A stretch of 64,000 nt of DNA, taken from an uncultured Chloroflexia bacterium. Lineage in GTDB: Bacteria > Chloroflexota > Limnocylindria > Limnocylindrales > CSP1-4. Numbering within the stretch: the stretch's first letter is position 1; each line of letters opens with the position of its first letter. The translations under genes were made by a program, and so were the position numbers. Positions 1 through 64,000 of this stretch are shown piece by piece. The notes beneath the pieces were generated by a model, which was given only the letters and a program-made list of their open reading frames with translations, did not search any database and was not told where the DNA came from. The stretch is taken from assembly GCA_963828165.1 (NCBI GenBank), contig CAWHDR010000001.1, positions 416,001 to 480,000 on the forward strand, in the 5' to 3' direction.

Positions 1-402
1 GCCGTCACGCACGACGACGATGACCGCATCCTGCTGTGCCACATCGCCCCGTCGGTGGGAGTCGGCGACATCTGGACGCTACCTGGCGGCGCCCTCGAGT
101 ACGGCGAACCTCCGGAAGCCGCGGTCCTGCGCGAGCTCGCCGAGGAGACCGGCTATACCGGTGAGCTGGAGGGTCTCGTCGGCGTCATCGACCGCCTGTT
201 CCACGAGGGCAGCGCCGGCGGTCGGCTCCATGCGATCCGCATCCTGTACCGCGTTCGGATCGTCGGCGGCGAGCTGCGCGACGAGCCGGACGGCTCGACC
301 GACACGTGCCGCTGGTTCGCACGGTCGGAGGCGCGCGGCCTCCGCCTGGGAGAGCTCGCGCGGTACGCGCTCGATCACTCGCGCGCGGGCGCGACGAGCT
401 GA
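1..402 (+). CDS. Nudix hydrolase (5' truncated by window edge)
   Basis: Frame is open from base 1; Nudix box GGALEYGEPPEAAVLRELAEETG. Confidence 0.9.
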   Translation, partial: AVTHDDDDRILLCHIAPSVGVGDIWTLPGGALEYGEPPEAAVLRELAEETGYTGELEGLVGVIDRLFHEGSAGGRLHAIRILYRVRIVGGELRDEPDGSTDTCRWFARSEARGLRLGELARYALDHSRAGATS

Positions 403-421
403 CGGCGAGGCAGGCGACCCG

Positions 422-928
422 ATGCACAGCGAGATCGCGATCCGGATCGCCGCTCCAGCCGACCTGGTGTTCGCTCTCGCGCACGACGTCGAGCGGTGGG
501 CGGCTCTGCTCCCCCACTACGCGCGGTCCGTGGCGGTCGATCGGCACTCGGACGGAAGCGTGGTCGCGGATTTCATCGCGTACCGGACACTGATCGGCGT
601 GCTGGGACTCGGACTGCCGGTGACCTGGCGTTCGCGGACCTGGTCGGAGCCCGCGTCCCGGCGCCTCCGCTTCGTCCACGTCGCCGGCGCGACGCGGGGG
701 ATGGACGTGACCTGGCGCATCGAACCTTCCGCGTCCGAGCGCGACGCGTCCACGGTCACGATCGAGCACGAATTCGCGCCCCGGCTGCCGGGCTTCGCGG
801 CATTCGTCGATCGGTTCTTCACGCGGCCGATCGCGGGACGGACCCTGGCGACGTTCAAGGCGCTTGCCGAGGCCTTGCACCAGGTGCCGCAGTCCGGGAC
901 CGCCGACCCGACGAATCTATCGACATGA
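422..928 (+). CDS. SRPBCC/polyketide cyclase-dehydrase family protein
   Basis: MHSEIAIRIAAPADLVFALAHDVERW..LPH N-terminal START/SRPBCC pattern; stop overlaps next ATG (ATGA). Confidence 0.8.
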   Translation: MHSEIAIRIAAPADLVFALAHDVERWAALLPHYARSVAVDRHSDGSVVADFIAYRTLIGVLGLGLPVTWRSRTWSEPASRRLRFVHVAGATRGMDVTWRIEPSASERDASTVTIEHEFAPRLPGFAAFVDRFFTRPIAGRTLATFKALAEALHQVPQSGTADPTNLST

Positions 929-2188
929 GCGACCGCCGACGGATCTGGATCACGGGTATCGGTCTGGTCACGCCGATCGGAACGGGCGTCGATGCGTTCC
1001 GGGACGGGTTGCGCGAAGGCCGCTCGCCGATCAAGCGGATCGATCGATTCGATGCATCCGCGTTCCGCTCCCAGGTCGCCGCCCAGGTCGACGACTTCGA
1101 CCCGCTGGCGTGGATGCCGCCGAAGACCGCGCGCCAACTCGACCGGTTCAGCCAGTTCGGGATGGTGGCCGGCCGTCTTGCGCTGGATGACGCGCGCCTG
1201 GTTCCCGGCACGGACGGCGGGGCCAGCCCGGAGCGCATCGGGATCTACCTCGGTTCGGCGCTCGGGGGCATCGCCTACGCCGAGGAACAGCACGAGCGCT
1301 ACCTCGAGAAGGGGATCCGCCAGGTCGCCCCGAACCTCGCACTGGCGGTCTTCGGCGGCGCGGCCCCGGCCAACCTCGGCATCGCGCTCGACGTCCGCGG
1401 GCCGATCCTGTCCACGGCCAATTCCTGTGCCTCGGGTGCGGTCGCGCTGGGCGAGGCGCTCGGCGACCTGCGCGAAGGCCGCGTCGACGCGGCGATCGCC
1501 GGCGGCTGCGAGATCCCGCTGTCGCCGCTCGCGTTCGGTGCGTTCGACATCATCCGAGCCCTGTCCGCGGGCCACAACGACGAGCCGGACTGCGCCGCGC
1601 GGCCGTTCGATATGGGGCGCGACGGCTTCGTCATGGGCGAGGGCGCGGCGCTGCTCGTGCTGGAGGATGCCGAGGCGGCCGCGCGTCGCGGCGCGACGCC
1701 ATACGCCGAGCTGCTCGGCTACGGGGCCACGTCAGATGCCCACCACATGGTCCAGCCGCGGGCCGACGGGCGCGAGGCGGCGCGCGCCGCATCGATCGCG
1801 CTGCAGGACGCGGACACGGCGCCCGATGCGATCGACTACGTCAACGCCCACGCGTCCTCGACACCGATCGGCGACGTGGCCGAGGCGCGCGCGATCGTGA
1901 CGGCCCTGGGCGAGCGGGCCCGAACGGTCCCGGTGAGCGGCACGAAGGCGCTGTATGGACATCCACTCGGGGCGTCGGGGGCGATCGAGGCCGCGATCTG
2001 CGCCCTCGCGATCCGCGACGGCTGGGCGCCTTCGTCGGTCAACCTGGTCGAGCCCGATCCTGACTCGGCGGCGCTCCTGCCCGGTCTCCTGCGCGAAGGC
2101 CGGGCCGGGACCTACCGGCGGGCTGCTGAGCACCTCGTTCGGCTTCGGCGGCCTGAACGCGGCGCTGGTACTGGGCGCCGTCGACTGA
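925..2188 (+). CDS. fabF: Beta-ketoacyl-ACP synthase II (FabF-like), apparent +1 frameshift at ~2121
   Basis: ITGIGLVTPIG, catalytic NSCASG, NAHASST, KALYGHPLGASG; the C-terminal STSFGFGGLNAALVL motif lies in the next frame after GGG 2120-2122. Confidence 0.88.
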
Positions 2189-3513
2189 GCCGCCGCGCTC
2201 TCGGTGGCCATCTCGACGGCCGGCGCAGAAGCCCGCGGTCCGATGCTCGCCGGCGACGGGGAGCCGATCCGACGCCACCAGACGTACGCACCCGCCCCGA
2301 CCGCCAGCGACAGCAGGCCGCCGACGGCCACGGTCATCGGGATCCCGGCTGCAGACGCGAGCGCGCCGGCGGCGATGCCGCCGATCGGCATGGAGGCCGA
2401 GAAGACCGTGGTGTAGACGCTCATCACGCGCCCACGCAGGCCATCGGGTACGGACAGCTGGATGGTCGCATTGGCCGTGGCCGCCATCGTGATGCCACCG
2501 GCGCCGATGGGGATCATCAGCGCGAGCGACAACGGGAACGACGTCGAAAACGCCAGCGCCACCGAGGCGATCCCGAGGATGACCGCGCCGAGAGCGATGC
2601 GGATCGGGCGCGGCCGCCCACCGATGACCAGCGCGACCGCGGCGCCGAGCGCGCCGAGACCGGAGGCGGTCATGAGGAATCCGTAGCCCGTGGCATCGCT
2701 GCCGAGCACGTTCGCGGCGAGTGGCGGGATGATGACCGTGAAATTCATGCCGACGGTCGCGACGAGGCCGACGACCGTGACGGCGAGCAGCACGACCGGG
2801 GTGTCGCGGACGAAGCGCAGCCCCTCGCCCAGGTGCGTGAAGACCTCGCGGACGGATTCCGGCCGCGGCACCAGCCGCGCCATCTGGAGCTCGCTGTCGC
2901 GCATCATGCGCAGGCCGATGATGACCGCCACGAAGCTCACGGCGTTGATCGTGAAGGCGGTCGCGATGCCGAACAGGCCGATCGTCAGCCCGGCTACGGC
3001 CGGGCCAACGACGCGGGCGCCATTGAACATCGCCGAGTTGAGCGCCACGGCGTTGCCCACATCGCGCGGACCGACCATCTCGTAGGCGAACGACTGGCGG
3101 GCCGGCATGTCGACGGCGTTCGCGCAGCCGAGCAGCACCGCGAGCAGCACGATGTGCCAGACCTGTACGAGGCCCGTCGCCGTGAGGAAGGCCAGGATCG
3201 CCGCGAGCACCATCATCACGACCTGGGCCGCGATGAGGGTCCGCCGCTTGGGCAGGACGTCCGCGAGGATGCCCGCGAACAGACCAAGGACCATGACCGG
3301 CAGGAACTGGGCGGCGGCCACGACCCCCAGCCACAGCGGATCGCCCCCGGTGATGGTCAGCACGAGCCATGCCTGCGCGACCTGCTGCATCCACGTGCCG
3401 ACGAGCGAGATCGCCTGGCCGGCGAAGAAGAGCCGGTAGTTTCGGTGCCGGAACGCGGTCATCGCCTTCGTGCGCACGATGTTGCGCGGCGCCAGGGCGG
3501 ACGGCCCGATCAT
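2112..3513 (-). CDS. MFS transporter (DHA3/EntS-like)
   Basis: FRHRNYRLFFAGQAISLVGTWMQ, ~12 hydrophobic segments, LRGRVMS motif; true stop probably TAG at 2112-2114 once the 1-bp indel is corrected. Confidence 0.88.
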
Positions 3514-4034
3514 CGGCGGGATCCCCTCGTGGGAAGCGGTCCGGGATGCGGTCCGCCACCCGGATGCGGATCGGGGCCTCCGTCGAGATTGGCGAGATGC
3601 TCATCGAGATGGCGCCGCCGGCCACGAGCGTCGGCGATCATCGAGTCGAGGCGGGCGCGCTTGGCGACGAGCGTTTCGATCTGCCGATCGACCCGGGCGG
3701 TCGCGTCCTTGAGCAAGGCGCGTCGCTCGGCCTTGTCGCCGGTCGTGCGGAACCGCTGCCGATTGCGTTCGCGGGCGGCCTCGTCCTCGAGCAGCTGACC
3801 GATCTGGGCAAGCGAGAATCCGGCGTCATCACGGAGGGAGCGGATGAAGCGCAGGCGCTCCAGGTCGGACGCATCGAACAGCCGGTAGGCGCCGTCCGAT
3901 CGGGCGGCGGGCTCCAGGAGGCCCATCTCTTCGTAGTAGCGGATCGCGCGGGTCGTCAGACCGGTCTCGGCGGCGACATCCTGGATCCTGAGAAGGGCAG
4001 GCTCGGCGGGGGTCGCGAGGGTCTTCGTGGGCAT
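3510..4034 (-). CDS. MerR-family transcriptional regulator
   Basis: LRIQDVAAETGLTTRAIRYYEEMGLL..R..GAYRLF HTH followed by a coiled coil. Confidence 0.92.
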   Translation of the reverse strand: MPTKTLATPAEPALLRIQDVAAETGLTTRAIRYYEEMGLLEPAARSDGAYRLFDASDLERLRFIRSLRDDAGFSLAQIGQLLEDEAARERNRQRFRTTGDKAERRALLKDATARVDRQIETLVAKRARLDSMIADARGRRRHLDEHLANLDGGPDPHPGGGPHPGPLPTRGSRR

Positions 4035-4052
4035 CCCATCAACGATACCACA

Positions 4053-4074
4053 ACCTTCACGTTCACGTGAAGGT
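4053..4074. promoter_or_regulatory. Putative MerR-type operator
   Basis: Perfect inverted repeat ACCTTCACG-N4-CGTGAAGGT immediately upstream of the merR-MFS unit. Confidence 0.7.
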
Positions 4075-4209
4075 CATGGGCGCGCGACGACCCGGCTCGT
4101 GGTGGATGACGTTCGTCCATGCGGGGACTCGACGACGATCGGTGGTCCGGCAACGGGCCGTGACGCGACGATGGCCGCATCGACCTATCGCGCATCCCCG
4201 GAGACCATC

Positions 4210-4386
4210 GTGACCGAATTCGTGAGCCTGCTGCTCGTTGTCGTCGGATCTGCGTTCCTGTATATCGCCGCCGCCAAGCTCGGTGCCGGCCCGCAGGACG
4301 CGATCGACGCCCTATTCGCCAGCCCGATGCCGCCCGCTCGCCCGCGCGGCGTTCAGGAGAACGACCTGCCCCGCTTCGCCTTCTAG
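4210..4386 (+). CDS. Small membrane protein, hypothetical
   Basis: GGAG RBS before GTG; one hydrophobic helix, then PRGVQENDLPRFAF. Confidence 0.55.
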   Translation: MTEFVSLLLVVVGSAFLYIAAAKLGAGPQDAIDALFASPMPPARPRGVQENDLPRFAF

Positions 4387-4417
4387 CCCGAAGAGATCGC
4401 CCGTGGGCGATCTATGG

Positions 4418-5411
4418 TCAGTCGAGCGTGAAGTAGTCCGGGTCCTGGTAGCGGCCCGTCCGCTGGAACTCGATCTGCATCAGCACGTCGTTGAGCAGCG
4501 ACGACGCGCCGAAGCGGAACCAGTCCGGTGACATCCAGCGCGGCCCGAGCGTCTCGTACAGGATCACGAGGTACTGGATCGCCTCCTTGGCGGTCCGGAT
4601 CCCACCCGCGGGCTTCATCCCCACCTGGCGCCCGGTCGCCCGCTCGAAGTCGCGGATCGCCTCGAGCATCACGAGGGTGACCGGCATCGTCGCGGCCGGC
4701 TCCACCTTGCCGGTCGAGGTCTTGATGAAGTCGGCGCCGGCCGCCATCGCCAGGATCGACGCGCGCCGCACGTTGTCGTAGGTCTCGAGCTCGCCCGTCT
4801 CGAGGATGACCTTCAAGTGCGCCTCGCCGGCCGCCTCCTTGACCTCGACGATCTCCTCGAACACCGTCGCGTAGTCGCCCATCAGGAACGCCCCGCGGTC
4901 GATGACCATGTCGATCTCATCTGCCCCGGCTTCCACCGACGCGCGCGTCTCGGCGAGCTTGATGTCGCGGAACGTCTGGCCGCTGGGGAAGCCGGTCGCG
5001 ACGCTGGCGACCTTGACGCCGCTCCCCTTCAACGCGTCCTTGGCCTCGGCCACGAGCGCGGGGTAGACGCACAGCGCCGCAACGGACGGGATCGTCGGGT
5101 CGCCCGGCTTGGGATGCATCGCCTTGACGGCCAGCGCCCGGATCTTCCCCGCTGTGTCCTTCCCCTCGAGCGTCGTGAGATCCATCATCCGGATCGCCAG
5201 ATCGAGTGCCCAGACCTTCGACGCCTTCTTGATGGAACGCCGCTTGAGCGCATCGACCCGTTCCTCGACGCCTACCTGGTCGACCGTGCTGACCCGCCCG
5301 AGCAGGCTGCCGAGGGGATCGCCGATGGAACGCGAGCGGCCGTCCCACGCACGAATTCAGCTCGTTGGCGCGCTGGCGGGCGAGGGTCTCGGGGCGCTTG
5401 GTGGCCGTCAT
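4418..5411 (-). CDS. deoC: Deoxyribose-phosphate aldolase, apparent +1 frameshift at ~5356
   Basis: DLTTLEG, VATGFPSG, GADEIDMV, LKVILETGEL, DFIKTSTG, KPAGGIR, RFGASSLL; N-terminal 18 codons are in an adjacent frame. Confidence 0.92.
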
Positions 5412-5442
5412 GGGACGGTGAGGATACCGCTATCGTGTAGGC

Positions 5443-5946
5443 ATGCCTACACGACCACGCGCTCCCGTCCGCCTGGGCCTGGCCGGAGCGCTCGTCGCGC
5501 TCGTGCTCGCCCTTGCCGTGCCGACCGTCCTCGCCGCCTCGCGAGCGGTCTCCATCCAGGACTTCGCCTTCTCGCCACGGACCGTCGAGATCCGTGTCGG
5601 CGATACGGTGAGGTGGACGAACCGCGACAGCGTCGCCCACTCGGCGACGGCTCGGAACGGCTCGTTCGATACCGGGTTGCTCTCGGATGGGGAGTCGGGC
5701 TCGGTCCGATTCACGGCAGCCGGGACCTATCGCTACATCTGCACGCCGCACCCGGATATGACGGGGACGGTGGTGGTCCGGTCGGCCGGCACGGGCATCG
5801 TCCCGCCGAACACCGCGACGGTCTCGGCCGATGCCGCGCCGATGGCCGCAGCCGACGATCTGCCGCTCGGCCCCCTCGCCATCGTCGCCGGGGCCGCGTT
5901 CCTGCTTGCCCAGCGCTTCATGCCACGGCGGCGGACGACGCCATGA
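5443..5946 (+). CDS. Secreted cupredoxin (plastocyanin/amicyanin-like) with C-terminal anchor
   Basis: Signal peptide; type-1 Cu ligands H(SATA)...CTPHPDM; C-terminal hydrophobic segment plus RRR. Confidence 0.88.
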   Translation: MPTRPRAPVRLGLAGALVALVLALAVPTVLAASRAVSIQDFAFSPRTVEIRVGDTVRWTNRDSVAHSATARNGSFDTGLLSDGESGSVRFTAAGTYRYICTPHPDMTGTVVVRSAGTGIVPPNTATVSADAAPMAAADDLPLGPLAIVAGAAFLLAQRFMPRRRTTP

Positions 5947-6042
5947 CCTCGCGGACGGCCCGCACCGAAGCCGTCCGCCAAACCACCGATCGCTCGTCGA
6001 CGTAGCCCAGTAGGAGTGGCAGGAGTGAGGAGGAGGTCCGGG

Positions 6043-6540
6043 ATGGCTCGCATGCGACGTTGGCGGACGGCGGCGACGATGGTGGCGCTCGCAGCTTGGT
6101 TGCTCGCAAGTCCGGTCCGGGCGGCCGATAGCGGCGTCGCGATCGCGAACTTCGCGTACGACCCCCCGACCGTGACGATCCAGGTCGGGAACGTCGTCAC
6201 CTGGACGAATCAGGACAGCACGGCGCACACGGCCACGGCGAGCGACGGCTCGTTCGACACGGGTCAGCTCGCCAACGGCGCATTCGAGACGGTCCCGTTC
6301 GACACGGCGGGGACGTTCGACTACGTCTGTTCCATCCACCCACAGATGACCGGCACGATCGTGGTCGAGGCGGCGTCGACGGGCGGAGGCTCGGAGACCA
6401 CGCCCGCCCCGACCGATGCCGTCGCCGATGACGCAGGAGACGGGGCCTGGCTCGGGATCACCCTTGCCCTGGCCCTCCTCGGCATCGTGATGCTCGTGGG
6501 CACGGTCGTGGCCGACCGGCGGTTCCGCGCACGCAGGTAG
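6043..6540 (+). CDS. Second secreted cupredoxin with C-terminal anchor
   Basis: Strong AGGAGG RBS; H(TATA)...CSIHPQM; C-terminal TM helix plus RRFRARR. Confidence 0.88.
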   Translation: MARMRRWRTAATMVALAAWLLASPVRAADSGVAIANFAYDPPTVTIQVGNVVTWTNQDSTAHTATASDGSFDTGQLANGAFETVPFDTAGTFDYVCSIHPQMTGTIVVEAASTGGGSETTPAPTDAVADDAGDGAWLGITLALALLGIVMLVGTVVADRRFRARR

Positions 6541-6626
6541 GCAAGGGCGCCGCTCTCGGCAGGAGCCATATCTAGACAACACTCCGCCGAACCGGGCTGG
6601 TCGCGAGGGCTACCATCGAAGCCACG

Positions 6627-7379
6627 ATGGCCGACCAGCTTGCGCTCCCACTCGATGCCACCGCCGACCGCCTCCCGGACCTGCCGGCGCTGCGGCCGAT
6701 GCTCGCGCGACCCCTGCCCGAGCCGTTCGACTCGGAACAGCACCTCTTCGAGCCGTGGTGGGGCGGTCGTCGAGCACTCGTCTTCGTCGGCCCGGCCGAG
6801 ATGGCCGGAGCGGGCGAGGTTCGGATCGTGGACGCCGACGGCGCGGATCTGACCGAGGCACTCCCGGAGCTGGCCGGCACGGCCGTTCGCGTCGCGGCGC
6901 GCTCGGCCGTGCTCGATGGGGAGCTGGTCGTGGTCGATGCCGACGGGCGGGCCGACGCCCCCGCGCTCGAGGCGCGTCTCGCGGGCAACCCCGGACGAGC
7001 GGCGGCCTTCCTCGCCTTCGACCTCCTGCATCTCGATGGGGTATCGCTGCTGAACCAGCCGCTGGTCAAGCGTCGCGCGGCGCTCCGCCGCATCCTGCGA
7101 CCGGGCGATGAGGTGGTGGCAGTGCCGGCGATCGCCACGGAAGGGCGTGCCCTGTTCGAGGCCATCGTCGCGCAGGGCCTGGCCGGGATGATGGCGCGCC
7201 AGCGGCAGGGTCCGTACCTGGCCGGTGTCAGGAGCCGACTGTGGCGCCTGATCCCGGCTGCTGCAGGCACGATCACCGCGGCCGAGATGGCCGACGCACC
7301 GGAGGAACCCGCGGCGACCTCGGCGACGGCGCCGGTCCTCGCGATGCTCAGCCGCCTTCCGCTCGACGAAGAGACCTGA
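6627..7379 (+). CDS. ATP-dependent DNA ligase (LigC/LigD) adenylation-domain homologue, predicted inactive
   Basis: PMLA, LDGELVV, AFDLL, PL..RR..L retained; motif I KxDGxR reads WWGGRR. Confidence 0.8.
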   Translation: MADQLALPLDATADRLPDLPALRPMLARPLPEPFDSEQHLFEPWWGGRRALVFVGPAEMAGAGEVRIVDADGADLTEALPELAGTAVRVAARSAVLDGELVVVDADGRADAPALEARLAGNPGRAAAFLAFDLLHLDGVSLLNQPLVKRRAALRRILRPGDEVVAVPAIATEGRALFEAIVAQGLAGMMARQRQGPYLAGVRSRLWRLIPAAAGTITAAEMADAPEEPAATSATAPVLAMLSRLPLDEET

Positions 7380-7388
7380 AGCGCCGCG

Positions 7389-8708
7389 CTAGCCCGCGTG
7401 CCGCGCGGCCGCGATGAACCGGCGGATCCCAGGCCGCTGCCCGTAGAGCAGCACCCCGGTCGCATAGATGCGGACCGTCGCCAGCGCCACGATGGCGATC
7501 GTGACGAGCAGGATCCCGACCGACAGCGCCACCTCCCAGGGCTGGACGGTGCTGACCATCAGCCGCGCGAGCATCGCGAACGGGCTGAACGGCGGCACGA
7601 AGGACGCCAGGCGGCCCACGAACCCACCTCCACTGAGCAGGACGGTCAACGCCGACACGTAGCCGGCCATCGCGAGCAGGCTGAGGGGCAGCGACAGGGT
7701 CTGCAGGTCGTCAGGCCGGCTCACGAACGAACCAACCGCCGCATACACGAAGGCGAAAAGCGTGAATCCCATCAGGAAGAACGCGCCGTACGCCAGCAGC
7801 AACCCGATCGTCAGGCCACCGATCGGCAGGCCGGCGCCCGTCTCGCCCAGGACGGCGAGGGCGATCTGGTCCTGGAAGGCCAGCACGAGCACCGCCGGGA
7901 TCACGATGGCCACGTACTGCGTGAGCCCCGCCCCTCCGATCCCCACGACCTTCCCGAACAGCAGTTGGCGCGGCGAGGCGGCGCTGATCATCAGCTCCAT
8001 GACGCGGCTGCTCTTCTCGGTCGCTACGCCCGTCGCCACCCACATCCCGTAGATCAGGATCGTGATGAACATCAGGATGATGAACACGGTACCGAGGAAG
8101 CTCCGGCTCGCGGCCTCCACCGCATCGACCGCCTCGCCGCCTTCGATCGGCGCACTGATCGAGCGCGGATCGAAGACCGGGGCCTCGAAGGTCCCGAGCT
8201 GCGAACCCGCCGGCAGCGAGCTGGTCCAGTCGATGATCGCAACCGACAGCGCGGCGAATCCGGCCAGCTGACTCTGGACGCCATCCACCGGACCGCTCGT
8301 CCGGTAGTCGACCTGGAGGCGCCCCTCGGGCAACCGGAACACGTGCAGGTACGCGCTGATCCGCTGACGCTCCAGCTCCGCCTCGGCCGTCGCGAGATCA
8401 GCCGCGCGCTCGAACGCGTAGGGCGCGGTCCATGTCTCGGGATCGGCACCTGCCGGCGCGATGTTCATGATCCCCTGCGCCGTGGCGATCATGGCCGCGG
8501 CCAGGCGATCGTCGTCGGCCACCACCACGATCCGGTCGACGCGCTGGCGGTCCAGGTAGCGGATCCCGATCGGTGTGAGCGCCACGGCGAGGGCCAGGGC
8601 CATCAGGATCACCGTCGAGAGCAGGTACAGCGGGCTGCGGACCCGATCGCGATACTCGCGCCGAGCCACGATTCCCGCGTTCGGCAGGAGGGGGTCTCTC
8701 CGGTTCAT
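7389..8708 (-). CDS. ABC-2 type exporter permease (NatB/YhaP-like)
   Basis: IVARREYRDRVRS, VATEKSSRVMELMIS, LLFGKVVG. Confidence 0.9.
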   Translation of the reverse strand: MNRRDPLLPNAGIVARREYRDRVRSPLYLLSTVILMALALAVALTPIGIRYLDRQRVDRIVVVADDDRLAAAMIATAQGIMNIAPAGADPETWTAPYAFERAADLATAEAELERQRISAYLHVFRLPEGRLQVDYRTSGPVDGVQSQLAGFAALSVAIIDWTSSLPAGSQLGTFEAPVFDPRSISAPIEGGEAVDAVEAASRSFLGTVFIILMFITILIYGMWVATGVATEKSSRVMELMISAASPRQLLFGKVVGIGGAGLTQYVAIVIPAVLVLAFQDQIALAVLGETGAGLPIGGLTIGLLLAYGAFFLMGFTLFAFVYAAVGSFVSRPDDLQTLSLPLSLLAMAGYVSALTVLLSGGGFVGRLASFVPPFSPFAMLARLMVSTVQPWEVALSVGILLVTIAIVALATVRIYATGVLLYGQRPGIRRFIAAARHAG

Positions 8709-9670
8709 CAGGCGGCGTCCTCGTCGAGCGCGGGCTCGAGCGTGGCGTCGTCGCCGGCCGGATGGCCGACGTACTCGATGAAGATCGCCTCCAGCGACGG
8801 CTCGGCGACCTCGAAGTGGGTCACAGCGGCACCGAGGGCGAGCGCCGACGCGAGGACCTCGCGGGGTTCGGTGCCGGGGCGGAGCTCCAGCTCCATGGAG
8901 CCCGCCGCGGGGCGGACGGCCGCGACCCCTTCGATCGATGTCAGCCAGGCGGGGAGGATCTCGCCCTCCACGCCGAGGCGCACGGTTCGCGCCCGTGTGG
9001 TCCGTTTCAGCTCGGCGAGCGTGCCGGACGCCACGACCCGGCCGCGATCCACGATCGCGAGCGACTCGCAGAGCGCCTCCGCCGCCTCCATCTGATGGGT
9101 CGAGAAGACGATCGTCCGACCCTCGTCGCGGAGCTCGACGAACGCCTCGCGCAGGAGCGCGAGATTGACGGGATCGAGACCGGTGAACGGCTCGTCCATG
9201 AGCAGCACATCCGGGCCGTGCAGGATCGCGGCGATGAATTGGACCTTCTGCTGGTTGCCCTTGCTCAGCTCCTCGGCACGGCGGTCCGCGTACTCGGGGA
9301 TGCGGAAGCGGGCCAGCCAGTGCTCGGCCCCTCGTCGAGCCTCGGCCGGGGGCACGCCGTAGAGCGAGGCGAAGTAGACCAGCTGATCGAGCACGCCCAT
9401 CCGTGGATACAGGCCGCGCTCCTCTGGGAGGTAGCCCCACGTCCGGCGCGGCAGCTCGACGCTGTCGATGCCGTCCCAGCGGACGTCCCCGCCGTCCGGC
9501 TGGAGGATCCCGAGGCAGATCCGCATCGTCGTCGTCTTGCCGGCTCCGTTGGCGCCGAGGAAGCCGAAGATCCGGCCCTTGGGCACGCTGAAGCTGAGCT
9601 CGTCGAGGGCCAGGGTCTGCGCAAACCGCTTGGTGACGCGGTCGATCACGAGGGTCACGGGGGCGAGCAT
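8708..9670 (-). CDS. ABC exporter ATP-binding protein
   Basis: Walker A GANGAGKTT, signature LSKGNQQK, Walker B LLMDEP. Confidence 0.93.
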   Translation of the reverse strand: MLAPVTLVIDRVTKRFAQTLALDELSFSVPKGRIFGFLGANGAGKTTTMRICLGILQPDGGDVRWDGIDSVELPRRTWGYLPEERGLYPRMGVLDQLVYFASLYGVPPAEARRGAEHWLARFRIPEYADRRAEELSKGNQQKVQFIAAILHGPDVLLMDEPFTGLDPVNLALLREAFVELRDEGRTIVFSTHQMEAAEALCESLAIVDRGRVVASGTLAELKRTTRARTVRLGVEGEILPAWLTSIEGVAAVRPAAGSMELELRPGTEPREVLASALALGAAVTHFEVAEPSLEAIFIEYVGHPAGDDATLEPALDEDAA

Positions 9671-9731
9671 AGCCGTGGGCGGACCACCCCGCCGCTGGTC
9701 CGAAGGTCCGGGGTGTGCGACGATCGATCCC

Positions 9732-10169
9732 GTGACGACCCCGACCCACGCGTCCGGCGCCTTCGCTCCGGCGACGCCCCAGACCACGCCCGTGAAGATC
9801 CATGCAGACCGCGCCGCCGGGACGCTCGCGATCGAGTGGGCCGACGCGCACGCGACGACGTACGGGTTCGAGCCGCTCCGCTGGCTGTGCCCATGCGCCC
9901 ATTGCCGTGGCGAGGCCGGGATGCCCGGCTGGCTCGACAGCAACCCGACGCTGACGACCGAGCAGACGACCCTGACCGACCTGCATCCCGTGGGCAACTA
10001 CGCGATCTCGCCACACTGGGCCGACGGGCACAAGACCGGCTACTACACGTACGTCCTGCTACGCGACCGGTGTCCGTGCCCCGAGTGCAGCGCTCGGCGC
10101 ACTGCGACGCCCGCCGGTGGCGAGCCCGCGCCAGCGCCCCCTGCCGGCACGCACGAGGAGCATCGCTAG
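9732..10169 (+). CDS. DUF971/GBBH-like N-terminal domain protein
   Basis: LAIEWAD.H, LR..CPCAHC, VGNYAI...W.DGH.TG.Y; start codon uncertain. Confidence 0.85.
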   Translation: MTTPTHASGAFAPATPQTTPVKIHADRAAGTLAIEWADAHATTYGFEPLRWLCPCAHCRGEAGMPGWLDSNPTLTTEQTTLTDLHPVGNYAISPHWADGHKTGYYTYVLLRDRCPCPECSARRTATPAGGEPAPAPPAGTHEEHR

Positions 10170-10415
10170 GCGTCATCGCGTCCCCGGCCGCCGCATTCGG
10201 TCGGCGCGGCGAGGCGTGCCGGGGCAAGGCGGCGGCGAGCACGGGAGCGAGCGCACTGGAACTGCGTGAGCGAGCGCGCGGAGCCGCCAACGCGGCCTGG
10301 TGCAGCCTCGTCGCGCCGGGAACGTTCATCGGGCCGTGCTATCCTCGCCGGCCAGCCCGTGACGCCCAGGGACGCCTGCGCGTGCGCGTGACCCACCAGG
10401 AGCCTCCACGCAGCG

Positions 10416-12593
10416 ATGGCCGCCGTCCAACCCGGAACCCGCGCCTCATCCCTGGCTCCAGCTCGCCCCCGGCGAGCACGCAAGGAACAGCCCGAGCTTC
10501 CGTATCTCAACCGCGAACTTTCCTGGCTCGAGTTCAACGGGCGCGTGCTGCACGAGGCTCGCGACGCGCGCAACCCCCTGCTCGAGCGGGTCAAGTTCCT
10601 GGCCATCTTCGCCGGCAATCTCGACGAGTTCTTCCAGGTCCGCGTCGCCGGCCTGCGCCAGCAGATCGAGGCCGGCGCCGTCACTCGGGCCCCCGATGGG
10701 CGAACTCCCGGGGAACAGGTCGCTGCCGTCCGTGAACGGGTTCTGACGCTCGCTGCCGACCATTCCGCGATCTTCGTCGAGGTCCGGGGAGCGCTCGCTG
10801 CCGAAGGCGTCGAGATCGTCGACTACGCCAACATCCCCGAGCATCACGCCGCGCTCCGCCAGCGCTTCCTTGACGAGATCTACCCGGTCCTGACCCCCCT
10901 CGCGGTCGATCCGGGCCACCCGTTCCCCTACATCTCGACGCTGAGCCTGTCCATCGCGGTCGGCCTGCGCGATCCGGACACCGGCGAGCGCGTGTTCGCC
11001 CGGGTCAAGGTCCCGCAGATCCTGCCGCGCTTGCTCGAGGTCGAGGCCGATCACTTCGTGCCGATCGACCAGGTCATCGAGGCCAATCTCCAGGACCTGT
11101 TCACGGGCATGGAGGTTGTCGAGGCGCACCTGTTCCGCGTCACCCGCAACGCCGACTTCACGGTGGAAGAGGACGAGGCCGACGACCTCCTGATGGCGAT
11201 CGAGGAGGAGCTCCGGCGACGTCGGTTCGGTGAGGCCGTCCGGCTCGAAGTGGAGCGGACGATGCCGGCGGCCACGCGGACCCTCTTGCAGCGCGGACTC
11301 GGCCTCGAAGCCGAAGACAGCTACGAGATCTCCGGCATGCTCGACCTCACCGCCCTGTACCGGATCGCAGAGCTCGATCGGCCGGAGCTGCGGGCCGAGC
11401 CATGGACCCCGGTCACCCCGCCGCGCCTCATCCCACCCGACGAGGACGAGCCGGCCGACGTCTTCGCCGCGGTCCGAGCCGGCGACATCCTCGTCCACCA
11501 CCCATACGATTCCTTCGCCGCGTCCGTGGAGCGCTTCATCACCCAGGCCGCCGACGACCCGGACGTCCTCACGATCAAGCAGACGCTGTACCGGACGTCC
11601 GGCGATTCGCCCATCGTCCAGTCGCTGATCCGGGCCGCGGAGCGCGGCAAGCAGGTCGTGGTCCTCGTCGAGATCAAGGCGCGCTTCGACGAGGAGGCGA
11701 ACATCATCTGGGCGCGCAAGCTGGAGCGGGCGGGTGCGCACGTCGTCTACGGGCTCGTCGGGCTCAAGACGCACTCCAAGACGGCCCTCGTCGTGCGCCG
11801 CGAGGGCTCGGGATTGCGTCGGTACGTCCACATCGGGACGGGCAACTACAACCCCAAGACCGCCCGCTTGTACGTGGACCTCGGGTTGCTGACGGCTCGC
11901 CCGGAGATCGGCGCGGACGTCACGGATCTGTTCAACGTCCTGACCGGCTTGTCCAGGCAGCGCACGTTCCGGCGGCTCCTCGTCGCTCCCCACAGCCTGC
12001 GCTCGGGGTTCCTTGCGCTCGTTGACCGCGAGGTGGCCCACGCCGAGGCCGGACGCCCGGCCCGGATCGTGCTGAAGCTCAATTCGATCGTCGACACCCC
12101 GGTCATCGAGGCCCTCTACCATGCCTCCAGCGCCGGAGTCGATATCGACCTGATCGTGCGTGCGGCGTGCTCACTGCAGCCCGGCCTGCCCGGGATCTCG
12201 GAACGGATCCGGGTCCGCTCGATCGTCGGTGAGTTCCTGGAGCACTCGCGGATCTGGGGCTTCGAGAACGGCGGCGATCAGGAGTGGTACATCGGCTCTG
12301 CCGACCTCATGGACCGGAACCTGGATCGCCGGGTAGAGGCGGTCGTGCCGGTCGAGGACACCGACGCCAAGGCGCGGATCGCCGAGATCATCGAGATCAT
12401 GTTGGCCGACGACCGGCGATCGTGGCAGCTCCAGCCGGACGCCTCGTGGGTCCGCACGGAGGTCCTCGAAGAGCGTTCCGGCACGATCGACACGTTCGAG
12501 GTGCTCAAGGAACGCGCCATGACGTCCGCACACGCGGCGGCGGCTCCGCGGCGGCCGCATTCCGGAGCCGGGTCGCTGGATCCTCGGGCGTGA
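10416..12593 (+). CDS. ppk1: Polyphosphate kinase 1
   Basis: NRELSWLEFN, NLDEFFQVRVAGL, HPFPYIS, HHPYDSF, KTHSK, FLEHSRI, SADLMDRNLDRRVE. Confidence 0.98.
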   Translation: MAAVQPGTRASSLAPARPRRARKEQPELPYLNRELSWLEFNGRVLHEARDARNPLLERVKFLAIFAGNLDEFFQVRVAGLRQQIEAGAVTRAPDGRTPGEQVAAVRERVLTLAADHSAIFVEVRGALAAEGVEIVDYANIPEHHAALRQRFLDEIYPVLTPLAVDPGHPFPYISTLSLSIAVGLRDPDTGERVFARVKVPQILPRLLEVEADHFVPIDQVIEANLQDLFTGMEVVEAHLFRVTRNADFTVEEDEADDLLMAIEEELRRRRFGEAVRLEVERTMPAATRTLLQRGLGLEAEDSYEISGMLDLTALYRIAELDRPELRAEPWTPVTPPRLIPPDEDEPADVFAAVRAGDILVHHPYDSFAASVERFITQAADDPDVLTIKQTLYRTSGDSPIVQSLIRAAERGKQVVVLVEIKARFDEEANIIWARKLERAGAHVVYGLVGLKTHSKTALVVRREGSGLRRYVHIGTGNYNPKTARLYVDLGLLTARPEIGADVTDLFNVLTGLSRQRTFRRLLVAPHSLRSGFLALVDREVAHAEAGRPARIVLKLNSIVDTPVIEALYHASSAGVDIDLIVRAACSLQPGLPGISERIRVRSIVGEFLEHSRIWGFENGGDQEWYIGSADLMDRNLDRRVEAVVPVEDTDAKARIAEIIEIMLADDRRSWQLQPDASWVRTEVLEERSGTIDTFEVLKERAMTSAHAAAAPRRPHSGAGSLDPRA

Positions 12594-14305
12594 CCGTGGG
12601 TGGCACGCGGCCGATGGAGGTCGAGCTCAAATACCGGGTCGGTGAGCTCGCCGCTGCCGAACGGTTGCTGGCGGCGGAGCAGGTCGGGCCGTTCGCCGGG
12701 GGCGGCGGTCGCGCCCGGTCCACCCAGCTCGAGGATCGGTATGTCGATACGGCCGACGGGGCCCTTGGGCGAGCCGGCTTTGCCGTGCGGCTTCGCCAGT
12801 CCGGCGGCAAGACGATCGTCTCGGTCAAGTCGCTGACGCGATCCGATGGGCCCGGCGGGTCGGTCCGACGCGAGGAGCTCGAAGGCCCGGCTGACCGTGT
12901 CGGGGCGGCCATGGATTGGCCGGCCTCGGACGCGCGAGCACTGGTCCTCGAGCATGCCGGGGACGCGCCGCTGGTCGAGCTCGTGACCGTGCGCCAGATG
13001 CGTCGCAAGCGCCAGCTCAAGTCCGGCGGGAGCCGCGTCGAGCTCAGTCTGGACGAGGTCGATGTCGTCAGCCGCGGGCGGATCGTCGATCGGTTCGTCG
13101 AGCTCGAAGCCGAGCTGACGAAGGGAGACGAAGGGGAGCTGGAAGCGCTGGGGGCGGCTCTCGATGCCGAGCCGATGCTACGCCGAGCGATGACGAGCAA
13201 GCTCGAAGCGGCGCTCGCGGCCGTGGACGGCGCGGCCACGGACGACCTGGCGGGCGCGCACAGCAACGCCGACGACGAGACCGGAGCCGACGACGGCGCG
13301 GCCGGGCACGCGGCCGACGCCATCGAGCCGGCCGGGGCCGGCGCAGCCGAGCCGGGGCAGCCGCGCCTGGTCGTGGGCAAGACCCCGGGCGTCACCGCCG
13401 ACGATCACATCGCAGAGGCAGGACGCAAGGTCATGCGGTTCCACCTGGCGCGGATGCTCGATCACGAACCGGGGGTCCGCGCCGGCATCGGGTCGGAGGC
13501 CGTACACAAGATGCGGGTGGCCACCCGCCGGCAGCGCGCGGCGTGGCGGATCTTCGGTGAGGCCTTCGGCCAGGGACGGACGAAGCGCTACCGTGACGGC
13601 CTCCGCGACACGGCCCGGCGACTGGGTGCCGTCCGAGACCTTGATGTCCAGCTCGAGGCGGCCGACGCTTACCGCGCCGACCTGCCGATCACGGAGCAGC
13701 GCGCACTCGAACCCCTCCTGGCGGCGTGGCGACAACATCGCGACGACGCCCGCATCCTGCTTTTGCGCGAGCTCGATTCGACCGGGTTTCGGCGGTGGAC
13801 TGACGACTATGTGGACTTCGTGCGGACGGAGGGTGCGGCGGTGCGCCAGGTCGATGCCGTGCAGCCACATCGCGTCCGGGATACGGCGCCATCCCGGATC
13901 TGGACCGCGTACGAGGGCGTCCGCAGCTACGAATCCGTGCTCCGCTGGGCCGATATACCGACCCTCCACGAACTGCGCATCGCCGGCAAGTGGCTGCGCT
14001 ACTCGATGGAGTTCGTGCGCGAGCCGCTGGGACCGGACGTGGATTCGCTCATCGCCCGCGTGACGGCCCTCCAGGACCACCTTGGGCTGATGAACGATGC
14101 GGACGTCACCGCATCGATGACCCGGACCTTCCTCGTCGAGCAGACCGGCGACCTGAGCGCGACGGAGCGTGCGGCGATCGGGCGGTATCTCGTCGATCGC
14201 GAGAAGGAGGTCGCACGACTTCGGCGGACCGTGGGAGTGACCTGGCGGGCGGTCGCCGGCCTGCGCTTCCGGCGAACCCTGGGACGGGTCGTCGCCGGGC
14301 TCTGA
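12590..14305 (+). CDS. CYTH + CHAD domain protein (triphosphatase/polyP-binding, YgiF-like)
   Basis: CYTH EVELK motif; CHAD motifs VHKMRVATRRQR, LGAVRDLDV, LHELRIAGKWLRY, LQDHLG; GTG overlaps the ppk1 stop. Confidence 0.9.
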   Translation: MTVGGTRPMEVELKYRVGELAAAERLLAAEQVGPFAGGGGRARSTQLEDRYVDTADGALGRAGFAVRLRQSGGKTIVSVKSLTRSDGPGGSVRREELEGPADRVGAAMDWPASDARALVLEHAGDAPLVELVTVRQMRRKRQLKSGGSRVELSLDEVDVVSRGRIVDRFVELEAELTKGDEGELEALGAALDAEPMLRRAMTSKLEAALAAVDGAATDDLAGAHSNADDETGADDGAAGHAADAIEPAGAGAAEPGQPRLVVGKTPGVTADDHIAEAGRKVMRFHLARMLDHEPGVRAGIGSEAVHKMRVATRRQRAAWRIFGEAFGQGRTKRYRDGLRDTARRLGAVRDLDVQLEAADAYRADLPITEQRALEPLLAAWRQHRDDARILLLRELDSTGFRRWTDDYVDFVRTEGAAVRQVDAVQPHRVRDTAPSRIWTAYEGVRSYESVLRWADIPTLHELRIAGKWLRYSMEFVREPLGPDVDSLIARVTALQDHLGLMNDADVTASMTRTFLVEQTGDLSATERAAIGRYLVDREKEVARLRRTVGVTWRAVAGLRFRRTLGRVVAGL

Positions 14306-14319
14306 CGCGACGCGGGCGC

Positions 14320-15267
14320 CTAGTTGCGCCAGCCGTGGGCGAGTTCCGGGAGGCGATCGCGCCAGGCCCCGCCCGCGTGTTGCGCGACCAGGATCGCCCC
14401 TTCACGCATCCCCTCCTCTGACACCCGGACCTCGTCGACGCCGTACCGGCGCATGAGCGCTTCGACGATCACGGCGCCCGCGGGGAGGAGCCGTGCCCTG
14501 GTCGGGTTGACGACGTACAGCTCGGAGGTCTCGGCGGCGGTCCGCGCGATGAGGGTCGCGACGGCCTCGGCGACGCGGGCTGCGGTGAGGATGCGGTCGG
14601 CCGTGCCGGCGGCGGTCACCTTGAGGAGGTTGGACGCGGTCCCGCCGACTGCGACGAGATCGGTCGGCTCGGCGGGAAGCGCATCCTGAAGGATCCCGTC
14701 GGCGGCCGTCGTCATCGAGGCAAGCTCGTCGGCGGTCGGCGGGTCGTCGCGGACGTAGCGGGACGTCAGGCGATTGGAGCCGAGGCGCAGGCCGGCCGCA
14801 CGTGCGAGCCCACCGGACGCGACGGCGCAGAATTCCGAGCTGCCGCCGCCGATGTCCACGACCAGCGTCTCGTGCCCCACCGGCAGGCCCATCGTGACGC
14901 CGACGAGCGTCAGATAGGCCTCCTCCTCGTGCGACAGGACGTGCAACGGGACGCCCGTCGCGCGCTCGACGTCGGCGACGATGCGGGCCGCGTCCGCAGC
15001 CCGGCGGATCGGCTCGGTACCCATGAACGTGATCGTGGAGGCGCCTAGCCCGCGGGCGATGGACGCATACCGTTCGAGGGCCTCGACCAACGCCGCACGG
15101 CGAGAAGTGCCCAGGTGTGCCTGATCGTCGATCGCCGCCCCAAGGCCCAGAAAGACCAATTCATCGGCCAGCGGCCGCAGCTCGTGGCCGTCGAGCTCGG
15201 CGACGAGCAGGTGGACGGAGTTCGAACCGAGATCGACCGACGCGCCGACGTGCGGTCGTTGGCTCAC
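14320..15267 (-). CDS. ppx: Ppx/GppA family exopolyphosphatase
   Basis: VDLGSNSVHL, LSHEEEA, VDIGGGSSE, GMREG. Confidence 0.92.
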   Translation of the reverse strand: MSQRPHVGASVDLGSNSVHLLVAELDGHELRPLADELVFLGLGAAIDDQAHLGTSRRAALVEALERYASIARGLGASTITFMGTEPIRRAADAARIVADVERATGVPLHVLSHEEEAYLTLVGVTMGLPVGHETLVVDIGGGSSEFCAVASGGLARAAGLRLGSNRLTSRYVRDDPPTADELASMTTAADGILQDALPAEPTDLVAVGGTASNLLKVTAAGTADRILTAARVAEAVATLIARTAAETSELYVVNPTRARLLPAGAVIVEALMRRYGVDEVRVSEEGMREGAILVAQHAGGAWRDRLPELAHGWRN

Positions 15268-15298
15268 CCGGGCCGGCCGCGATTCGCGCGGTCGCCGA

Positions 15299-16438
15299 TC
15301 ACGTGGTGGGGCTGGTGTCCGTGCCGGCAGCGGGACGGGTGGAGCGTCGCGCGCGCGGCGTCGCGCGGCTGGTAGACGACTTGCGGGCCGTGCCTGAACG
15401 ACGGGTCGTGGCCTTCCGGGTCGTGGCCTTGGCGGTCGCGGCCTTCGAGGCGGCTGGCTTGGCGGCCGCGGGCTTCCCGGCAGTGGACTTCGCGACCGCG
15501 GGCTTCGCGGCAGTGGGCTTCGCGGCCGCCGGCTTGGCGGTCGCGGCCCTGCTCGCGGCGGTCCGGGTCGAGCCGGCCCTGGTGGTGGCCGGTTTCGCGG
15601 AAGCGGCCTTCCGCGAGGACTTGGTCGCAGTGGCCTTGCGCGTCGACGACGACGGGGAGGCTGTCGTGAGATCGGACCCCGCGGCCGCGGCGCGAGTCGT
15701 CGCCGCTGTTCGCCGGGTGGCCGGGCGCTTCGCGGTCGCTCGCTTGGCGGTCGATCGCTTGGCGGTCGCTCGCTTCGGCCGGGCGGCCGGCGTCGCCGCC
15801 GAACTGGCCGCAGCGGTGGTCGTCGTGGCCGGCGTCGACGCCGCCGACCTCGCTCCGGTCCGCTTCGCCGTGCTTCGCCGCGTCGCGGTCTTCCGCGTCG
15901 TCGCGGGCGTCCGCGTCGCTGCGGCTTTGCGCGTCGTGGCGGGCTTTCGGCTGACCCGGCGCTTCGCCGAAGCGGCTGCGCCCGCGGTGCGAGTCGCTAC
16001 CGCCCGAGGGGTAGCCCTGATCGGAGACACCGCTTGCGCGGCCAGCGACGCAGCCGTCCCGACGTCCCGGGCGGCGCCACCGAGCGCTCCTGCCGCGCTA
16101 CCGGCGGCACCTCCTGCCGCAGCTCGAGCCCGGCCCCCGATCCGCACGACGAGACCTGCGACGTCCGCCGCGGCCTCGGCCGCCTGCCGCTGGCGCTTCG
16201 CGACCTGCTTGCGGCCCTTCGACCCCTCGGCCTTGGCCAGCTGAGCAAGCCGCTTCGTCTCGAGTGCCCGTGCCCGGTCCAGCTGCTTGCCGAGCTTCCT
16301 GAGCTGCCGAGCGGCCTTGCCGGTCACCGGGGCCGACGCCCGCTGGGCGGCGGCAACCACATCCTCGGCGGCGCCGACCACGTCCGCCGGCAGGCTGGAG
16401 CGTTTCGCCGATGATGCGTCGTTCGTCGACTTCGCCAT
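15299..16438 (-). CDS. Basic low-complexity histone H1/AlgP-like protein
   Basis: Helical N-terminus, then Ala/Thr/Lys/Arg repeats (KRATA, KPAAA); AGGGAG RBS. Confidence 0.72.
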   Translation of the reverse strand: MAKSTNDASSAKRSSLPADVVGAAEDVVAAAQRASAPVTGKAARQLRKLGKQLDRARALETKRLAQLAKAEGSKGRKQVAKRQRQAAEAAADVAGLVVRIGGRARAAAGGAAGSAAGALGGAARDVGTAASLAAQAVSPIRATPRAVATRTAGAAASAKRRVSRKPATTRKAAATRTPATTRKTATRRSTAKRTGARSAASTPATTTTAAASSAATPAARPKRATAKRSTAKRATAKRPATRRTAATTRAAAAGSDLTTASPSSSTRKATATKSSRKAASAKPATTRAGSTRTAASRAATAKPAAAKPTAAKPAVAKSTAGKPAAAKPAASKAATAKATTRKATTRRSGTARKSSTSRATPRARRSTRPAAGTDTSPTT

Positions 16439-16578
16439 CTGTGGGTTCTCCCTCTCGAGGTTCGCGCCCGATGCAGGGCGGCACGGAACGGTACCACTCG
16501 GAGATTAACGCCGAACGGCCGCGAGGGCCGATCGCGAACATGCCACGCGAGGTGGACCGCGTCGCCTGGTCCTTCGGC

Positions 16579-16622
16579 GTTAACGAAGCCTTAACCACGC
16601 GGCAAGCGGCTGTTGATGCCAG
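16579..16622 (+). promoter_or_regulatory. Putative PHO box array upstream of pstS
   Basis: GTTAA/CTTAA/GGCAA/GTTGA at 16579, 16590, 16601, 16612 (11-bp period), similar to actinobacterial GTTCA-N6 units. Confidence 0.65.
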
Positions 16623-16703
16623 CGCCAGAGGCTGACGACGTCAGACCGGAAGACTGTCCGTCCGAGCCGCCCTGCGAGGCGGGTCCTGCAGGAGGAACAT
16701 CGC

Positions 16704-17711
16704 GTGACGATCACGACCCCAAACCGCATCGGAGCGCTCGTCCTGGTGGCGGCGTTCGCCATCGGCGCATGCGGCCCCGGCGGCTCGACGGCCCCGAGCG
16801 CCGACAACGGCGCGCCCGACAGCACGGCGCCCGGGTCCCAGGGAGCGGCCCTGGCCGGAACGGTGACCATCGACGGTTCCAGCACGGTCTTCCCGATCAC
16901 GGCCGCCGTAGCCGAGGACTTCCAGATCGCCAACTCCGGCGTCCAGGTGCCAGTCGCCCTATCGGGTACGGGCGGCGGCTTCAAGAAGTTCTGCGCCGGC
17001 GAGACGGACATCAATGACGCGTCGCGACCGATCAAGGGCGACGACGAAGGCGAAGGCCTCGCATGCACGGCGAACGACGTCGAATTCGTCGAGCTCCAGG
17101 TCGCCATCGATGGCCTGACGGTCGTCGTCAATCCCGAGAACACGTTCGCCAGCTGTCTGACCGTCGAGGAGCTGGCCAAGATCTACGGCCCCGAGTCGCC
17201 CGAGAACCTCATGTGGAGCGACGTTCGGGCCGAGTTCCCGGCGCAGCCGGTGAACCGGTTCATGCCGGGGGCGGACTCGGGGACGTTCGACTACTTCACC
17301 GAAGAGATCAACGGCGAGCTCGACGCGGCGACCCAGTTCGCAACCCAGTCCGAGGACGACAACGTCCTGGTGACCGGTGTCGCGGGCGACGTCAACGCCA
17401 TCTCCTTCTTCGGATACGCCTACTTCGTCGAGAACCAGGACAAGCTGAAGGCCCTCGAAGTCGATGGCGGCTCCGGCTGCGTCGCGCCGACCGAGGCGGC
17501 GATCAACGACAACAGCTACGCCCCGCTCAGCCGCCCGCTCTTCATCTACCCGGACGTCGGCAAAGCGAAGCAGCGACCGGAGCTGAAGGCGTTCGTCGAC
17601 TACTACCTCGCCAACAGCTCGACGCTCTCTGCCGAGGTCGGTTACGTCGCTCTGCCGGCCGAGCTTCTCGCAGCCGAGCAGGCGGAATGGACCGCGGCCG
17701 TAGGCGGATGA
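16704..17711 (+). CDS. pstS: Phosphate ABC transporter substrate-binding lipoprotein
   Basis: Lipobox IGAC; IDGSSTVFP, SGTGGGF, DSGTFDYF, YAPLSRPLFIY. Confidence 0.96.
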   Translation: MTITTPNRIGALVLVAAFAIGACGPGGSTAPSADNGAPDSTAPGSQGAALAGTVTIDGSSTVFPITAAVAEDFQIANSGVQVPVALSGTGGGFKKFCAGETDINDASRPIKGDDEGEGLACTANDVEFVELQVAIDGLTVVVNPENTFASCLTVEELAKIYGPESPENLMWSDVRAEFPAQPVNRFMPGADSGTFDYFTEEINGELDAATQFATQSEDDNVLVTGVAGDVNAISFFGYAYFVENQDKLKALEVDGGSGCVAPTEAAINDNSYAPLSRPLFIYPDVGKAKQRPELKAFVDYYLANSSTLSAEVGYVALPAELLAAEQAEWTAAVGG

Positions 17712-17781
17712 TCCGCATGCCTCCCCCATCCTGGCCTGACGTAGGCTACGAGCACGATCCCGACGAGGAGCGTCACATCGC

Positions 17782-18696
17782 ATGACGAGCGCCCCCATCA
17801 CGCTGACCCGTCAACGGCCGAGGTCGGAACGGGTCATCGAGACCCTGCTCTTCCTGTCCGCGACGCTCGGGGTCCTCACCACCGCGGGCATCGTCCTCGT
17901 GCTGGTATTCCAGACCCTCGAATTCTTCCAGGTCGTCAGCCCGGTCGAGTTCTTCACCGGGACCAGGTGGTCGGCCGGGATCCGGCCCTACGCCTGGGGC
18001 GTCCTGCCGCTGGTGTCGGGGACGATCCTCGTGGCCACCATCGCGATGATCGTCGCGGTGCCGGTCGGCCTCCTGGCAGCGGTTCTCCTGTCCGATTACG
18101 CCTCGCCACGTGTGCGGGCGACCGTCAAGCCGCTGCTCGAGACGATCGCCGGGATCCCGACGATCGTCCTTGGCTTCTTCGCGGTCAACTTCCTTGCGCC
18201 ACAGGTGCTCGTCCCGCTCCTCGGCAAGCAGAACATCGGAACCTTCTCGGCGCTGTCGGGCGGGATCGTGGTGGGCCTGCTCGTCACACCGCTGATCGCC
18301 TCGATCTCGGACGATGCGATGCGAGCGGTCCCGCGCGGGATGCGGGAGGGTGCGTACGCGATGGGCGCCACCAAGTTCGAGGTGATCCGCAAAGTCGTCT
18401 TCCCGGCCGCGATCTCGGGGATCATGGCGTCGATCATCCTCGCGGCGAGCCGCGCCATCGGCGAAACGATGATCGTCTCCCTGGCCGTCGGTGACAAACC
18501 GCAGCTCACCTTCGATCCCACCGAGAGCGTGCAGACGATGACGGCGTTCATCGCGCAGATCGCCATCGGTGAGACAGCGCAGGGATCGATCCAGTTCAAG
18601 TCGCTCTTCGCCGTGGCCGCCACGCTGTTCGTGTTCACGCTCGTCCTCAACCTGCTGAGCGGCTGGGTGGTGCGCAAGTTCCGGACGGAATACTGA
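17782..18696 (+). CDS. pstC: Phosphate ABC permease
   Basis: LETIAGIPTIVLG, EGAYAMGAT, SRAIGETMIV. Confidence 0.96.
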   Translation: MTSAPITLTRQRPRSERVIETLLFLSATLGVLTTAGIVLVLVFQTLEFFQVVSPVEFFTGTRWSAGIRPYAWGVLPLVSGTILVATIAMIVAVPVGLLAAVLLSDYASPRVRATVKPLLETIAGIPTIVLGFFAVNFLAPQVLVPLLGKQNIGTFSALSGGIVVGLLVTPLIASISDDAMRAVPRGMREGAYAMGATKFEVIRKVVFPAAISGIMASIILAASRAIGETMIVSLAVGDKPQLTFDPTESVQTMTAFIAQIAIGETAQGSIQFKSLFAVAATLFVFTLVLNLLSGWVVRKFRTEY

Positions 18697-19598
18697 TGGC
18701 GGCGACCCCGATCCCTGCCGCGACACCGGGCGTCCGGTTCGAGCCGGCGCTCATGCGTCGCAAGCTCAGCGGCACGGTCTTCTACGGGCTGTGCGTCATG
18801 GCGGTCGGGATCCTGCTGCTCGCGTTGGTCATGCTGTTGGTCGATGTCCTTGCTCGCGGCCTGCCATGGCTGGACTGGGAGTTCCTGACCGGTGGCCCGT
18901 CGCGACGACCAGCCAACGCCGGCATCCTGCCTGCCCTGGTGGGCTCGCTACAGGTCGGGATCATCGTCGGAGTCATGACGTTCCCCGTCGGGGTGGCGGC
19001 AGCCATCTACCTCAACGAGTACGCCTCCGATAGCTGGGTGAATCGCCTGCTCCAGACGAACATCAGCAACCTCGCTGGCGTGCCCTCGATCATCTACGGC
19101 ATCCTGGGGCTGGCGGTCTTCGTGCGGCTGATGGGGCTCGGATCGACGATCCTGGCGGCCGGACTCACGCTCACCCTGCTCATCCTGCCGGTGGTCATCA
19201 TCGCCTCGATCGAGGCATTGAAGGCCGTCCCGCAGGCGCAACGCGAGGGCGCGTATGCGCTGGGCGCGACCCGCTGGCAGATGGTCCGGGGCTCCGTCCT
19301 GCCGGCCGCGTCACCGGGGATCATGACGGGGATCATCCTGGCGATGGCCCGAGCCATCGGCGAAGCGGCCCCGCTGATCCTCATCGGAGCCTTCGCGTTC
19401 GTGACGTTCGTGCCGAATCCATTCACCGGTGCCTACACCGTCCTGCCGATCCAGATCTACGACTGGGCGCGGCGGCCACAGGACGACTTCGCCGGGATCG
19501 CCGCCGCGGCGATCATCGTGATCCTGGTCCTGATGCTCGTCCTCAACGCGGTCGCGCTCATCGTCCGAGCCCGCCTTTCGAGGCATATCCAGTGGTAG
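18696..19598 (+). CDS. pstA: Phosphate ABC permease
   Basis: [34 protein letters not shown]. Confidence 0.96.
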
Positions 19599-20491
19599 AG
19601 GAGCATTTCGTGGACACCCAGCTACCGGAGGCGCCTGCCCGCGACCCTTCGACCGATGGTGGCGGGCCCGCGATCCGGCTCGCTGGGATGGCCCGGGACC
19701 ATGTGTCCCCGGAAGCCCAAAGCGAGCGCGAGTACGTCGTCGAGCTCAAGGACGTGTCGTGCTACTACGGCTCATTTCGCGCGGTCAGGAACGTCGACAT
19801 CAAGGTGGAAAGGAATTCGATCACGGCCCTGATCGGTCCGTCCGGCTGCGGAAAGTCGACGCTCCTCCGAACGATCAACCGGATGAACGACCTCGTGCCG
19901 TCCTATCGGTCCGAGGGCAGGATCCTGCTCGATGGCCAGGATCTGTCCGCCAGGACGGTCGATCCTGTCGCCGTCAGGCGCCGGGTCGGCATGGTGTTCC
20001 AGAAGCCGAACCCGTTTCCGAAGACGGTCTGGGAGAACGTGGCATTCGGTCCCAAGATCAACGGATACAAGGGTGATCTCCACGAGCTCGTGGAAACGAG
20101 CTTGCGCCGCGCTGCCCTGTGGGACGACGTCAAGGACAAGCTCAAGCAGTCCGGCATGGCATTGTCAGGCGGCCAGCAGCAGCGCTTGTGCATCGCCCGG
20201 ACCATCGCGGTAAACCCTGAAGTGATCCTGATGGACGAGCCGTGCTCCGCTCTCGATCCGCGCTCGACGCTTCAGATCGAGGAGCTGATGGCGGAGCTCA
20301 AGAAGGAGTACACGATCGTCATCGTCACCCACAACATGCAGCAGGCTGCGCGAGCCTCCGATACGACCGTCTTCATGACGATGGGCGAGGATCGCGCGGG
20401 CTTCGTCGTCGAAACGGCGCAGACCGTCGACATCTTCACGAACCCGAAGAACCAGTTGACCGAGGACTACGTCTCCGGTCGGTTCGGCTAG
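19592..20491 (+). CDS. pstB: Phosphate ABC ATPase
   Basis: [44 protein letters not shown]; start codon approximate. Confidence 0.97.
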
Positions 20492-20504
20492 CACAGGGGA
20501 CGAG

Positions 20505-21266
20505 ATGACCGAGCGAGCCGATAGCCACGACCAGACCGCAGTCGACGACCAGGTCGACCGCCTGCTCGATGCCGCGGCCGGACGCGGCACCGTGGCGAGC
20601 GGCCTCCCGGCCGCGCGCGATTCACTCGACCTCCAGGAGCAGGAGATCAAGGATGCGGTTCTGCGGATGGGGTCGCTCGTCGAGGAGGCCATCCGGCGCG
20701 CCAGTCAGGCACTCACGGGCCACGACGCCGACCTGGCTCTCGACATCGTCAAGGCGGACGCCCGGATCAACGATGCCCAGCGTGAGGTGTCGCGGCAGAT
20801 CAGCGTGGCGATCGCCACACAGCAGCCCGTCGCTCGGGACCTGCGGTACTTGCTCACGCTGGACCACGTGACCTATGAGCTGGAACGGATCGGGGACCAC
20901 GCCTCGTCGGTAGCGAAACAGGTCATCAAGCTGGCACCGGAGCCGCCGCTTGCTGGCTACGTGAGCCTGCCCGAGATGGCCGAACGCTCCGCAGTCCTCG
21001 TCCATGGTGTCCTGCGGGCGCTGGTCGACGCCGATGCGGTCGCGGCGCGCGAGGTGGCGGCCCAGGACGACGACATCGACCGCCTGTACCACGCGACCTT
21101 CGACGACGTCGTCGAGCTGATGCGCCAGGACCCGGCCAACGTCGAGCGCGGGACCCGGATCATCATCGCGTCGCACTATCTCGAGCGGATCGGCGATCGA
21201 TCCACGAACATCGCCGAGGACATCGTCTACCTCGTGACGGGCGACGTGGAGGACCTCAACCCGTGA
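20505..21266 (+). CDS. phoU: Phosphate signalling protein PhoU
   Basis: QQPVARDLR, LERIGDH, LERIGDRSTNIAE. Confidence 0.96.
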   Translation: MTERADSHDQTAVDDQVDRLLDAAAGRGTVASGLPAARDSLDLQEQEIKDAVLRMGSLVEEAIRRASQALTGHDADLALDIVKADARINDAQREVSRQISVAIATQQPVARDLRYLLTLDHVTYELERIGDHASSVAKQVIKLAPEPPLAGYVSLPEMAERSAVLVHGVLRALVDADAVAAREVAAQDDDIDRLYHATFDDVVELMRQDPANVERGTRIIIASHYLERIGDRSTNIAEDIVYLVTGDVEDLNP

Positions 21267-21709
21267 CCGGCGACATCCGCGATCCCCTCCGGGTGCTGTT
21301 CGTGTGTACCGGCAACTCGGCGCGCAGCATCATGGCCGAGGCGCTGCTGCGCCAGCACGGCGGCGACGCCTTCGAGGTCCACAGCGCCGGCACGGAACCG
21401 CGGGGCGTCAACCCGCTGACCATGCGGATCCTCGCAGACGCCGGTATCGATGCGTCGTGGGCGCGCTCGAAGTCGGTTGACGAGTATCTCGGCCAGACAT
21501 TCGACTACGTCGTGACGGTGTGCGACCAGGCTCGCCAGAGCTGCCCGGTCTTCCCCGGCGTCCACGAATCGCTCCACTGGGGTTACGAGGACCCGGCGGC
21601 CGCCGAGGGCACCGACGAGGAGCGCCTGGCGGCCTTCCGCAAGGTCTTCCTCCAGATCGGCGAACGCGTCCGGCAATTCGCGACGGTCACGCAACGGCAG
21701 CCGGCCTGA
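21263..21709 (+). CDS. arsC: Thioredoxin-type arsenate reductase (LMW-PTP fold)
   Basis: P-loop CTGNSARS; TVCD...SCPVFPG resolving cysteines; HWGYEDP. Confidence 0.88.
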   Translation: MTGDIRDPLRVLFVCTGNSARSIMAEALLRQHGGDAFEVHSAGTEPRGVNPLTMRILADAGIDASWARSKSVDEYLGQTFDYVVTVCDQARQSCPVFPGVHESLHWGYEDPAAAEGTDEERLAAFRKVFLQIGERVRQFATVTQRQPA

Positions 21710-22191
21710 TGCTGCTGCACCTTTTGCGCCACGCCCACGCCGGCAACCCCGAGGCCTGGGATGGCCCGGACGCGGCCCGGCCCCTCAGCGAGAAAGGTCG
21801 CGACCAGGCCGAGCGGCTCGGTGTATTCCTCGCCCAAATGTCGTTCCGGACGGACGCGATCATCACGTCGCCCAAGGTCCGCGCGGCGGAGACCGCTGAG
21901 ATCGTCGCGGGTCACCTGGGCGTCGCCGTGACCGAAGACGATCGCCTGGCTGGGTTACTGGATCTAGATGCGCTCGAGGCGGTACTCACCGGCGCCGGGG
22001 ATCCGGACCGGCCGGTCGTCGTGGGTCACGACCCTGACTTCAGTGAACTCCTCGCGGGGCTGTGCGACGCCGCGAACGTCCCCATGCGCAAGGGCGCCTT
22101 CGCGCGGATCGAATGCGATCGGCCGCTCCGACCGGGTGGCGGGACGCTGCGCTGGCTGATCTCGCCCGACGCGCTCAGATCGGAGCGCTGA
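21709..22191 (+). CDS. sixA: Phosphohistidine phosphatase SixA family
   Basis: LRHAHA, RPLSEKG, SP..RA.ETA, VGHDP. Confidence 0.88.
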   Translation: MLLHLLRHAHAGNPEAWDGPDAARPLSEKGRDQAERLGVFLAQMSFRTDAIITSPKVRAAETAEIVAGHLGVAVTEDDRLAGLLDLDALEAVLTGAGDPDRPVVVGHDPDFSELLAGLCDAANVPMRKGAFARIECDRPLRPGGGTLRWLISPDALRSER

Positions 22192-22552
22192 CGGCCGGTT
22201 CCGTGGTCGCGGTCGCGCTTCGGCGGCGGGTCACGAGGTCGCTGACCGGGATGAGGCCACCCGGGATCATGCCGCGGGCGATGGCCGCGAGGCGCACAGC
22301 AACGTCCGGCGCGAGGCGGTAGTAGATCCACTGGCCGCGCCGCTCGGACGTGACCACGCCGGCCTCGCGAAGGACCCGGAGGTGGTGCGAGACGGTGGGC
22401 TGGCCAACGTCGCAGGCGGCCGTGAAATCGCACGCGCACGTCTCGTTGCTCTCTGCGAGCTCGCGCACGATCGCGAGGCGGGTGGGATCCGCCAGGGCGG
22501 ACAGGAGGCGGATGTCGGGGTCGATCGTCGTGGTTCGAGGGGTGCGAGCCAT
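22175..22552 (-). CDS. arsR: ArsR family repressor
   Basis: ALADPTRL, metal box ETCACDF, QPTVSHHLRVL; divergent from arsM. Confidence 0.9.
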   Translation of the reverse strand: MARTPRTTTIDPDIRLLSALADPTRLAIVRELAESNETCACDFTAACDVGQPTVSHHLRVLREAGVVTSERRGQWIYYRLAPDVAVRLAAIARGMIPGGLIPVSDLVTRRRSATATTEPAVSAPI

Positions 22553-22561
22553 GGCGGCAGC

Positions 22562-22624
22562 ATATCGTCAAGAATCGATATTGACAAGTGTTCCACGGTG
22601 GGTCATATTGATTTCCGTCGATAC
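22562..22624 (+). promoter_or_regulatory. Sigma70 promoter flanked by two ArsR-type operators
   Basis: TTGACA (22581)-17 bp-CATATT (22604); inverted repeats ATATCGT-N6-TCGATAT (22562) and ATATTGA-N6-TCGATAC (22605). Confidence 0.75.
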
Positions 22625-22654
22625 AACGCCACATAAACCGCGGAGGCACCCACG

Positions 22655-22867
22655 ATGCTCAACGACAACGGGATCGCCTGGATGATCGCCGGCGGCCACG
22701 AGGCCACCGGCGACGACCAGCGACAGCTCCTCCACCGCATCGCCCTTGCCGAGGGCACGCCGTCACGGGCAGACGCTGTTCGCCGGCGGATCGCGCGGAT
22801 CATCGGTGACCGCGTCGATGCGCCCGCCACCTTCGGGGCACTGTCCACGGATTGCTGCCCCGCCTGA
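22655..22867 (+). CDS. Small hypothetical protein ending in a Cys-Cys motif
   Basis: GGAGG RBS; first gene after the ars promoter; ends DCCPA. Confidence 0.6.
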
Positions 22868-22907
22868 CCGACTTCGGCCCGCCGACCATCCGCAACGGAG
22901 TCCGACC

Positions 22908-23822
22908 ATGACCACCGACACGCCGCCGACGATCGACCAGAGCCCGGAAGCCATCACTGACGAGGTACGCGCCCGGTACGCGGACGCAGCACTGGCGGTG
23001 CTTGGGCGTGGCCACGAGCACTCGGACGCCTCCCCCGGCTGTTGCAGCCCGGCCGTGATGACCGACCCGGCCGACCCGGCTTGGGGCCAGCTGCTGTACG
23101 ACGCGACTGATCGCTCCGTTCTTCCGGACTCGGCCGTCCTCGCAAGCCTGGGCTGTGGGAACCCCACGGCCGTCGCCGAATTGCGACCCGGCGAGGTCGT
23201 CCTGGACCTGGGTTCGGGCGGCGGGATCGACGTGCTGCTATCGGCTTCTCGGGTCGGCCCGACCGGGTTCGCGTACGGCCTCGACATGACCGACGAGATG
23301 CTCGAGCTGGCGCGCAACAACGCCGCCGAGGCCGGGGCGACGAACGTCGAGTTCCGCAAGGGCCGGATCGAATCGATCCCGCTCGGCGACGCCTCGGTCG
23401 ACGTCGTCATCAGCAATTGCGTCATCAACCTCTCCACCGACAAGGCCGCAGTCCTTGGGGAAGTCGCCCGCGTGCTGAAGCCCGGTGGTCGCATCGGCAT
23501 CAGCGATGTCGTTGCGGACGACGAGCTGTCCCCGGACCAACGCGCCGAGCGTGGCAGCTTCGTCGGCTGCATCGCCGGCGCGCTGTCGTTCGCGGAGTAC
23601 CGTGCCGGGCTCGAGGCCGTCGGTCTCGGTGACATCTCGGTCACGCCCACCCACGCCGTGGGCGGCGGCCTGCACGGCGCCATCGTCAAGGCCACGAAGC
23701 CCGCGGCCTGGACCATGGCGGACATCCGCCCGGTCGATCTCCCGAAGCCATCCAGCGCCGGCGTGCCCGTGCTGGCGGAAAGCGCGGGTGGCTGCTGCGG
23801 CGACGGTTGCGGCTGCAGCTGA
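22908..23822 (+). CDS. arsM: Arsenite S-adenosylmethionine methyltransferase
   Basis: [31 protein letters not shown]; Cys-rich termini. Confidence 0.93.
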
Positions 23823-23842
23823 GAGCGGTCGGCTGCGGCCGA

Positions 23843-25045
23843 TCAGTCCGCCGCGGCCGGGAACGGCAGCGCTACTGAATCGGGCGCGAGCCGGCTGCGA
23901 CCCCCAGCGTCGAAGCGGTCCAGACCGAGCTCAGATACGTCGATGAGCGACGTCGTGCCGTGCACGGCCAGGTCCGCGGCCACGCTCGCCACTCCTGGTC
24001 CCCACATCATCCCGTGACCTGCTGCAGACGCGACCGTGACGCCGCCGATGACCGAGCCGTCCGGGCGGAGTGCCGGACCCAGGATCGGCAGATGGTCCGG
24101 CGTGTAGTCGATCGTCGCCGCCCAGATCTTGCGTAGACCGAGACCCCGGGTGAGCGGCACGTAGCCAGCCAGTCGCTCGCGGTACCGCTCGTAGGCCGCC
24201 CAATCGATCTCGCGCGCCGCCCCGGGCGACTCGTCCGGATCGCTCCAGCCGAACAGCAGCCCGCCGTCCTCGAGGCGCCAGTAGAGGCCGGCCCCAAGAT
24301 CGAAGACCATCGGCATCCGGTCGACGGCGAATGCGTCGTGCGGCTCGAGCACGGCCACCGTGTGGCGCGCGGCACCCGCCGGGATGCGCAACCCTGCCAG
24401 CGAGCCGACCGACCGCAGCGAGGGCCCGCCGGTCAGCACCACGCGCTCCGTCTCGATGGAGCCGCCGGTGGTCTCGACGCCGGTGATGCGCGCGCCGTCC
24501 TCGCTGGTGCGCAAACCGGTGAACGACGTTCGCTCGCGCAGCTCGACGCCCGCCTTCTGCATGGCGAGCGAGTAGGCACGAACGTTGCGCGGCGGGTCGA
24601 TGTGGCCATCACCGTCCCGGAAGCTGCCGCCGCGGTGGCCATCCGCTGAGAGCGTGCTGACCGTCGCACCTGCCTCGGCGGCGTCCAGCCAGCGGACATC
24701 CGTCAGCCCGGCGCCGTGCTGCATCGCAACGCGCTCCCTGCCGAGCCGCTCGTCCTCGTCGGTGACCGCCAGGATGAGGTAGCCGAGCTCACGAAATCCG
24801 GAATCCGTGCCGTACGTCGTCGCCTGTCCTCGATAGAAGTCGATCGACCAGCGCCCGAGCGCGACCGTCGCGGGCGTGCCGCCCTGGGCGCGGACGATGC
24901 CGGCCGCACGGGACGAGGCACCGTCACCGGCCAGGCCTCGCTCAAGGACGACCACGCGCCCGACACCGGCCTCCGCGGCGAAGACCGACGCCCAGCCGCC
25001 GACCGTGCCCGCGCCAACGACCACGAGGTCCGCCCGGTCCGTCAT
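23843..25045 (-). CDS. FAD-dependent oxidoreductase (sarcosine oxidase beta/DAO family)
   Basis: VVVGAGTVG, ASSRAAG, DYTPDHLPILG, GHGMM. Confidence 0.9.
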   Translation of the reverse strand: MTDRADLVVVGAGTVGGWASVFAAEAGVGRVVVLERGLAGDGASSRAAGIVRAQGGTPATVALGRWSIDFYRGQATTYGTDSGFRELGYLILAVTDEDERLGRERVAMQHGAGLTDVRWLDAAEAGATVSTLSADGHRGGSFRDGDGHIDPPRNVRAYSLAMQKAGVELRERTSFTGLRTSEDGARITGVETTGGSIETERVVLTGGPSLRSVGSLAGLRIPAGAARHTVAVLEPHDAFAVDRMPMVFDLGAGLYWRLEDGGLLFGWSDPDESPGAAREIDWAAYERYRERLAGYVPLTRGLGLRKIWAATIDYTPDHLPILGPALRPDGSVIGGVTVASAAGHGMMWGPGVASVAADLAVHGTTSLIDVSELGLDRFDAGGRSRLAPDSVALPFPAAAD

Positions 25046-25171
25046 GCGCTCCCCTGCTCCCTGCCGGTCTCGAGGGCGACAGCATACGGCGCGTCGAATG
25101 GCGCCGGACGATGTCGCACCGAGCGGTCGAGCGGTCGAGCGGTCCAGCGGTCGAGCGACATCGTGGCGCGG

Positions 25172-25825
25172 TCATCCGTCGAGCGCGGCCGCCTCCGCGC
25201 TGATCGCGATGACTCCCAGCCGCGCGAGCCTGGCCGCCGTGTCGCGCCGGCGGACCGTCCAGGCGGCGACCTGGAGTCCGGCGGCCCGGGCCCTTGCCAG
25301 GGACGCCGGATCGATGGCGTGCCACTCCACGGAGATCGCCCGACAGTCGAGCTCCGTCGCGACCACGATCGTCGCCGGCTCCAGGTCCGGGGCGTTCAGC
25401 CACCGCGGCCAGGTGGGGACGAGGCCCGCGACGCGCTCGAGCGTGTCGGGCTTGAAGGATGAGACCACGGCATTCACCAGGCTGGGCCCGCGGCCCGCGG
25501 CCAGGACCTCGACGACCGCCCGGTCATGGCGGCCCTTCAGCTCGACATCGAGGAACGCGCGATGCGGGATCGTGGCCAGGACATCGGCAAGACTCGGGAC
25601 GCCAAGGTCCTCGAGCGCCCGGGCTCGCAACTCGCCGACGAGCTCGGGCCGGCCCTGAACGCGCGCGAGGGTCTTGTCGTGGAGCAGCACCGGGACCCCG
25701 TCCGCTGCCAGACGGACGTCGAATTCGAGGCCGTCGCAGGCCGGAACCTCGAGCGCAGCGACGAGCGCTGGGAGCGTGTTCTCCGGGGCGCGCCGCCAGT
25801 CGCCGCGATGGGCCAGTCGAAGCAC
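25172..25825 (-). CDS. Glycerophosphodiester phosphodiesterase (GlpQ/UgpQ family)
   Basis: AHRG...APENT, EFDVRL..DG.PVLLHD, VELK, AWTV. Confidence 0.92.
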   Translation of the reverse strand: MLRLAHRGDWRRAPENTLPALVAALEVPACDGLEFDVRLAADGVPVLLHDKTLARVQGRPELVGELRARALEDLGVPSLADVLATIPHRAFLDVELKGRHDRAVVEVLAAGRGPSLVNAVVSSFKPDTLERVAGLVPTWPRWLNAPDLEPATIVVATELDCRAISVEWHAIDPASLARARAAGLQVAAWTVRRRDTAARLARLGVIAISAEAAALDG

Positions 25826-25833
25826 GCGTGCCC

Positions 25834-27033
25834 TCAGTGCCTGCCGTTGCCGGCGATGGGGACGGCGAACGAGAAGGTCGAGCCGGATCCCTCCGAGGAT
25901 TCGACCCAGATGCGCCCGCCGTGCTGCTCCACGACGTGCCGCGCGATCGCGAGGCCCAGGCCGGTGCCACCACCCGCCTCGGCCCGCATGCGGGCCCGAT
26001 CGACCTTGTAGAACCGCTCGAAGATCCGGCCCTGGGCGTCGCGCGGGATCCCGACCCCGTGATCCTGGACCGACGTGACGATGTCCTCGCCCTCGTGATC
26101 CGCCCGGACCACGATCTCGCCGCCGTCCGGGCTGAACTTCACGGCGTTGTGGACGAGATTCACGACGACCTGGCCCAATCGGGCGGCATCGCCTCGGATG
26201 GGCGGCAGGCCATCGGGCGCCTCGACCCTGAGCGTGACGCCCTGGCGATCGGCGAACAATCGGAGGCGCTCGGCCGACTGCGACGCGAGCCGGCCCATGT
26301 CCAGCCCATCGACCAGCGCGAGGGTGTTGCCGCTCTCGATGCGCGACAGGTCCATGAGCTCGTTGACCATCTGCACGAGGTGCCCGGTCTCGACTTCGAT
26401 CTTGCCGATGCGGTCGCGCATCTTGGGTGGCAGCACCACGTCCGGACCGTCCGCCTCGCGCGACAGCGTCTCGGCAAGGAGGCTCACCGTCGTGAGCGGT
26501 GTCCGGAGCTCGTGCGACAGGTTGTCGATGAATTCGGTCCGGATCCGCTGCAGGCGGCGCAGCTCGGAGACGTCGTCCACGATCAGCCACAGGCCGCTCG
26601 CGTGCGCCCGTCGAGCGAGCACGGTCAGCATCGGACCATCGGCATCGGCCCGGCGGACCTCCGTGCGCGCCGTGCCATTGGCGAGGGCCGCCTGCGCCAT
26701 CGACTCCACCGACGCATCGAGGAACGCCTCCATCACCGATCGACCCACGAGCGTCCCGGGCGCCCGGCCGAGAAGCGCGTGGGCGGCAGCGTTCGCCGAA
26801 AGGACGCGCAGGCCGCGATCCACCCGAACGATCCCCGAGCCCAACGCCCCCAGCAGTGCGGCCTGCTCCGCGGAGGCCCCGGCGATCTCGTCATCTCGCT
26901 GGGCCACGTCGGACCGAAGCCGCCTGATCTCGGCCTGCGATCGGGTCAGGACGCGATCATTGCGGATGGCGATGCCCGCGACCACGAACGCGATGACGGT
27001 CAGCCCAACGCTGATGACGATCCACGGGTCCAC
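25834..27033 (-). CDS. phoR: PhoR/SenX3-like sensor histidine kinase
   Basis: One TM, PAS-like region, SHELRTPL, NLVHNAVKF, FERFYKVD, GTGLGLAI; Pho context. Confidence 0.85.
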   Translation of the reverse strand: MDPWIVISVGLTVIAFVVAGIAIRNDRVLTRSQAEIRRLRSDVAQRDDEIAGASAEQAALLGALGSGIVRVDRGLRVLSANAAAHALLGRAPGTLVGRSVMEAFLDASVESMAQAALANGTARTEVRRADADGPMLTVLARRAHASGLWLIVDDVSELRRLQRIRTEFIDNLSHELRTPLTTVSLLAETLSREADGPDVVLPPKMRDRIGKIEVETGHLVQMVNELMDLSRIESGNTLALVDGLDMGRLASQSAERLRLFADRQGVTLRVEAPDGLPPIRGDAARLGQVVVNLVHNAVKFSPDGGEIVVRADHEGEDIVTSVQDHGVGIPRDAQGRIFERFYKVDRARMRAEAGGGTGLGLAIARHVVEQHGGRIWVESSEGSGSTFSFAVPIAGNGRH

Positions 27034-27085
27034 GGGTCGAGCATCGCACAGCCTGCGGCTCGCCGGTCAGGGAGCACGGCCGCGG

Positions 27086-28144
27086 TCAATCGTCGCCGCT
27101 GCGTCGGCCGACCCGAGCTCCCCACGGCGCCAGACGCGGGATGAGGTCCCCCAGCCAGGGGGCCGCATGACGCTCGAACTCGCGGGCCGGGAACGCGTGG
27201 CGGAGGACGAGCAGGTGAGCCATCCGGGCCGCCGCGCGCCGCGCCGGCACGCCATGGCGGTCTCCGACCCGCTCCACCGCATCGATCGCCGCTGCCGCGT
27301 CGGCCGACGCGAGCTCGCTCGAGACGCGCAGCGCGTCGTCCTCTTCGGGCGATGTCGCACGCGGCCAGGGCGGCGCGCCGAGGCGCTCCCTCGTGCCGGT
27401 CGACGCGAGCGAACGGACACCCTCCGCGGTAAGGGCTTGAAGTCGCTCCAGGAGCTCCCCGACCGCGTTCGTGGCCGGCCCATAGCGCGGTTGCCCGACA
27501 GCCGCCTCCCAGCCACGGGTCAGTCGCTCGCGAGCGCGCGGTCCGGCCGGATCGCCCAGCAACGTCTCGAGGATGTCGCCGAGGACGATGTCCGCAAGCT
27601 GACCTACGACGGCGTCGCGGGTCGCGAGGTCGCGTCGCGCTGCAGGCGGCAGGTTGGCGATGGCCGCGCGCTCGGCCCGCTCGATCACCTCGTCCAGCTC
27701 AGGTGGCACGAAGCGCCGGAGCGTGGCGAGGAACGCGATCGGGGCGGGCTCCGCGAGCGCCAGGCGATCGAGTTCGTCGCGCGTGAGCCGGCCCACACGC
27801 TCGACGACCGCGGTCACCCGCTCGGCTGTGGTCGGCGGCCGGCGGACCGGACGCCAGGCCGTGGCCGACCAGTCAGGCCGACCGGACGCGCGTGGCGATC
27901 GACCGGAGCGGATCCCGTCGGCGCGCTCGCGGTCGTAGCGACGACGCAGCTCCGGGTCGCTCAGCCAGTCGTGGGCGACGTTGATCCGCTTCGCGAGCTC
28001 GAGGGCTTCCGGCCCGGCGATATCCGGGTGGTGCTTGCGCAGGAGGCCACGCCAGGCCAGGTCGATCGCCTCCGCGCTGGCGTCGCGGGGCACCCCAAGC
28101 CGGGCATACAGATCGTCGCCGGGGAGGGTCTGGCGTGGCGGCAT
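27086..28144 (-). CDS. J-domain protein with unknown C-terminal domain
   Basis: DLYARLGV...HHPD...LSDPELRRRYD. Confidence 0.85.
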   Translation of the reverse strand: MPPRQTLPGDDLYARLGVPRDASAEAIDLAWRGLLRKHHPDIAGPEALELAKRINVAHDWLSDPELRRRYDRERADGIRSGRSPRASGRPDWSATAWRPVRRPPTTAERVTAVVERVGRLTRDELDRLALAEPAPIAFLATLRRFVPPELDEVIERAERAAIANLPPAARRDLATRDAVVGQLADIVLGDILETLLGDPAGPRARERLTRGWEAAVGQPRYGPATNAVGELLERLQALTAEGVRSLASTGTRERLGAPPWPRATSPEEDDALRVSSELASADAAAAIDAVERVGDRHGVPARRAAARMAHLLVLRHAFPAREFERHAAPWLGDLIPRLAPWGARVGRRSGDD

Positions 28145-28234
28145 GACGTCGACATCGTAGTGGTCCGGCCGGGCGCGTCTCGCTATGCTCAGGCCATGCG
28201 GCCGATGGCCGGTGGGGAGTCGAAGGGGATCGCC

Positions 28235-28861
28235 GTGAGCTTCATCAAGCGGGCCCAGGAAGCTGCCGCGCAGGCCGCCGAGGCTGCGCGGGTGAAGGCG
28301 CAGGAGGCCAGCGGCCAGATGAGCGGCACCGCCGGCGCCGGCGGCACGGGTGGCGCGGCCGGCACGGGGGGCACGCCCGGCCCGGACGGCTCCGTGAGCG
28401 AGGCGCTCACCCAGGACATGCTCGTCAAGCGCCTGTCAAGCACGGGCGCCAGCGCGCGCGAGGCGCTCGGGGTCGCAAAGCGGGGCATGAGCACGGTGAT
28501 CGAGAAGATCGATCCAGGAACGCTCGCGGAGCTGGTCATCAAGGCGACCGCCCTCCAGGAGATGACGAACAGATCGCTCCGCCTGAAGGGCTCGCCGTAC
28601 CGCATCGCCGAGATCTCGATCTCCGCCTCGATCCCACCGGCGGTCAGCTTCGCGATCCAGCGTCTGGAGGACGAACCCGAGGAACTTGGAGCCGACGTGG
28701 TGCCCTCGAGCGAGCTCGTCGAGCAGATCGTCGAAAGCGGAGACCTCGTCCTCGCGCTCGATGGGACGACCGTCGATCCCAGCGGTGTCGTCGATCCGCT
28801 CGAAGTCGACGGAACCCGTGGGGCGATGCCGCCGAGCGGCATCTCGAGCGACGGGAGCTAG
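28235..28861 (+). CDS. Hypothetical protein
   Basis: Host-like codon usage, GAAGGGGA RBS, fills the gap between two minus-strand genes. Confidence 0.65.
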   Translation: MSFIKRAQEAAAQAAEAARVKAQEASGQMSGTAGAGGTGGAAGTGGTPGPDGSVSEALTQDMLVKRLSSTGASAREALGVAKRGMSTVIEKIDPGTLAELVIKATALQEMTNRSLRLKGSPYRIAEISISASIPPAVSFAIQRLEDEPEELGADVVPSSELVEQIVESGDLVLALDGTTVDPSGVVDPLEVDGTRGAMPPSGISSDGS

Positions 28862-30576
28862 CGCCCGGGTGTGAACCCGTTCGCGATCAGTTCCTCGACC
28901 TCCTCGATCGGGCGGGTCGAGCGTTCGCCGGTCGCTCGCTCGGTGACCTCGACGCCGCCGGCAGCCAGGGAGCGCGGCGACACCGTCAGGATCCAGGGCA
29001 TCCCAAGCAGCTCGGCGTCGGTGAACTTGACGCCCGGCGATTCGTCACGGTCGTCCCAGAGGATCTCGTGCCGCGGCCCGGCCTCCTCCGCGAGCGCGTG
29101 CAGCCGCTCTGCGATCTCGGTGACGCGCGGCTCCTTGGCCCCGCCGATCGACACGAGGTGGGCCGCGTAGGGCGCGACCTCGGCCGGCCAGACGATTCCC
29201 TTGTCGTCGTGATGCGCCTCGACGATGCAGGCGACGTTCCGCCCGACCCCGATGCCATACGAACCCATGACGATGGGGTGCGCCTGGCCATCCTCGCCGA
29301 GATAGGTCGCGCCGGCGGCGTCGGTGAACTTCGTACCGAGCTTGAAGATGTTCCCGACTTCGATCCCGTTGCGCAGGATGACGGGCTTGCCGCAGGTCGG
29401 GCAGGCGTCGCCCTCCTGGGCGTTCGTGATATCGGCGGTCACGTCCGGGGTGAAGTCCCGACCGACGTTGACGTTGCGGTAATGGAAGCCTTCGCGGTTG
29501 GCGCCGGCAATCAGGTTCGGTGACCGAGCGACCAGATCGTCAACCACGACGACGGTGTCGCGTGCACCGATCGGCGATCCATAGCCCGGCTCCATGCCGG
29601 CCCCCTTGATCTCCTCGACGGTCGCGGGGCGCATCCCACCGATCGCCTTGACCGCGTTCCCGAGCTTGGTCTCGTTGACCTCGTGGTCACCGCGGACGAT
29701 GGCCGTCGCCAGCCGACCGTCGCCGGTCATGAAGAAGGCGGCCTTGGCGGTGCGCTCCGCGCCAACGCCGAGGAACTCGGCGAGCGACGCGATGGTCGTC
29801 GTCCCGGGTGTCGCGACCTCCTCGAGGGCCAGCGGCTGCTCGGGTGCGGGGTCGGGCTTGCCCACGTTCGCGACCTGGCGATTCGCGGCGTAGCCGCACG
29901 CCTCGCAGATGACGAGGACGTCCTCGCCGGCAGGGTTGAGGAACATGAACTCATGGGCCTGCGATCCGCCCATGATCCCGACGTCGGAGGCCACCGCGAC
30001 GGTGTCCAGGCCGAGGCGCTCGAAGGTTCGGACGTACGCACCGTGCTGCGCGTCGTAGCTGGCATCCAGGCCGGCCTGGTCAAGGTCGCAGCTGTAGGCG
30101 TCCTTCATCACGAACTCGCGCACGCGGATCAGACCGCCGCGGGCGCGTGGCTCGTCGCGCCACTTCGTCTGGAAGTGATAGACCTGCATCGGGAGCTGGC
30201 GATAGGACTTGACGATGTCGGCGAGGAGGATGCCGACGACCTCCTCATGCGTCATCGCCAGGACCATATCCCGGCCGTTGCGGTCCTTGAACCTCCCCAG
30301 CTCAGGGCCGATCGCGTCGTAGCGGCCGCTGGCTCGCCAGATGTCGGCCGGGTGGACGACCGGCATCTCCATCTCCTGGCCGCCGATACGGTCCTGCTCC
30401 TCCCGGATGACCTGCTCGACCCGGTCGCTGACCTTCTTGCCAAGTGGCAGCAGCGAGTAGATACCGGAGCCGAGCTGGCGCACGTAGCCCGCCCGTACGA
30501 GGAGCCGGTGGGACGGCATCTCGGCCTCGGTCGGATCGTCGCGGAGCGTGGCGAAGAAGAGGTGGGAGAGTCGCAT
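28858..30576 (-). CDS. proS: Proline--tRNA ligase
   Basis: THEE, RDEPRARGGLIRVREFVMKDAYS, IEVGNIFKLG, MGSYGIGV; editing domain present. Confidence 0.97.
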   Translation of the reverse strand: MRLSHLFFATLRDDPTEAEMPSHRLLVRAGYVRQLGSGIYSLLPLGKKVSDRVEQVIREEQDRIGGQEMEMPVVHPADIWRASGRYDAIGPELGRFKDRNGRDMVLAMTHEEVVGILLADIVKSYRQLPMQVYHFQTKWRDEPRARGGLIRVREFVMKDAYSCDLDQAGLDASYDAQHGAYVRTFERLGLDTVAVASDVGIMGGSQAHEFMFLNPAGEDVLVICEACGYAANRQVANVGKPDPAPEQPLALEEVATPGTTTIASLAEFLGVGAERTAKAAFFMTGDGRLATAIVRGDHEVNETKLGNAVKAIGGMRPATVEEIKGAGMEPGYGSPIGARDTVVVVDDLVARSPNLIAGANREGFHYRNVNVGRDFTPDVTADITNAQEGDACPTCGKPVILRNGIEVGNIFKLGTKFTDAAGATYLGEDGQAHPIVMGSYGIGVGRNVACIVEAHHDDKGIVWPAEVAPYAAHLVSIGGAKEPRVTEIAERLHALAEEAGPRHEILWDDRDESPGVKFTDAELLGMPWILTVSPRSLAAGGVEVTERATGERSTRPIEEVEELIANGFTPGR

Positions 30577-30718
30577 GGCCGGGTAAGGATAGCGGCCGAT
30601 GCCTGGGCCGGCGGCATCGGCGCCGTCCGGGCCGGCCGCGGCATTACCATCGTGGTAACGACACGCCTCGCGCCGCTCCCCTTGCCCGACCCATCCCGCC
30701 CCGGAGGCCCACGACCAG

Positions 30719-31720
30719 TTGGAAGGCGTCACGTTCGCGCTCGTCGTGGTCATCGTCCTCGCGGTGGCCTTCGACTACATCAACGGATTCCATGACACCG
30801 CGAACGCCATCGCGACGTCGGTGGCGACCCGGGCCCTGAGCCCGCGCCATGCGATCCTCATGGCTGCGTCGTTCAACTTCGTCGGCGCGTTCGCCGGGAC
30901 GGCCGTGGCCAAGACCATCGGCAGCGGCCTGGTCGACGAGGCCACCACGACGCAGTCCGTGGTCGCCGCAGCCCTCGTCGGGGCGATCACGTGGAACCTG
31001 ATCACCTGGTACAGGGGCCTGCCGAGCTCGAGCTCGCATGCCTTGATCGGCGGCCTGCTCGGGGCGACCATCTTTGCGGCCGGGACCGGCGCGTTCAAGA
31101 TCGACGGGATCACCAGCAAGGTGCTGATCCCGATGGTGGTTTCGCCATTCCTCGGCTTCACGATCGCCTTCACGTTGATGCTGGCGCTGTACTGGCTCTT
31201 CCGGAACGCGAAACGGAAGCCCATGGCGCGGATCTTCCGAAGGCTGCAGCTGCTCTCGGCGGGCTACATGGCCTTCAGCCATGGCTCGAACGACGCGCAG
31301 AAGACGATGGGCATCATCACGCTCGCTCTGTTCTCGGCGGGCGTCATCCCGACGAACGACGTTCCGCTGTGGGTGATCGTCGTCGCGGCGACCGCCATGT
31401 CGCTCGGGACGGCCGTGGGCGGCTGGCGGATCATGCGAACGATGGGCCAGCGGGTGGCCGAGCTGGAGCCGGTCCACGGCTTCGCGGCCGAGACCACGGC
31501 TGCGACGATCCTCCTCGGGACCGCCCAGCTCGGGATGCCGGTCTCCACGACGCACATCATCTCCAGCGCCATCATGGGCGTCGGCTCGGCGCGCGGACCG
31601 AAGGGTGTTCGGTGGGGCGTCGCCCGGCGGATCCTGCTGGCCTGGATCATCACCATCCCGGCCGCGGGCACCGTCGCCGCGCTGTCGTGGTTCGTCCTGC
31701 ATACCATCGGCTTCGGCTGA
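30719..31720 (+). CDS. pit: PiT family inorganic phosphate transporter
   Basis: NGFHDTANAIAT, PSSSSHALIGG, HGSNDAQK, PVSTTH; GGAGG RBS with TTG start. Confidence 0.96.
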   Translation: MEGVTFALVVVIVLAVAFDYINGFHDTANAIATSVATRALSPRHAILMAASFNFVGAFAGTAVAKTIGSGLVDEATTTQSVVAAALVGAITWNLITWYRGLPSSSSHALIGGLLGATIFAAGTGAFKIDGITSKVLIPMVVSPFLGFTIAFTLMLALYWLFRNAKRKPMARIFRRLQLLSAGYMAFSHGSNDAQKTMGIITLALFSAGVIPTNDVPLWVIVVAATAMSLGTAVGGWRIMRTMGQRVAELEPVHGFAAETTAATILLGTAQLGMPVSTTHIISSAIMGVGSARGPKGVRWGVARRILLAWIITIPAAGTVAALSWFVLHTIGFG

Positions 31721-31734
31721 ATGAGGAGACACCG

Positions 31735-32352
31735 ATGACGTTCCGCCTGCTCCCCAAGGACGTGCGCTTCTTCGACCTGTTCGTCGCGGCCGGCGAGAAC
31801 CTGCACGCGGCGGCGACCCGTCTCCACGAGATGGTGACGAGCTACGAGAACCTCAACGAGCACGTGGTCGAGATCCAGCGGCTCGAGAAGGCCGGTGACG
31901 GGATCGACCGCGAGATCAACCAGCGGCTCGAAGATGCCTTCATCACGCCCTTCGACCGTGAGGACATCCACGAGCTGACCGTCCAGCTCGACGACGTCGT
32001 CGACGGCATCCAGGCCGTGGCCGAGACGCTGGTCATCTACGACATCGTGCAGCCGACCGAGGAGGCACGCGAGCTCACCCGGATCCTGGCGGATCAGTCG
32101 GTGGAGCTGCTCGCGGCGCTGCGCAAGCTCGATGGGCTCAAGGACGTGGATGCCCACCTCGTGCTGGTCCATGACCTCGAGCATGAGGCCGACGGCCTGT
32201 CGCGGGCGGCGATCGGGCGGCTGTTTCGCGATGGGTCGGCGCCGATCGACGTCATCAAGTGGCGCGACCTGTATCGCGAGCTCGAGAACTCGATCGATGC
32301 AGCCGAGGATGCCGCCGAGGCGATCGAGCGGATGTTCCACAAGGCGACCTGA
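31735..32352 (+). CDS. DUF47/PhoU-like Pit accessory protein
   Basis: FITPFDREDI, LEHEAD, IKWRD; directly follows pit. Confidence 0.93.
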   Translation: MTFRLLPKDVRFFDLFVAAGENLHAAATRLHEMVTSYENLNEHVVEIQRLEKAGDGIDREINQRLEDAFITPFDREDIHELTVQLDDVVDGIQAVAETLVIYDIVQPTEEARELTRILADQSVELLAALRKLDGLKDVDAHLVLVHDLEHEADGLSRAAIGRLFRDGSAPIDVIKWRDLYRELENSIDAAEDAAEAIERMFHKAT

Positions 32353-32382
32353 AGGACCGTCAGGCAGCCATCCCGGATCCGC

Positions 32383-33078
32383 CTAGGACGGACGCCGGAA
32401 GACGTAGCCCACGCCGCGAACCGTGTGGATGAACACCGGATTGCCGGGATCCTCCTCGATCTGGCTGCGCAGCCAGTGCACGTGCACATCGACCGTGCGT
32501 GTCTCGCCGGCGTAGTCGTAGCCCCAGACCTTCTCGAGCAGCTGGTCGCGGGTGAAGACCTGGCCCGGATTACGGAGCAGGAACGCGAGCAGCTCGAACG
32601 CCTTGGGCTTGATCGGCAGGGTCACGCCGTCGCGCAGGAGTCGATGGCCGCCGAGATCCGCCTGCACGCGGCCCAGGTCGACGATCGTCGGCGGCGACCC
32701 GACCGCGAGCGCGGCTTCCGAACGCCGGAAGAGGGCTCGGATCCGCGCCGTCAGTTCGCGCAGCGAGAACGGTTTCGTGACGTAGTCGTCCGCGCCGAGC
32801 TCCAGCCCGACCACCTTGTCGAGCTCCGAATCCTTCGCGGTGAGCATCACGATCGGGGTGCCTGACTCCGCGCGGATGATCCGCATCACCTCGATCCCGG
32901 AGAGCTCGGGCAGCATGAGATCGAGCAGGACGAGGTCCGGGCGCTCCCCCCGGAACTGCGTCAGGGCCTCGCGCCCGTCCCCTGCGGCAACGACTCGGAA
33001 TCCGTCCGACTCGAGCGCTTCGACCAGCGTCTCGCGCAGCGTCGGTTCGTCTTCGACGACCAGGATCGTTCGTGCCAT
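32383..33078 (-). CDS. OmpR/PhoB-family response regulator (PhoP/RegX3-like)
   Basis: LLDLMLP, GADDYVTKPFS, RTVDVHV, TVRGVGY; Pho context. Confidence 0.93.
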   Translation of the reverse strand: MARTILVVEDEPTLRETLVEALESDGFRVVAAGDGREALTQFRGERPDLVLLDLMLPELSGIEVMRIIRAESGTPIVMLTAKDSELDKVVGLELGADDYVTKPFSLRELTARIRALFRRSEAALAVGSPPTIVDLGRVQADLGGHRLLRDGVTLPIKPKAFELLAFLLRNPGQVFTRDQLLEKVWGYDYAGETRTVDVHVHWLRSQIEEDPGNPVFIHTVRGVGYVFRRPS

Positions 33079-33095
33079 CCACCGCTGAGCATAGC

Positions 33096-33149
33096 CGGGC
33101 GTGTTAACTCGGGCGTGTTAACGACTTGTTCATGCGTTGTCAAGCGTTG
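33096..33149. promoter_or_regulatory. PHO-box-like array upstream of the response regulator
   Basis: GTTAA (33117), GTTCA (33128), GTCAA (33139) at 11-bp period; CGGGCGTGTTAAC duplicated at 33096 and 33110. Confidence 0.6.
33119..33130 (+). repeat. Putative attL core
   Basis: TAACGACTTGTT; 11/12 identical to 39471-39482, first 8 bp exact. Confidence 0.7.
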
Positions 33150-33550
33150 CACACAATCTGGGGAGAGCGTGGTAGCGCCTGCATTTAGCAGGGTCTCAAC
33201 AGGGCGATACTCGGATTAGGTGTTAACGTGGGTTCGGTGGACTAGTAGGCCTAATAGGCCTACGTAGTACATGAGGTGGCCATCGTGCGCACGGCATACT
33301 GCGGGGGGTATGCGTGGATCGCCTTGCGTAGAAGACGCCCCCGCTACTCTGGCAGATGTCAGTCAACCGGAATAGCAAAGGCGTCTCCTATGACTCTACA
33401 ACGACCGGCGGTCCAACGCCATGCCATGTTTGAGATCCACGTCATCGCCCCGCCAGGTCGCTATCGCGATCCTGGCTGTCGCCATTTGGCTTCGCCGCCG
33501 GGACGGGGCTAGGGCTCTACTTTTTGGCGCAGTTATGGGGTGTAAAACGA

Positions 33551-33671
33551 ATGCCGAACATCGTCTACCAGTGCCGCAAATGCGGAATGAGCATCGACGC
33601 TGACGAACGAGCGTCCTGGTGCGAAAAGATGTCGGGATCAGGACCGGCGGCAGCATCGACATCAACGCTAA
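33551..33671 (+). CDS. Putative ~39-aa zinc-ribbon protein (needs 1-bp correction)
   Basis: MPNIVYQCRKCG...WCE; removing one A from 33624-33627 gives CERC and a stop at 33669-33671. Confidence 0.35.
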
Positions 33672-34013
33672 TCGACAGGATGAGGAAGTCGCCCACAAGG
33701 GCCATGAGGGCTATGGACGGCGCGGGGATATCGCGTTGTCAGCGAGGGGCCTCTGCGGGAAATCGTGCCCTAGGTCTGCGCCGAAGGGCTCGTAGGGTGA
33801 TTGGACTCGTCGGCCGTTTCGCGGGCCTCTTCCGTCGATATTTCACGCTAGGGCACGGCTCACTTAGGCCCCCTGATTTCGGAGACTGTCGGTGCCGCGA
33901 TAAGGGCGGATTTGGGGGGTACTTTTGTGCGGGGCGTGGTCCGCTCGGGCGGCCGGGTTGCCCTCCGCTATGTCCTCAGAGATAAGGCCCGATTTCGCGG
34001 ACTGTCGCCCTAA

Positions 34014-34106
34014 CTAGAACAGCGGCGGGACGGCAGCATCGCAGGTCAGAAAAAGCAAGAGAACGATGGCCGCTACCAGGACGACGGTCGCCGGCCGGAC
34101 CCTCAT
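34014..34106 (-). CDS. 30-aa single-TM peptide
   Basis: Hand translation MRVRPATVVLVAAIVLLLFLTCDAAVPPLF; starts 3 bp after the previous stop. Confidence 0.55.
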   Translation of the reverse strand: MRVRPATVVLVAAIVLLLFLTCDAAVPPLF

Positions 34107-34109
34107 CGG

Positions 34110-34229
34110 TCAGAGCCCCGGCGGCGGGGCCGCCTGATGCACGGGCTGCGTCAGCCACAGGATCACGAACAGGACGATCCAGAACGCGATCACCGACGCG
34201 ACGACGGCTACCAGTGCCCTCGATTTCAT
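34110..34229 (-). CDS. 39-aa single-TM peptide
   Basis: Hand translation MKSRALVAVVASVIAFWIVLFVILWLTQPVHQAAPPPGL; TGATG coupling to the upstream ORF. Confidence 0.65.
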   Translation of the reverse strand: MKSRALVAVVASVIAFWIVLFVILWLTQPVHQAAPPPGL

Positions 34230-34501
34230 CAGCCCACCTTAGCCGCCTGCCATCGCTCGAGCGTGGCCGCCACCACGGAGACGATGCGGCAGCGGTAGTC
34301 CTGCATCACAAGGTCGATATCGGCGGGCACGAGCCGGGCGACGATCTCCGCCTCTAGCTCAATGATCTCGGCATCGTTGTCCACGATGCCGCCCAGCACT
34401 TCGGCCAGGGACGCATCCTCGAGCGCATCGGTGTAGAGCATGTCGAAACCTACTAGCGGCGCGATGTGACGGTGCGCCTCTCGTGTAGCCTCCGAGGGCA
34501 T
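34229..34501 (-). CDS. Acidic hypothetical protein (90 aa)
   Basis: GGGAGG RBS; MPSEATREAHRH...; coupled to the downstream peptide. Confidence 0.65.
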   Translation of the reverse strand: MPSEATREAHRHIAPLVGFDMLYTDALEDASLAEVLGGIVDNDAEIIELEAEIVARLVPADIDLVMQDYRCRIVSVVAATLERWQAAKVG

Positions 34502-34571
34502 GATGATGCCCTCCCGTCTCCCGAGGAAACAAGAGGGCAAAAGGTACGGCGTGTCGATACGTGCTGGGCGG

Positions 34572-35810
34572 CTACTCCAGGACGCCGGAGCGCGGCGTGT
34601 TGCGGGGGTCAAAGGGCTTCGGCGGCTTGGGCGGCCTGAGCAAGGCGCCGGCCTTCGCCGCTTCCGCTGCGGCCTGACCCGCCGCTACGCCTGCGGCCGT
34701 CGCTGCGGCCGCTGCGCCTGACACGGTTCCCACCACTGAGGCAGGCGATAGCGTCGCCGGCGGGCTCGACGGCGCCGGGATGCTAGGGCTCGGAGGAGGC
34801 GACGCGGGTGGTCGCGCGAAGAGGCCGGGGACGGTCCCCATCTTCGGCAGTTCCGGCGGACCGGCTTCCTTGCTGGCCGGCGACTTGCCGGCGAACAGCT
34901 CCTGCGTGACTTGTCGGATCGAGTCCATCCCGTCGAGGATGCTGGAGCGGAGGTCGCCACCACCGCCTTGCGTGGTCGCCTCCTGTACTCCCACTCCCAG
35001 ACGGGATAGCCCGCCTTCGTCCTTTCGGTAGTCGAGGCGCCTGCGCCGCTCTGCGGCCTCCAGGCGCTGGCGGTACTCCTCCACTCGCGTCGGGCCGAGC
35101 GTTCTCACCGTGCCGTCCGCCACGAGGGCGAGTAGGTCGTCGGGGGAGATCGGCGTATCGAGCATCAACGGATCAGCGGAGCCGGCGTTGATGGCGCCCT
35201 GATCCACAAGGGCCGCGTTGGCGATGGGTCGGATGGAGGCGTTGCCCTTCTCGTCGGTGAGGCGATCGACCAAAAGCGAGAACACCGCCAGCCCGTCGAT
35301 GACGCCAGCAAGCGGGTCCATCTTCCAGGGGTTCGTCTCGGTGAAGAACATCTGGCGCGTTGCCGGGTCGATGACGCCATAGCGGGTTTGTCCGGTCGCG
35401 GGGTTACGGAACACGTAGCCGGCCGCTTCGCCGGGGGCGATCGCGGGCGAACCGTTATCAAGGCCAGCCCGAAGGGTGGCCGCGTCGATATCGCTCGGTG
35501 AGATGGCGCGGTACTCCTCGCCGGGAATGACGAGGGCGGCAGCCCTGACGGGCTCGCCCTTCAGGTACACCACGCGACGCTCGCCGTTCACGACGCTGAT
35601 GGAGGGCTGTAGCGAGTCGTCGAGCCCTAGGCCGCCCGCAGGCCACTGGATGACCTCGAGGGGGCCGCCGACCTCTTTCTGGCCGTAGTAGGCCCGTCCA
35701 GAGGTCAGGGCCTCCAAGTCGGCCCTTAGTTGCGTCGCGCCGGCCGCCGAGTTTGCAGCGTCAGCCGTGACGACGCCTTCCCCGGTATTCGGAGGTGGCC
35801 TCCCGAACAA
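34572..35810 (-). CDS. Large orphan protein with Pro/Ala-rich C-terminus
   Basis: 412-codon ORF co-oriented with the other element genes; start uncertain. Confidence 0.7.
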   Translation of the reverse strand: MFGRPPPNTGEGVVTADAANSAAGATQLRADLEALTSGRAYYGQKEVGGPLEVIQWPAGGLGLDDSLQPSISVVNGERRVVYLKGEPVRAAALVIPGEEYRAISPSDIDAATLRAGLDNGSPAIAPGEAAGYVFRNPATGQTRYGVIDPATRQMFFTETNPWKMDPLAGVIDGLAVFSLLVDRLTDEKGNASIRPIANAALVDQGAINAGSADPLMLDTPISPDDLLALVADGTVRTLGPTRVEEYRQRLEAAERRRRLDYRKDEGGLSRLGVGVQEATTQGGGGDLRSSILDGMDSIRQVTQELFAGKSPASKEAGPPELPKMGTVPGLFARPPASPPPSPSIPAPSSPPATLSPASVVGTVSGAAAAATAAGVAAGQAAAEAAKAGALLRPPKPPKPFDPRNTPRSGVLE

Positions 35811-36027
35811 ACTCCCGCCGCTCGGCCGCCTCTATCAAGAGAAGGATGCAGTGGTGCTAACTAACGGGATCAGGGGCCATGTTGCCTAGCACTTCCGTGC
35901 ACAGATGACGGCCGCTCGGGGCTCGATAGCCCCTGATAATCGGCCGCTATCGGTGCCTGTTCGCCTGCCCTGTCTAGGGCCAGGCTCACGCGTTACGTGC
36001 GCGATCGCGTCTGCGTGCGCGTAGGAC

Positions 36028-36135
36028 TCAGCCCTGCGTCTGGATCGCGGCGAGAGCTTGGTACGCCAAGAACCACAGCACGACGATGGCGAGGGCCAGG
36101 ACGATGATGATGACCGTAGGCCTTCGCCCGATCAT
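36028..36135 (-). CDS. 35-aa single-TM peptide
   Basis: Hand translation MIGRRPTVIIIVLALAIVVLWFLAYQALAAIQTQG; GGAG RBS. Confidence 0.65.
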   Translation of the reverse strand: MIGRRPTVIIIVLALAIVVLWFLAYQALAAIQTQG

Positions 36136-36146
36136 GTGGTGCTCCG

Positions 36147-36242
36147 TCAGGTAAGCAGGAGGATCAGTGCCACGAGGGCCAGGACGCCCAGCACGCCCAG
36201 CACCGAGACGATGACGATGACGGTGGCAGTTCGACCGCTCAT
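36147..36242 (-). CDS. 31-aa single-TM peptide
   Basis: Hand translation MSGRTATVIVIVSVLGVLGVLALVALILLLT. Confidence 0.6.
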   Translation of the reverse strand: MSGRTATVIVIVSVLGVLGVLALVALILLLT

Positions 36243-36291
36243 CGACAGACTCTAACGCCTCGGTGTAGCAGCTCGCGCCACGTTGCGCGGC

Positions 36292-36447
36292 TTACGAGGT
36301 CGCATCGGGCGCCTTCCTTACCACGACTATCGGAGAGGTCAGCCATTCGGTGTGGCGATGCCATCGGCAAGCGCCTCGTGTCAGCCTGTGGACTGGCCGC
36401 AGCTCGTTGCAGATGACACATCGACGCAGGGCTTGACGCTTACGCAT
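36292..36447 (-). CDS. 51-aa putative zinc-finger protein
   Basis: Hand translation MRKRQALRRCVICNELRPVHRLTRGACRWH... (CxxC...CxxH); TGATG coupling to rep. Confidence 0.55.
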   Translation of the reverse strand: MRKRQALRRCVICNELRPVHRLTRGACRWHRHTEWLTSPIVVVRKAPDATS

Positions 36448-37160
36448 CAGAACGGAAGATCCTCAGACGAGGGACACGTCGGGAAATGGAATGCGCCACC
36501 CTCCAGGTCGGCTGCCCGCTCGCCGATGATCGGCTCGCCACAGTTGCTACACGTCGGAGGGAGCGGAGCGGCGGTAGCCGCGGTAGCGACCGTCTCCACC
36601 CTCATCGACGAGTCTGAAGTTCGCGAAGCGAACGAAACTATCTCGCTCTCTCGCTCGCTCTGTTGCTCGCTCTCTCTCTCGCTCTCTATGTGTCCCGGTT
36701 CGTGCGTGATTTCCGCAGATATTCCGGGGCTTTCCGGGGTTGCGCCCGGAGGTGCGAGTCGCTTTCGCTCTCGATCCTTGGCTCTCCGGCGCTCCGACAC
36801 GAGTTGCCGCAGCAGTTCGTCCTGCTTCCGCTCCTCGGCCGGCGCCATCGGGTTCCACATCCGCCACTGTGGGATGACCAGCGTGCCGTTGCGGTTCACC
36901 CTGACGAGATCCGACGCGATCAGGTCCTCCAGGTAGACGGAGTACTCGCGGAGGGCCGCTTCCAGGTATTCGCGGCCAAGCCACACGCCGCGCACGCGCT
37001 CGAGGAATGCGGCGATGAGGGCGTACACGAAGGCGACACGTGCGCTGTCGCTCGGCAGTCCGAGCCACTTCGGATTGTCCCGCAGAAACACGTACAGGCG
37101 GAGCCAATCGGTCGTCTTGTCGGGGCGCTCTCGCGGCGGGCTCTCGGTCGGTTCAGTCAT
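36447..37160 (-). CDS. Putative phage-type replication initiator (replisome organiser-like)
   Basis: WLRL...DNPK...IPQWRMWNP...R.KDRERKR layout, low-complexity linker with internal DNA repeats, C-terminal CxxC...HxxxC. Confidence 0.6.
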   Translation of the reverse strand: MTEPTESPPRERPDKTTDWLRLYVFLRDNPKWLGLPSDSARVAFVYALIAAFLERVRGVWLGREYLEAALREYSVYLEDLIASDLVRVNRNGTLVIPQWRMWNPMAPAEERKQDELLRQLVSERRRAKDRERKRLAPPGATPESPGISAEITHEPGHIESERESEQQSERESEIVSFASRTSDSSMRVETVATAATAAPLPPTCSNCGEPIIGERAADLEGGAFHFPTCPSSEDLPF

Positions 37161-37170
37161 GGGCGGTTCG

Positions 37171-37222
37171 TCCTGTATGCGAGGGGTAGGCTCCGCTCGC
37201 CCGCATACGACGAGCGGAGCCT
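37171..37222 (-). promoter_or_regulatory. Predicted RNA hairpin/pseudoknot in the rep leader
   Basis: Perfect 12-bp stem; loop GTATGCG is complementary to CGCATAC next to the AGGA SD. Confidence 0.55.
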
Positions 37223-37341
37223 GTTTCGCCGGCGGAGGCTACAAATCCGCACGCCGACGTGGAACGCGCAGCGGATCAGCCAACGGGCAGGGGTACGGGG
37301 ACCGGGAGTAGCTTCGGCCCCTCGCACTCACTTCCAGAAAA

Positions 37342-37896
37342 CTATGCAACGAACGTCGGCCGCCACAGTTCGCGGCGGCCTTCTTTCGGGTCCCCGAGGT
37401 CGAACAGGTCCCCGAGGTCGTTGATGTCGAGGAGCCGGCCCACGTTCGCTTGATCTCGACTCACGGTGGATTGCCTGACGCGGAGAACGGCGGCAATCTG
37501 TCCCTGCGAGCCGTAGGGAGTGGCGAGCCAGGCGGCCGTCTGACGCTCGCCCGCACCTAGCGATTGCACGAGGTGCGCCCGCCAGAGGAACCCGATCATC
37601 GGCGCGTAGTCGTAGGTGCCGTCGTCGGGCTCGTCGGAGACAACCCGGACGATGCTGTCATCTGGCGTCTCAGCGATGGCCGACAGGGGTATGGCCGGGT
37701 CGTCCAGCTCCGAGTACGTGATGCCGATCCCACCGAGGTAGGCGCGCATCGACTGGGGAAAGAGTCGAGCCGCCTTGATGTAGTTCAGGTTGCGCTCGTC
37801 GCAGGCCAGGCACTCGCCGGAGGTGGGCGGGACCTTGCAGTCCGCGGTCGGGCAGACATGGCAGCGATGGCGGAGATCCCGACCGATGCGGGTCAT
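37342..37896 (-). CDS. Zinc-binding + C-terminal HTH putative regulator
   Basis: CHVC...C...CLAC at the N-terminus; SQGQIAAVLRVRQSTVSRD HTH. Confidence 0.65.
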   Translation of the reverse strand: MTRIGRDLRHRCHVCPTADCKVPPTSGECLACDERNLNYIKAARLFPQSMRAYLGGIGITYSELDDPAIPLSAIAETPDDSIVRVVSDEPDDGTYDYAPMIGFLWRAHLVQSLGAGERQTAAWLATPYGSQGQIAAVLRVRQSTVSRDQANVGRLLDINDLGDLFDLGDPKEGRRELWRPTFVA

Positions 37897-38168
37897 GCCG
37901 ACTTCCGCGACTGCGCCGACTTTGCCGCCAAGCGGGCGAAGTGCGCCCGTCTCAGGAACTCAGCACGGCGGGCGCGCTCGAGCTCGGAGAGGTCAGGAGG
38001 GAGGATCGTGGGCGGGCATACCGCGCACTCGTGGCCGACGAGAAAGGATCTCCGATACGCGTCTCTGGCGGGCGGCGTGATGGCCGTGCCGCCGTACCGT
38101 GCGGCCGTGGTGAGGCCGCCCAGGCGGCCACGTGCCGCCATGCTGGACGATTGGCGCTCGGGCGCCAC
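37893..38168 (-). CDS. Small basic hypothetical protein
   Basis: ERARRAEFLRRAHFARLAAKSAQSR; ATGA overlap with the next ORF; start uncertain. Confidence 0.65.
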   Translation of the reverse strand: MAPERQSSSMAARGRLGGLTTAARYGGTAITPPARDAYRRSFLVGHECAVCPPTILPPDLSELERARRAEFLRRAHFARLAAKSAQSRKSA

Positions 38169-38484
38169 TAGTGGGCCAGGGCGGGTACCGATGAGCCTGC
38201 GGCGGCAACAGGGTTGGGGCGTGCGCCCATGGGCGTTTCTCCGGTTCGGGATGCGGGGTCACAGGGCTAAATGGTAGCCCGCTCGTATGCCCAGGGCGGC
38301 CGATTTCGGGCCGCTCGTGATGATCGGCTTGATACGCATTGCGACACAGGATGTCGAACCGGTTATCCACGACCGCCCGATGGATTAGGGTGGAACTCGT
38401 GGGTTCCGAAAGCCGCCCGATCCATCGGGCGCTTGTAGTAGTAGGCGTCGAGGAAGTAGGCAGCATGGCCCAGCCGCCAAGGGC

Positions 38485-39412
38485 CTATTCCTCGGCGTAG
38501 AGGCGGTCGTACGCGTCGCTCGCGCGTTCCCACTTCGCGGCCTTGCCGTACCGCTGGACCATCTTCGCGTTCCGCCAACCGCCGAGGGCCATGAGGATCT
38601 CGTCGGTGGCGCCCTTCGCCTTCAGGTCGTGGGCGAACGCGTGGCGCAGTTGATGCGGAGTCACGTGTCCGACCCCGGCCATTCGCCCGCGACGTTCCAC
38701 CATCGCGCCGAGCGCGGCGATGGAAAGGGGCTGGCCCTGTAGTCCGACCCACAGGCGCCCGGACTTGCCGGCCTTCGACTTGCGAGCCTCGATGTAGCGG
38801 ATCAGCGCGACCGCGGCCTCGGGCGAGAAGCGCGCCCGGCGCGGGTCGCCTCCCTTGCCGCGTCGGATCAGCGCCCGACCCGCATCCGTGTCGATGTCCT
38901 CGAGCATGAGCATCGCGCACTGCGCGCGACGCATCCCCGAGCTGCGGAGCACGAGCAGGATGGCGAGGTCGCGCCGATCGAGGAACGTCGGCGGCTTGTG
39001 CTTGCGGCATGTTGCCAGCATCCGATCCAGCGCGGCATCCGACACGAACGGGCGCCCCGCATCGTCCTCGGGAACGACGATCGGCTTGATGCCCTTCATG
39101 GGCGAGTCCTTCAGCTCGCCCTCTGCCACGAGGTACGAGAACCAACCCCGTAGCCCCTGATAGCGCAGGCGAGCCGAGGCCGGCGCGTAGGGCAGATTGA
39201 GGAACTCGCGGACGTGCTCGGCACTGATCGCAGCGGGCGCCGTAGGCATCCCCTGCCCTGTCAGGAAGGTCCCGAACATGGCGCAGCGTGCCGAGGTAAC
39301 TACGAATTGTTCCGGGGCTCTTGCCCTCCTGTCGGAGCGCACGCTCGCAGGACAGCATTCCGGCGCCGAAGTCTCCCGATACGCCTTCAGGTGTTAGCAC
39401 CACTTGAGCCAT
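38485..39412 (-). CDS. Tyrosine recombinase/integrase, apparent +1 frameshift at ~39280
   Basis: Catalytic set SGMR, RGKG, HQLRH, GGW, QRY; N-terminal core-binding segment SPGTIRSY is in the adjacent frame. Confidence 0.92.
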
Positions 39413-39470
39413 AGCAGCACCCATTAACAGGGGGTGTTCGTGCGTAGATGCACGAACTGAAAGCATACGC

Positions 39471-39482
39471 TAACGACTCGTT
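39471..39482 (+). repeat. Putative attR core
   Basis: TAACGACTCGTT, about 60 bp upstream of the integrase start. Confidence 0.7.
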
Positions 39483-39513
39483 TGCGCGGTGTTCACTCGA
39501 TCGCGATCGCCGG

Positions 39514-39930
39514 TCAGCGTGATGCCTTCAACCGCTCGGGGAGCTCCATGTAGTACTCGACGAACTCGACGCAGCGGCCGTCGTCGTCGAATCGGAGCGT
39601 CCACAGGTTGAAGTACAAGTCGCGCAGCGAGCCGTCCGGATTCGTGTATCGGCTCTCCCCGATCGCCACGGCTCGGTCGCCGTCGACGGCGTACGGCTCG
39701 TAGTGGGCGGTCCAGCTGTCGGGATCGTCGAGGCTGCTGGCGTCGCCCGATGGTTCCGTCCAGGCCTTGACGATGGCCTCGCGTCCGTTCACGGCCTCCG
39801 GGTCATAGGGGTGGTACTTGTACGTGGCGTTCTCGGCGAACAACTCGCCGATGGCCTTCGGGTCGTACGTGCGCCAGGCCTCGACGTATCGATCGAGCCA
39901 GTCCTGCACAGCGTCGCGGCTGATGCTCAC
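39514..39930 (-). CDS. SnoaL/NTF2-like protein
   Basis: WLDRYVEAWRTYDP..IGELF, LRFDDDGRCVEFVEYY; GAGGAGG RBS. Confidence 0.85.
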   Translation of the reverse strand: MSISRDAVQDWLDRYVEAWRTYDPKAIGELFAENATYKYHPYDPEAVNGREAIVKAWTEPSGDASSLDDPDSWTAHYEPYAVDGDRAVAIGESRYTNPDGSLRDLYFNLWTLRFDDDGRCVEFVEYYMELPERLKASR

Positions 39931-39989
39931 CGGGACCTCCTCATCCGTATCTTCGGGCGCAGCTTCGCTCGCGTTCCTGACAGGGAGTG

Positions 39990-41486
39990 TCAGGAACCCT
40001 CCAGGACCGCGATCGCTCGGTCGAGCCGAGCGAGCGTCCGCTCCCGACCGAGCGCGACGAGCGTATCGAACAGCGGCGGCGTGGCGGTCCGGCCGGTGAC
40101 TGCGACGCGGATGGCCATGAACAGGTCGCCGGCCTTCCAGCCCCGTGCCTCCGCGAGGGCGCGCAGCAGCGGCTCGAGCTCGTCCGCCTCGAAGACCACG
40201 TCCCGCACGGTCGCGATGGTCTCGCGGGCAGCGCCCAGGCCGTCGATCGTGGTCGGCGCATCCCAGCGCTTGGGGACGAGGACGGCCGGGTCCGGATCGA
40301 CGTCGTCGACCCACAGGAAACCCGCGAGGTCGCCGATGGCACCCAGCGTCGGCAACCGCTCCTGGATGACGGGGAGCAGCGCGTGCAGCTCGTCGTCGGA
40401 CGGCATCTGCTCGATCCGCCCCGCGTCCAACTCCTTCCGGACGAACGGGCGCAGTCGATCGATGAGGTCGGCGGCGCTCAGGCGCCGGATCCATTGGCCG
40501 TTCAGCCACTCGAGCCGCTCGCGATCGAAGACGGCGCCGCCCTTGTGCACCTCTCCGATGTCGAACCGCTCGACGATCTCGTCGAGAGAAAGGACTTCCT
40601 CCTCCGTCCCGGTGGACCAGCCGAGGAGCGCGAGATAGTTGACCAGGGCCTCCGGGATGAAGCCTTCATTGATGTAGGCATCGATCGCGGTCTGGCTCTT
40701 GCGCTTGCTCATCTTCGTGCGGTCCGTGTTGAGGATGAGCGGCAGGTGCGCGAAACGGGGCACGTCGTAGCCCAGGGCTCGGAACAGGAGGATGTGCTTG
40801 GGCGTGTTCGAGAGGTGGTCCTCGCCGCGGATGACGTCGGTCACCTCCATCGCCGCGTCGTCGACGACGACGGTGAAGTGGTAGAGCGGGTTGCCATCCG
40901 CGCGGACGATCACGAAATCGCCGCCGAGGTTGCTCACGTCGAACTCGACGTGGCCGCGCACGATGTCGTCGAAGCCGACCACCCCCTCGCCGACCCGGAA
41001 GCGAAGAGCGCCGCGCCGGCCCTCCGCCTCGCGCGCGAGCCGCTCCTCGGGCGTGAGTTTCGCGCACCGCCCGACGTAGCGCGGCGGCTGCCTCGCCGCC
41101 TCCTGGGCCTTGCGATCGGCGTCGAGCTCCTCGGGCGAGCAGTAACAGGGATAGGCGAGGTCGTCGGCCAGCAGGCGCTGCGCGGCCGCGGCGTAGCTCG
41201 GCAGGCGCTCCATCTGGCGGTACGGCGCATGCGGGCCGCGGGCGGGCTCACCGGCGACCTCCGGACCCTCGTCCCAGTCCAGGCCGAGCCAGTGCAGCCC
41301 GTCGAGGATGTCCTTCTCGAACTCGAGCGTGCTGCGCGTGACGTCGGTGTCCTCAAGGCGGAGGATGAAGGTACCGCCGACATGCCGAGCGTGGAGGTAG
41401 TTGAACAGCGCCGTCCGCGCCGTACCGATGTGGAGCGGGCCCGTCGGGCTGGGGGCGATGCGGACCCTGGAGGGCGTTTCAGGCAT
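39990..41486 (-). CDS. gltX: Glutamate--tRNA ligase
   Basis: RIAPSPTGPLHIG, IRGEDH, KMSKR. Confidence 0.97.
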   Translation of the reverse strand: MPETPSRVRIAPSPTGPLHIGTARTALFNYLHARHVGGTFILRLEDTDVTRSTLEFEKDILDGLHWLGLDWDEGPEVAGEPARGPHAPYRQMERLPSYAAAAQRLLADDLAYPCYCSPEELDADRKAQEAARQPPRYVGRCAKLTPEERLAREAEGRRGALRFRVGEGVVGFDDIVRGHVEFDVSNLGGDFVIVRADGNPLYHFTVVVDDAAMEVTDVIRGEDHLSNTPKHILLFRALGYDVPRFAHLPLILNTDRTKMSKRKSQTAIDAYINEGFIPEALVNYLALLGWSTGTEEEVLSLDEIVERFDIGEVHKGGAVFDRERLEWLNGQWIRRLSAADLIDRLRPFVRKELDAGRIEQMPSDDELHALLPVIQERLPTLGAIGDLAGFLWVDDVDPDPAVLVPKRWDAPTTIDGLGAARETIATVRDVVFEADELEPLLRALAEARGWKAGDLFMAIRVAVTGRTATPPLFDTLVALGRERTLARLDRAIAVLEGS

Positions 41487-41546
41487 CCGCCGATCCTAGC
41501 AGCGGCTCCGTACCGCCTGACAGCATCCTCAAGCCCATCCGGCGGA

Positions 41547-42299
41547 TCAAACAGCCGACCCAGCGCGTATCGCCGTCGTCGGCACCTCGTGGAAGAGCTC
41601 CGGATCGGCGTCGCCTGGGAGGACGCGGACGAGGGCGGCCGGTCGAAGGCCGAGCGTCGCGCGTCCGAGGGGGCCGTCGAGGGTCAGCGAATCGAGCGAT
41701 TCGGAGCGAGCGAGGATCGTGATCGGCGCACCGGGCTTCAGCGCGCGGGCCTCGAGGTACGAAAGCAGGCCTGCATCCTCCTCGGCTTCCTCGGTGATGC
41801 GATAGACGGTCGCGCGCGAGCCGGCCTCGATCTCGGACAGGCGGACGCCCTCGGGTCGCCGTTTCGCGATGGCGGCATCGATGGGATTTCCGTGCGGGCA
41901 GGTCTCGGGATGGCCGAGCAACTCGTCGAGACGCGCCTCGACCCGCGGCGAGATCGCGCCCTGCAGGCGCATCGCCTCTTCGTCCGACTCCGCCCAGCCG
42001 AGCCCGATCACGCTCGTCAGCAGCCACTCCAGGAGCGCGTGGCGGCGAAAGATCGCGTCGGCGGCCGCCCGGCCCGCGGATGTCAGCCGTAGCTCGCGGT
42101 CGTCCGCGTGGTCGACCAGACCGTCGGCGACGAGCCGGCGGAACATCTCGCTGGCCGCCTGCGTGGTCACGCCGAGGTGACGCGCGATCTCCGCCGCGGT
42201 GGCACGGGTCCCGTCGCCCGCACCGGCCGTCACGCGAAGCGCGAGCAGGTACTCCTGGGTCGCCGCAGACAGGTCACGCGGGTCGTGTCGTCGTGGCAT
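41547..42299 (-). CDS. DtxR/MntR metal-dependent regulator with FeoA domain
   Basis: QEYL, RRHALLE, CPHGNPI. Confidence 0.92.
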   Translation of the reverse strand: MPRRHDPRDLSAATQEYLLALRVTAGAGDGTRATAAEIARHLGVTTQAASEMFRRLVADGLVDHADDRELRLTSAGRAAADAIFRRHALLEWLLTSVIGLGWAESDEEAMRLQGAISPRVEARLDELLGHPETCPHGNPIDAAIAKRRPEGVRLSEIEAGSRATVYRITEEAEEDAGLLSYLEARALKPGAPITILARSESLDSLTLDGPLGRATLGLRPAALVRVLPGDADPELFHEVPTTAIRAGSAV

Positions 42300-42303
42300 G
42301 ACC

Positions 42304-43743
42304 TCAGGATACGGGACGGCCCGGGCCCGCGACCCCCGGTGGCCCGCCTCGGGGCGGGTTGGTCCCACGGAACTCGCGAGCCGTGCCGAAGGCGAGCCCG
42401 ACGACCCATGCGATCACGAGCAGCCCACTCAGGGCGATCCGGCCGGCTGCCGTGTCGTCGGGGCTTCCAGTCGCCGACAGCAGCAGGGCGGCGGGGATCG
42501 CGGCAGCGAGCGTCGCCAGGGTGGCGACCGACGCGATCCGGGCCAGACGGCCAACGAGGATCAGCACAACCAGCGCCGCGATCTGGACCAGCCAGGCGGA
42601 CATGACCACCGCATCGTCGCAGCCCGCGGCGAAGCGCCCGCAGCCGGAGATCTCGCCGCCCACCCACCCGATCCCGAGTGCGATCGGTGCCCAGCCCACG
42701 AGGGCCCGGGCGATCCGGCCGATGGCTCCCGGACGGTCGTCGTCCAGCCACGAACGGATGGCTTCGAGGATGCCTTCCAGCGTGACGCCGGAGCCGAGGT
42801 CGCCGGAGGTCCCGGCATCCGACGAGGTGCCGGCGGCCGCGGCGGCCCCCCGCGTCGCCGCCGGGCGAAAGCCACGGGTCGCTTCGTCTCGGGGATCAGC
42901 CGCATCGCCGGGGGACCACGCGGGGTCCTCGCGGAATGCCCCTGCCGAGCGGCCGTGGCGCGATCGGGCGGTCGAGGCGTCTTCGGCTCGGGGCGGGGGA
43001 CCGGCCGTGGCCTCCCACCACGACGAGGTCGTATGCGTGGCCAGCGGCGGCTCATCGCCGTCCGGTACGTCCGACTCGGGCGGGACGCCGGGCGGCGTGG
43101 ATGCCGGGGGCGCGGGCGGCGGTCCTGGCGGGTCGATGCCCGCGTCATCCCGCCCGTGCAGCTCCCGTCGGGCGCGTGCCTGGTACTCCGGTCCATGCTT
43201 GCGCGGGTCGGCGTACTCCTTGGGGTTGAGCGTCCAGTACGTCCCCGACGTGGTCCCGTACCACGACGCTCCGCCCCAGTCCGGCTCGAACGGCTCGGCC
43301 TCGGCACCGTCGTAGGACGTCGAGCCCAGCGTGGCCTTGTTCGGCGGTCGTTCGGGTCGGGGCGGGCGCGCGCCCGAAGTGCCCGCCGGCGGGCGTTCCC
43401 ATGAGGTTCCGGACGGTCCCCGCGCTCCCGGGCCACCGGTCGGGCGCGACCGGCGCGGCCGTCCGCCGTACGCCCGATACGTTGCGTCAGTTCGGTCGCG
43501 ATCGGGATCCCAGGCGCGCCTCGGGCCTGCTGGTCGCGCCGCGCCCGGCCGACGTCTCCCCGAATCGGGGCCGGCGATCGTGTCGTAGGCCGCCTGGATC
43601 GCCAGGAATCTCGGCAGCGCTGCCTCGCCGGCCGCGTCCGGGTGGTTGGCCTTGGCCAGGCGACGATACGCGCGTCGCACCTCGTCGAGCGTGGCGTCGC
43701 GCGTCAGGCCGAGCGTTCGGTAGGGATCGGTGTCGGGGGCCAT
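42304..43743 (-). CDS. J-domain protein with C-terminal membrane region
   Basis: DPYRTLGL...NHPD; long Pro/Gly/Arg linker; about 4 C-terminal TM segments. Confidence 0.8.
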   Translation of the reverse strand: MAPDTDPYRTLGLTRDATLDEVRRAYRRLAKANHPDAAGEAALPRFLAIQAAYDTIAGPDSGRRRPGAARPAGPRRAWDPDRDRTDATYRAYGGRPRRSRPTGGPGARGPSGTSWERPPAGTSGARPPRPERPPNKATLGSTSYDGAEAEPFEPDWGGASWYGTTSGTYWTLNPKEYADPRKHGPEYQARARRELHGRDDAGIDPPGPPPAPPASTPPGVPPESDVPDGDEPPLATHTTSSWWEATAGPPPRAEDASTARSRHGRSAGAFREDPAWSPGDAADPRDEATRGFRPAATRGAAAAAGTSSDAGTSGDLGSGVTLEGILEAIRSWLDDDRPGAIGRIARALVGWAPIALGIGWVGGEISGCGRFAAGCDDAVVMSAWLVQIAALVVLILVGRLARIASVATLATLAAAIPAALLLSATGSPDDTAAGRIALSGLLVIAWVVGLAFGTAREFRGTNPPRGGPPGVAGPGRPVS

Positions 43744-43802
43744 CGTCGGATCTCGCTGGCTCGATCAGCTCGGACGGCTCGGACGCACGGCGCCCCGGGC
43801 CT

Positions 43803-44948
43803 TCAGCCGATGAGCTCCCCCACCGGCGCGAGCTGGAAGTCGGCGATCGATTCCGCACCGACTCGCCCATGCGGATCGAGGATCGTCGGCTTGTGATACC
43901 GGGCGAGGACGCGCAGCGCCTGGGTATCCAGTACGCCGGCCTGGCGAAGGGCTTCGACGGACGCAGCCCAGGTTCCGCGGTCATGGCCGTCGCCATCCTC
44001 GATCTTGACGGCCATCCCGGACGCGGCAGTCCCGTTCGAGTCGACACGCTGGCCGGGCAGGATCGCCATCCCGCGCAGGGCTTCCATCCCGGCCTTGCTG
44101 ATGACCCGGCCCGCGGCGGCCTTCATGAGCGACGTATCGAGGCGGTCGTGGCGGCCGCCGATCATCTCGGGGTTCGCCAGCATCGCATCCCGAACCAGCG
44201 TGAGTGCTGACGAGAGCGATCGGCGCGAGTCCTTGGCGGGGACCGCGCCAGGATCCGCCAGCAGGGCGTACGCCTGGGCGACCTGTCGCAGGGGGAAGGC
44301 GTACGTCTCCACGCCACAGCCATCGATGGCGGTCCGGAGCCGTTCCGGGGTCGTGCCGTAGGCGCGGGCCACCGCGCTGCGGTAGGCAGCCTGGGCCGGA
44401 TGCTGGGGCTCCCAGTACGTCTCGAGATCCCAGCCCTTGAGCCTGGACAGGAGCAGCGTGACGGCGTGCTGCCCCGAGCACATGTGGCGGATCGGGCTGG
44501 CCTTCTCGCCGTCCCTCGCCAGGCGGGCGGCGGTCAACGCGTCGAGCGGCATCCCCTCGTTGCCACATGCCAGCAGCGCCTGGCTGACGCCGGCTCGCCG
44601 GAACACGCTCTGGATCGTCCGGACGTGGAAGTCCTCGCCGCTGTGGGAGCTGGCCATGATCGCGAGCTCGGCGGGCTCCAGATCGAACTCCTCGAGGCCG
44701 CCGGCCTCGATCAGGGCCACGACACCGAACGGCTTGACGGTGGAGCGCAGGGTCACGAGCCGCTCCGGGTCGCCGAGCTGGCGGATCAGACGTCCGCTGA
44801 CATCCGCTTCCACGATATCGCCGCGGTGGACGCTCTCCTCGATACCGTTGCGCAGCTGACGGACGAGCACCGGCGTCTCGGCACGGGCGCGAGCCTTCGC
44901 GCGCGGCCGGCCGATCCGGGGCGTCGCGCGCTCGGCGGTGGCGGTCAC
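43803..44948 (-). CDS. Asparaginase II family (Rhizobium AnsA-type) protein
   Basis: RSTVKP, SHSGE..H, HMCSGQH, IDGCG, KIEDG. Confidence 0.88.
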   Translation of the reverse strand: MTATAERATPRIGRPRAKARARAETPVLVRQLRNGIEESVHRGDIVEADVSGRLIRQLGDPERLVTLRSTVKPFGVVALIEAGGLEEFDLEPAELAIMASSHSGEDFHVRTIQSVFRRAGVSQALLACGNEGMPLDALTAARLARDGEKASPIRHMCSGQHAVTLLLSRLKGWDLETYWEPQHPAQAAYRSAVARAYGTTPERLRTAIDGCGVETYAFPLRQVAQAYALLADPGAVPAKDSRRSLSSALTLVRDAMLANPEMIGGRHDRLDTSLMKAAAGRVISKAGMEALRGMAILPGQRVDSNGTAASGMAVKIEDGDGHDRGTWAASVEALRQAGVLDTQALRVLARYHKPTILDPHGRVGAESIADFQLAPVGELIG

Positions 44949-45139
44949 GCGGCGAGGATACCGCGCAGGGGTCGCGGAGGCGCGTCCGGGTGGTACGGGT
45001 GAGCGATGGCCCCTCCGGGCCAGACCGATATCGAGCGGGAGACTGGTACTGTGCGCCCAGCCGGGAGCACGCGCCCGGGTCGTGCCCCATGGAGGCCGTC
45101 CATTGCATCGAGCATCCCACCGCCCCACCGCCGATCGCG

Positions 45140-45948
45140 ATGACCTCTTCGAGGACCGACGAATCCTCCGGTGGCGTCCTCTCGTCGCGACGCTGGCCGC
45201 CGCCCTGATCCTCGCGTCGTGCGGCCGCGATCTGTCCGGGTTCTCGTCCTCGGCGCGGCCGACGGCGGCGCCGGCCGCGTCCCCCACCGCCGCCGTGATC
45301 GCTCCGACCGCCAAGCCGAGTCGGGCGCCGAAGGTGTACGACCTCGCGATCGCCGCCTTCGTCAAGTCGGTGGCGAGCAAGACGCTGAGCTATCGGATCA
45401 CCTACGACGGCAGGACCGCGCTATCCGCCGACACCCTTCCGATCGCCGGTCGGATGGACGTCTCGGGCGCAGATTTCGCGTCTTCCTGGACGTACGACCT
45501 GACCAGGGACTACGGGATCGGGAAGATCCGCGTCGAGGTCCGGGGCGTGAAGGGCAAGGGCTACATCCGGACCGACGGCGGATCGTGGAAGCCGATCAAG
45601 GGTTACGACGCGTCCGACAGCTACGTACCGTTCAAGGCCGTCACCGCGATCGAGGACGTGAAATACCTCGGTCCGGCGAAGATCGACGGCACCGAGTACC
45701 ACAAGATCTCGATCCCGAATGCCGTCCTGATCCATCCGACCACGCTCATCGGGGCCGTGAAGGAAGAGAAGATCGACGACTCCAAGCTGGAGCTCGTGAT
45801 CGACGACAAGGGCCATCCACGGCGAGGGACCTGGGAGCTCAAGGCTCGTGCCCGGGTCGGGCAGAGCGGGCAGCTCCAGCGGGTGGAGTACGAGCTCGAC
45901 CTGCAGTTCTCGAAGGTCGGCGCGAAGCTCACGATCAAGCGGCCATAG
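45140..45948 (+). CDS. Putative lipoprotein (LppX/LprAFG-like fold possible); start uncertain
   Basis: Lipobox LASC after a basic plus hydrophobic stretch; nearest ATG (45140) is off-frame by one base. Confidence 0.65.
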
Positions 45949-45988
45949 CCTCGGGTCGCCGGACCGAGGGCGGATGGCCCAGCGCCGA

Positions 45989-46867
45989 TCAGCTTTTGGC
46001 GGACCGGCCGGGGGACCCCTCCGCGTCCCGCCAGCTATGGGCGGGCTCGTACCCCAGGATGCGCCGCGCCTTCTCGATCGAGACCAGTGCCTCGTGCTGC
46101 CCGAGCGTCTTGCGGACCGGGACCCCGGGAAAGACCGCCGCGGCCAGCTCGGCGCTCGGACGAGTCATCACGGTGTCCGCGTTCGCGATCTGGAAGAATT
46201 CCATCCCGGTCGTGTCCAGCTCGAGTGCCTTGCGAACCGCCTGGGCGCCGTCGCGCGCGTCGATGTAGGTCCACAGATTCCATTTGCGCAGCATGGGATC
46301 GGCATCGAAGCTCGGGAAAGCAGCGTAATCGGCTGGCTCCATGACGTTGGAGAAGCGCAGCCCGATCATCTTGAGCTCCGGGTCCCACCGACAGAACTGG
46401 CGGGCCATCTCCTCCTCGAGGTCCTTGCCGAGCGAGTACGCCGTCTCGGGTCTGACGGGATATTCCTCGTCGGCCGGCAGATAGGGCGGCGGAGTATCGA
46501 AGGGGAGGCCCAGGACCGTCTCGCTGGAGGCCCACACGACGTTCCTGATGCCCGCGTCTCGGGCGGCGGAGAAGACGTTGTACGTAGCGATGATGTTATT
46601 GGCGAAGATGCGGTGGTTCGGCACCATGCCGGGACCCGGGATCGCGGCGAGGTGGACGATGGCGTCGACGCCGTCGTGGCGGCCGTCGATGCGCAGCAAC
46701 GCCTCGAGGGTCTGGCCGAAGTCGGTGAACTCGACTTGCGTCAACGGGGCGGGCGGATCGCCGGGTGCCTGGATATCGAGGATCAGGACGTCGTAGTCGT
46801 GCGCGAGCAGGTCGGCGACCACCGCTCGTCCGAGCTTCCCGCTCCCGCCGGTGACTGCGACGCGCAT
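45989..46867 (-). CDS. NAD-dependent epimerase/dehydratase
   Basis: TGGSGKLG, VHLAAIP, YSLGK (YxxxK). Confidence 0.92.
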   Translation of the reverse strand: MRVAVTGGSGKLGRAVVADLLAHDYDVLILDIQAPGDPPAPLTQVEFTDFGQTLEALLRIDGRHDGVDAIVHLAAIPGPGMVPNHRIFANNIIATYNVFSAARDAGIRNVVWASSETVLGLPFDTPPPYLPADEEYPVRPETAYSLGKDLEEEMARQFCRWDPELKMIGLRFSNVMEPADYAAFPSFDADPMLRKWNLWTYIDARDGAQAVRKALELDTTGMEFFQIANADTVMTRPSAELAAAVFPGVPVRKTLGQHEALVSIEKARRILGYEPAHSWRDAEGSPGRSAKS

Positions 46868-46894
46868 GCCCGAAATCATACGGCTGGCGGACAC

Positions 46895-46936
46895 ACGAAA
46901 GCCGGGCACCCACCGAGGTGGATGCCCGGCTCGTTT
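46895..46936 (-). terminator. Intrinsic terminator
   Basis: AGCCGGGCATCCAC/GTGGGTGCCCGGCT stem followed by TTC, just after the SRPBCC stop. Confidence 0.7.
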
Positions 46937-46947
46937 CGGGGTCGGCG

Positions 46948-47448
46948 TCAGCGCCCGGTCAGCAAGGCGTCGAGGCGGTCCCAAGTCTCGATCGCGCCCT
47001 CGGCCATGCCGGTCGAGAGGGCGCCCTCGAGCGCCTCGACCGACCCCATGTGGCCGATGGAGGTGATCTTCGTCTTGCCATCGACCTCCTCGAGGATGTG
47101 GGTCTCCGGTCCGCCCATGGGACCGACACCCTCGACGTCGAACATGAAGGTCCACTTGTAGCCCGCGGGCGGTGTGACCTCGAGGTACTCGCCGTAGAAC
47201 GTCACGTCGTCGCGATCGGGGGCGCTGTTGACGTAGCGCCACTTCCCGCCCGGCCGGACATCCATCTCGACGACCGTCGTCGTCGTGCCGTGCTTGCCCC
47301 ACCAGCGCGGGATGAGCTCCGGATCGGTGAGGGCCTTCCAGACCTGCTCGCGGGGGGCGTCGAAGGTGCGCTCGAATACGAGCTCGGCGTCCTCCGAATA
47401 GATCGTCGTCGTGTCGGTGCTACCGCGGTCGATTCGCGTCGCGTTCAC
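46948..47448 (-). CDS. SRPBCC/AHSA1-START domain protein
   Basis: ERTFDAPREQVWKALTDPELIPRWW, DVRPGG.W. Confidence 0.9.
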   Translation of the reverse strand: MNATRIDRGSTDTTTIYSEDAELVFERTFDAPREQVWKALTDPELIPRWWGKHGTTTTVVEMDVRPGGKWRYVNSAPDRDDVTFYGEYLEVTPPAGYKWTFMFDVEGVGPMGGPETHILEEVDGKTKITSIGHMGSVEALEGALSTGMAEGAIETWDRLDALLTGR

Positions 47449-47800
47449 TGTCGTCGTCCTTTCCCTGTTCCTGTACGTCCTGGAGATCACGAAGGTAGGT
47501 ATCCAACCGTTCGAAGCTTTCCTCCCAATGGCGCTTGTACTGGTCCACCCAGGCAGCGATGTCTCGCAGCGGTCCCGCCCGCAGCCGGCGCGGTCGCCAC
47601 TGCGCCTGTCGGCTCTGCTCGATGAGTCCGGCCCGTTCCAGCACCCGCAGGTGCTTGGAGATCGCGGGCTGACTCATGTCGAACGGGGCGGCCAGGTCCT
47701 TGACCGACGCCTCGCCCTGGGCGAGACGGGCCAGGATCGCCCGCCGAGTCGGGTCGGCGAGGGCGGCGAACGTGAGGCTGAGGGGGTCGGTCTGTTGCAT
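47420..47800 (-). CDS. ArsR/SmtB family regulator
   Basis: FAALADPTRRAIL, SQPAISKHLRVLERAGL. Confidence 0.92.
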   Translation of the reverse strand: MQQTDPLSLTFAALADPTRRAILARLAQGEASVKDLAAPFDMSQPAISKHLRVLERAGLIEQSRQAQWRPRRLRAGPLRDIAAWVDQYKRHWEESFERLDTYLRDLQDVQEQGKDDDSERDANRPR

Positions 47801-47815
47801 CGCCTATCACTACTT

Positions 47816-47862
47816 GGTTATATAACCTTTCGGTACTATACACGCGGGATGCCGCCTGTCAA
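47816..47862 (-). promoter_or_regulatory. Sigma70 promoter with downstream palindromic operator
   Basis: TTGACA-16 bp-TATAGT; perfect palindrome GGTTATATAACC at 47816-47827. Confidence 0.75.
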
Positions 47863-47906
47863 GCCCCTCGATCCTGATCCGGCGTTTCGCGGCCTTTCCT
47901 CGCTCC

Positions 47907-48383
47907 GATGACGGCGTCGAGGGGGCAGGTCGTCCGGCGGAGCGCACTGCGGCCGCGGCCGACCTGATCATCTGGACCGAGCGCCGCGTTAGGCGGGTCA
48001 ATGCCGAACACTTCACGTTCGACGCGTTCCAGATGTCCAACGGCCTCAAGGACTTGCTCGATGAGGTCGCTTCGGGCAAGGTGACCGGCGAGGAGGAGAT
48101 CTGGTCGCATACTGATCTGTGGGACTTCCAGTCGAATGTCGACGGTGCATGGGTTGCCTTCCAGGTCCTGCGGCACGTGGCCGAGTCAGAGGATCCCGAG
48201 CTCGTGACGACGTTGGTGACGCGATTCGACGAGCTCAACGCGCTCCTGGCTGAACATGGGTCGATCGAGGAGGGTTTCCGCTTGTACGACGAACTGAGCA
48301 CGGCCGAGGTCCAGGCACTCGGCGCGACCGTGGATGCCGTCGGTGAACCGCTGTCCCGACTGACCACGACGATCACCGGGTGA
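47907..48383 (+). pseudogene. efeO: 5'-truncated EfeO/EfeM (imelysin-like) remnant
   Basis: LLDEVASGKVTGEEEIWSHTDLWDFQSNVDGA is an EfeO C-terminal signature; no signal peptide or N-terminal part. Confidence 0.78.
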
Positions 48384-48390
48384 GAAGCTC

Positions 48391-49740
48391 GTGACGGACG
48401 AAGGCCCGAAGGTCGCCGGCACGCCACCGCCCTCCCCCGCCGGACCACGGCTGTCCCGGCGTGCGTTCCTGGGCGCGGCGGGCGGCGGCGCGGCGGCCAT
48501 CGGGCTCGCGGGCGTCGGTGGCTTCGCCCTCGCTGGCGGCATCGCCGAGCCGCGGCCTTCGGCGTCACGAACGTACGCCTTCCATGGTCCGCATCAGGCC
48601 GGCATCGTCACCCCGGCGCAGGACCGCATGTACACGGCGGCGTTCGACCTGACGACCACATCGCGCGACGAGCTTCTCGCGATGCTCCGTCGCTGGACGA
48701 TCATGTCGGCTCGCCTGACGCGCGGCCTCCCGGCCGGGCCGACCGGCGCGACATCCGGGCCGTACGACGCGCCGCCCGAGGACACCGGCGAGGCGATGGA
48801 CCTGCCGGCGGCGGGGCTGACGATCACCCTCGGCTTCGGCCGGTCGCTGTTCGTCGGAATGCCAGACGAACCGGCCGACCGGTTCGGCCTTGCGGATCGT
48901 CTCCCGGCCGCGCTCATCGCGCTCCCGCATTTCCCCCGCGACGACATCGATCCCACGCGTTCGGACGGAGACATCGTCGTCCAGGCCTGTGCGGACGACC
49001 CCCAGGTCGCGATCCACGCCATCCGGAACCTGACCCGCTCGGCGTTCGGCACGGCGCGCGTCCGCTGGTTGCAGCTCGGGTTCGGTCGGACGTCATCGAC
49101 CTCCCAGGCGCAGCTGACACCGCGGAATCTCTTCGGCTTCAAGGATGGGACCGCGAGCATCATGGCCGAGGAGACGGTCGCGCTCGACCGGCACGTGTGG
49201 GTGCAGCCAGCCGACGATGCGGGCGCCCCCTGGATGGCTGGTGGCACGTACATGGTCGCCCGACGCATCCGGATGATCGTGGAGACCTGGGATCGCTCGT
49301 CGTTGCGCGAGCAGGAGGGCATCATCGGCCGCACCAAGGCCGAAGGGGCTCCGTTGTCCGGTGGCGTTGAGGCCACGACTCCCGACTTCAGCGCCCCTGG
49401 GCGTGCGGGCGAGCCGCTGATCGCTGAGACCGCGCATGTCCGCCTCGCGCATCCGACTTCGAACGGCGGCGTGCGCCTGCTCCGCCGTGGCTATACGTTC
49501 ACCGACGGGGACGATGGGTTGGGTCGCCTCGATGCCGGGCTGTTCTTCGTGGCATTCGTGCGCGACGCGCGTACGCAGTTCGTACCGATGCAGACGGCCC
49601 TCGCCCGGTCGGACAGCCTCAGCGAGTACCTCGTCCATCGGGGCTCCGGCCTGTATGCCGTTCCGCCCGGCGTGCCCTCCATCGGCGCCGATGGCAGCCT
49701 GGTCGACGACGCCATCATCGGAGCCGGCCTCTTCGCATAG
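48391..49740 (+). CDS. efeB: Tat-exported Dyp-type peroxidase EfeB
   Basis: SRRAFL Tat motif, HQAGI, GFKDGT, HVRLA, LRRGY. Confidence 0.93.
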   Translation: MTDEGPKVAGTPPPSPAGPRLSRRAFLGAAGGGAAAIGLAGVGGFALAGGIAEPRPSASRTYAFHGPHQAGIVTPAQDRMYTAAFDLTTTSRDELLAMLRRWTIMSARLTRGLPAGPTGATSGPYDAPPEDTGEAMDLPAAGLTITLGFGRSLFVGMPDEPADRFGLADRLPAALIALPHFPRDDIDPTRSDGDIVVQACADDPQVAIHAIRNLTRSAFGTARVRWLQLGFGRTSSTSQAQLTPRNLFGFKDGTASIMAEETVALDRHVWVQPADDAGAPWMAGGTYMVARRIRMIVETWDRSSLREQEGIIGRTKAEGAPLSGGVEATTPDFSAPGRAGEPLIAETAHVRLAHPTSNGGVRLLRRGYTFTDGDDGLGRLDAGLFFVAFVRDARTQFVPMQTALARSDSLSEYLVHRGSGLYAVPPGVPSIGADGSLVDDAIIGAGLFA

Positions 49741-49757
49741 GCGGCAGACGCGATCCG

Positions 49758-50411
49758 TCAGCCCGAGTTGCCCGTCCCGAACTGCCGATCACCGGCGTCA
49801 CCGAGCCCGGGCATGATGTAGCCCTTCTCGTTGAGTCCGCGATCGAGCGCCGCGCAGTGGATCTCGACATCCGGGTGCGCGGCCTGGACCGCGGCGACAC
49901 CTTCCGGCGCGGCGATCAGGTTGATGAGCTTGATGCGGACCGGCTGCACGGCGCCCCAGCGCTTGAGCACGTCGATCGCGGCCGTCGCCGAGCCGCCGGT
50001 CGCGAGCATCGGGTCGAGGATGAGGCACAGGTCCACCGACGCCGAGTCGGGCAGCTTGTTGTAGTACTCGACCGGACGGAGCGTGCGTTCGTCGCGGAAC
50101 AGGCCGAGATGCCAGACCTGGGCCGTGGGCATGAGCTCGAGCATCGCGTCGACCATGCCGAGGCCCGCGCGAAGGATCGGGATCAGCCCGATGCGCTCGC
50201 CGAGCTCGCTGGCTTCCATCTCCTCCATCGGGGTCCGGATCTGGAGCGGACGCGTCTTGGCGTCCTTGAGGGCCTCGTAGCCGAGCAGCCAGCTGAGCTC
50301 GCGGACGACCTCGCGGAACTTCTTTGGCTCCGTGTCCTCGTCGCGCAACACCGCGAGCTTGTGGAGGACGGCCGGGTGCTGCGAGACGTGCAGGGTGGTC
50401 GGATCGGTCAC
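49758..50411 (-). CDS. upp: Uracil phosphoribosyltransferase
   Basis: [30 protein letters not shown]. Confidence 0.97.
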
Positions 50412-50439
50412 CCGGGCATCGTAGCGCGACGATGCTGGG

Positions 50440-51609
50440 TCAGGCGCCGCCAGGCGTCACGTCGACCGTGCCTTTCACGAATGACTCGCCTGTCGTGTCG
50501 ACACCAGCAAGGTCTTCGAGCGCAGCTTCGGCGAGGTCGGTGCGGTAGGCCCCGGCCGGCGGAGCCGCAGCGATGATGCCGGCCGCCGTCGCCACGTCGA
50601 CGGTGTGCTGCCACTGCGCCGGATCCATCACCCCGATCCCGTCGGGAGACGGCCAGATCAAGGGATGTACCTCGTTCAGCATCCACGCCTGGTGACCCGC
50701 CCCGAGGGTAGCGCCGGCATCGATCGTGTATTGGACGCAGTCGCCCGGGTTGTCGCGGCAATAGATCCAGCCTTCGAACGACGCCTTCAGGAAGCGCGTC
50801 GCGACATCCTCGTTGCCGGGTCGGGCCAGCCAGTCGGCACGCGCGTACAACGCGTCCTGGAGCATGGCCGAGCCTTCATCGTTCCAGTTGATCACGTTCA
50901 CGTCGGTGGGCTGGTACAGCTCGCCGGTCTCCGGGTTCGTCGCCTCGAGTAGCTGGGCGTACTCGTTGTAGATCATGGCCTCGGCAACGTCGACCTGGCG
51001 CGACAGGAGGAGCGCCATGTCGAAGTCCTGGATGACTTTCGTGTAGTCGGTGTCCTGGACGAGGCCGGCCGCCGCAGCCGCCCCGGCGGTCACCTCGAAC
51101 TCGTTGCCGAAGTCCCAGACGCCCACCTTCTTGCCCTTGAAGTCGGCCGGCGTCGTGATCTTCGAATCCTTCCACGACACCGACAACGTGCCGGAGCGCT
51201 GGAAGATCTGCGCGATGTTGACGAGTTGCGAGCCCGCCTCGCGGGCCTGCAGGACCTTGGGCTGCCAGGCGACCGTGAATTCGGGTCCATCAGCCGCCGA
51301 GCCGATCGTCTGCGGGGCTCGCGCACCGCCACCGGGAAACCACTGCACATCGAGGTTACCGGCGGCGTAGTAGCCCTGCTCGATCGCAGCGAAGTAGCCC
51401 GCGAATTGCGCCTGCGGATACCACTGCAGCTGGAGTCCCACAGGAGTCAGGCCGGGGGCATCGCTCGAAGCCTCTGCGCTTCCCTGGGGAGCGTCACTCG
51501 GCTGGACTGAGGGCGGGACGGATGGCGTCGCGACCACTTCCGGCTCCCCGCCGGAACACGCCGCGACGAGAACGGCGACGCCCGTGATCAGGGCGACGAG
51601 GTTCCGCAC
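50440..51609 (-). CDS. ABC substrate-binding lipoprotein (NMT1/THI5 family), copy 2
   Basis: Lipobox VAAC; [14 protein letters not shown]; AMIYNEYAQ. Confidence 0.9.
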
Positions 51610-51698
51610 CGGGCGGATGCCGCCTCGAGCGGGCAAGCGTGGAGGCCGGCCGCGGGGCTGCGGCCGGCCTCCGGTTTGCGCGCGGATGGAGGACAGTC

Positions 51699-52799
51699 CT
51701 ACTGCCCGCCCTCGGTGAGGGTGACGGTGGCTTTCTGGAAGGAGGTGCCCTTCGTGTCGGCATCGCCGAGCGCCGCGAGCGCCTTCTCGGCGAGGTCGTT
51801 GCGCCACGGCGTACCAACGACCGGCTTTGTCAGGATCTTGCCGTCGAGCGCCACCTGGACCGTCCGGTCGAACGCGGCCGCATCGGTGATCCCGATGCCG
51901 TTGGGCGCTGGCCAGATGATCCCATTGACCTCGTTGAGCTGCCAGGTCTGGTGACCCTTGGGCAGCGCGGCATCGGACTTGAGGACGATGTCGACGCACT
52001 CCGCGGCGTTGTCACGGCAGAAGATCCAGCCGCGGAACGACGCCTTGAGGAATTTCACCGCGACGTCCTCGTTGCCGGGCTTGGCCAGCCATGCCTCGGA
52101 CGCGAAGATCGCGTCCTGGAGCATCGAGGTCCCGTATTCCTCCCACGAGATGACGTTGAGATCCTCGGCCTTGTAGAGCTCGCCCGTGGCGGGGTTCTTC
52201 TTCTCGAGGACCTGCGCGTACTCGTTGTAGATCATCGCCTGCGCCGCGTCGATCTCGCCAGCCACGAAGGCCTCCATATCGAACTGCTGGGCGGTGACCT
52301 GGACATCATCGGGATTGTCCGGATCGAGTCCGGCCTTGCGCAGGCCGGCGTACAGCTCCGCTTCGTTGCCGAAGCCCCACGCGCCGACCTTCTTGCCCTT
52401 CAGGTCCTCGGGCTTCGTGATGTTCTTGTCCTTGAACGAGACCTGCAGGGTCGGCGAGCGCTGGAACACCTGGGCGATGACGACGCCGTCGGCGCCGGAC
52501 TCGCGCGGGGCGAGCATGCGCGGGACCCAGCTGATGCCGAACTCCGCCTGGCCGCCGGCCACGACCGTCGCAGGGACGATCTCGACGGCACCCGGGATGA
52601 TCGTGACGTCGAAGCCCTCTTCCCGGTAGTAGCCCTTGTCGAGCGCCGCAAAGTAGCCAGCGAACTGCGCCTGCGGGAACCACTGGAGCTGGAGCCGGAT
52701 GGGCGTCAGCGCGACGGATGCGCCGGGAGCGGCCGAGCAGGCCGCTGCGAGCGCCATCACCGCGACCACGAGCAACGCGACGGTACGTCGAGTTCGCAT
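51699..52799 (-). CDS. ABC substrate-binding lipoprotein (NMT1/THI5 family), copy 1
   Basis: Lipobox AAAC; [14 protein letters not shown]; AMIYNEYAQ. Confidence 0.9.
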   Translation of the reverse strand: MRTRRTVALLVVAVMALAAACSAAPGASVALTPIRLQLQWFPQAQFAGYFAALDKGYYREEGFDVTIIPGAVEIVPATVVAGGQAEFGISWVPRMLAPRESGADGVVIAQVFQRSPTLQVSFKDKNITKPEDLKGKKVGAWGFGNEAELYAGLRKAGLDPDNPDDVQVTAQQFDMEAFVAGEIDAAQAMIYNEYAQVLEKKNPATGELYKAEDLNVISWEEYGTSMLQDAIFASEAWLAKPGNEDVAVKFLKASFRGWIFCRDNAAECVDIVLKSDAALPKGHQTWQLNEVNGIIWPAPNGIGITDAAAFDRTVQVALDGKILTKPVVGTPWRNDLAEKALAALGDADTKGTSFQKATVTLTEGGQ

Positions 52800-52899
52800 C
52801 TGGATACCTCTCATTCGTCGGACCGCGGCGGGGAGCCGGTCCGCCTCCTCCGGTTGCAGTCTAGCGAACGACGGCCAGCCCATGACGTGCGCTCGACGG

Positions 52900-53727
52900 T
52901 CAGCTCCAGGCAGCTCGCCGGTCATGCCACGGCATGACGATCCGCTCGGCCACGACGACCACGAGGTACAGCCCGATGCCGATCGCGCACGCGAACACGA
53001 TCGCGGCCCAGGACCGCTCGAAATTGAGGAACGCGGAGTACGTGGCGATGTACTGGCCCAGGCTCGCCCGTGGCGCCGCGAAGTACTCCCCGACCACCGC
53101 GCCGATCGTGGCCAATGTGACGGCCAGGCGTAGCGCGGTGAAGATGTAGGGCAACGCGTTGGGGACACGCAGCTTGCGGAAGACGCCCGCCTCGGTCGTT
53201 GCATACGAACGCAGCAGCTCCAGCGAACGGGGATCCACCGTCGTGAGGCCGCGGACGGTGTTGATCATCACCGGGAAGAAGCACAGGGCCGCGGCGACCA
53301 TCGCCTTCGAAAGCTGCTGGTCGAGCCCGAACCAGTTATTGAACAGCGGCGCGAACGCCAGGATCGGGACCGAGCTCGCCGCGACCGCGAACGGCATCAG
53401 CGAGTCTTGCATCGACCGGTAGCGCGCGGTGATCACGCCGACGAGGATGCCGGCTCCGGCGCCGATGAAGAGGCCGGCGACGATCTCGACGGCCGTGTAG
53501 CGCGCTGCCGCCAGAAGCTCCGGCAGGTACGTCTGCCACGCCACCGCGATCGCGATCGGACTCGGCAGGATGAACTGCTTGATGCCGAAGGCCCGGACCA
53601 GGACCTCCCACGCGACAAGACCGCCGATCAGCAGGAGGACCGGCGGCGCCCAGTCGCGGGCCCGGTCGCCGATCCGTTGGCCCCGGGTGCGCGTGACGCC
53701 GTCCGGGATGCCAGTCGCGGCACTCAA
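52900..53727 (-). CDS. ABC permease (SsuC/TauC-like)
   Basis: FFPVMINTVRGL, KLRVPNALPYIF, GAVVGEY. Confidence 0.9.
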   Translation of the reverse strand: MSAATGIPDGVTRTRGQRIGDRARDWAPPVLLLIGGLVAWEVLVRAFGIKQFILPSPIAIAVAWQTYLPELLAAARYTAVEIVAGLFIGAGAGILVGVITARYRSMQDSLMPFAVAASSVPILAFAPLFNNWFGLDQQLSKAMVAAALCFFPVMINTVRGLTTVDPRSLELLRSYATTEAGVFRKLRVPNALPYIFTALRLAVTLATIGAVVGEYFAAPRASLGQYIATYSAFLNFERSWAAIVFACAIGIGLYLVVVVAERIVMPWHDRRAAWS

Positions 53728-54617
53728 CCGGACAACCCCTCGGCCGCAACGCGTCGGGCCGCGGCGTCCGGGCCCTCCCCGTCTGTCTCCGTCGCGGCGC
53801 CATCTCGACGCTCGTCGCCACGAAGCGCTTCGCGGACCTCGGTCACGAGGCGGAAATAGGCGTCCATCTCGCGCGTGTCCACGGTCCGCTCGCGCGGCAG
53901 GTCGATATCGATGACCGCGCTGATCCGTCCCGGCCGCGGTGACATCACGACGACTTTGGTCGAGAGGAACACGGCCTCGGCAATGGAGTGCGTCACGAAC
54001 ATGACGGTCGTGTTGGTGCCCTCCCAGATCTTGAGGAGCTCGAGGTTCATCCGTTCACGCGTCATCTCGTCCAGGGCGCCGAACGGCTCGTCCATCAGCA
54101 GGATCGCCGGGTCGACGGCGAGCGCACGAGCGATGGCGACCCGTTGCTGCATGCCACCCGACAGTTGCCACGGGTAATGGCCGGCAAAGTCGGTCAGCTC
54201 GACCAGTCGCAGGTTGTCCTCGGCCCGCCGGGTCCGTTCCGCCTTGGGCGTCCCGTTGATCTCCAGGGGCAGCTCGACGTTGGCCTGGACCGTCCGCCAA
54301 TCGAACAGGACGGGTGCCTGGAAGACCATGCCGTAGTCGCGATCCAGACGAGCCTGCGGGGCCGCCTTTCCGTTGACGGTCACCGTCCCGGACGTCGGCG
54401 AGGTGAGATCGCCGACGATCCGCAGCAGGGTGGACTTGCCGCAGCCGGACGGGCCGATCAGCGAGACGAATTCGCCGGCCGTGACCGAGAGGTCGATGTC
54501 GATCAGCGCCTCGACCCGTCCGGCGCCCTGGCCCCGGGCATCGAAGACCTTGGAGACGCCCGAGATCTCGACGACCTTGCGCCCGCCGTCGGCGGCCCGA
54601 CCCGGATCCGTCGTCAC
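53724..54617 (-). CDS. ABC ATPase (SsuB/TauB-like)
   Basis: [26 protein letters not shown]. Confidence 0.93.
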   Translation of the reverse strand: MTTDPGRAADGGRKVVEISGVSKVFDARGQGAGRVEALIDIDLSVTAGEFVSLIGPSGCGKSTLLRIVGDLTSPTSGTVTVNGKAAPQARLDRDYGMVFQAPVLFDWRTVQANVELPLEINGTPKAERTRRAEDNLRLVELTDFAGHYPWQLSGGMQQRVAIARALAVDPAILLMDEPFGALDEMTRERMNLELLKIWEGTNTTVMFVTHSIAEAVFLSTKVVVMSPRPGRISAVIDIDLPRERTVDTREMDAYFRLVTEVREALRGDERRDGAATETDGEGPDAAARRVAAEGLSG

Positions 54618-55540
54618 GCGGCCGCCCCATCCGGACGTCGCTCGTGGCGAAGGACGAACCCTTCGACGACCGCGACCAGCAGGTAGACCCCGATCCCGAG
54701 GAGCGACGAGATCACGATCGTGGCCCACAGGTATTCCGCGTTCAACGAGTAGTACTGCATGCCCGTGATGATCTGGCGCGCCAGGCCGTCCTGGATGAGC
54801 GAGGGCAGCTCCCCGACGATGGCGCCGACGACCGCGGCCGGGCCTGCGATGCGGAAACCCGTGAACAGGTATGGACGAGCGGCCGGGAGGCGCAGCTTGC
54901 GCAGGATGGCGCCCCGCGACGCGGCGTACGAGCGCATGAGCTCGAGGGCGCGCGGGTCGTAGGCTCGCAGGCCACGCAACGCCGCGATCGTCACCGGGAA
55001 GAACGTCAGGTACGTGGACACGATCGCGACCCCGAACCAGTCGGCCTTGAGCCCGATCACGATGAGCGGGGCGATGGCGATGATCGGGATGGTCTGGCTC
55101 GCGACGATGAGCGGCACCAGCGCGCGTTCGAGGATCCGGACGTGGATGAGGACGATGGCGAGCCCCAGTCCGAAGGCCGACCCGAGCGCGAACCCGATCG
55201 CCGCATTCCGCAGCGTGAACAGCGCCGCACCGAAGAGCCGTTCGAAGGTCGTGGCGCCGGCCGCGTCGGGCGAGAAGAATTCCATCGCGATGTCCCAGGT
55301 GTGCGGCAGCTTGGAGTCGGTCGCGAAGCCCAGGGTCAGCGGCGGGTGGTAGTCGAGTGGGATCCCGGTCCACAGGAACGAGTCATATCGCCACGGGTCG
55401 CCCCCGATGAATTTCGCCACCTCCCAGGCGATCAGGAGGAGGACGAAGACCGTGAGGAAGCCGAGCAGCGGCCGGAAACGTCGGCGGGTAGGCAGGGAGA
55501 TGGGCCGCGCAACCTCGAGGATCGGCGACGTGACCGCCAT
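54614..55540 (-). CDS. ABC permease (SsuC/TauC-like)
   Basis: SQTIPIIAIAP, KLRLP, GAIVGE. Confidence 0.9.
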   Translation of the reverse strand: MAVTSPILEVARPISLPTRRRFRPLLGFLTVFVLLLIAWEVAKFIGGDPWRYDSFLWTGIPLDYHPPLTLGFATDSKLPHTWDIAMEFFSPDAAGATTFERLFGAALFTLRNAAIGFALGSAFGLGLAIVLIHVRILERALVPLIVASQTIPIIAIAPLIVIGLKADWFGVAIVSTYLTFFPVTIAALRGLRAYDPRALELMRSYAASRGAILRKLRLPAARPYLFTGFRIAGPAAVVGAIVGELPSLIQDGLARQIITGMQYYSLNAEYLWATIVISSLLGIGVYLLVAVVEGFVLRHERRPDGAAA

Positions 55541-55576
55541 CAGGACGAGCGCGGCCGGGCGGTGGCCAGCACGAGC

Positions 55577-56914
55577 CTAGTCCGTGACCGCGGCGTCGGC
55601 GATGTCGAGTGCAGCGTCGATGATCTCGAAGCCAGCGGCGAGCTCGTCCTCGTTGATGCACAGCGGCGGGTTCGTATGGATCGAGTTGTTGGCCAGCATC
55701 GTGTACAGCCCGTGGTCGCGGAAGTACTTGCCGATCGCCTTCATCTCGTCGGACGTGCCGTTGAACGCCGTCAGTGGCGTCCACGGGTCGCGCGTCCGGA
55801 CGAGGTCCAGGATGCCGAACAACCCGAGGCTCCGGTGTGCCCCCACCGACGGGTGCTTCGCAGCCAGGCGCTCGTGGTGCTCCCGCATCCGCGCCCCGAG
55901 CCGCGCCGCGTTGTCGAGGAGCCCGTCCTCCTCGTACACGCGGATCGTGGCGAGCGCCGCGGCCAGCGAGACCGGGTGCGACGAGTAGGTCAGCCCGCCG
56001 TAGAACATCTTCTGATCGAAGTACTCGGCGACGTGCTGGCGCATCGCGACGCCGCCGAGCGGCAGATACGACGACGTGAGGCCCTTGGCCATCGTCATCA
56101 GGTCCGGGACGACGTCCCAGTGGTCCACCGCGAACCAGCGGCCGGTGCGCCCGAAGCCCGCCATCACCTCGTCGCAGACCATCAGGATGTCGTTGCGGTC
56201 GCAGATCTCGCGCACGCCCCGGAGGTAGCCGTCGGGCGGGATGAGGATGCCGTTCGTCCCCACGATCGTCTCGAGGAAGACCGCCGCGATCGTGTGGGCT
56301 CCCTCGTAGCGGATGACGTCTTCCAGGCCCTGGAGCGACTCCGCCACGGGACGGGGTTCTGCCTCTCCCCAGCGATGGGTGTCCGGGTAGCGCACGATGC
56401 CGACCAGCCCTGGCTCGTTGGCGAGGCGACGCGGGTCGCCACTCAGGGTCATCGCGCCCATCGTGGCGCCGTGGTACGAGCGGTAGCGGGCGAGCAGCTT
56501 GTGCCGGCCCGTGTAGTGCCGCGCGAGCTTGATCGCGTTCTCGATCGCTTCGGCGCCGCCGAGCGTGAAGAAGACCTTGTCGATGTCGCCTGGCAGGATC
56601 TCAGCGAGCTTCGCGCCGAGGCGCGCCCGGATCTCGGTCGCGAACGCTGGCTGGACGTACTGCAGCTTCGTGGCCTGCTCGGTGATGGCATCGATCACCC
56701 GCCGGTCGCCGTGGCCGATGTTCACGGACATCAGCTGGCTGTTGAAGTCGAGGATCTTCCGGCCTTCGGGGGTGTACAGCCACACGCCCTCGGCGCGATC
56801 GATGGCGATGGGGTCGATGGCGCCCTGCACCGACCACGAGAAGAACGTGTGCTCGCGGTTGAGGGCGACGATCTCGTCGGTGGTCAGTGCCTCTTCGGCC
56901 GTACCGATACCCAT
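55577..56914 (-). CDS. Class III PLP aminotransferase (probable beta-alanine transaminase)
   Basis: SYHG, DEVMAGFGRTG, AKGLTS; substrate inferred from context. Confidence 0.88.
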   Translation of the reverse strand: MGIGTAEEALTTDEIVALNREHTFFSWSVQGAIDPIAIDRAEGVWLYTPEGRKILDFNSQLMSVNIGHGDRRVIDAITEQATKLQYVQPAFATEIRARLGAKLAEILPGDIDKVFFTLGGAEAIENAIKLARHYTGRHKLLARYRSYHGATMGAMTLSGDPRRLANEPGLVGIVRYPDTHRWGEAEPRPVAESLQGLEDVIRYEGAHTIAAVFLETIVGTNGILIPPDGYLRGVREICDRNDILMVCDEVMAGFGRTGRWFAVDHWDVVPDLMTMAKGLTSSYLPLGGVAMRQHVAEYFDQKMFYGGLTYSSHPVSLAAALATIRVYEEDGLLDNAARLGARMREHHERLAAKHPSVGAHRSLGLFGILDLVRTRDPWTPLTAFNGTSDEMKAIGKYFRDHGLYTMLANNSIHTNPPLCINEDELAAGFEIIDAALDIADAAVTD

Positions 56915-57103
56915 GCGACCTCCTCCTCGCGCGACGCCCCACCCGTCGAACCCTTTGCTCGCGCGACACGCCGTCCGAACGCTGGCGCCGATTACAGCAC
57001 ATCTGACCGCCGAAGCGAGCACGTCGGCCCACGCCGGCCCCATTTGGCCCGGCGCGAGCACGATCAGTCCTGCCGATGCTACCCGGGCCCCCGGTTCGGG
57101 TTG

Positions 57104-58207
57104 TCAGCCGGCAAGGATCCGCTCGCGCAGCCGCTCGATGCTCGCCGTCGCCTCGATCGCCATCGCGTCGCGCACCCGGAGATCGATCGGAACCGGTGGG
57201 CGCGTCACGCGATCCGGAAGGCTCGGGTCGTCGAATGCGCAGACGAGGTCGGGGCGGCCGAGCCGGCGGAGGAGATTCCGGTTCTTGTCGGTCGTGCTCA
57301 TCGACACGGACGGGATCCCATAGCTGACCGCCACGACCGTGCCATGGAACTTGTGGCTGACCAGCATCGTGCACTCGCCGATGGCCCGCGTCAGCACGTC
57401 GAGGTCGTCCGACGCGACCCGCTCGACGTCGGCAAGGCCGAGCTCGTCGAGCGCTCGCTCGTCACGGGCGCGCACGTCCCCCGTCGAGAGCACGATCGTG
57501 CGCAGACGGTAGCCGAGCTCGCGGCCCCGCGCCGCCAGCGCGCGGACCGCCGTGTAGTCGTCACCGCCGTCGCGCCAGCGGACGATGATCCCGAGAACGG
57601 GTGGATCGGTCGGCCGTTCGACGGACGGCAACAACATGGCGAACACGAGGTCCGCCGACGACTCGACCTCGACCCGCGGCCGGAGATGCTCGCGGATCCA
57701 GGTCGCGCTCTCGTCGTCTCGGGCCGTGATCGAGCGGATGTTCCGGTGTCGCAGGAAATCACCCAGCGCCTCGACGACCTTGGGCTTCGCCGGACGCCAG
57801 GTGGGTACCCCGACACCGATCACGTGGACCGGCCGGCGCAGGTAGTCGGTGAGCCAGTAGCGGTCGCTCGGAGCCCACGGGATGACCAGGTCTCCGCCGC
57901 CGATGACGATCGCGTCGTACTCGCGGACGACATCACGGACGGGTCGCTCGAAATACGGCCGGGTCGGCGATTCGAAGACGACCCCGACATCGGCGACGTC
58001 GCCGAGGTGCCGGCGGAAGACGTCCAGGAACAGCTCGTCGCCGTAGTTCCCCGGACCGTAGAACCCGACCAGGCCGACACGCGGTCGCGTCCCCGGCCGC
58101 GCGGGTTGCCGAGCGGGCTCCGGCGGCCAGCCAACGAGCGCGAGGTCGGGCGCGATCCGGTGCGCCGCACGCCCGGCGACGCGGCGGACTCGAGTGGGGA
58201 TGCGCAC
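57104..58207 (-). CDS. Polysaccharide pyruvyl transferase family protein
   Basis: GFYGPGNYGD, IGGGDL, RDDES, FHG. Confidence 0.85.
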   Translation of the reverse strand: MRIPTRVRRVAGRAAHRIAPDLALVGWPPEPARQPARPGTRPRVGLVGFYGPGNYGDELFLDVFRRHLGDVADVGVVFESPTRPYFERPVRDVVREYDAIVIGGGDLVIPWAPSDRYWLTDYLRRPVHVIGVGVPTWRPAKPKVVEALGDFLRHRNIRSITARDDESATWIREHLRPRVEVESSADLVFAMLLPSVERPTDPPVLGIIVRWRDGGDDYTAVRALAARGRELGYRLRTIVLSTGDVRARDERALDELGLADVERVASDDLDVLTRAIGECTMLVSHKFHGTVVAVSYGIPSVSMSTTDKNRNLLRRLGRPDLVCAFDDPSLPDRVTRPPVPIDLRVRDAMAIEATASIERLRERILAG

Positions 58208-58277
58208 CCCGGCATCATGCCAGTTCGGTCCGCGGTGCTACCGTTTTCCGGCACGACGACCGAATCGGGAGGCTTCC

Positions 58278-58685
58278 ATGGACCGCGCCGGCTTCCGCGA
58301 CTGGCTGCAGCGGTACGTCGATGCGTGGCGGCTCAACGATCCCGTCGCGATCGGCGACCTGTTCAGCGCGGATGTCCGCTACGCCTTCGACCCCTTCGGC
58401 GAGGCCGTCGCGGGGCGCTCGGCCGTGGTCGCCTCCTGGTTGGACGACCCGGACGAGCCGGGGTCGTGGCAGGCCGACTACGAGGTTCTCGCGGTCGATG
58501 GCGACGTGTTCGTCGCCCACGGCCGGACCCGATACCTGACGGACGATCGGCGCGAAGTCGACCGGGAGTTCGCGAACGTGTTCGTGTGCCGGTTCGACGC
58601 CGAGGGTCGTTGCCACGAGTTCACCGAGTACTACAACCGGCGCCGCCCCGAGGCGCCCGCCGACGAGCCGCCGTCCGCCGGCTGA
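58278..58685 (+). CDS. SnoaL/NTF2-like protein
   Basis: WLQRYVDAWRLNDP..IGDLF, RFDAEGRCHEFTEYY; paralogue of 39514-39930. Confidence 0.85.
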   Translation: MDRAGFRDWLQRYVDAWRLNDPVAIGDLFSADVRYAFDPFGEAVAGRSAVVASWLDDPDEPGSWQADYEVLAVDGDVFVAHGRTRYLTDDRREVDREFANVFVCRFDAEGRCHEFTEYYNRRRPEAPADEPPSAG

Positions 58686-58779
58686 TACCGCCGTCGGGAT
58701 CGGTTAGCTCGAGCGCCGCTCAGCCGGCACCTCACCGTCGATCTTAGATTTCGAAGCTTTCGGCAGCAACGGCCGGCGG

Positions 58780-59769
58780 TCAGGTCGCTTCCGGCGCCAC
58801 CTTCAACGGTCGTGGCGACACCACGCGGAGCGCCCCATGCAGGGTGCGGAAGGTGACGGGCGTCGTGCCAAGGTCGGTCCCGTCGGCGCGCGCCGGGAGC
58901 GGGTGGGCGCTCGAGATCCGCACCGACGCGGATCGGTAGGTGGAGATGTGCGGCGCGTAGCGTCGGCGCCCGAAGGCGATCGACAGCAGGTGCCGCACCA
59001 GTTCCCACTTGGAAAATCCGCGGAAGACCTGTACGTCGAAACGGCCGTCGTCGAGGCGCGCGTCCGGCGCGACGGTCATCCCGGCTCCCGTGTACGGCCC
59101 GATCGAGATGGTCACCATGAGCGCCCGCGTCCGAGCGGTCCCCTCGTCGAGCTCGAGGAGCATCCGCGCCGGACGGTAGCGGAGCGCCACCCAGATCGTG
59201 CGGACGATCGACGCCCAGTCACCGTCGTCGAAGCGTTGTGCCTCACGGAAGATCGCGGCATTCATGCCCACGGAGCCTGCCTCGAGGAATCGCACGCGGC
59301 GGCCGTCGGCGGCCTCCGTCTCGCCCACGTCGATCAGCGAGATCCCCGTGCCGGCGATCAACGCCGCGGCAGCCTCGAGATCCCGCGGGATGTCGAGCGC
59401 CCGGGCGACGTTCATCACGCTGCCCAAGGGCAGGATCGCGAGCGCCGCCGGGCTGTCGAGCAGGCCTTCCGCGACGAGGCCGACCGTGCCATCACCCCCG
59501 GCCGCCACCACGACGTCGACGCCGTCCGCGACGGCGGCTCGGACCGCGGCGCGCGTCGCAACCTCGTCGGGCGGCTCCACGACGTCCTGCCCGAGACCGT
59601 GCCGTTCGGCAAGCGAACACAGCTCGTCCGACGTGCAGCTGTTCGTCGAGATGCCGCCCTTCGACCCCGCGTTCGGGTTGCGGATGATGCGGTAGCGCCG
59701 CGCGTCATCGGGTGCTCTGATTTCCCGGGTCGCGGATCTCACGCGAGCATCCGCCGCGGCTTTCGTCAC
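58780..59769 (-). CDS. Diacylglycerol/lipid kinase family (DgkB/YegS)
   Basis: NPNAG, AGGDGT, LPLGSVMN, DDGRFD. Confidence 0.9.
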   Translation of the reverse strand: MTKAAADARVRSATREIRAPDDARRYRIIRNPNAGSKGGISTNSCTSDELCSLAERHGLGQDVVEPPDEVATRAAVRAAVADGVDVVVAAGGDGTVGLVAEGLLDSPAALAILPLGSVMNVARALDIPRDLEAAAALIAGTGISLIDVGETEAADGRRVRFLEAGSVGMNAAIFREAQRFDDGDWASIVRTIWVALRYRPARMLLELDEGTARTRALMVTISIGPYTGAGMTVAPDARLDDGRFDVQVFRGFSKWELVRHLLSIAFGRRRYAPHISTYRSASVRISSAHPLPARADGTDLGTTPVTFRTLHGALRVVSPRPLKVAPEAT

Positions 59770-60551
59770 GGCCGCACACCGGCGCGCGCGGCCTTGACCC
59801 GCCGGTACAGGCCGGTCAGGCCGATGAGATACGCGATCCCCAGGAGGTAGGACGCGGTCACGTCCGTGAACCAGTGGTGGCCCTGGTGGATGCGGCTCGG
59901 ACCGACGAACGCGATCAGCGCAACGAGCGGGGCGATCACGATCGCCCGCCAGGTCGTCGGTCGCAGCAGCGTCGCGACGAGATAGGCGAGGAAGCCGTAC
60001 ACCCCGACGTACGTGATGGTGTGGCCGCTCGGGAAGCTCGACCCGCCCAGCGGCGCGGTCACCACCCGCAGGTCCACACCGGCCACGGGGCGTGGCCTCC
60101 GCATGACGACCTTCACGGCGCTGGCCACGAGGGCCGTGCCCCACGCCCCCAGCATGAACAACGCCTCGAGCGGGAGGCGCGCAAGGAGCAGGCTGGCGGC
60201 GATGAGGGCGGGGATGATCCGACTCTGGGGCGGGAAGCCCGGCCACGACGACGCACGCATGACCTTCTGGAGGATCGGATGGTCGCGCTGCTGGAGCTTG
60301 AGCGTGACGGCCAGGTCCACGGCGTCGCTTCGCCGTGCGCGGACCAGGCCGAAGATCGCCCCGAAACCCGCGAGCGCGATCCACGAGGCGAGCCGAGCGG
60401 TCCGGCCGCGACGGACGGCGAGCCGTGGTGAGACCACGGCGTCGGGCGGCGGCGGCAGGGTCGGCAAGCCCGTCGGCACGCCGCGCGGCAGGACGCCGGA
60501 CAAGCCCGTCGGCACGCCGCGCGGCAGGACGCCGGTCGGACGCTGGGTCAT
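59766..60551 (-). CDS. PAP2 family phosphatase
   Basis: KVVMRRPRP, SFPSGH, SRIHQGHHWFTD. Confidence 0.92.
   Translation of the reverse strand: MTQRPTGVLPRGVPTGLSGVLPRGVPTGLPTLPPPPDAVVSPRLAVRRGRTARLASWIALAGFGAIFGLVRARRSDAVDLAVTLKLQQRDHPILQKVMRASSWPGFPPQSRIIPALIAASLLLARLPLEALFMLGAWGTALVASAVKVVMRRPRPVAGVDLRVVTAPLGGSSFPSGHTITYVGVYGFLAYLVATLLRPTTWRAIVIAPLVALIAFVGPSRIHQGHHWFTDVTASYLLGIAYLIGLTGLYRRVKAARAGVRP
60465..60535. repeat. 36-bp in-frame tandem duplication
   Basis: CAAGCCCGTCGGCACGCCGCGCGGCAGGACGCCGG at 60465 and 60501. Confidence 0.9.
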
Positions 60552-60709
60552 GTGCACGCCGGCCAGCATGCGTGGTGGCACATGCGGCGCTGGTCGCGGC
60601 CGGCGTGGCGGGCCGTGGCAGCCACGTTGCAACTCGCCAGACGTTGCACCGAGCGCGGTGTACGCTCTCCCCCTTCTCACCGACTCGCACTCGCTCGAGG
60701 GGAGGACCG

Positions 60710-61561
60710 ATGTCCCGGAACGTCCGCGGCGCGCTCGTCCAGGCCAGCTGGACCGGCGACAAGGAATCGATGATCCAGAAACACGAGGAGCGGGCGCACG
60801 AGGCCGCCAAACAGGGCGCCCAGTTCGTCCTCTTCCAGGAGCTGTTCTACGGGCCGTATTTCTGCCAGGTCCAGGACGCCCAGTACTACAGCTACACCGA
60901 GCTGATCCCGGACGGGCCCACGACCAAGCGCATGCAGGACCTCGCCAAGCAGACGGGCATGGTCGTGGTCGCGCCGATGTACGAGGAAGACGAGAAGGCG
61001 TCGGGCATCTACTACAACACCGCGGCGGTCATCGACGCGGACGGGACGTATCTCGGCAAGTACCGCAAGACCCACATCCCGCACGTGAAGGGGTTCTGGG
61101 AGAAGTTCTACTTCCGGCCGGGCAACCTCGGCTACCCGGTATTCGAGACGGCGGTCGGCAAGGTCGGCGTGTACATCTGCTACGACCGGCACTTCCCGGA
61201 GGGCGCCCGGGCGCTCGGGCTCAACGGGGCAGAGATCGTGTTGATCCCGTCGGCCACGTCCCGGGGTCTGAGCGAGTACCTCTGGCGGATCGAGCAGCCC
61301 AGCCACGCCGTCGCCAACGGCTACTACGTCGGGACGATCAACCGGGTCGGGATCGAGAAGGACATCGGTGACGACGACTTCTACGGACAGAGCTACTTCG
61401 TCGATCCGCGCGGCCAGTTCGTCGGTGACGTCGCCTCGGCGCATGACGAGGAGCTGATCGTGCGCGACCTCGATCTCGAGCGGATCCAGGAGGTCCGCAA
61501 TACCTGGCAGTTCTATCGCGACCGCCGGCCGGACGCCTACAGCGACCTCGTCGCCCCCTGA
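60710..61561 (+). CDS. Nitrilase-family carbon-nitrogen hydrolase (probable beta-ureidopropionase)
   Basis: Triad QE, YRKTHIP, ICYDRHFPE; FWEKFYF. Confidence 0.9.
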   Translation: MSRNVRGALVQASWTGDKESMIQKHEERAHEAAKQGAQFVLFQELFYGPYFCQVQDAQYYSYTELIPDGPTTKRMQDLAKQTGMVVVAPMYEEDEKASGIYYNTAAVIDADGTYLGKYRKTHIPHVKGFWEKFYFRPGNLGYPVFETAVGKVGVYICYDRHFPEGARALGLNGAEIVLIPSATSRGLSEYLWRIEQPSHAVANGYYVGTINRVGIEKDIGDDDFYGQSYFVDPRGQFVGDVASAHDEELIVRDLDLERIQEVRNTWQFYRDRRPDAYSDLVAP

Positions 61562-61570
61562 ACCTGCCGG

Positions 61571-62563
61571 ATGCAGTTCGGATTCACGCTCAAGCCTGAG
61601 CATTCGATCGAGCGCACCCTCGCCCTCACCCGGGCGGCCGAGGCGGCCGGGTTCGAGTACGGCTGGCTGTTCGACAGCCACGTGCTGTGGCGTGATCCGT
61701 ACCCGCTCCTGACGCTGATGGCTGGTGCTACCGACCGGTTGCGGCTGGGCACGTGCGTCACCAACCCAGGCACCCGCGAACCGACGGTCACCGCCTCGTC
61801 GCTGGCGACGCTCGATGAGCTGTCGGACGGCCGCATGGACCTCGGCATCGGGCGTGGTGACTCCGCGCGACGCGTGCTCGGGAAGCCACCGATCACGCTG
61901 GCTCACACCGAGGAGGCGATCCGGGTCATCCGGGCCCTCGTCGCCGGCGAGACCATCGCCTACGAAGGCACCGACCTGCAGTTCCCGTGGACCCGCGGCT
62001 GGACCCTGCCCGTCTGGGTCGCCGGCTATGGGCCGCTTGCCCTGGCGATGACCGGTCGCGTCGCGGACGGGCTCATCCTGCAGCTCGGCGATCCGGATCT
62101 CGTCCGCTGGTTCGTCGGGCAGGTTCGGGAGGCGGCGACGGCCGCCGGACGCGATCCCGCGAGCCTCCGGATCCAGGCCGCGGCCCCGGCGCACGTCGCT
62201 CCACGTGATGTCGGGCGCGAGCGGACGCGCTGGTTCCCGGCTCTCGTCTCCAACCACGTCGTCGACCTGGTGAACAAGTACCCGCGCGAGCAGCTGCCCG
62301 AGACGCTCACCGGCTACATCACCGATCGCGAGGGCTACGACTACCGGCACCACGCCGAGGTCGGCTCGTCCAACGCGGCGTTCGTGGGTGACGAGGTGAC
62401 GGACCGGTTCGCGATCCTGGGCCCGGCCGACGAGCATGTCGCGAAGCTGCGCGAGCTCGCTGCCGCCGGCGTCGATCAATTCAACCTGTACCTGATGAAC
62501 GGCGACGAGGAGGCCCAGATCGAGGCCTACGGTCGGGACGTGATCCCGGCGATGCGCGGATAG
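61571..62563 (+). CDS. LLM-class, probably F420-dependent oxidoreductase (TIGR03842-like)
   Basis: FDSHVLW, CVTNP, GIGRGDSA, ALVSNHVVDLV. Confidence 0.85.
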   Translation: MQFGFTLKPEHSIERTLALTRAAEAAGFEYGWLFDSHVLWRDPYPLLTLMAGATDRLRLGTCVTNPGTREPTVTASSLATLDELSDGRMDLGIGRGDSARRVLGKPPITLAHTEEAIRVIRALVAGETIAYEGTDLQFPWTRGWTLPVWVAGYGPLALAMTGRVADGLILQLGDPDLVRWFVGQVREAATAAGRDPASLRIQAAAPAHVAPRDVGRERTRWFPALVSNHVVDLVNKYPREQLPETLTGYITDREGYDYRHHAEVGSSNAAFVGDEVTDRFAILGPADEHVAKLRELAAAGVDQFNLYLMNGDEEAQIEAYGRDVIPAMRG

Positions 62564-62707
62564 CCCTCCGGTCCCGTCTCGCCGGGTCGAGGGCTGGCCC
62601 CATCGTCCGGCTGGACGGGCCCGCCCGCTCGGGCGCACGATGAGGGGGATCGCGCGACCCTTGCCCGAGCGCCCGGTGGCGCCGGCCCTGACGAGGAGCT
62701 TGCACCC

Positions 62708-62896
62708 ATGAACATGTTCCGGCGAGCCCATGACCCGTGGTGGGATCTGGAGGGCCGGGGGGCGAAGCGCGATCGCATCCGCCACAAGATCGTCGCCGAC
62801 ATCGCGTTCGCCCTGGCCATCGTGGCCTGCGGGTTCACGGCCGCGATCTGGCTGCGCACGCTGGCGCCGGTCGTCGGAGATCTCGGCCTCGGCTGA
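62708..62896 (+). CDS. Small membrane protein, hypothetical
   Basis: GAGGAG RBS; one hydrophobic helix. Confidence 0.55.
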   Translation: MNMFRRAHDPWWDLEGRGAKRDRIRHKIVADIAFALAIVACGFTAAIWLRTLAPVVGDLGLG

Positions 62897-62972
62897 CCCG
62901 CGCCAACTGGGTCCTGCCCATCGCCTACCATCTCCCTCCTGACGGCCGCTGTCTTCTCGACAGGAGGGATCG

Positions 62973-64000
62973 ATGCGCACGCTCATCACCAACGGCACCA
63001 TCGTCACGGCCGAGGGCTCGCAGGCCGCCGATGTGCTCATCGACGGCGAGACCATCGTGGCCATCGGTGCCGGGCTGGCGGGCGCGGGGATGACGGCCGA
63101 CGAGACGATCGACGCGAGCGGGAGGTACGTCATCCCGGGAGCGATCGACGTCCACACGCACATGGAGCTGCCGTTCGGCGGGACCTTCGCCAAGGACACG
63201 TTCGAGACGGGCACCCGGGCGGCGGCCTTCGGTGGCACGACGACCGTCGTCGACTTCGCCGTGCAGTCCCGCGGCGCCTCGCTGCGCGAGGGCCTCGACG
63301 CCTGGCATGCCAAGGCCGAGGGGAATGCGGTCGCCGATTACGGGTTCCACATGATCATGAGCGACGTCAACGACGGGACGCTCGCAGAGATGGACCAGCT
63401 CGTGGCCGAGGGCGTCCCGGACTTCAAGCTGTTCACGGCCTACCCGGGCGTCTTCTACAGCGACGATGGCGCGATCTTCCGCGCCATGCAACAGACCGCC
63501 AGAAACGGCGGGCTGATCATGATGCACGCCGAGAACGGGATGGCCATCGACGTCGTCGCCGAACAGACGGTTGCCGCCGGAACGAGCGACCCGATCGGCC
63601 ACGGCCTTGCCCGCAAGGCGATCTTCGAGGGCGAGGCGACCAACCGGGTCATCCGCCTGGCCGAGGCGGCCGACGTGCCGGTCTACATCGTCCATTTGTC
63701 GGCGCGTGAGGCGCTCGAGGCCGTCCGTGACGCGCGCGACCGGGGTACGGCCGCATTCGCCGAGACCTGCCCGCAGTACCTCTTCCTGTCGCTCGACGAC
63801 ATGGGCAACGGGTTCGAGGGCGCGAAGTACGTGTGCTCCCCGCCCCTGCGCTCGAAGGACCACTGGGAGGATCTCTGGAAGGGCCTCATCAAGGACGACC
63901 TGCAGATCGTGTCCACGGACCACTGCCCGTTCGACTTCGAAGGGCAGAAGGAGATGGGCCGCGGCGACTTCCGCAAGATCCCCAACGGGCTGCCGGGCGT
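62973..64000 (+). CDS. hydA: Dihydropyrimidinase (3' truncated by window edge)
   Basis: Hand translation: PGAIDVHTHM, GGTTTVVDF, FKLF, HAENG, ETCPQYL, STDHCPF, IPNGLPG. Confidence 0.93.
   Translation, partial: MRTLITNGTIVTAEGSQAADVLIDGETIVAIGAGLAGAGMTADETIDASGRYVIPGAIDVHTHMELPFGGTFAKDTFETGTRAAAFGGTTTVVDFAVQSRGASLREGLDAWHAKAEGNAVADYGFHMIMSDVNDGTLAEMDQLVAEGVPDFKLFTAYPGVFYSDDGAIFRAMQQTARNGGLIMMHAENGMAIDVVAEQTVAAGTSDPIGHGLARKAIFEGEATNRVIRLAEAADVPVYIVHLSAREALEAVRDARDRGTAAFAETCPQYLFLSLDDMGNGFEGAKYVCSPPLRSKDHWEDLWKGLIKDDLQIVSTDHCPFDFEGQKEMGRGDFRKIPNGLPG

Follow-up and report, generated by a model that had tools for sequence, protein, structure and literature searches.

An integrative element in the promoter of a RegX3/PhoB-like response-regulator gene carries a look-alike of a candidate Pho-type operator

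The window analyzed here is a 64,000-nt stretch of an uncultured Chloroflexia genome. It contains a gene for a 231-aa OmpR-family response regulator (32383–33078, minus strand; Pfam Response_reg and Trans_reg_C), RegX3/PhoB-like and with a canonical receiver domain, whose promoter has been hit by an inserted element. The best PDB matches of the regulator were RegX3 (229.6 bits) and MtrA (227.6 bits), and its NCBIfam scores fell below the cut-offs for both MtrA (254, cut-off 300) and PhoB (TIGR02154, 232.8 bits, cut-off 296.2); a better MtrA candidate is encoded by another gene elsewhere in the genome. On the right-hand side of the insertion, the host neighbor is a SnoaL-like gene (39514–39999, minus strand; Pfam SnoaL_2), syntenic with its counterparts in relatives.

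The element has a GC content of 0.655, versus 0.70 in the flanks, and carries a tyrosine integrase gene at its right end (38485–39412, minus strand). The integrase matched the profiles phrog_1 (2.2e-38) and phrog_216 (4.6e-27); PF00589 is recorded in its own database entry and in its homologues, and the catalytic C-terminal domain of a tyrosine recombinase, with the H-x-x-R and Tyr regions, is visible in the translation as HQLRHAFAH and RYGK. Its best phage matches were tyrosine integrases of Mycobacterium phages (33.5% identity). Adjoining it is a small ORF (37893–38258, minus strand) that lacks a Pfam family but has relatives beside related integrases in two viral contigs (L101 and L102, tblastn), making it a candidate directionality factor or regulator. 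A 184-aa ORF with coding-type GC3 (37342–37896, minus strand) yielded no family in Pfam or PHROG. The 237-aa ORF that follows (36447–37160, minus strand) is weakly replication-initiator-like (phrog_9474, E 0.0034); a search of 5.8 billion proteins gave only two homologues, and its 56% homologue P0002 matched phrog_3926 at E 2e-4. The 412-aa ORF (34572–35810, minus strand), without a Pfam or PHROG family in profile searches, corresponds to the C-terminal half of an uncharacterized family of roughly 700–750 aa, the N-terminal half being absent. Assignment of the element as an AICE was rejected: no FtsK/SpoIIIE-type transfer family was detected by Pfam and PHROG in the element ORFs searched, and the Rep-like match is weak.

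The regulator gene is preceded by a -10 hexamer, TATGCT on the minus strand (33088–33093), 9 nt upstream of the ATG. In 39/39 relatives a TAnnnT hexamer occupies this place; the spacing to the nearest box is 9 nt in 38 of them, and that to the ATG is also 9 nt in 29; TATGCT is its commonest form (23/39). This arrangement suggests a leaderless-type promoter. The operator itself is an 11-bp-period array, GTTAAC-n5-GTTnn-n6-GTCAA, which stands in a single copy before the regulator gene in all 39 relatives. Conservation is strongest at the fixed position of the promoter-proximal box, (G/A)TTAAC in every relative; the second box retains RTT at +11 in 38/39, and the third is of the GTSAR type in at least 25/39. 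In the present genome, the promoter-proximal GTTAAC (33103–33108) is still in its native position and is where host sequence ends and the inserted DNA starts.

Flank comparison with the three closest relatives (G106, G143 and G043, with left-flank identities of 96, 95 and 92%) defined the boundaries. Host homology stops at 33108 and starts again at 39475; in all three genomes the two flanks are contiguous at 90–96% identity, the homologues of 33108 and 39475 directly adjoin, and no element DNA is found there. Because 33108 abuts 39475 in these relatives, positions 33109–39474 (6366 bp) represent an insertion. The empty sites, for which the original prediction had advised a search, read GTTAAC GAC(T/C)(T/C)GTTTGCGCG(G/C)(T/C)GTTCAC, in agreement with the excision product it had proposed. 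A matching empty site combined with short direct repeats at the element ends is the pattern of site-specific integration. The choice of an operator over a tRNA gene as the target also stands: no tRNA was found in the window, and the array is conserved before a response-regulator gene. A distant relative of the integrase (36%) in a viral contig adjoins a tRNA-like 3′ end, so targeting of an operator is not general in this family.

The att core had been placed within the first box as TAACGACT. Copies of this 8-bp sequence, of which the 3.3-Mb genome holds only six, do lie at both ends (33119–33126, a candidate crossover core, and 39471–39478, with host homology from 39475), and the insertion falls inside the box. 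Set against the empty sites, however, the direct repeat at the element ends is TAAC only, and the 8-bp core is valid only if a 14-bp copy at the left junction, described below, is counted as host DNA. These comparisons place the crossover, which could be either 4 or 8 bp long, within TAAC(GACT), where the promoter-proximal operator unit has its upstream boundary. Searches of genome, viral and metagenome collections turned up no second close copy of the element together with its flanks.

At the left junction the element presents GTTAAC gactt GTTCA tgcgtt GTCAAG (33117–33144), as originally read. To place this array among the sites of the genome, a matrix built from the operator arrays of the 39 relatives was scanned over about 6.6 million positions. 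The element array ranked first with 33.8 bits; the median for native arrays is about 36. Second, with 26.1 bits, came the displaced host boxes of the right junction, GCTAAC gactc GTTTG cgcggt GTTCAC (39469–39496), which now face the integrase gene and agree with the empty sites. Over the 22 positions past the common first box, the element array scores 20.2 bits and the host’s own array 20.1. The claim that the element supplies replacement boxes is thereby upheld, since the array at its end scores as well as native ones. We regard the left end as attP-derived from its sequence; it carries its own operator-type array, presumably functional, so the host gene keeps operator-like boxes after the insertion. 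Further inside this end (33220–33263) lie a third GTGTTAAC (33220–33227) and a perfect 19-nt palindrome (33245–33263); three of the four occurrences of GTGTTAAC in 3.3 Mb are at this element.

Regeneration of the array in register, another element of the original prediction, holds for the internal box spacing but not for the distance to the -10. A 14-bp near-tandem copy had been overlooked, with CGGGCGTGTTAACT at 33096–33109 and CGGGCGTGTTAACG at 33110–33123; the extra bases, TCGGGCGTGTTAAC (33109–33122), repeat the preceding host bases at 13 of 14 positions. With these 14 additional bases at the junction, the new boxes are 14 bp out of their native register with the -10, further from it than in every relative. 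The copy is missing from all 39 relatives, where no further GTTAAC occurs within 30 nt; it may belong to attP, be a footprint, or have arisen by local duplication. It contains the host’s private CGGGC variant, where the closest relatives have CGCGC or CCCGC, which points to local recombination events. This variant, and the greater closeness of the element boxes (GTTCA / GTCAAG) than of the host’s own (GTTTG / GTTCAC) to the genus consensus, would fit an element-end array without selected function: a former-host flank caught by imprecise excision, the 14-bp copy being the footprint of misaligned recombination cycles. We consider this conceivable but on balance somewhat unlikely. Drift would erode such a flank, yet all three boxes are at full native score, and a captured flank could at the same time be a selected replacement.

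The boxes had been called PHO boxes, a plausible though indirect identification. The regulator itself is closest to RegX3, and the better MtrA candidate is another gene. Pho boxes comprise at least two direct repeat units at an 11-nt period near the -10/-35 region; here an array of three units precedes TAnnnT by 9 nt in 38–39 of the 39 relatives. Similar boxes precede the pst operon, a core part of the Pho regulon: upstream of pstS (16579–16617, plus strand), GTTAAC gaagc CTTAAC is followed by two more 11-bp steps, and this promoter ranked third in the genome with the regulator-operator matrix. The strict pattern GTTAAC-n5-CTTAAC recurs in 11/18 relatives and a looser four-step pattern at 14/19 loci. 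Phosphate genes are plentiful nearby, including PiT with DUF47, pstSCAB-phoU, ppx, CHAD/CYTH and GDPD, and the nearest kinase gene (PAS-HisKA-HATPase, 25834–27033), at a distance of 5.3 kb, has PnpS and PhoR as its best matches. On the other side, the link between the pstS and regulator promoters is carried mainly by GTTAAC and the TT at +11, and the 10 best genome hits of a reverse matrix built from pstS promoters did not include the regulator operator. Other genes separate the kinase gene from the regulator gene, an arrangement different from SenX3-RegX3 and PhoR-PhoP, where kinase and regulator adjoin in one operon.

Actinobacterial Pho boxes are described as direct repeats whose GTTCAC(C)-type units are 11 nt long, with GTTCACC units for Streptomyces PhoP and GTTCACnnnnnGTTCaC in Microlunatus (PMC4415409, PMC6754071). 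As far as these descriptions go, they have in common with the present boxes the 11-nt units, a GTTNAC-type core, and a location before pst genes and the regulator’s own gene; unlike them, the dominant unit of the candidate boxes here is GTTAAC or CTTAAC, and the regulator gene is apart from the kinase. We infer that, in all likelihood, the operator is a Pho-type box array through which the regulator of this lineage controls its own gene. Another protein could bind the boxes: at least 5 of 18 relatives encode an atypical OmpR-type protein right upstream of pstS. A search of this genome did not detect that protein, the best match being the regulator itself (38%).

Alternatively, the boxes might be the operator of another regulator, or a feature of genus promoter architecture, and the att site merely a conserved AT-richer sequence. 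With 18 sites in 3.3 Mb, GTTAAC is rare as well as conserved, which would make it a good recombinase target, and the third GTGTTAAC and a TTAAC near the integrase gene could be recombinase sites. The nearly equal MtrA and RegX3 scores of the regulator, below the NCBIfam cut-offs, and the failed reverse matrix test also fit such a view. We nevertheless judge it unlikely, given the like boxes at 11-bp spacing before pstS, conserved across the genus, the phosphate-rich neighborhood, and a position 9 nt upstream of the -10 that matches the Pho promoters described in the literature cited above.

The right junction bears on the proposed coupling of the element to phosphate status. As originally noted, the displaced boxes lie by the integrase gene together with a TATGCT hexamer (39462–39467, minus strand; AGCATA on the plus strand) identical to the -10 of the regulator gene, and, between that hexamer and the integrase start, with an 8-bp inverted repeat whose loop is 6 nt (39436–39457, minus strand); the folding energy of the hairpin stretch is not unusual (z -0.29). 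An active element would have an attP that is a working copy of the regulator promoter, an array and TATGCT driving the integrase gene, and phosphate-coupled integration and excision that rebuild the operator exactly. This would be in keeping with TATGCT being the commonest native -10, with the resemblance of AGCATA and GC on the element side of attR to the host promoter core, with the host boxes facing the integrase gene, and with an element array equal to native ones.

Several observations make an active element improbable. The integrase frame is broken near 39268–39286: the N-terminal ~45 codons (ATG at 39412) are in a different frame from the catalytic part (38485–39342), and there is no uninterrupted frame including the N-terminal SAM-like core-binding domain. 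Intact homologues of 306–310 aa, at 73–82% identity, contain PF13495 and PF00589, the domains of the 300-aa class of XerC/XerD-like phage integrases. The box at attR is 1 nt from the hexamer, versus 9 nt in 38/39 native promoters, so a bound regulator is more likely to occlude than to activate; a scan upstream of the integrase gene found no consensus promoter, and the 14-bp offset at attL also speaks against exact rebuilding. The suggestion that integrase expression or excision is tied to phosphate status is thus not supported. With the integrase frameshifted and another element gene at half length, this copy looks decayed and inactive. An intact element family could be imagined in which attP is a working copy of the autoregulated promoter of the Pho regulator (boxes and -10), one regulator controls both the host gene and the integrase gene, and integration swaps operator arrays; if so, lysogeny and excision would report on phosphate status, and the Pho regulon would be retuned to a different set-point. 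We see this as a long shot.

Assembly errors, which would leave a clean, TAACGACT-flanked and intact true element if they accounted for the 14-bp copy and/or the frameshift, are very improbable: the assembly is incomplete (87.7% complete, 6 contigs) and single-base indels are a common assembly error type, but long housekeeping genes nearby read through without a break (proS, 631 aa; gltX, 498 aa; pst genes), and consensus errors do not typically take the form of a 14-bp near-tandem copy that carries one substitution.

Together, the data favor, with a probability of about 0.6, an integrative element that recombined into a Pho-type operator, brought a look-alike array, and persists as a decayed copy. 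The 6.37-kb element, with its tyrosine integrase, small integrase-adjacent ORF, weakly Rep-like ORF and ORFs without known family, entered the compact promoter of the RegX3/PhoB-like regulator gene at the promoter-proximal unit of the three-unit, 11-bp-period operator, 9 nt upstream of the -10. Its array would rebuild the operator much as tRNA-targeting elements rebuild the 3′ end, though imperfectly, since the 14 extra bases alter the native phasing between boxes and -10. Today the insertion most likely acts as a fixed change in how the regulator gene is autoregulated, and less likely as an excision switch under phosphate control. Read-through from the element into the regulator gene may also occur, as the element genes all point toward it.

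Elements that integrate in tRNA genes carry a replacement tRNA 3′ end, and SXT equips prfC with a new promoter and a new 5′ end. The residence of SXT/R391 in the 5′ extremity of prfC has been described (PMC5812530). Such target-regenerating elements and the present one have in common that attP/attB homology extends past the crossover and that host function is, or here would be, rebuilt from element DNA; what the present element would rebuild, however, is neither a tRNA nor a coding end but a non-coding array of operator boxes, and the result is 14 bp out of phase.

For insertion into an operator, the closest known analogue is HK022 at torS. According to Carey et al. 2019 (PMC6814406), this temperate phage integrates between torS and torT in E. 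coli. In both systems integration falls in a short regulatory region before a two-component gene, separating native operator/promoter parts and substituting cis-acting DNA of the element. In the HK022 account, a different, phage-encoded promoter is supplied and IscR control is removed, whereas here the element carries a look-alike of the same operator type; HK022 affects a kinase gene (PMC6814406), and the present insertion a response-regulator gene. An element bearing look-alike boxes in an operator would be a way to rewire a host promoter, rare but not unprecedented.

The 5′ end of the regulator gene together with its promoter was used as a query against the genus; the region was present in 114 of 131 genomes, with homology to relatives ending at window position 33108. 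In the three closest relatives (G106, G143, and G043), the equivalent of 33108 directly adjoins that of 39475, with left-flank identities of 95.8%, 94.7%, and 92.4%, respectively, and right-flank identities of 90–92% across 2 kb, and no part of 33109–39474 is found at this locus. The contiguous flanks and the absence of this segment thus delimit an inserted element of 6366 bp. The empty site that the original prediction proposed to look for is therefore present in these three genomes, and the predicted excision product, GTTAAC gactc GTTTG cgcggt GTTCAC, differs from the empty sites of relatives by 1–3 substitutions. The junction was read in 39 relatives (19 and 20, from two retrievals), every one of which carries a single (G/A)TTAAC at a fixed distance to the start codon, directly followed by host DNA. 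The insertion into a conserved operator is real and neatly delimited.

The 8-bp candidate crossover core TAACGACT lies at 33119–33126 and 39471–39478, and the genome holds six copies in total. GC content is 0.655 between the regulator gene and the integrase gene (int) versus 0.70 in the 10 kb on each side (69.6% for the source assembly, which comprises 3.3 Mb in 6 contigs and is 87.7% complete). The window contains no tRNA gene. A search of metagenome contigs with an exact 20-mer from the host junction returned just two identical low-GC chance matches and no contig of the same species. One relative, G012, carries two copies of the regulator-gene region (87% and 80% identity) on separate contigs, which may reflect a mixed bin or a duplication.

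The genus regulator promoter, read in the sense direction, consists of box3 (GTTGAC/CTTGAC type), 5–6 nt, box2 (TGAAC/CTAAC type), 5 nt, and box1 (GTTAAC), followed by 9 nt, a TAnnnT hexamer, approximately 9 nt, and ATG. Box1 was detected in 39 of 39 relatives (GTTAAC in 38, ATTAAC in one), RTT at +11 in 38/39, and a GTSAR-type third box in at least 25/39. The hexamer is present in all 39 (TATGCT in 23, TATCCT in 13, TACCAT in two, and TATCAT in one), at 9 nt from box1 in 38 and at 9 nt from the ATG in 29, with 8 nt in seven others. The promoter is compact and apparently of the leaderless type, and the direct-repeat operator occupies the place of the −35 element. Consensus scans revealed no sigma-70 promoter at the regulator-gene junction and no terminator at either junction, and Rfam gave no match in 32000–40500. 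Apart from the three copies at and near the left junction, GTGTTAAC occurs just once more in the genome, outside the window, where it is read on the minus strand at G000:C1:830317–830345 (G000 being the genome under study), upstream of an ABC-transporter ATPase gene. The plus strand here has ACGCAAGGCC and TATACT after GTGTTAAC, a box–spacer–hexamer layout as in the regulator promoter, and this locus may be another regulon member.

To score such arrays, a 28-column operator matrix was built solely from the regulator operators of the 39 relatives and scanned genome-wide. The left end of the element (33117–33144) reads GTTAAC gactt GTTCA tgcgtt GTCAAG and ranked first at 33.8 bits, within the range of native arrays (5–40 bits, median near 36). 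The displaced host array ranked second (26.1 bits) and the pstS promoter third (21.8 bits), over a background of at most 17.4 bits. Across the 22 columns past the common first box, the element scores 20.2 bits versus 20.1 for the displaced boxes of the host, and a 20.2-bit match would be expected by chance at about one position in a million. In sequence, the array of the element also resembles the majority form in the genus (GTTCA, GTCAAG) more than it resembles the boxes of its own host (GTTTG, GTTCAC). Given these near-equal scores and the likeness to the genus majority, the proposal that replacement boxes come from the element is borne out by the sequence, and at that level the case for operator mimicry is convincing. 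A third GTGTTAAC, of four in the genome, lies about 100 bp inside the element, and after it comes a perfect palindrome of 19 nt, GTAGGCCTA-A-TAGGCCTAC (window 33220–33263); this segment could be a recombinase site, a regulator site, or an insulating hairpin.

The claim that the operator is regenerated in register stands in part: the three-box array is rebuilt, but it lies out of native phase with the −10 hexamer. At the left junction, CGGGCGTGTTAACT (33096–33109) is followed by CGGGCGTGTTAACG (33110–33123), a tandem copy matching at 13 of 14 positions that had been overlooked; a second GTTAAC within 30 nt occurs in none of the 39 relatives. The native proximal box is unmoved, and the new three-box array begins 14 bp further upstream, an offset of 1.3 helical turns. 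Because both copies carry CGGGC, unlike the closest relatives (CGCGC or CCCGC), the comparison suggests that the 14-bp copy arose as a local event in this lineage. There are three possible routes: the host may have gained the copy before or after integration at TAACGACT, the 14 bp may be part of attP with crossover in TAAC only, or the copy may be the footprint of an earlier misaligned excision. Neither the 8-bp core nor the 14-bp copy is among the 20 repeat families listed in the repeat search. At the right junction, attR, a hybrid box GCTAAC stands 1 nt from TATGCT, versus 9 nt natively, and the consensus promoter scan found none; the 8-bp inverted repeat at attR folds as a hairpin, the stability of the stretch being not unusual.

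The regulator gene (32383–33078, minus strand) encodes an OmpR-family response regulator with the Pfam domains Response_reg and Trans_reg_C. Among solved proteins, it is closest to RegX3 (229.6 bits) and MtrA (227.6 bits) of M. tuberculosis, and its translated receiver shows the typical acidic pocket together with the Asp, Thr, and Lys residues. The protein scores under the NCBIfam cut-offs for both PhoB and MtrA, and a better MtrA candidate is encoded elsewhere in the genome, beside a kinase (286 versus 253 bits for the regulator). A GlnR-type orphan regulator was rejected in view of the RegX3/MtrA best matches and the canonical receiver. The gene shares no operon with a kinase and lies at the far end of a phosphate island (12284–32352), with the kinase unlinked. 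The island includes CHAD/CYTH (12284–14305), ppx (14320–15267), pstSCAB-phoU (16704–21266), a PAS histidine kinase (25834–27033; best models PnpS and PhoR, under cut-off) with a GDPD phosphodiesterase gene directly downstream, an arsC/LMW-phosphatase-like gene, and PiT with a DUF47 PhoU-like gene (30719–32352).

On balance, we favor the reading of the boxes as Pho boxes, with a probability of roughly 0.6. Upstream of pstS, GTTAAC gaagc CTTAAC is followed by two further 11-bp steps; the strict two-box pattern recurs in 11 of 18 relatives and a looser four-step pattern in 14 of 19 loci. A rare motif, TTAAC has 75 matches on both strands of the 3.3 Mb, and 11 of these fall in the window: four at pstS, four at attL, two at 33222, and one at 39424. 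The layout of the genus regulator promoter is also that of the Pho promoters and actinobacterial PHO boxes described in two published accounts, with 11-nt direct repeat units and a GTTCAC(C) core (PMC4415409, PMC6754071). A matrix made the other way round, from 14 pstS promoters, recovered pstS at 28.5 bits, and the regulator operator was absent from its top 10. An atypical OmpR-type protein is encoded directly upstream of the pstS boxes in at least five of 18 relatives and could be the binder of the pstS boxes there. At five such loci (L079, L080, L083, L084, and L095), these proteins have 230–255 aa and only a winged helix by Pfam, with no recognisable receiver. Both G043 and the genome under study lack this gene upstream of pstS; in the latter no orthologue was found, the best match being the regulator itself at 38%.

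At the other end of the element, minus-strand positions 38485–39342 encode the catalytic portion of a tyrosine integrase (phrog_1, 2.2e-38). The integrase belongs to the XerC/D-like phage class of about 300 aa; among phages, it is best matched by integrases of Mycobacterium phages, at 33.5% identity. The ATG-side codons from 39412 (MAQVVLTPEGVSGDF...SYLGTLR) lie in one frame and the remainder (FGTFLTGQGMPTAP... to the stop at 38485) in a different one. Homologues of 306–310 aa at 73–82% identity have no gap across the frame break, and the alignment with a homologue from the genus extends into both frames, to each side of 39268–39286; judged from these alignments, the int frame is broken. A 367-aa ORF overlapping this region in a simple ORF list was discarded, being in the wrong frame and matching no family.

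The ORFs between the regulator gene and int are nearly all leftward and match no Pfam family, and the element ORFs gave no match to a transfer ATPase, a capsid, or any other named family. A small ORF adjoining int has relatives beside related integrases in two viral contigs. A 237-aa ORF is weakly replication-initiator-like, with just two homologues among 5.8 billion proteins (one of them, P0001, at 96%); short CT-rich tandem repeats of CTCGCTCTCT type with a 12-nt period (36637–36689) lie within it and encode a Ser/Glu/Arg-rich stretch kept in both homologues. A 412-aa ORF (34572–35810) corresponds to the part from residue ~316 to the C-terminus in a family of ~700–750 aa (30 library matches at E ≤ 0.001, including the ORF itself), and nothing in this genome matches the N-terminal half of this family, a pattern by which the gene is read as truncated. 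Since the int frame is broken and this gene truncated, the present copy of the element looks like a decaying remnant and is probably dead.

Searches of the 130 other genus genomes recovered neither the element nor parts of it. Integrase relatives occur in 28 of 131 genus genomes, all at no more than 43% identity, and GTGTTAAC is absent from all 30 genus integrase loci. No close integrase copies were found in the genome-contig or viral-contig collections, and a sample of 400 genomes of the order gave no match to the integrase homologue P0034 at E ≤ 1e-70. The left end of the element has no exact match in viral contigs; no homologue of the Rep-like ORF was found in viral, genome, or plasmid collections. 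The 412-aa ORF and its 693-aa homologue P0004 gave no match in phages, plasmids, or the 130 genus genomes, nor did the latter in 400 genomes sampled from the phylum. A tblastx comparison of the element with all fetched loci produced compositional noise only and was discarded. Profiles of integrase homologues, searched against viral contigs, recovered relatives at 30–37% only. The int gene of one distant relative (36%; IMG/VR contig L102:2330–2440) is immediately preceded by a tRNA-like 3′ end (GGTTCGAACCC...CCACCA), which argues that operator targeting is not a habit of the wider integrase family; a tRNA-type end is the usual target of this wider group.

What can be seen in the sequence is a site-specific insertion at the upstream margin of the proximal unit of the operator, an operator look-alike carried by the element, and displaced host units facing int. 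We hypothesize that a conserved operator served an intact ancestor as attB and that this ancestor brought a replacement array with it, which would have let the regulator gene it hit keep its autoregulation. In the present copy, the regulator gene would retain its own −10 and proximal box, with its upstream boxes presumably mis-phased by 14 bp and about six co-oriented element ORFs lying upstream of it, possibly with read-through; because of this mis-phasing and these ORFs, its autoregulation is probably altered and fixed. Phosphate-controlled excision, which the original prediction had suggested, may occur in intact relatives but is unsupported by the present evidence. If the look-alike boxes are functional, the element practices operator mimicry: it could enter the autoregulatory loop of a global regulator without killing it, and it might listen to the signal of the regulator too. 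Apparently decayed, and shifted by 14 bp, the copy may represent a natural experiment in altered Pho autoregulation. As by-products, the analysis provides a conserved candidate Pho operator, made of GTTAAC-type units, for a high-GC genus that has been little studied, and a leaderless-type promoter model for the regulator gene.

The usual targets of mobile elements are tRNA genes or gene ends, which they rebuild from their own DNA. SXT/R391 resides in the 5′ end of prfC (PMC5812530). The logic proposed here is the same, except that the rebuilt part is an operator, that of a master regulator gene. Limited literature searches found no described element that inserts into and copies a Pho-type operator; the one on prophage regulatory switches surfaced only papers on HK022 and KplE1. 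The nearest documented case is HK022: this phage integrates between torS and torT, ablating the native torS promoter and IscR site, torS is driven from a phage promoter after integration, and cis-element replacement is proposed by its authors as a general mechanism (PMC6814406).

Follow-up and report, generated by a model that had tools for sequence, protein, structure and literature searches.

The locus lies in a window of 64,000 nucleotides, which is the whole stretch of DNA that was analyzed, and consists of an integrated element with a response-regulator gene on one side and SnoaL/gltX on the other. In the window, ∼6.35 kb separates the response-regulator gene (up to 33111/33112) from the SnoaL gene (from 39508/39509). 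The insertion is real, as an empty counterpart was found in two of the nine congener loci examined (L005 and L012), where the response-regulator gene adjoins the SnoaL gene with 8 to 9 nt between them. The element is bounded by a 12-nt imperfect direct repeat with one mismatch, and L007 and L008 also carry the attR version of this repeat in their empty sites. Foreign DNA came in by site-specific recombination at this 12-nt core, within the intergenic region upstream of the response-regulator gene, and its entry was presumably catalyzed by the tyrosine integrase that the element encodes. The boundaries proposed in an earlier note are borne out by the L005 and L012 empty sites and the flanking repeat. 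Just left of the attL core, a 13-nt motif is tandemly duplicated (33096 to 33108 and 33110 to 33122). The features of the element are as follows:

33119 to 33130, no strand: attL core, 12-nt direct repeat, one mismatch relative to the attR copy; located at the L005/L012 empty-site junction
33131 to 34013, no strand: left non-coding arm, 883 bp, 59.9% GC, GC3 without a clear frame
34014 to 34106, minus strand: 30-aa single-pass membrane peptide, KD19 2.78, strong GC3 signal
34110 to 34229, minus strand: 39-aa single-pass membrane peptide, 1-nt overlap between its start and the stop of the acidic ORF
34229 to 34612, minus strand: acidic ORF, 127 aa as listed
34572 to 35810, minus strand: 412-aa ORF, 5'-truncated copy of a ∼700 to 750-aa portal-adjacent tailed-phage virion-module protein (profile positions 335 to 711)
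35811 to 36027, no strand: 217-bp non-coding gap 5' of the truncated gene, a candidate scar of recombination or deletion
36028 to 36135, minus strand: 35-aa single-pass membrane peptide, by hydropathy and peptide alignment
36147 to 36242, minus strand: 31-aa single-pass membrane peptide, sharing 52% identity with the 35-aa peptide
36292 to 36447, minus strand: 51-aa basic Cys/His-rich ORF, 1-nt overlap between its start and the stop of the 237-aa gene, no family match
36447 to 37160, minus strand: 237-aa protein with a C-terminal Cys-x2-Cys ... His/Cys motif, phrog_9474 E 0.0034
37342 to 37896, minus strand: 184-aa protein with an N-terminal Cys/His cluster and a C-terminal HTH-like stretch, four homologues
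37893 to 38168, minus strand: 91-aa basic ORF, pI 11.3, 4-nt overlap with the next gene, no family match
38485 to 39412, minus strand: tyrosine integrase, PF00589 E 2.3e-26, 5' part in a different frame
39471 to 39482, no strand: attR core, 12-nt direct repeat, from the sequence read and the empty-site comparison

All of the listed ORFs are co-directional on the minus strand, and their pI, Cys content, and hydropathy agree with the labels they had been given. The GC3 frame signals fit these ORFs, except across the leftmost 883 bp and in three internal gaps. The element is 72% coding and 28% non-coding, with a GC content of 65.5% versus 69 to 71% in the flanks. Leaving aside the junctions of the truncated gene, neighboring genes overlap at three junctions, by 1 or 4 nt, and are separated by just 3 and 11 nt at two more.

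The integrase is the only element ORF that matches a curated family. Its catalytic part is a 285-aa ORF (38485 to 39342) that matches PF00589 and phrog_1 (E 2.2e-38), while the XerC and XerD models score below their own cut-offs. Among phages, it is most similar to tyrosine integrases of mycobacteriophages (33.5% identity). The gene is broken at its 5' end: a three-frame translation places the first ∼48 codons (from 39412) out of frame with the catalytic domain. The alignment of the XerC model to the ORF starts at profile position 29, which corresponds to residue 24, and the upstream piece has a weak Phage_int_SAM_4 match (E 0.37). The split frame could be a frameshift or an assembly error. 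At the opposite end of the element, the left arm may be an attP arm, an origin or packaging site, or decayed sequence. Its description as structured is unproven, since short inverted repeats and palindromes were all that was seen and no Rfam family matched. A plus-strand ORF within the arm (33551 to 33985) begins with a Cys-x2-Cys and has a merely sub-threshold Pfam match.

The 237-aa protein, which had been labeled as a Rep, weakly resembles phage replication initiators and replisome organizers, and the label is a weak assignment (phrog_9474, E 0.0034). One homologue, P0007, is 96% identical, and a second, P0008 (56%), matches phrog_3926 (E 2.3e-4) and phrog_13246 (E 0.013). Atlas look-alikes of the protein are Lin1244_N (PF14297) members, mostly viral, with scores of 0.91 to 0.92, and a tblastn search of 72,556 plasmid records gave no match. 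The 184-aa protein, a presumed regulator, contains five Cys and has four homologues at 52 to 73% identity (50 to 75% in the MAFFT alignment A4). Across these five sequences 71 columns are invariant, among them H10, H13, C15, C20, C29, and C32, and a C-terminal segment is conserved. The protein matched no family in Pfam, PHROGs, or NCBIfam, and its AF2 model was unusable (pLDDT 37). A relationship between the 184-aa protein and the terS-like ORF of L018 was considered and rejected (hhalign probability 3.7%). The 51-aa protein has three Cys and a pI of 11.6.

The four peptides of 30 to 39 aa each contain one strongly hydrophobic stretch (KD19 2.8 to 3.1) and a basic N-terminus. They align with each other, so that paralogues lie on either side of the 412-aa fragment. 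The acidic ORF between them is more likely a 90-aa protein that starts at the internal ATG at 34501, with a pI of 4.3 as compared to 4.8 for the 127-aa form, and it has no match in Pfam, PHROG, NCBIfam, or PADLOC.

The largest gene had been called an orphan. It has clear relatives, and it is a copy of a tailed-phage head-module gene that lacks its 5' part. On a 712-position family profile, the 412-aa ORF aligns to positions 335 to 711 only, that is, to the C-terminal ∼55%. Its closest homologues (P0002 to P0006) are 693 to 717 aa in length, carry ∼335 additional N-terminal residues, and share 38 to 42% identity over 60 to 93% of the query. The missing part was not found elsewhere in the element's own genome, which matches only residues 347 to 682 of P0002 and lacks its N-terminal ∼340 residues. 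Homology starts 8 codons inside the ORF and 15 codons past an in-frame stop, which itself lies 7 codons upstream of the ORF. The sole in-frame start candidates near the 5' end are TTG codons, and a GGGAG-like stretch is just 1 nt from the first of them. Alone among the genes of the element, the truncated one has a non-coding gap at each end, of 217 nt upstream and, assuming that translation of the acidic ORF begins at the internal ATG, of 70 nt downstream. The fragment keeps all eight invariant C-terminal columns of a 25-sequence alignment (A3), and it sits on a branch of ordinary length in the tree (terminal branch 0.80 versus 0.52 to 0.80 in its clade; root-to-tip 1.61 in a range of 1.10 to 2.01). 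Hydropathy shows neither a signal peptide nor a membrane anchor in the protein, whose highest KD19 (1.56) falls in an Ala-rich insert, and its sole significant structural match is to an uncultured Caudovirales protein (E 1.2e-9).

The family to which this fragment belongs consists of proteins of ∼700 to 750 aa with 385 cluster representatives, and has no Pfam, PHROG, or NCBIfam model. In three independent tailed-phage contigs (L018, L019, and L021), the family gene is directly 3' of the portal gene. One of the three, L021, has a large terminase and a major head protein as well, with matches for TerL (phrog_2, E 5.8e-19), the portal (phrog_64, E 2.7e-4), and the major head protein (phrog_1357, E 1.7e-44). 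The head-module layout taken from these contigs is terminase, portal, ∼700-aa protein, ∼1,090-aa protein, and major head protein. The earlier note had named homologues within full prophages as evidence against a new element, and for the largest gene this is what is seen, its homologues sitting between portal and major head protein. The other element genes had no match in these phage contigs, which cover mainly head modules. The family was modeled confidently by AF2 (pLDDT 77) as a helical N-domain, a linker, and a helix leading into a beta-rich C-domain. The most conserved part of the family is its N-terminal region; the helical domain at profile positions ∼1 to 180, common to all members, is absent from the window ORF, and many of the 150 listed relatives, 800 to 1,300 aa in length, match only the first ∼130 to 200 profile positions. 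The C-terminal beta-rich domain, the helical segment, and the Pro-rich tail of the family are all present in the window ORF, which begins in the predicted linker (residues ∼334 to 342), where pLDDT dips.

The element is single-copy in its own genome (6 contigs, 87.7% complete), and no second integrated copy was found in ∼1,200 sampled genomes or in IMG/VR. A search with the 237-aa protein in 400 other genomes of the order found nothing aside from one weak partial match, and the 184-aa family was not found in the genomes sampled from the class (400) or from the phylum (400). The backbone genes have a few relatives in metagenomes, and a scan of viral, genome, and metagenome collections found no contigs carrying P0007, P0008, or P0158 to P0161. 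Among 50,697 phage records, no backbone gene except the integrase found a match.

Taken together, we favor, with about even confidence, the reading that the element is a defective, phage-derived cryptic island, an ordinary outcome rather than a new self-replicating kind. The ancestor would have been a tailed temperate phage, or else a mosaic formed by recombination with one, with a head module like that of L018, L019, and L021, and its morphogenesis genes would have been removed by internal deletions or illegitimate recombination. What was left over would be an early train of integrase, 91-aa basic protein, Cys/His-HTH regulator, replisome-organizer-like protein, and small Cys-rich protein, together with the four paralogous membrane peptides, the acidic protein, and the 3' 55% of the portal-adjacent virion gene between two non-coding gaps. 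Such an island would be unable to build particles, its further movement would need a helper phage, and it may not even excise because the integrase reading frame is interrupted. As expected of a defective prophage, site-specific insertion was found along with an integrase and flanking repeats, and truncated or disrupted phage-type genes were found without complete morphogenesis modules. Cryptic Caudoviricetes prophage remnants are alike in combining an integrase and att repeats with few early-type genes and a truncated virion-module gene, and also in the interrupted integrase frame, the large non-coding share, and the lack of a morphogenesis module. However, the element is just 6.35 kb with one recognizable phage fragment, its backbone is intact-looking and tightly packed, and, the integrase aside, that backbone is unmatched in the phage records.

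Several observations argue against the defective-island reading. A single internal fragment amid backbone genes requires two separate rearrangements, and the membrane paralogues on both sides are explained by a small element having captured a fragment no less well than by deletion within a large one. Apart from the fragment, no gene of the element matches the phage contigs, mainly head modules. The backbone genes look healthy, with overlaps, high GC3, and the 71 invariant columns of the 184-aa family; the C-terminal domain keeps its invariant residues on a branch of ordinary length; and the frameshift in the integrase could be an artifact of assembly.

The earlier note had found a poor fit to PICI, inovirus, IME, and AICE definitions, and this assessment stands, as no hallmark family was found. 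On the element ORFs, Pfam, PHROGs, and NCBIfam gave no match to terminase, portal, capsid, primase, Zot/FtsK, or relaxase families, as that note had said, nor to terS, AlpA, or capsid-remodeling families. PICIs and SaPIs typically have a pri-rep primase/helicase replicase, terS/capsid redirection, and a divergent regulator pair. The element, at half their usual size, lacks the primase/helicase replicase, terS, capsid redirection, and divergent repressor pair, but is likewise an integrase-bearing island with regulatory and replication genes. PICIs and SaPIs are described as integrase-bearing, helper-dependent islands with regulatory and replication modules (PMC12822802). The same preprint describes EPIPs of Mycolicibacterium, phage-dependent elements of 11 kb with a serine integrase and terS, adaptor, stopper, and scaffold genes, whose phage-type virion genes include a tape measure protein and which have no tail or lysis genes (PMC12822802, preprint). 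EPIPs are thus an earlier case of a small element in which some virion-type genes are retained, but none of their other listed features (serine integrase, terS, adaptor, stopper, scaffold) was found here.

The leading alternative is a working minimalist phage satellite (a hitcher), a small integrative element that has its own integrase, regulator, and replisome-organizer-type initiator and is induced and packaged by an L021-type tailed helper, which we regard as possible but doubtful. The truncated virion gene would then have been captured from the helper, and would interfere with or join helper assembly, or be a mere scar. PICMIs, the phage-inducible chromosomal minimalist islands of Vibrionaceae, are capsid-less and integrase-bearing, and they share with the element a size of ∼6 kb, the gene order (integrase, small gene by the integrase, regulator, replication gene, and genes of unknown function), and large non-coding regions with small ORFs or pseudogenes; PICMI115 is the example whose size and layout the element resembles (PMC10803314). 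The same account gives integrase, AlpA (PF05930, PF12728), and primase (DUF3987, DUF5906) as their SatelliteFinder markers and fis as their integration site (PMC10803314). Unlike these PICMIs, as far as that account describes them, the element has only the integrase among the markers (Pfam), is not at fis, is in a different host, and carries a virion-gene fragment. VEIMEs, virion-encapsidated integrative mobile elements of marine plankton, are also small and integrative; they encode a tyrosine integrase, lack a major capsid gene, and consist mostly of genes without database homologues, but they are defined operationally as head-to-tail concatemers inside virions (PMC9618062). With PICMIs and VEIMEs already described, and the largest gene a fragment of a tailed-phage virion-module gene, the claim of no obvious known class was overstated.

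The satellite reading draws further support from the clean att ends, the tight co-directional backbone operons, and the conserved relatives of backbone proteins in other metagenomes. The fragment itself starts in the predicted interdomain linker of the AF2 model, retains the invariant C-terminal residues of its family, and is flanked on both sides by paralogous membrane peptides, and the element's own genome (87.7% complete) holds no resident tailed prophage as a companion in decay, since no L021-type terminase, portal, or capsid, PF05065, or PF03354 was found in it. Against this, terS, AlpA, primase, and capsid-remodeling families are missing from the element ORFs, the fragment lacks the conserved N-domain and starts at a weak TTG, the integrase lacks a continuous reading frame, non-coding sequence makes up 28% of the element, and no second copy was found in the sampled genomes or in IMG/VR. 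A more specific form of the idea, somewhat less probable, is that of a new ∼6.4-kb minimalist satellite family of uncultured tailed phages in a high-GC host, equipped with its own tyrosine integrase, a Cys/His-HTH switch, a replisome-organizer-type initiator, and a set of tiny membrane peptides, and deliberately carrying only the domain-bounded C-terminal half of the helper's portal-adjacent protein as a decoy against assembly or ejection or as a ticket into particles. Of the earlier proposal of a new satellite or membrane/vesicle element, the satellite part is a tentative possibility and the membrane/vesicle part is unsupported.

It is unlikely that the element is a non-phage integrative element, plasmid-like or mobilizable, that replicates via the 237-aa protein and holds a phage fragment by chance. 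An integrase, a putative initiator, and an absence of virion genes would fit, as would the four small membrane peptides, which we take to loosely resemble the spread genes of actinomycete integrative elements. However, the element ORFs gave no match to relaxase, FtsK/TraB-type translocase, Rep_SA, or prim-pol families, and it thus differs from AICEs and IMEs in lacking these and any RepSA-, RepAM-, or prim-pol-type replicase. The 237-aa protein is also unmatched in the plasmid records, and its look-alikes are mostly viral clusters and its weak profile matches phage families. An integrated filamentous or membrane-containing (pleomorphic, vesicle-borne) virus, with the peptides as coat and the large protein as adsorption or spike protein, is very improbable and disfavored: the four small single-pass peptides with basic N-termini, the small genome, and the Pro-rich tail of the large protein would suit it, but no Zot/pI-type assembly ATPase or rolling-circle Rep of the inovirus kind was found on any ORF, and the only structural candidate belongs to Caudoviricetes, being of a family encoded beside the tailed-phage portal gene, with its one significant structural match to a Caudovirales protein and no signal peptide or membrane anchor by hydropathy.

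If the cryptic-island reading is true, this analysis removes a false lead toward a new class of replicon. If the satellite reading is true, the element would be a satellite of PICMI size from a host other than Vibrionaceae, and its use of a truncated virion protein from the helper would represent a new strategy for interference or hitch-hiking. As a by-product, the analysis brought out a large unannotated family beside the portal in uncultured high-GC tailed phages, which is a target for virion proteomics and cryo-EM.

The window carries a ~6.35-kb insertion at a 12-nt core, derived in part from a tailed phage. Its ends were compared with the nine best loci for the neighboring response-regulator gene in congeners (L005-L013); an orthologue of this gene is present in 31 of 31 searched genomes of the genus. 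In L005 and L012, 8-9 nt separate the regulator gene (window 33111/33112) from the SnoaL gene (window 39508/39509). The same interval is 40-170 nt in L007, L010, and L011 and 1.3 kb in L008; L006 has 467 nt as far as gltX, and SnoaL and gltX are absent from the flanks fetched for L009 and L013. Alignment of the junctions revealed two copies of a 12-nt repeat that differ at one position (33119-33130 and 39471-39482); a generic repeat finder had missed this repeat, which was recovered by aligning the empty sites. Since these repeats bound the insert, the unit measures ~6.35 kb. L007 and L008 have exact copies of the attR version of the repeat in their empty sites, as part of a motif upstream of the regulator gene that is conserved and partly palindromic. 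The empty sites of L005 and L012, together with the flanking repeat, bear out the element ends proposed in the earlier note. The four loci with extended flanks (L014-L017) contain gltX in every case and SnoaL paralogues in three, and none encodes element proteins; extra SnoaL paralogues or other DNA occupy the site. A tRNA was rejected as the integration target because none lies within the 64-kb window, and the att site is therefore intergenic. The element has a GC content of 65.5%, as compared to 69-71% in the flanks, and is single-copy in its own genome (69% GC, 3.31 Mb in 6 contigs, 87.7% complete).

Features of the insert and its flanks (window positions)
32383-33078, minus strand: response-regulator gene (PF00072, PF00486)
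Element, minus strand, first: integrase
Element, minus strand, second: 91-aa basic protein (pI 11.3)
Element, minus strand, third: 184-aa Cys/His-rich protein with HTH-like C-terminus
Element, minus strand, fourth: 237-aa protein
Element, minus strand, fifth: 51-aa basic Cys-rich protein
Element, minus strand, sixth: membrane peptides of 31 and 35 aa
Element, minus strand, seventh: 412-aa ORF
Element, minus strand, eighth: acidic ORF (pI 4.3-4.8)
Element, minus strand, ninth: membrane peptides of 39 and 30 aa
Element, end beyond the ninth: 883 bp with no clear coding frame
Far flank, at the opposite end from the response-regulator gene: SnoaL-like gene, then gltX

All of the ORFs listed in the earlier note were found on the minus strand and in the order it gave. 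The integrase was the sole element ORF with a curated-family match (Pfam, PHROG, NCBIfam), and searches of the element with PADLOC and Rfam returned no match. The coding share of the element is 72%, and its 883-bp end has no clear coding frame. Each of the four membrane peptides begins with a basic stretch and contains a single hydrophobic helix; those of 31 and 35 aa are 52% identical. The only notable ORF on the plus strand of the element, 33551-33985, starts with a Cys-x2-Cys ... Cys pattern and matched a Cas12f1-like TNB zinc-ribbon model below threshold (E 0.026-0.056). Past this pattern, its frame looks non-coding. The ORF may be either a decayed remnant or a gene for a small divergent regulator.

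The 412-aa ORF, which the earlier note had called a large orphan, is a truncated gene of a tailed phage. A word-indexed search identified five relatives (P0002-P0006) of 693-717 aa with 38-42% identity. These have ~335 more N-terminal residues, and the window protein aligns with them from its own residue 8. When 1.84 billion cluster representatives were searched with a family profile, 385 matched at E <= 0.001, of which 350 reached <= 1e-10 and 95 reached <= 1e-30; the window protein covers profile positions 335-711 only. Among the matches listed (150 of the 385), many have lengths of 800-1,300 aa and align to just the first ~130-200 profile positions; the part absent from the 412-aa ORF is therefore the most conserved region of the family. 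When P0002 was searched against the whole genome holding the window, residues 347-682 only were matched, in a 419-codon open frame; thus, no copy of the N-terminal part was detected in that genome. Homology to the phage family begins 15 codons past an in-frame stop. Near the 5' end, TTG is the only type of in-frame start codon, and a GGGAG stretch lies just 1 nt from the first TTG. The flanks of the ORF are non-coding, with 217 nt upstream and, if the acidic ORF starts at an internal ATG, 70 nt downstream; elsewhere in the element, genes overlap by 1 or 4 nt at three junctions and are 3 and 11 nt apart at two.

Of the C-terminal residues that are invariant in the 25-sequence alignment, the part of the phage protein left in the window has 8 of 8. 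In a tree of this domain (all 25 rows kept, 268 columns), the terminal branch of the window protein is 0.80, as compared to 0.52-0.80 in its clade, and its root-to-tip distance is 1.61 in a range of 1.10-2.01, so the branch is not unusually long. We considered a toxin-immunity pair formed by the truncated gene and the acidic ORF and dropped it, because the next gene in two of the phage contigs (L019 and L021) encodes a long Gly-rich protein rather than a small acidic one and no PADLOC or Pfam match was found.

The genomic context of the family was read from three independent contigs. No family locus was found in viral_contigs or genome_contigs with the 6-sequence alignment (A1) as the query. 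The 25-sequence alignment (A3) recovered one in viral_contigs, one in genome_contigs, and five in metagenome_contigs, one of the last being the same contig as the viral locus.

Family genes in the three contigs (family proteins P0002-P0155)
L018 (IMG/VR, 5 kb), 4337-5059: family gene
L019 (MAG contig titled Salinibacterium sp.), 1891-4143: 750-aa family member
L021 (metagenome contig, 17.3-kb stretch), 9956-12169: 737-aa family member

In L018, a small Cys-HTH ORF comes first, then the large terminase gene (PF03237, E 2e-5), then a gene for a 635-aa homologue of the portals of L019 and L021, and finally the family gene. L019 has a portal-like gene, the family member, and a Gly-rich gene. The order in L021 is TerL (phrog_2, E 5.8e-19), portal (phrog_64, E 2.7e-4), the family member, a 1,088-aa protein, and a major head protein (phrog_1357, E 1.7e-44). 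We have found a large family of 385 cluster representatives without annotation that is encoded directly after the portal gene in uncultured high-GC tailed phages. The close relatives and nine distant ones matched no model in Pfam, PHROG, or NCBIfam, and tblastn with P0002 returned no match in phage or plasmid records. The family gene of L018 carries its N-terminal ~120-aa motif twice in tandem, and in several distant members, including P0055 and P0057, the profile matched in 3-4 stretches.

A confident AlphaFold2 model of P0002 was built from the 25 sequences (mean pLDDT 77). The model begins with a helical N-terminal part (1-333) and a short low-confidence linker (~334-342). Next, a helix (343-362) runs into a domain rich in beta structure (365-520), after which come another helical segment and a disordered Pro-rich tail. 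The start of the window ORF falls in the predicted linker. The sole significant match in a fold search was an uncharacterized protein of an uncultured Caudovirales phage (E 1.2e-9), and there was none among PDB folds at E <= 0.001. Sub-threshold matches of the ~700-aa family to T7-type internal virion proteins (Foldseek E 0.02-0.1; Atlas 0.79) serve as a lead only.

The catalytic domain of the integrase is intact within a 285-aa ORF, to which the XerC model aligned from model position 29 only. The N-terminal stretch that this ORF lacks can be read in a different frame from 39412 onward, and its match to Phage_int_SAM_4 was weak and non-significant (E 0.37). The frame break is either a real frameshift or an assembly error. 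The integrase matched 216 phage records, the nearest phage relatives being mycobacteriophage tyrosine integrases (33.5% identity). The integrase and the 91-aa ORF are 316 bp apart (38169-38484), and this gap is overlapped by an alternative-frame ORF, 37993-38466, without a family match; no excisionase-type gene, expected near this gap, was recognized.

The 237-aa protein had been designated "rep". The protein is present, but its assignment to replication is weak (phrog_9474, E 0.0034). Two relatives, P0007 and P0008, have 96% and 56% identity, and the latter matched phrog_3926 (E 2.3e-4) and a replisome-organizer family (E 0.013). Language-model look-alikes were mostly viral clusters with Lin1244_N or annotated HTH DNA-binding (scores 0.91-0.92), and no library detected a helicase, primase, or rolling-circle motif. 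It should be noted that the C-terminus of P0007, from a 4,267-nt metagenome contig, diverges opposite window 36447-36560 into the frame of window ORF 36440-36541, which indicates a frame change in one of the two assemblies; P0008 agrees with the window frame. The 184-aa protein has four relatives (P0158-P0161, 52-73% identity) on short metagenome contigs, and this family has 71 invariant columns that include a Cys/His cluster. It has no relationship to the terS-like ORF of L018 (hhalign probability of 3.7%), and AlphaFold2 gave no usable model of it (pLDDT 37). The alignments of the 237-aa (A2) and 184-aa (A4) proteins gave E values no lower than 0.37 in PDB sequence searches.

Of 401 genomes sampled from the order, two matched the 237-aa backbone protein, namely its own genome and one with a weak 69-residue match; the 184-aa family was found in 1 of 401 genomes in both the class and phylum samples, its own genome each time. 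A2 returned nothing from metagenome_contigs or viral_contigs (IMG/VR), A4 returned nothing from viral_contigs, and neither alignment matched the genome holding L019. No match was obtained by tblastn for either protein in phage records or for the 237-aa protein in plasmid records, nor by blastn of the whole element against phages. Comparison with the phage contigs, which cover mainly head modules, was carried out by blastx without sum statistics, as tblastx was dominated by compositional noise; the truncated gene apart, the element gave no match. The genome holding the window (87.7% complete) itself showed no L021-type portal, TerL, or head protein and no PF05065 or PF03354 match. In the match tables, no contig size recurs across the three sets of metagenome contigs: those with relatives of the phage fragment measure 3,265-9,582 nt, those with relatives of the 237-aa protein 4,267 and 10,457 nt, and those with relatives of the 184-aa protein 1,145-4,172 nt. 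Hence, the genes were not seen linked elsewhere.

Our leading hypothesis, to which we assign about an even chance, is that the element is a defective phage-derived island. A temperate phage would have lost its morphogenesis genes, or a mosaic would have recombined with such a phage. Both routes would have left a train of early-type genes, genes for small membrane peptides, and a virion gene reduced to its 3' 55%; the integrase is possibly disabled. The truncation, non-coding flanks, integrase frame break, and 72% coding share are signs of damage; the conserved relatives of the 184-aa and 237-aa proteins, the invariant residues kept in the phage fragment, and the ordinary tree branch are signs of health. 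The main rival, a tentative one that we consider distinctly less probable, would make the element a functional minimalist satellite, the phage fragment having been captured by its backbone. The fragment begins at a domain boundary and has paralogous peptides on both sides, but it is without the conserved domain of the family and has a weak start. Likewise, the backbone is tightly packed and conserved, but the integrase frame is interrupted, and although the layout is like that of PICMI115 (PMC10803314), the element has no known satellite marker gene. We disfavor a non-phage integrative element as improbable and a filamentous or membrane virus as more improbable still.

The earlier note had judged the element a poor fit to PICI, inovirus, and AICE/IME, and it indeed falls outside the definitions tested, as well as that of PICMI; the features tested for a cryptic phage-derived island are present. 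VEIME membership is operational and refers to concatemers inside virions (PMC9618062). EPIPs demonstrate that small phage-dependent elements can retain phage-type virion genes (PMC12822802), although they have no genes in common with the element. As a candidate new class, the element retains its reality as an insertion but is much less exotic than proposed, the 412-aa ORF being a truncated tailed-phage gene. The more interesting alternative, a satellite, is still live at a minority probability, below that of the defective island.

The integration site has features of its own. The target motif lies just upstream of the response-regulator start codon in 9 of 9 congener loci. At attL of the window, a 13-nt piece of this motif is tandemly duplicated (33096-33108 and 33110-33122), and a similar 13-mer occurs inside the element (33220-33232); these copies could be recombinase binding sites or an operator of the regulator gene. 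The site corresponding to 33112-39508 also varies among congeners (L008, L014, and L016; genomes G148, G094); in some, it holds 1.3-3 kb of other DNA, in which one or two additional SnoaL-like paralogues are found. The junction is thus a small hot spot of variation, independent of the element.
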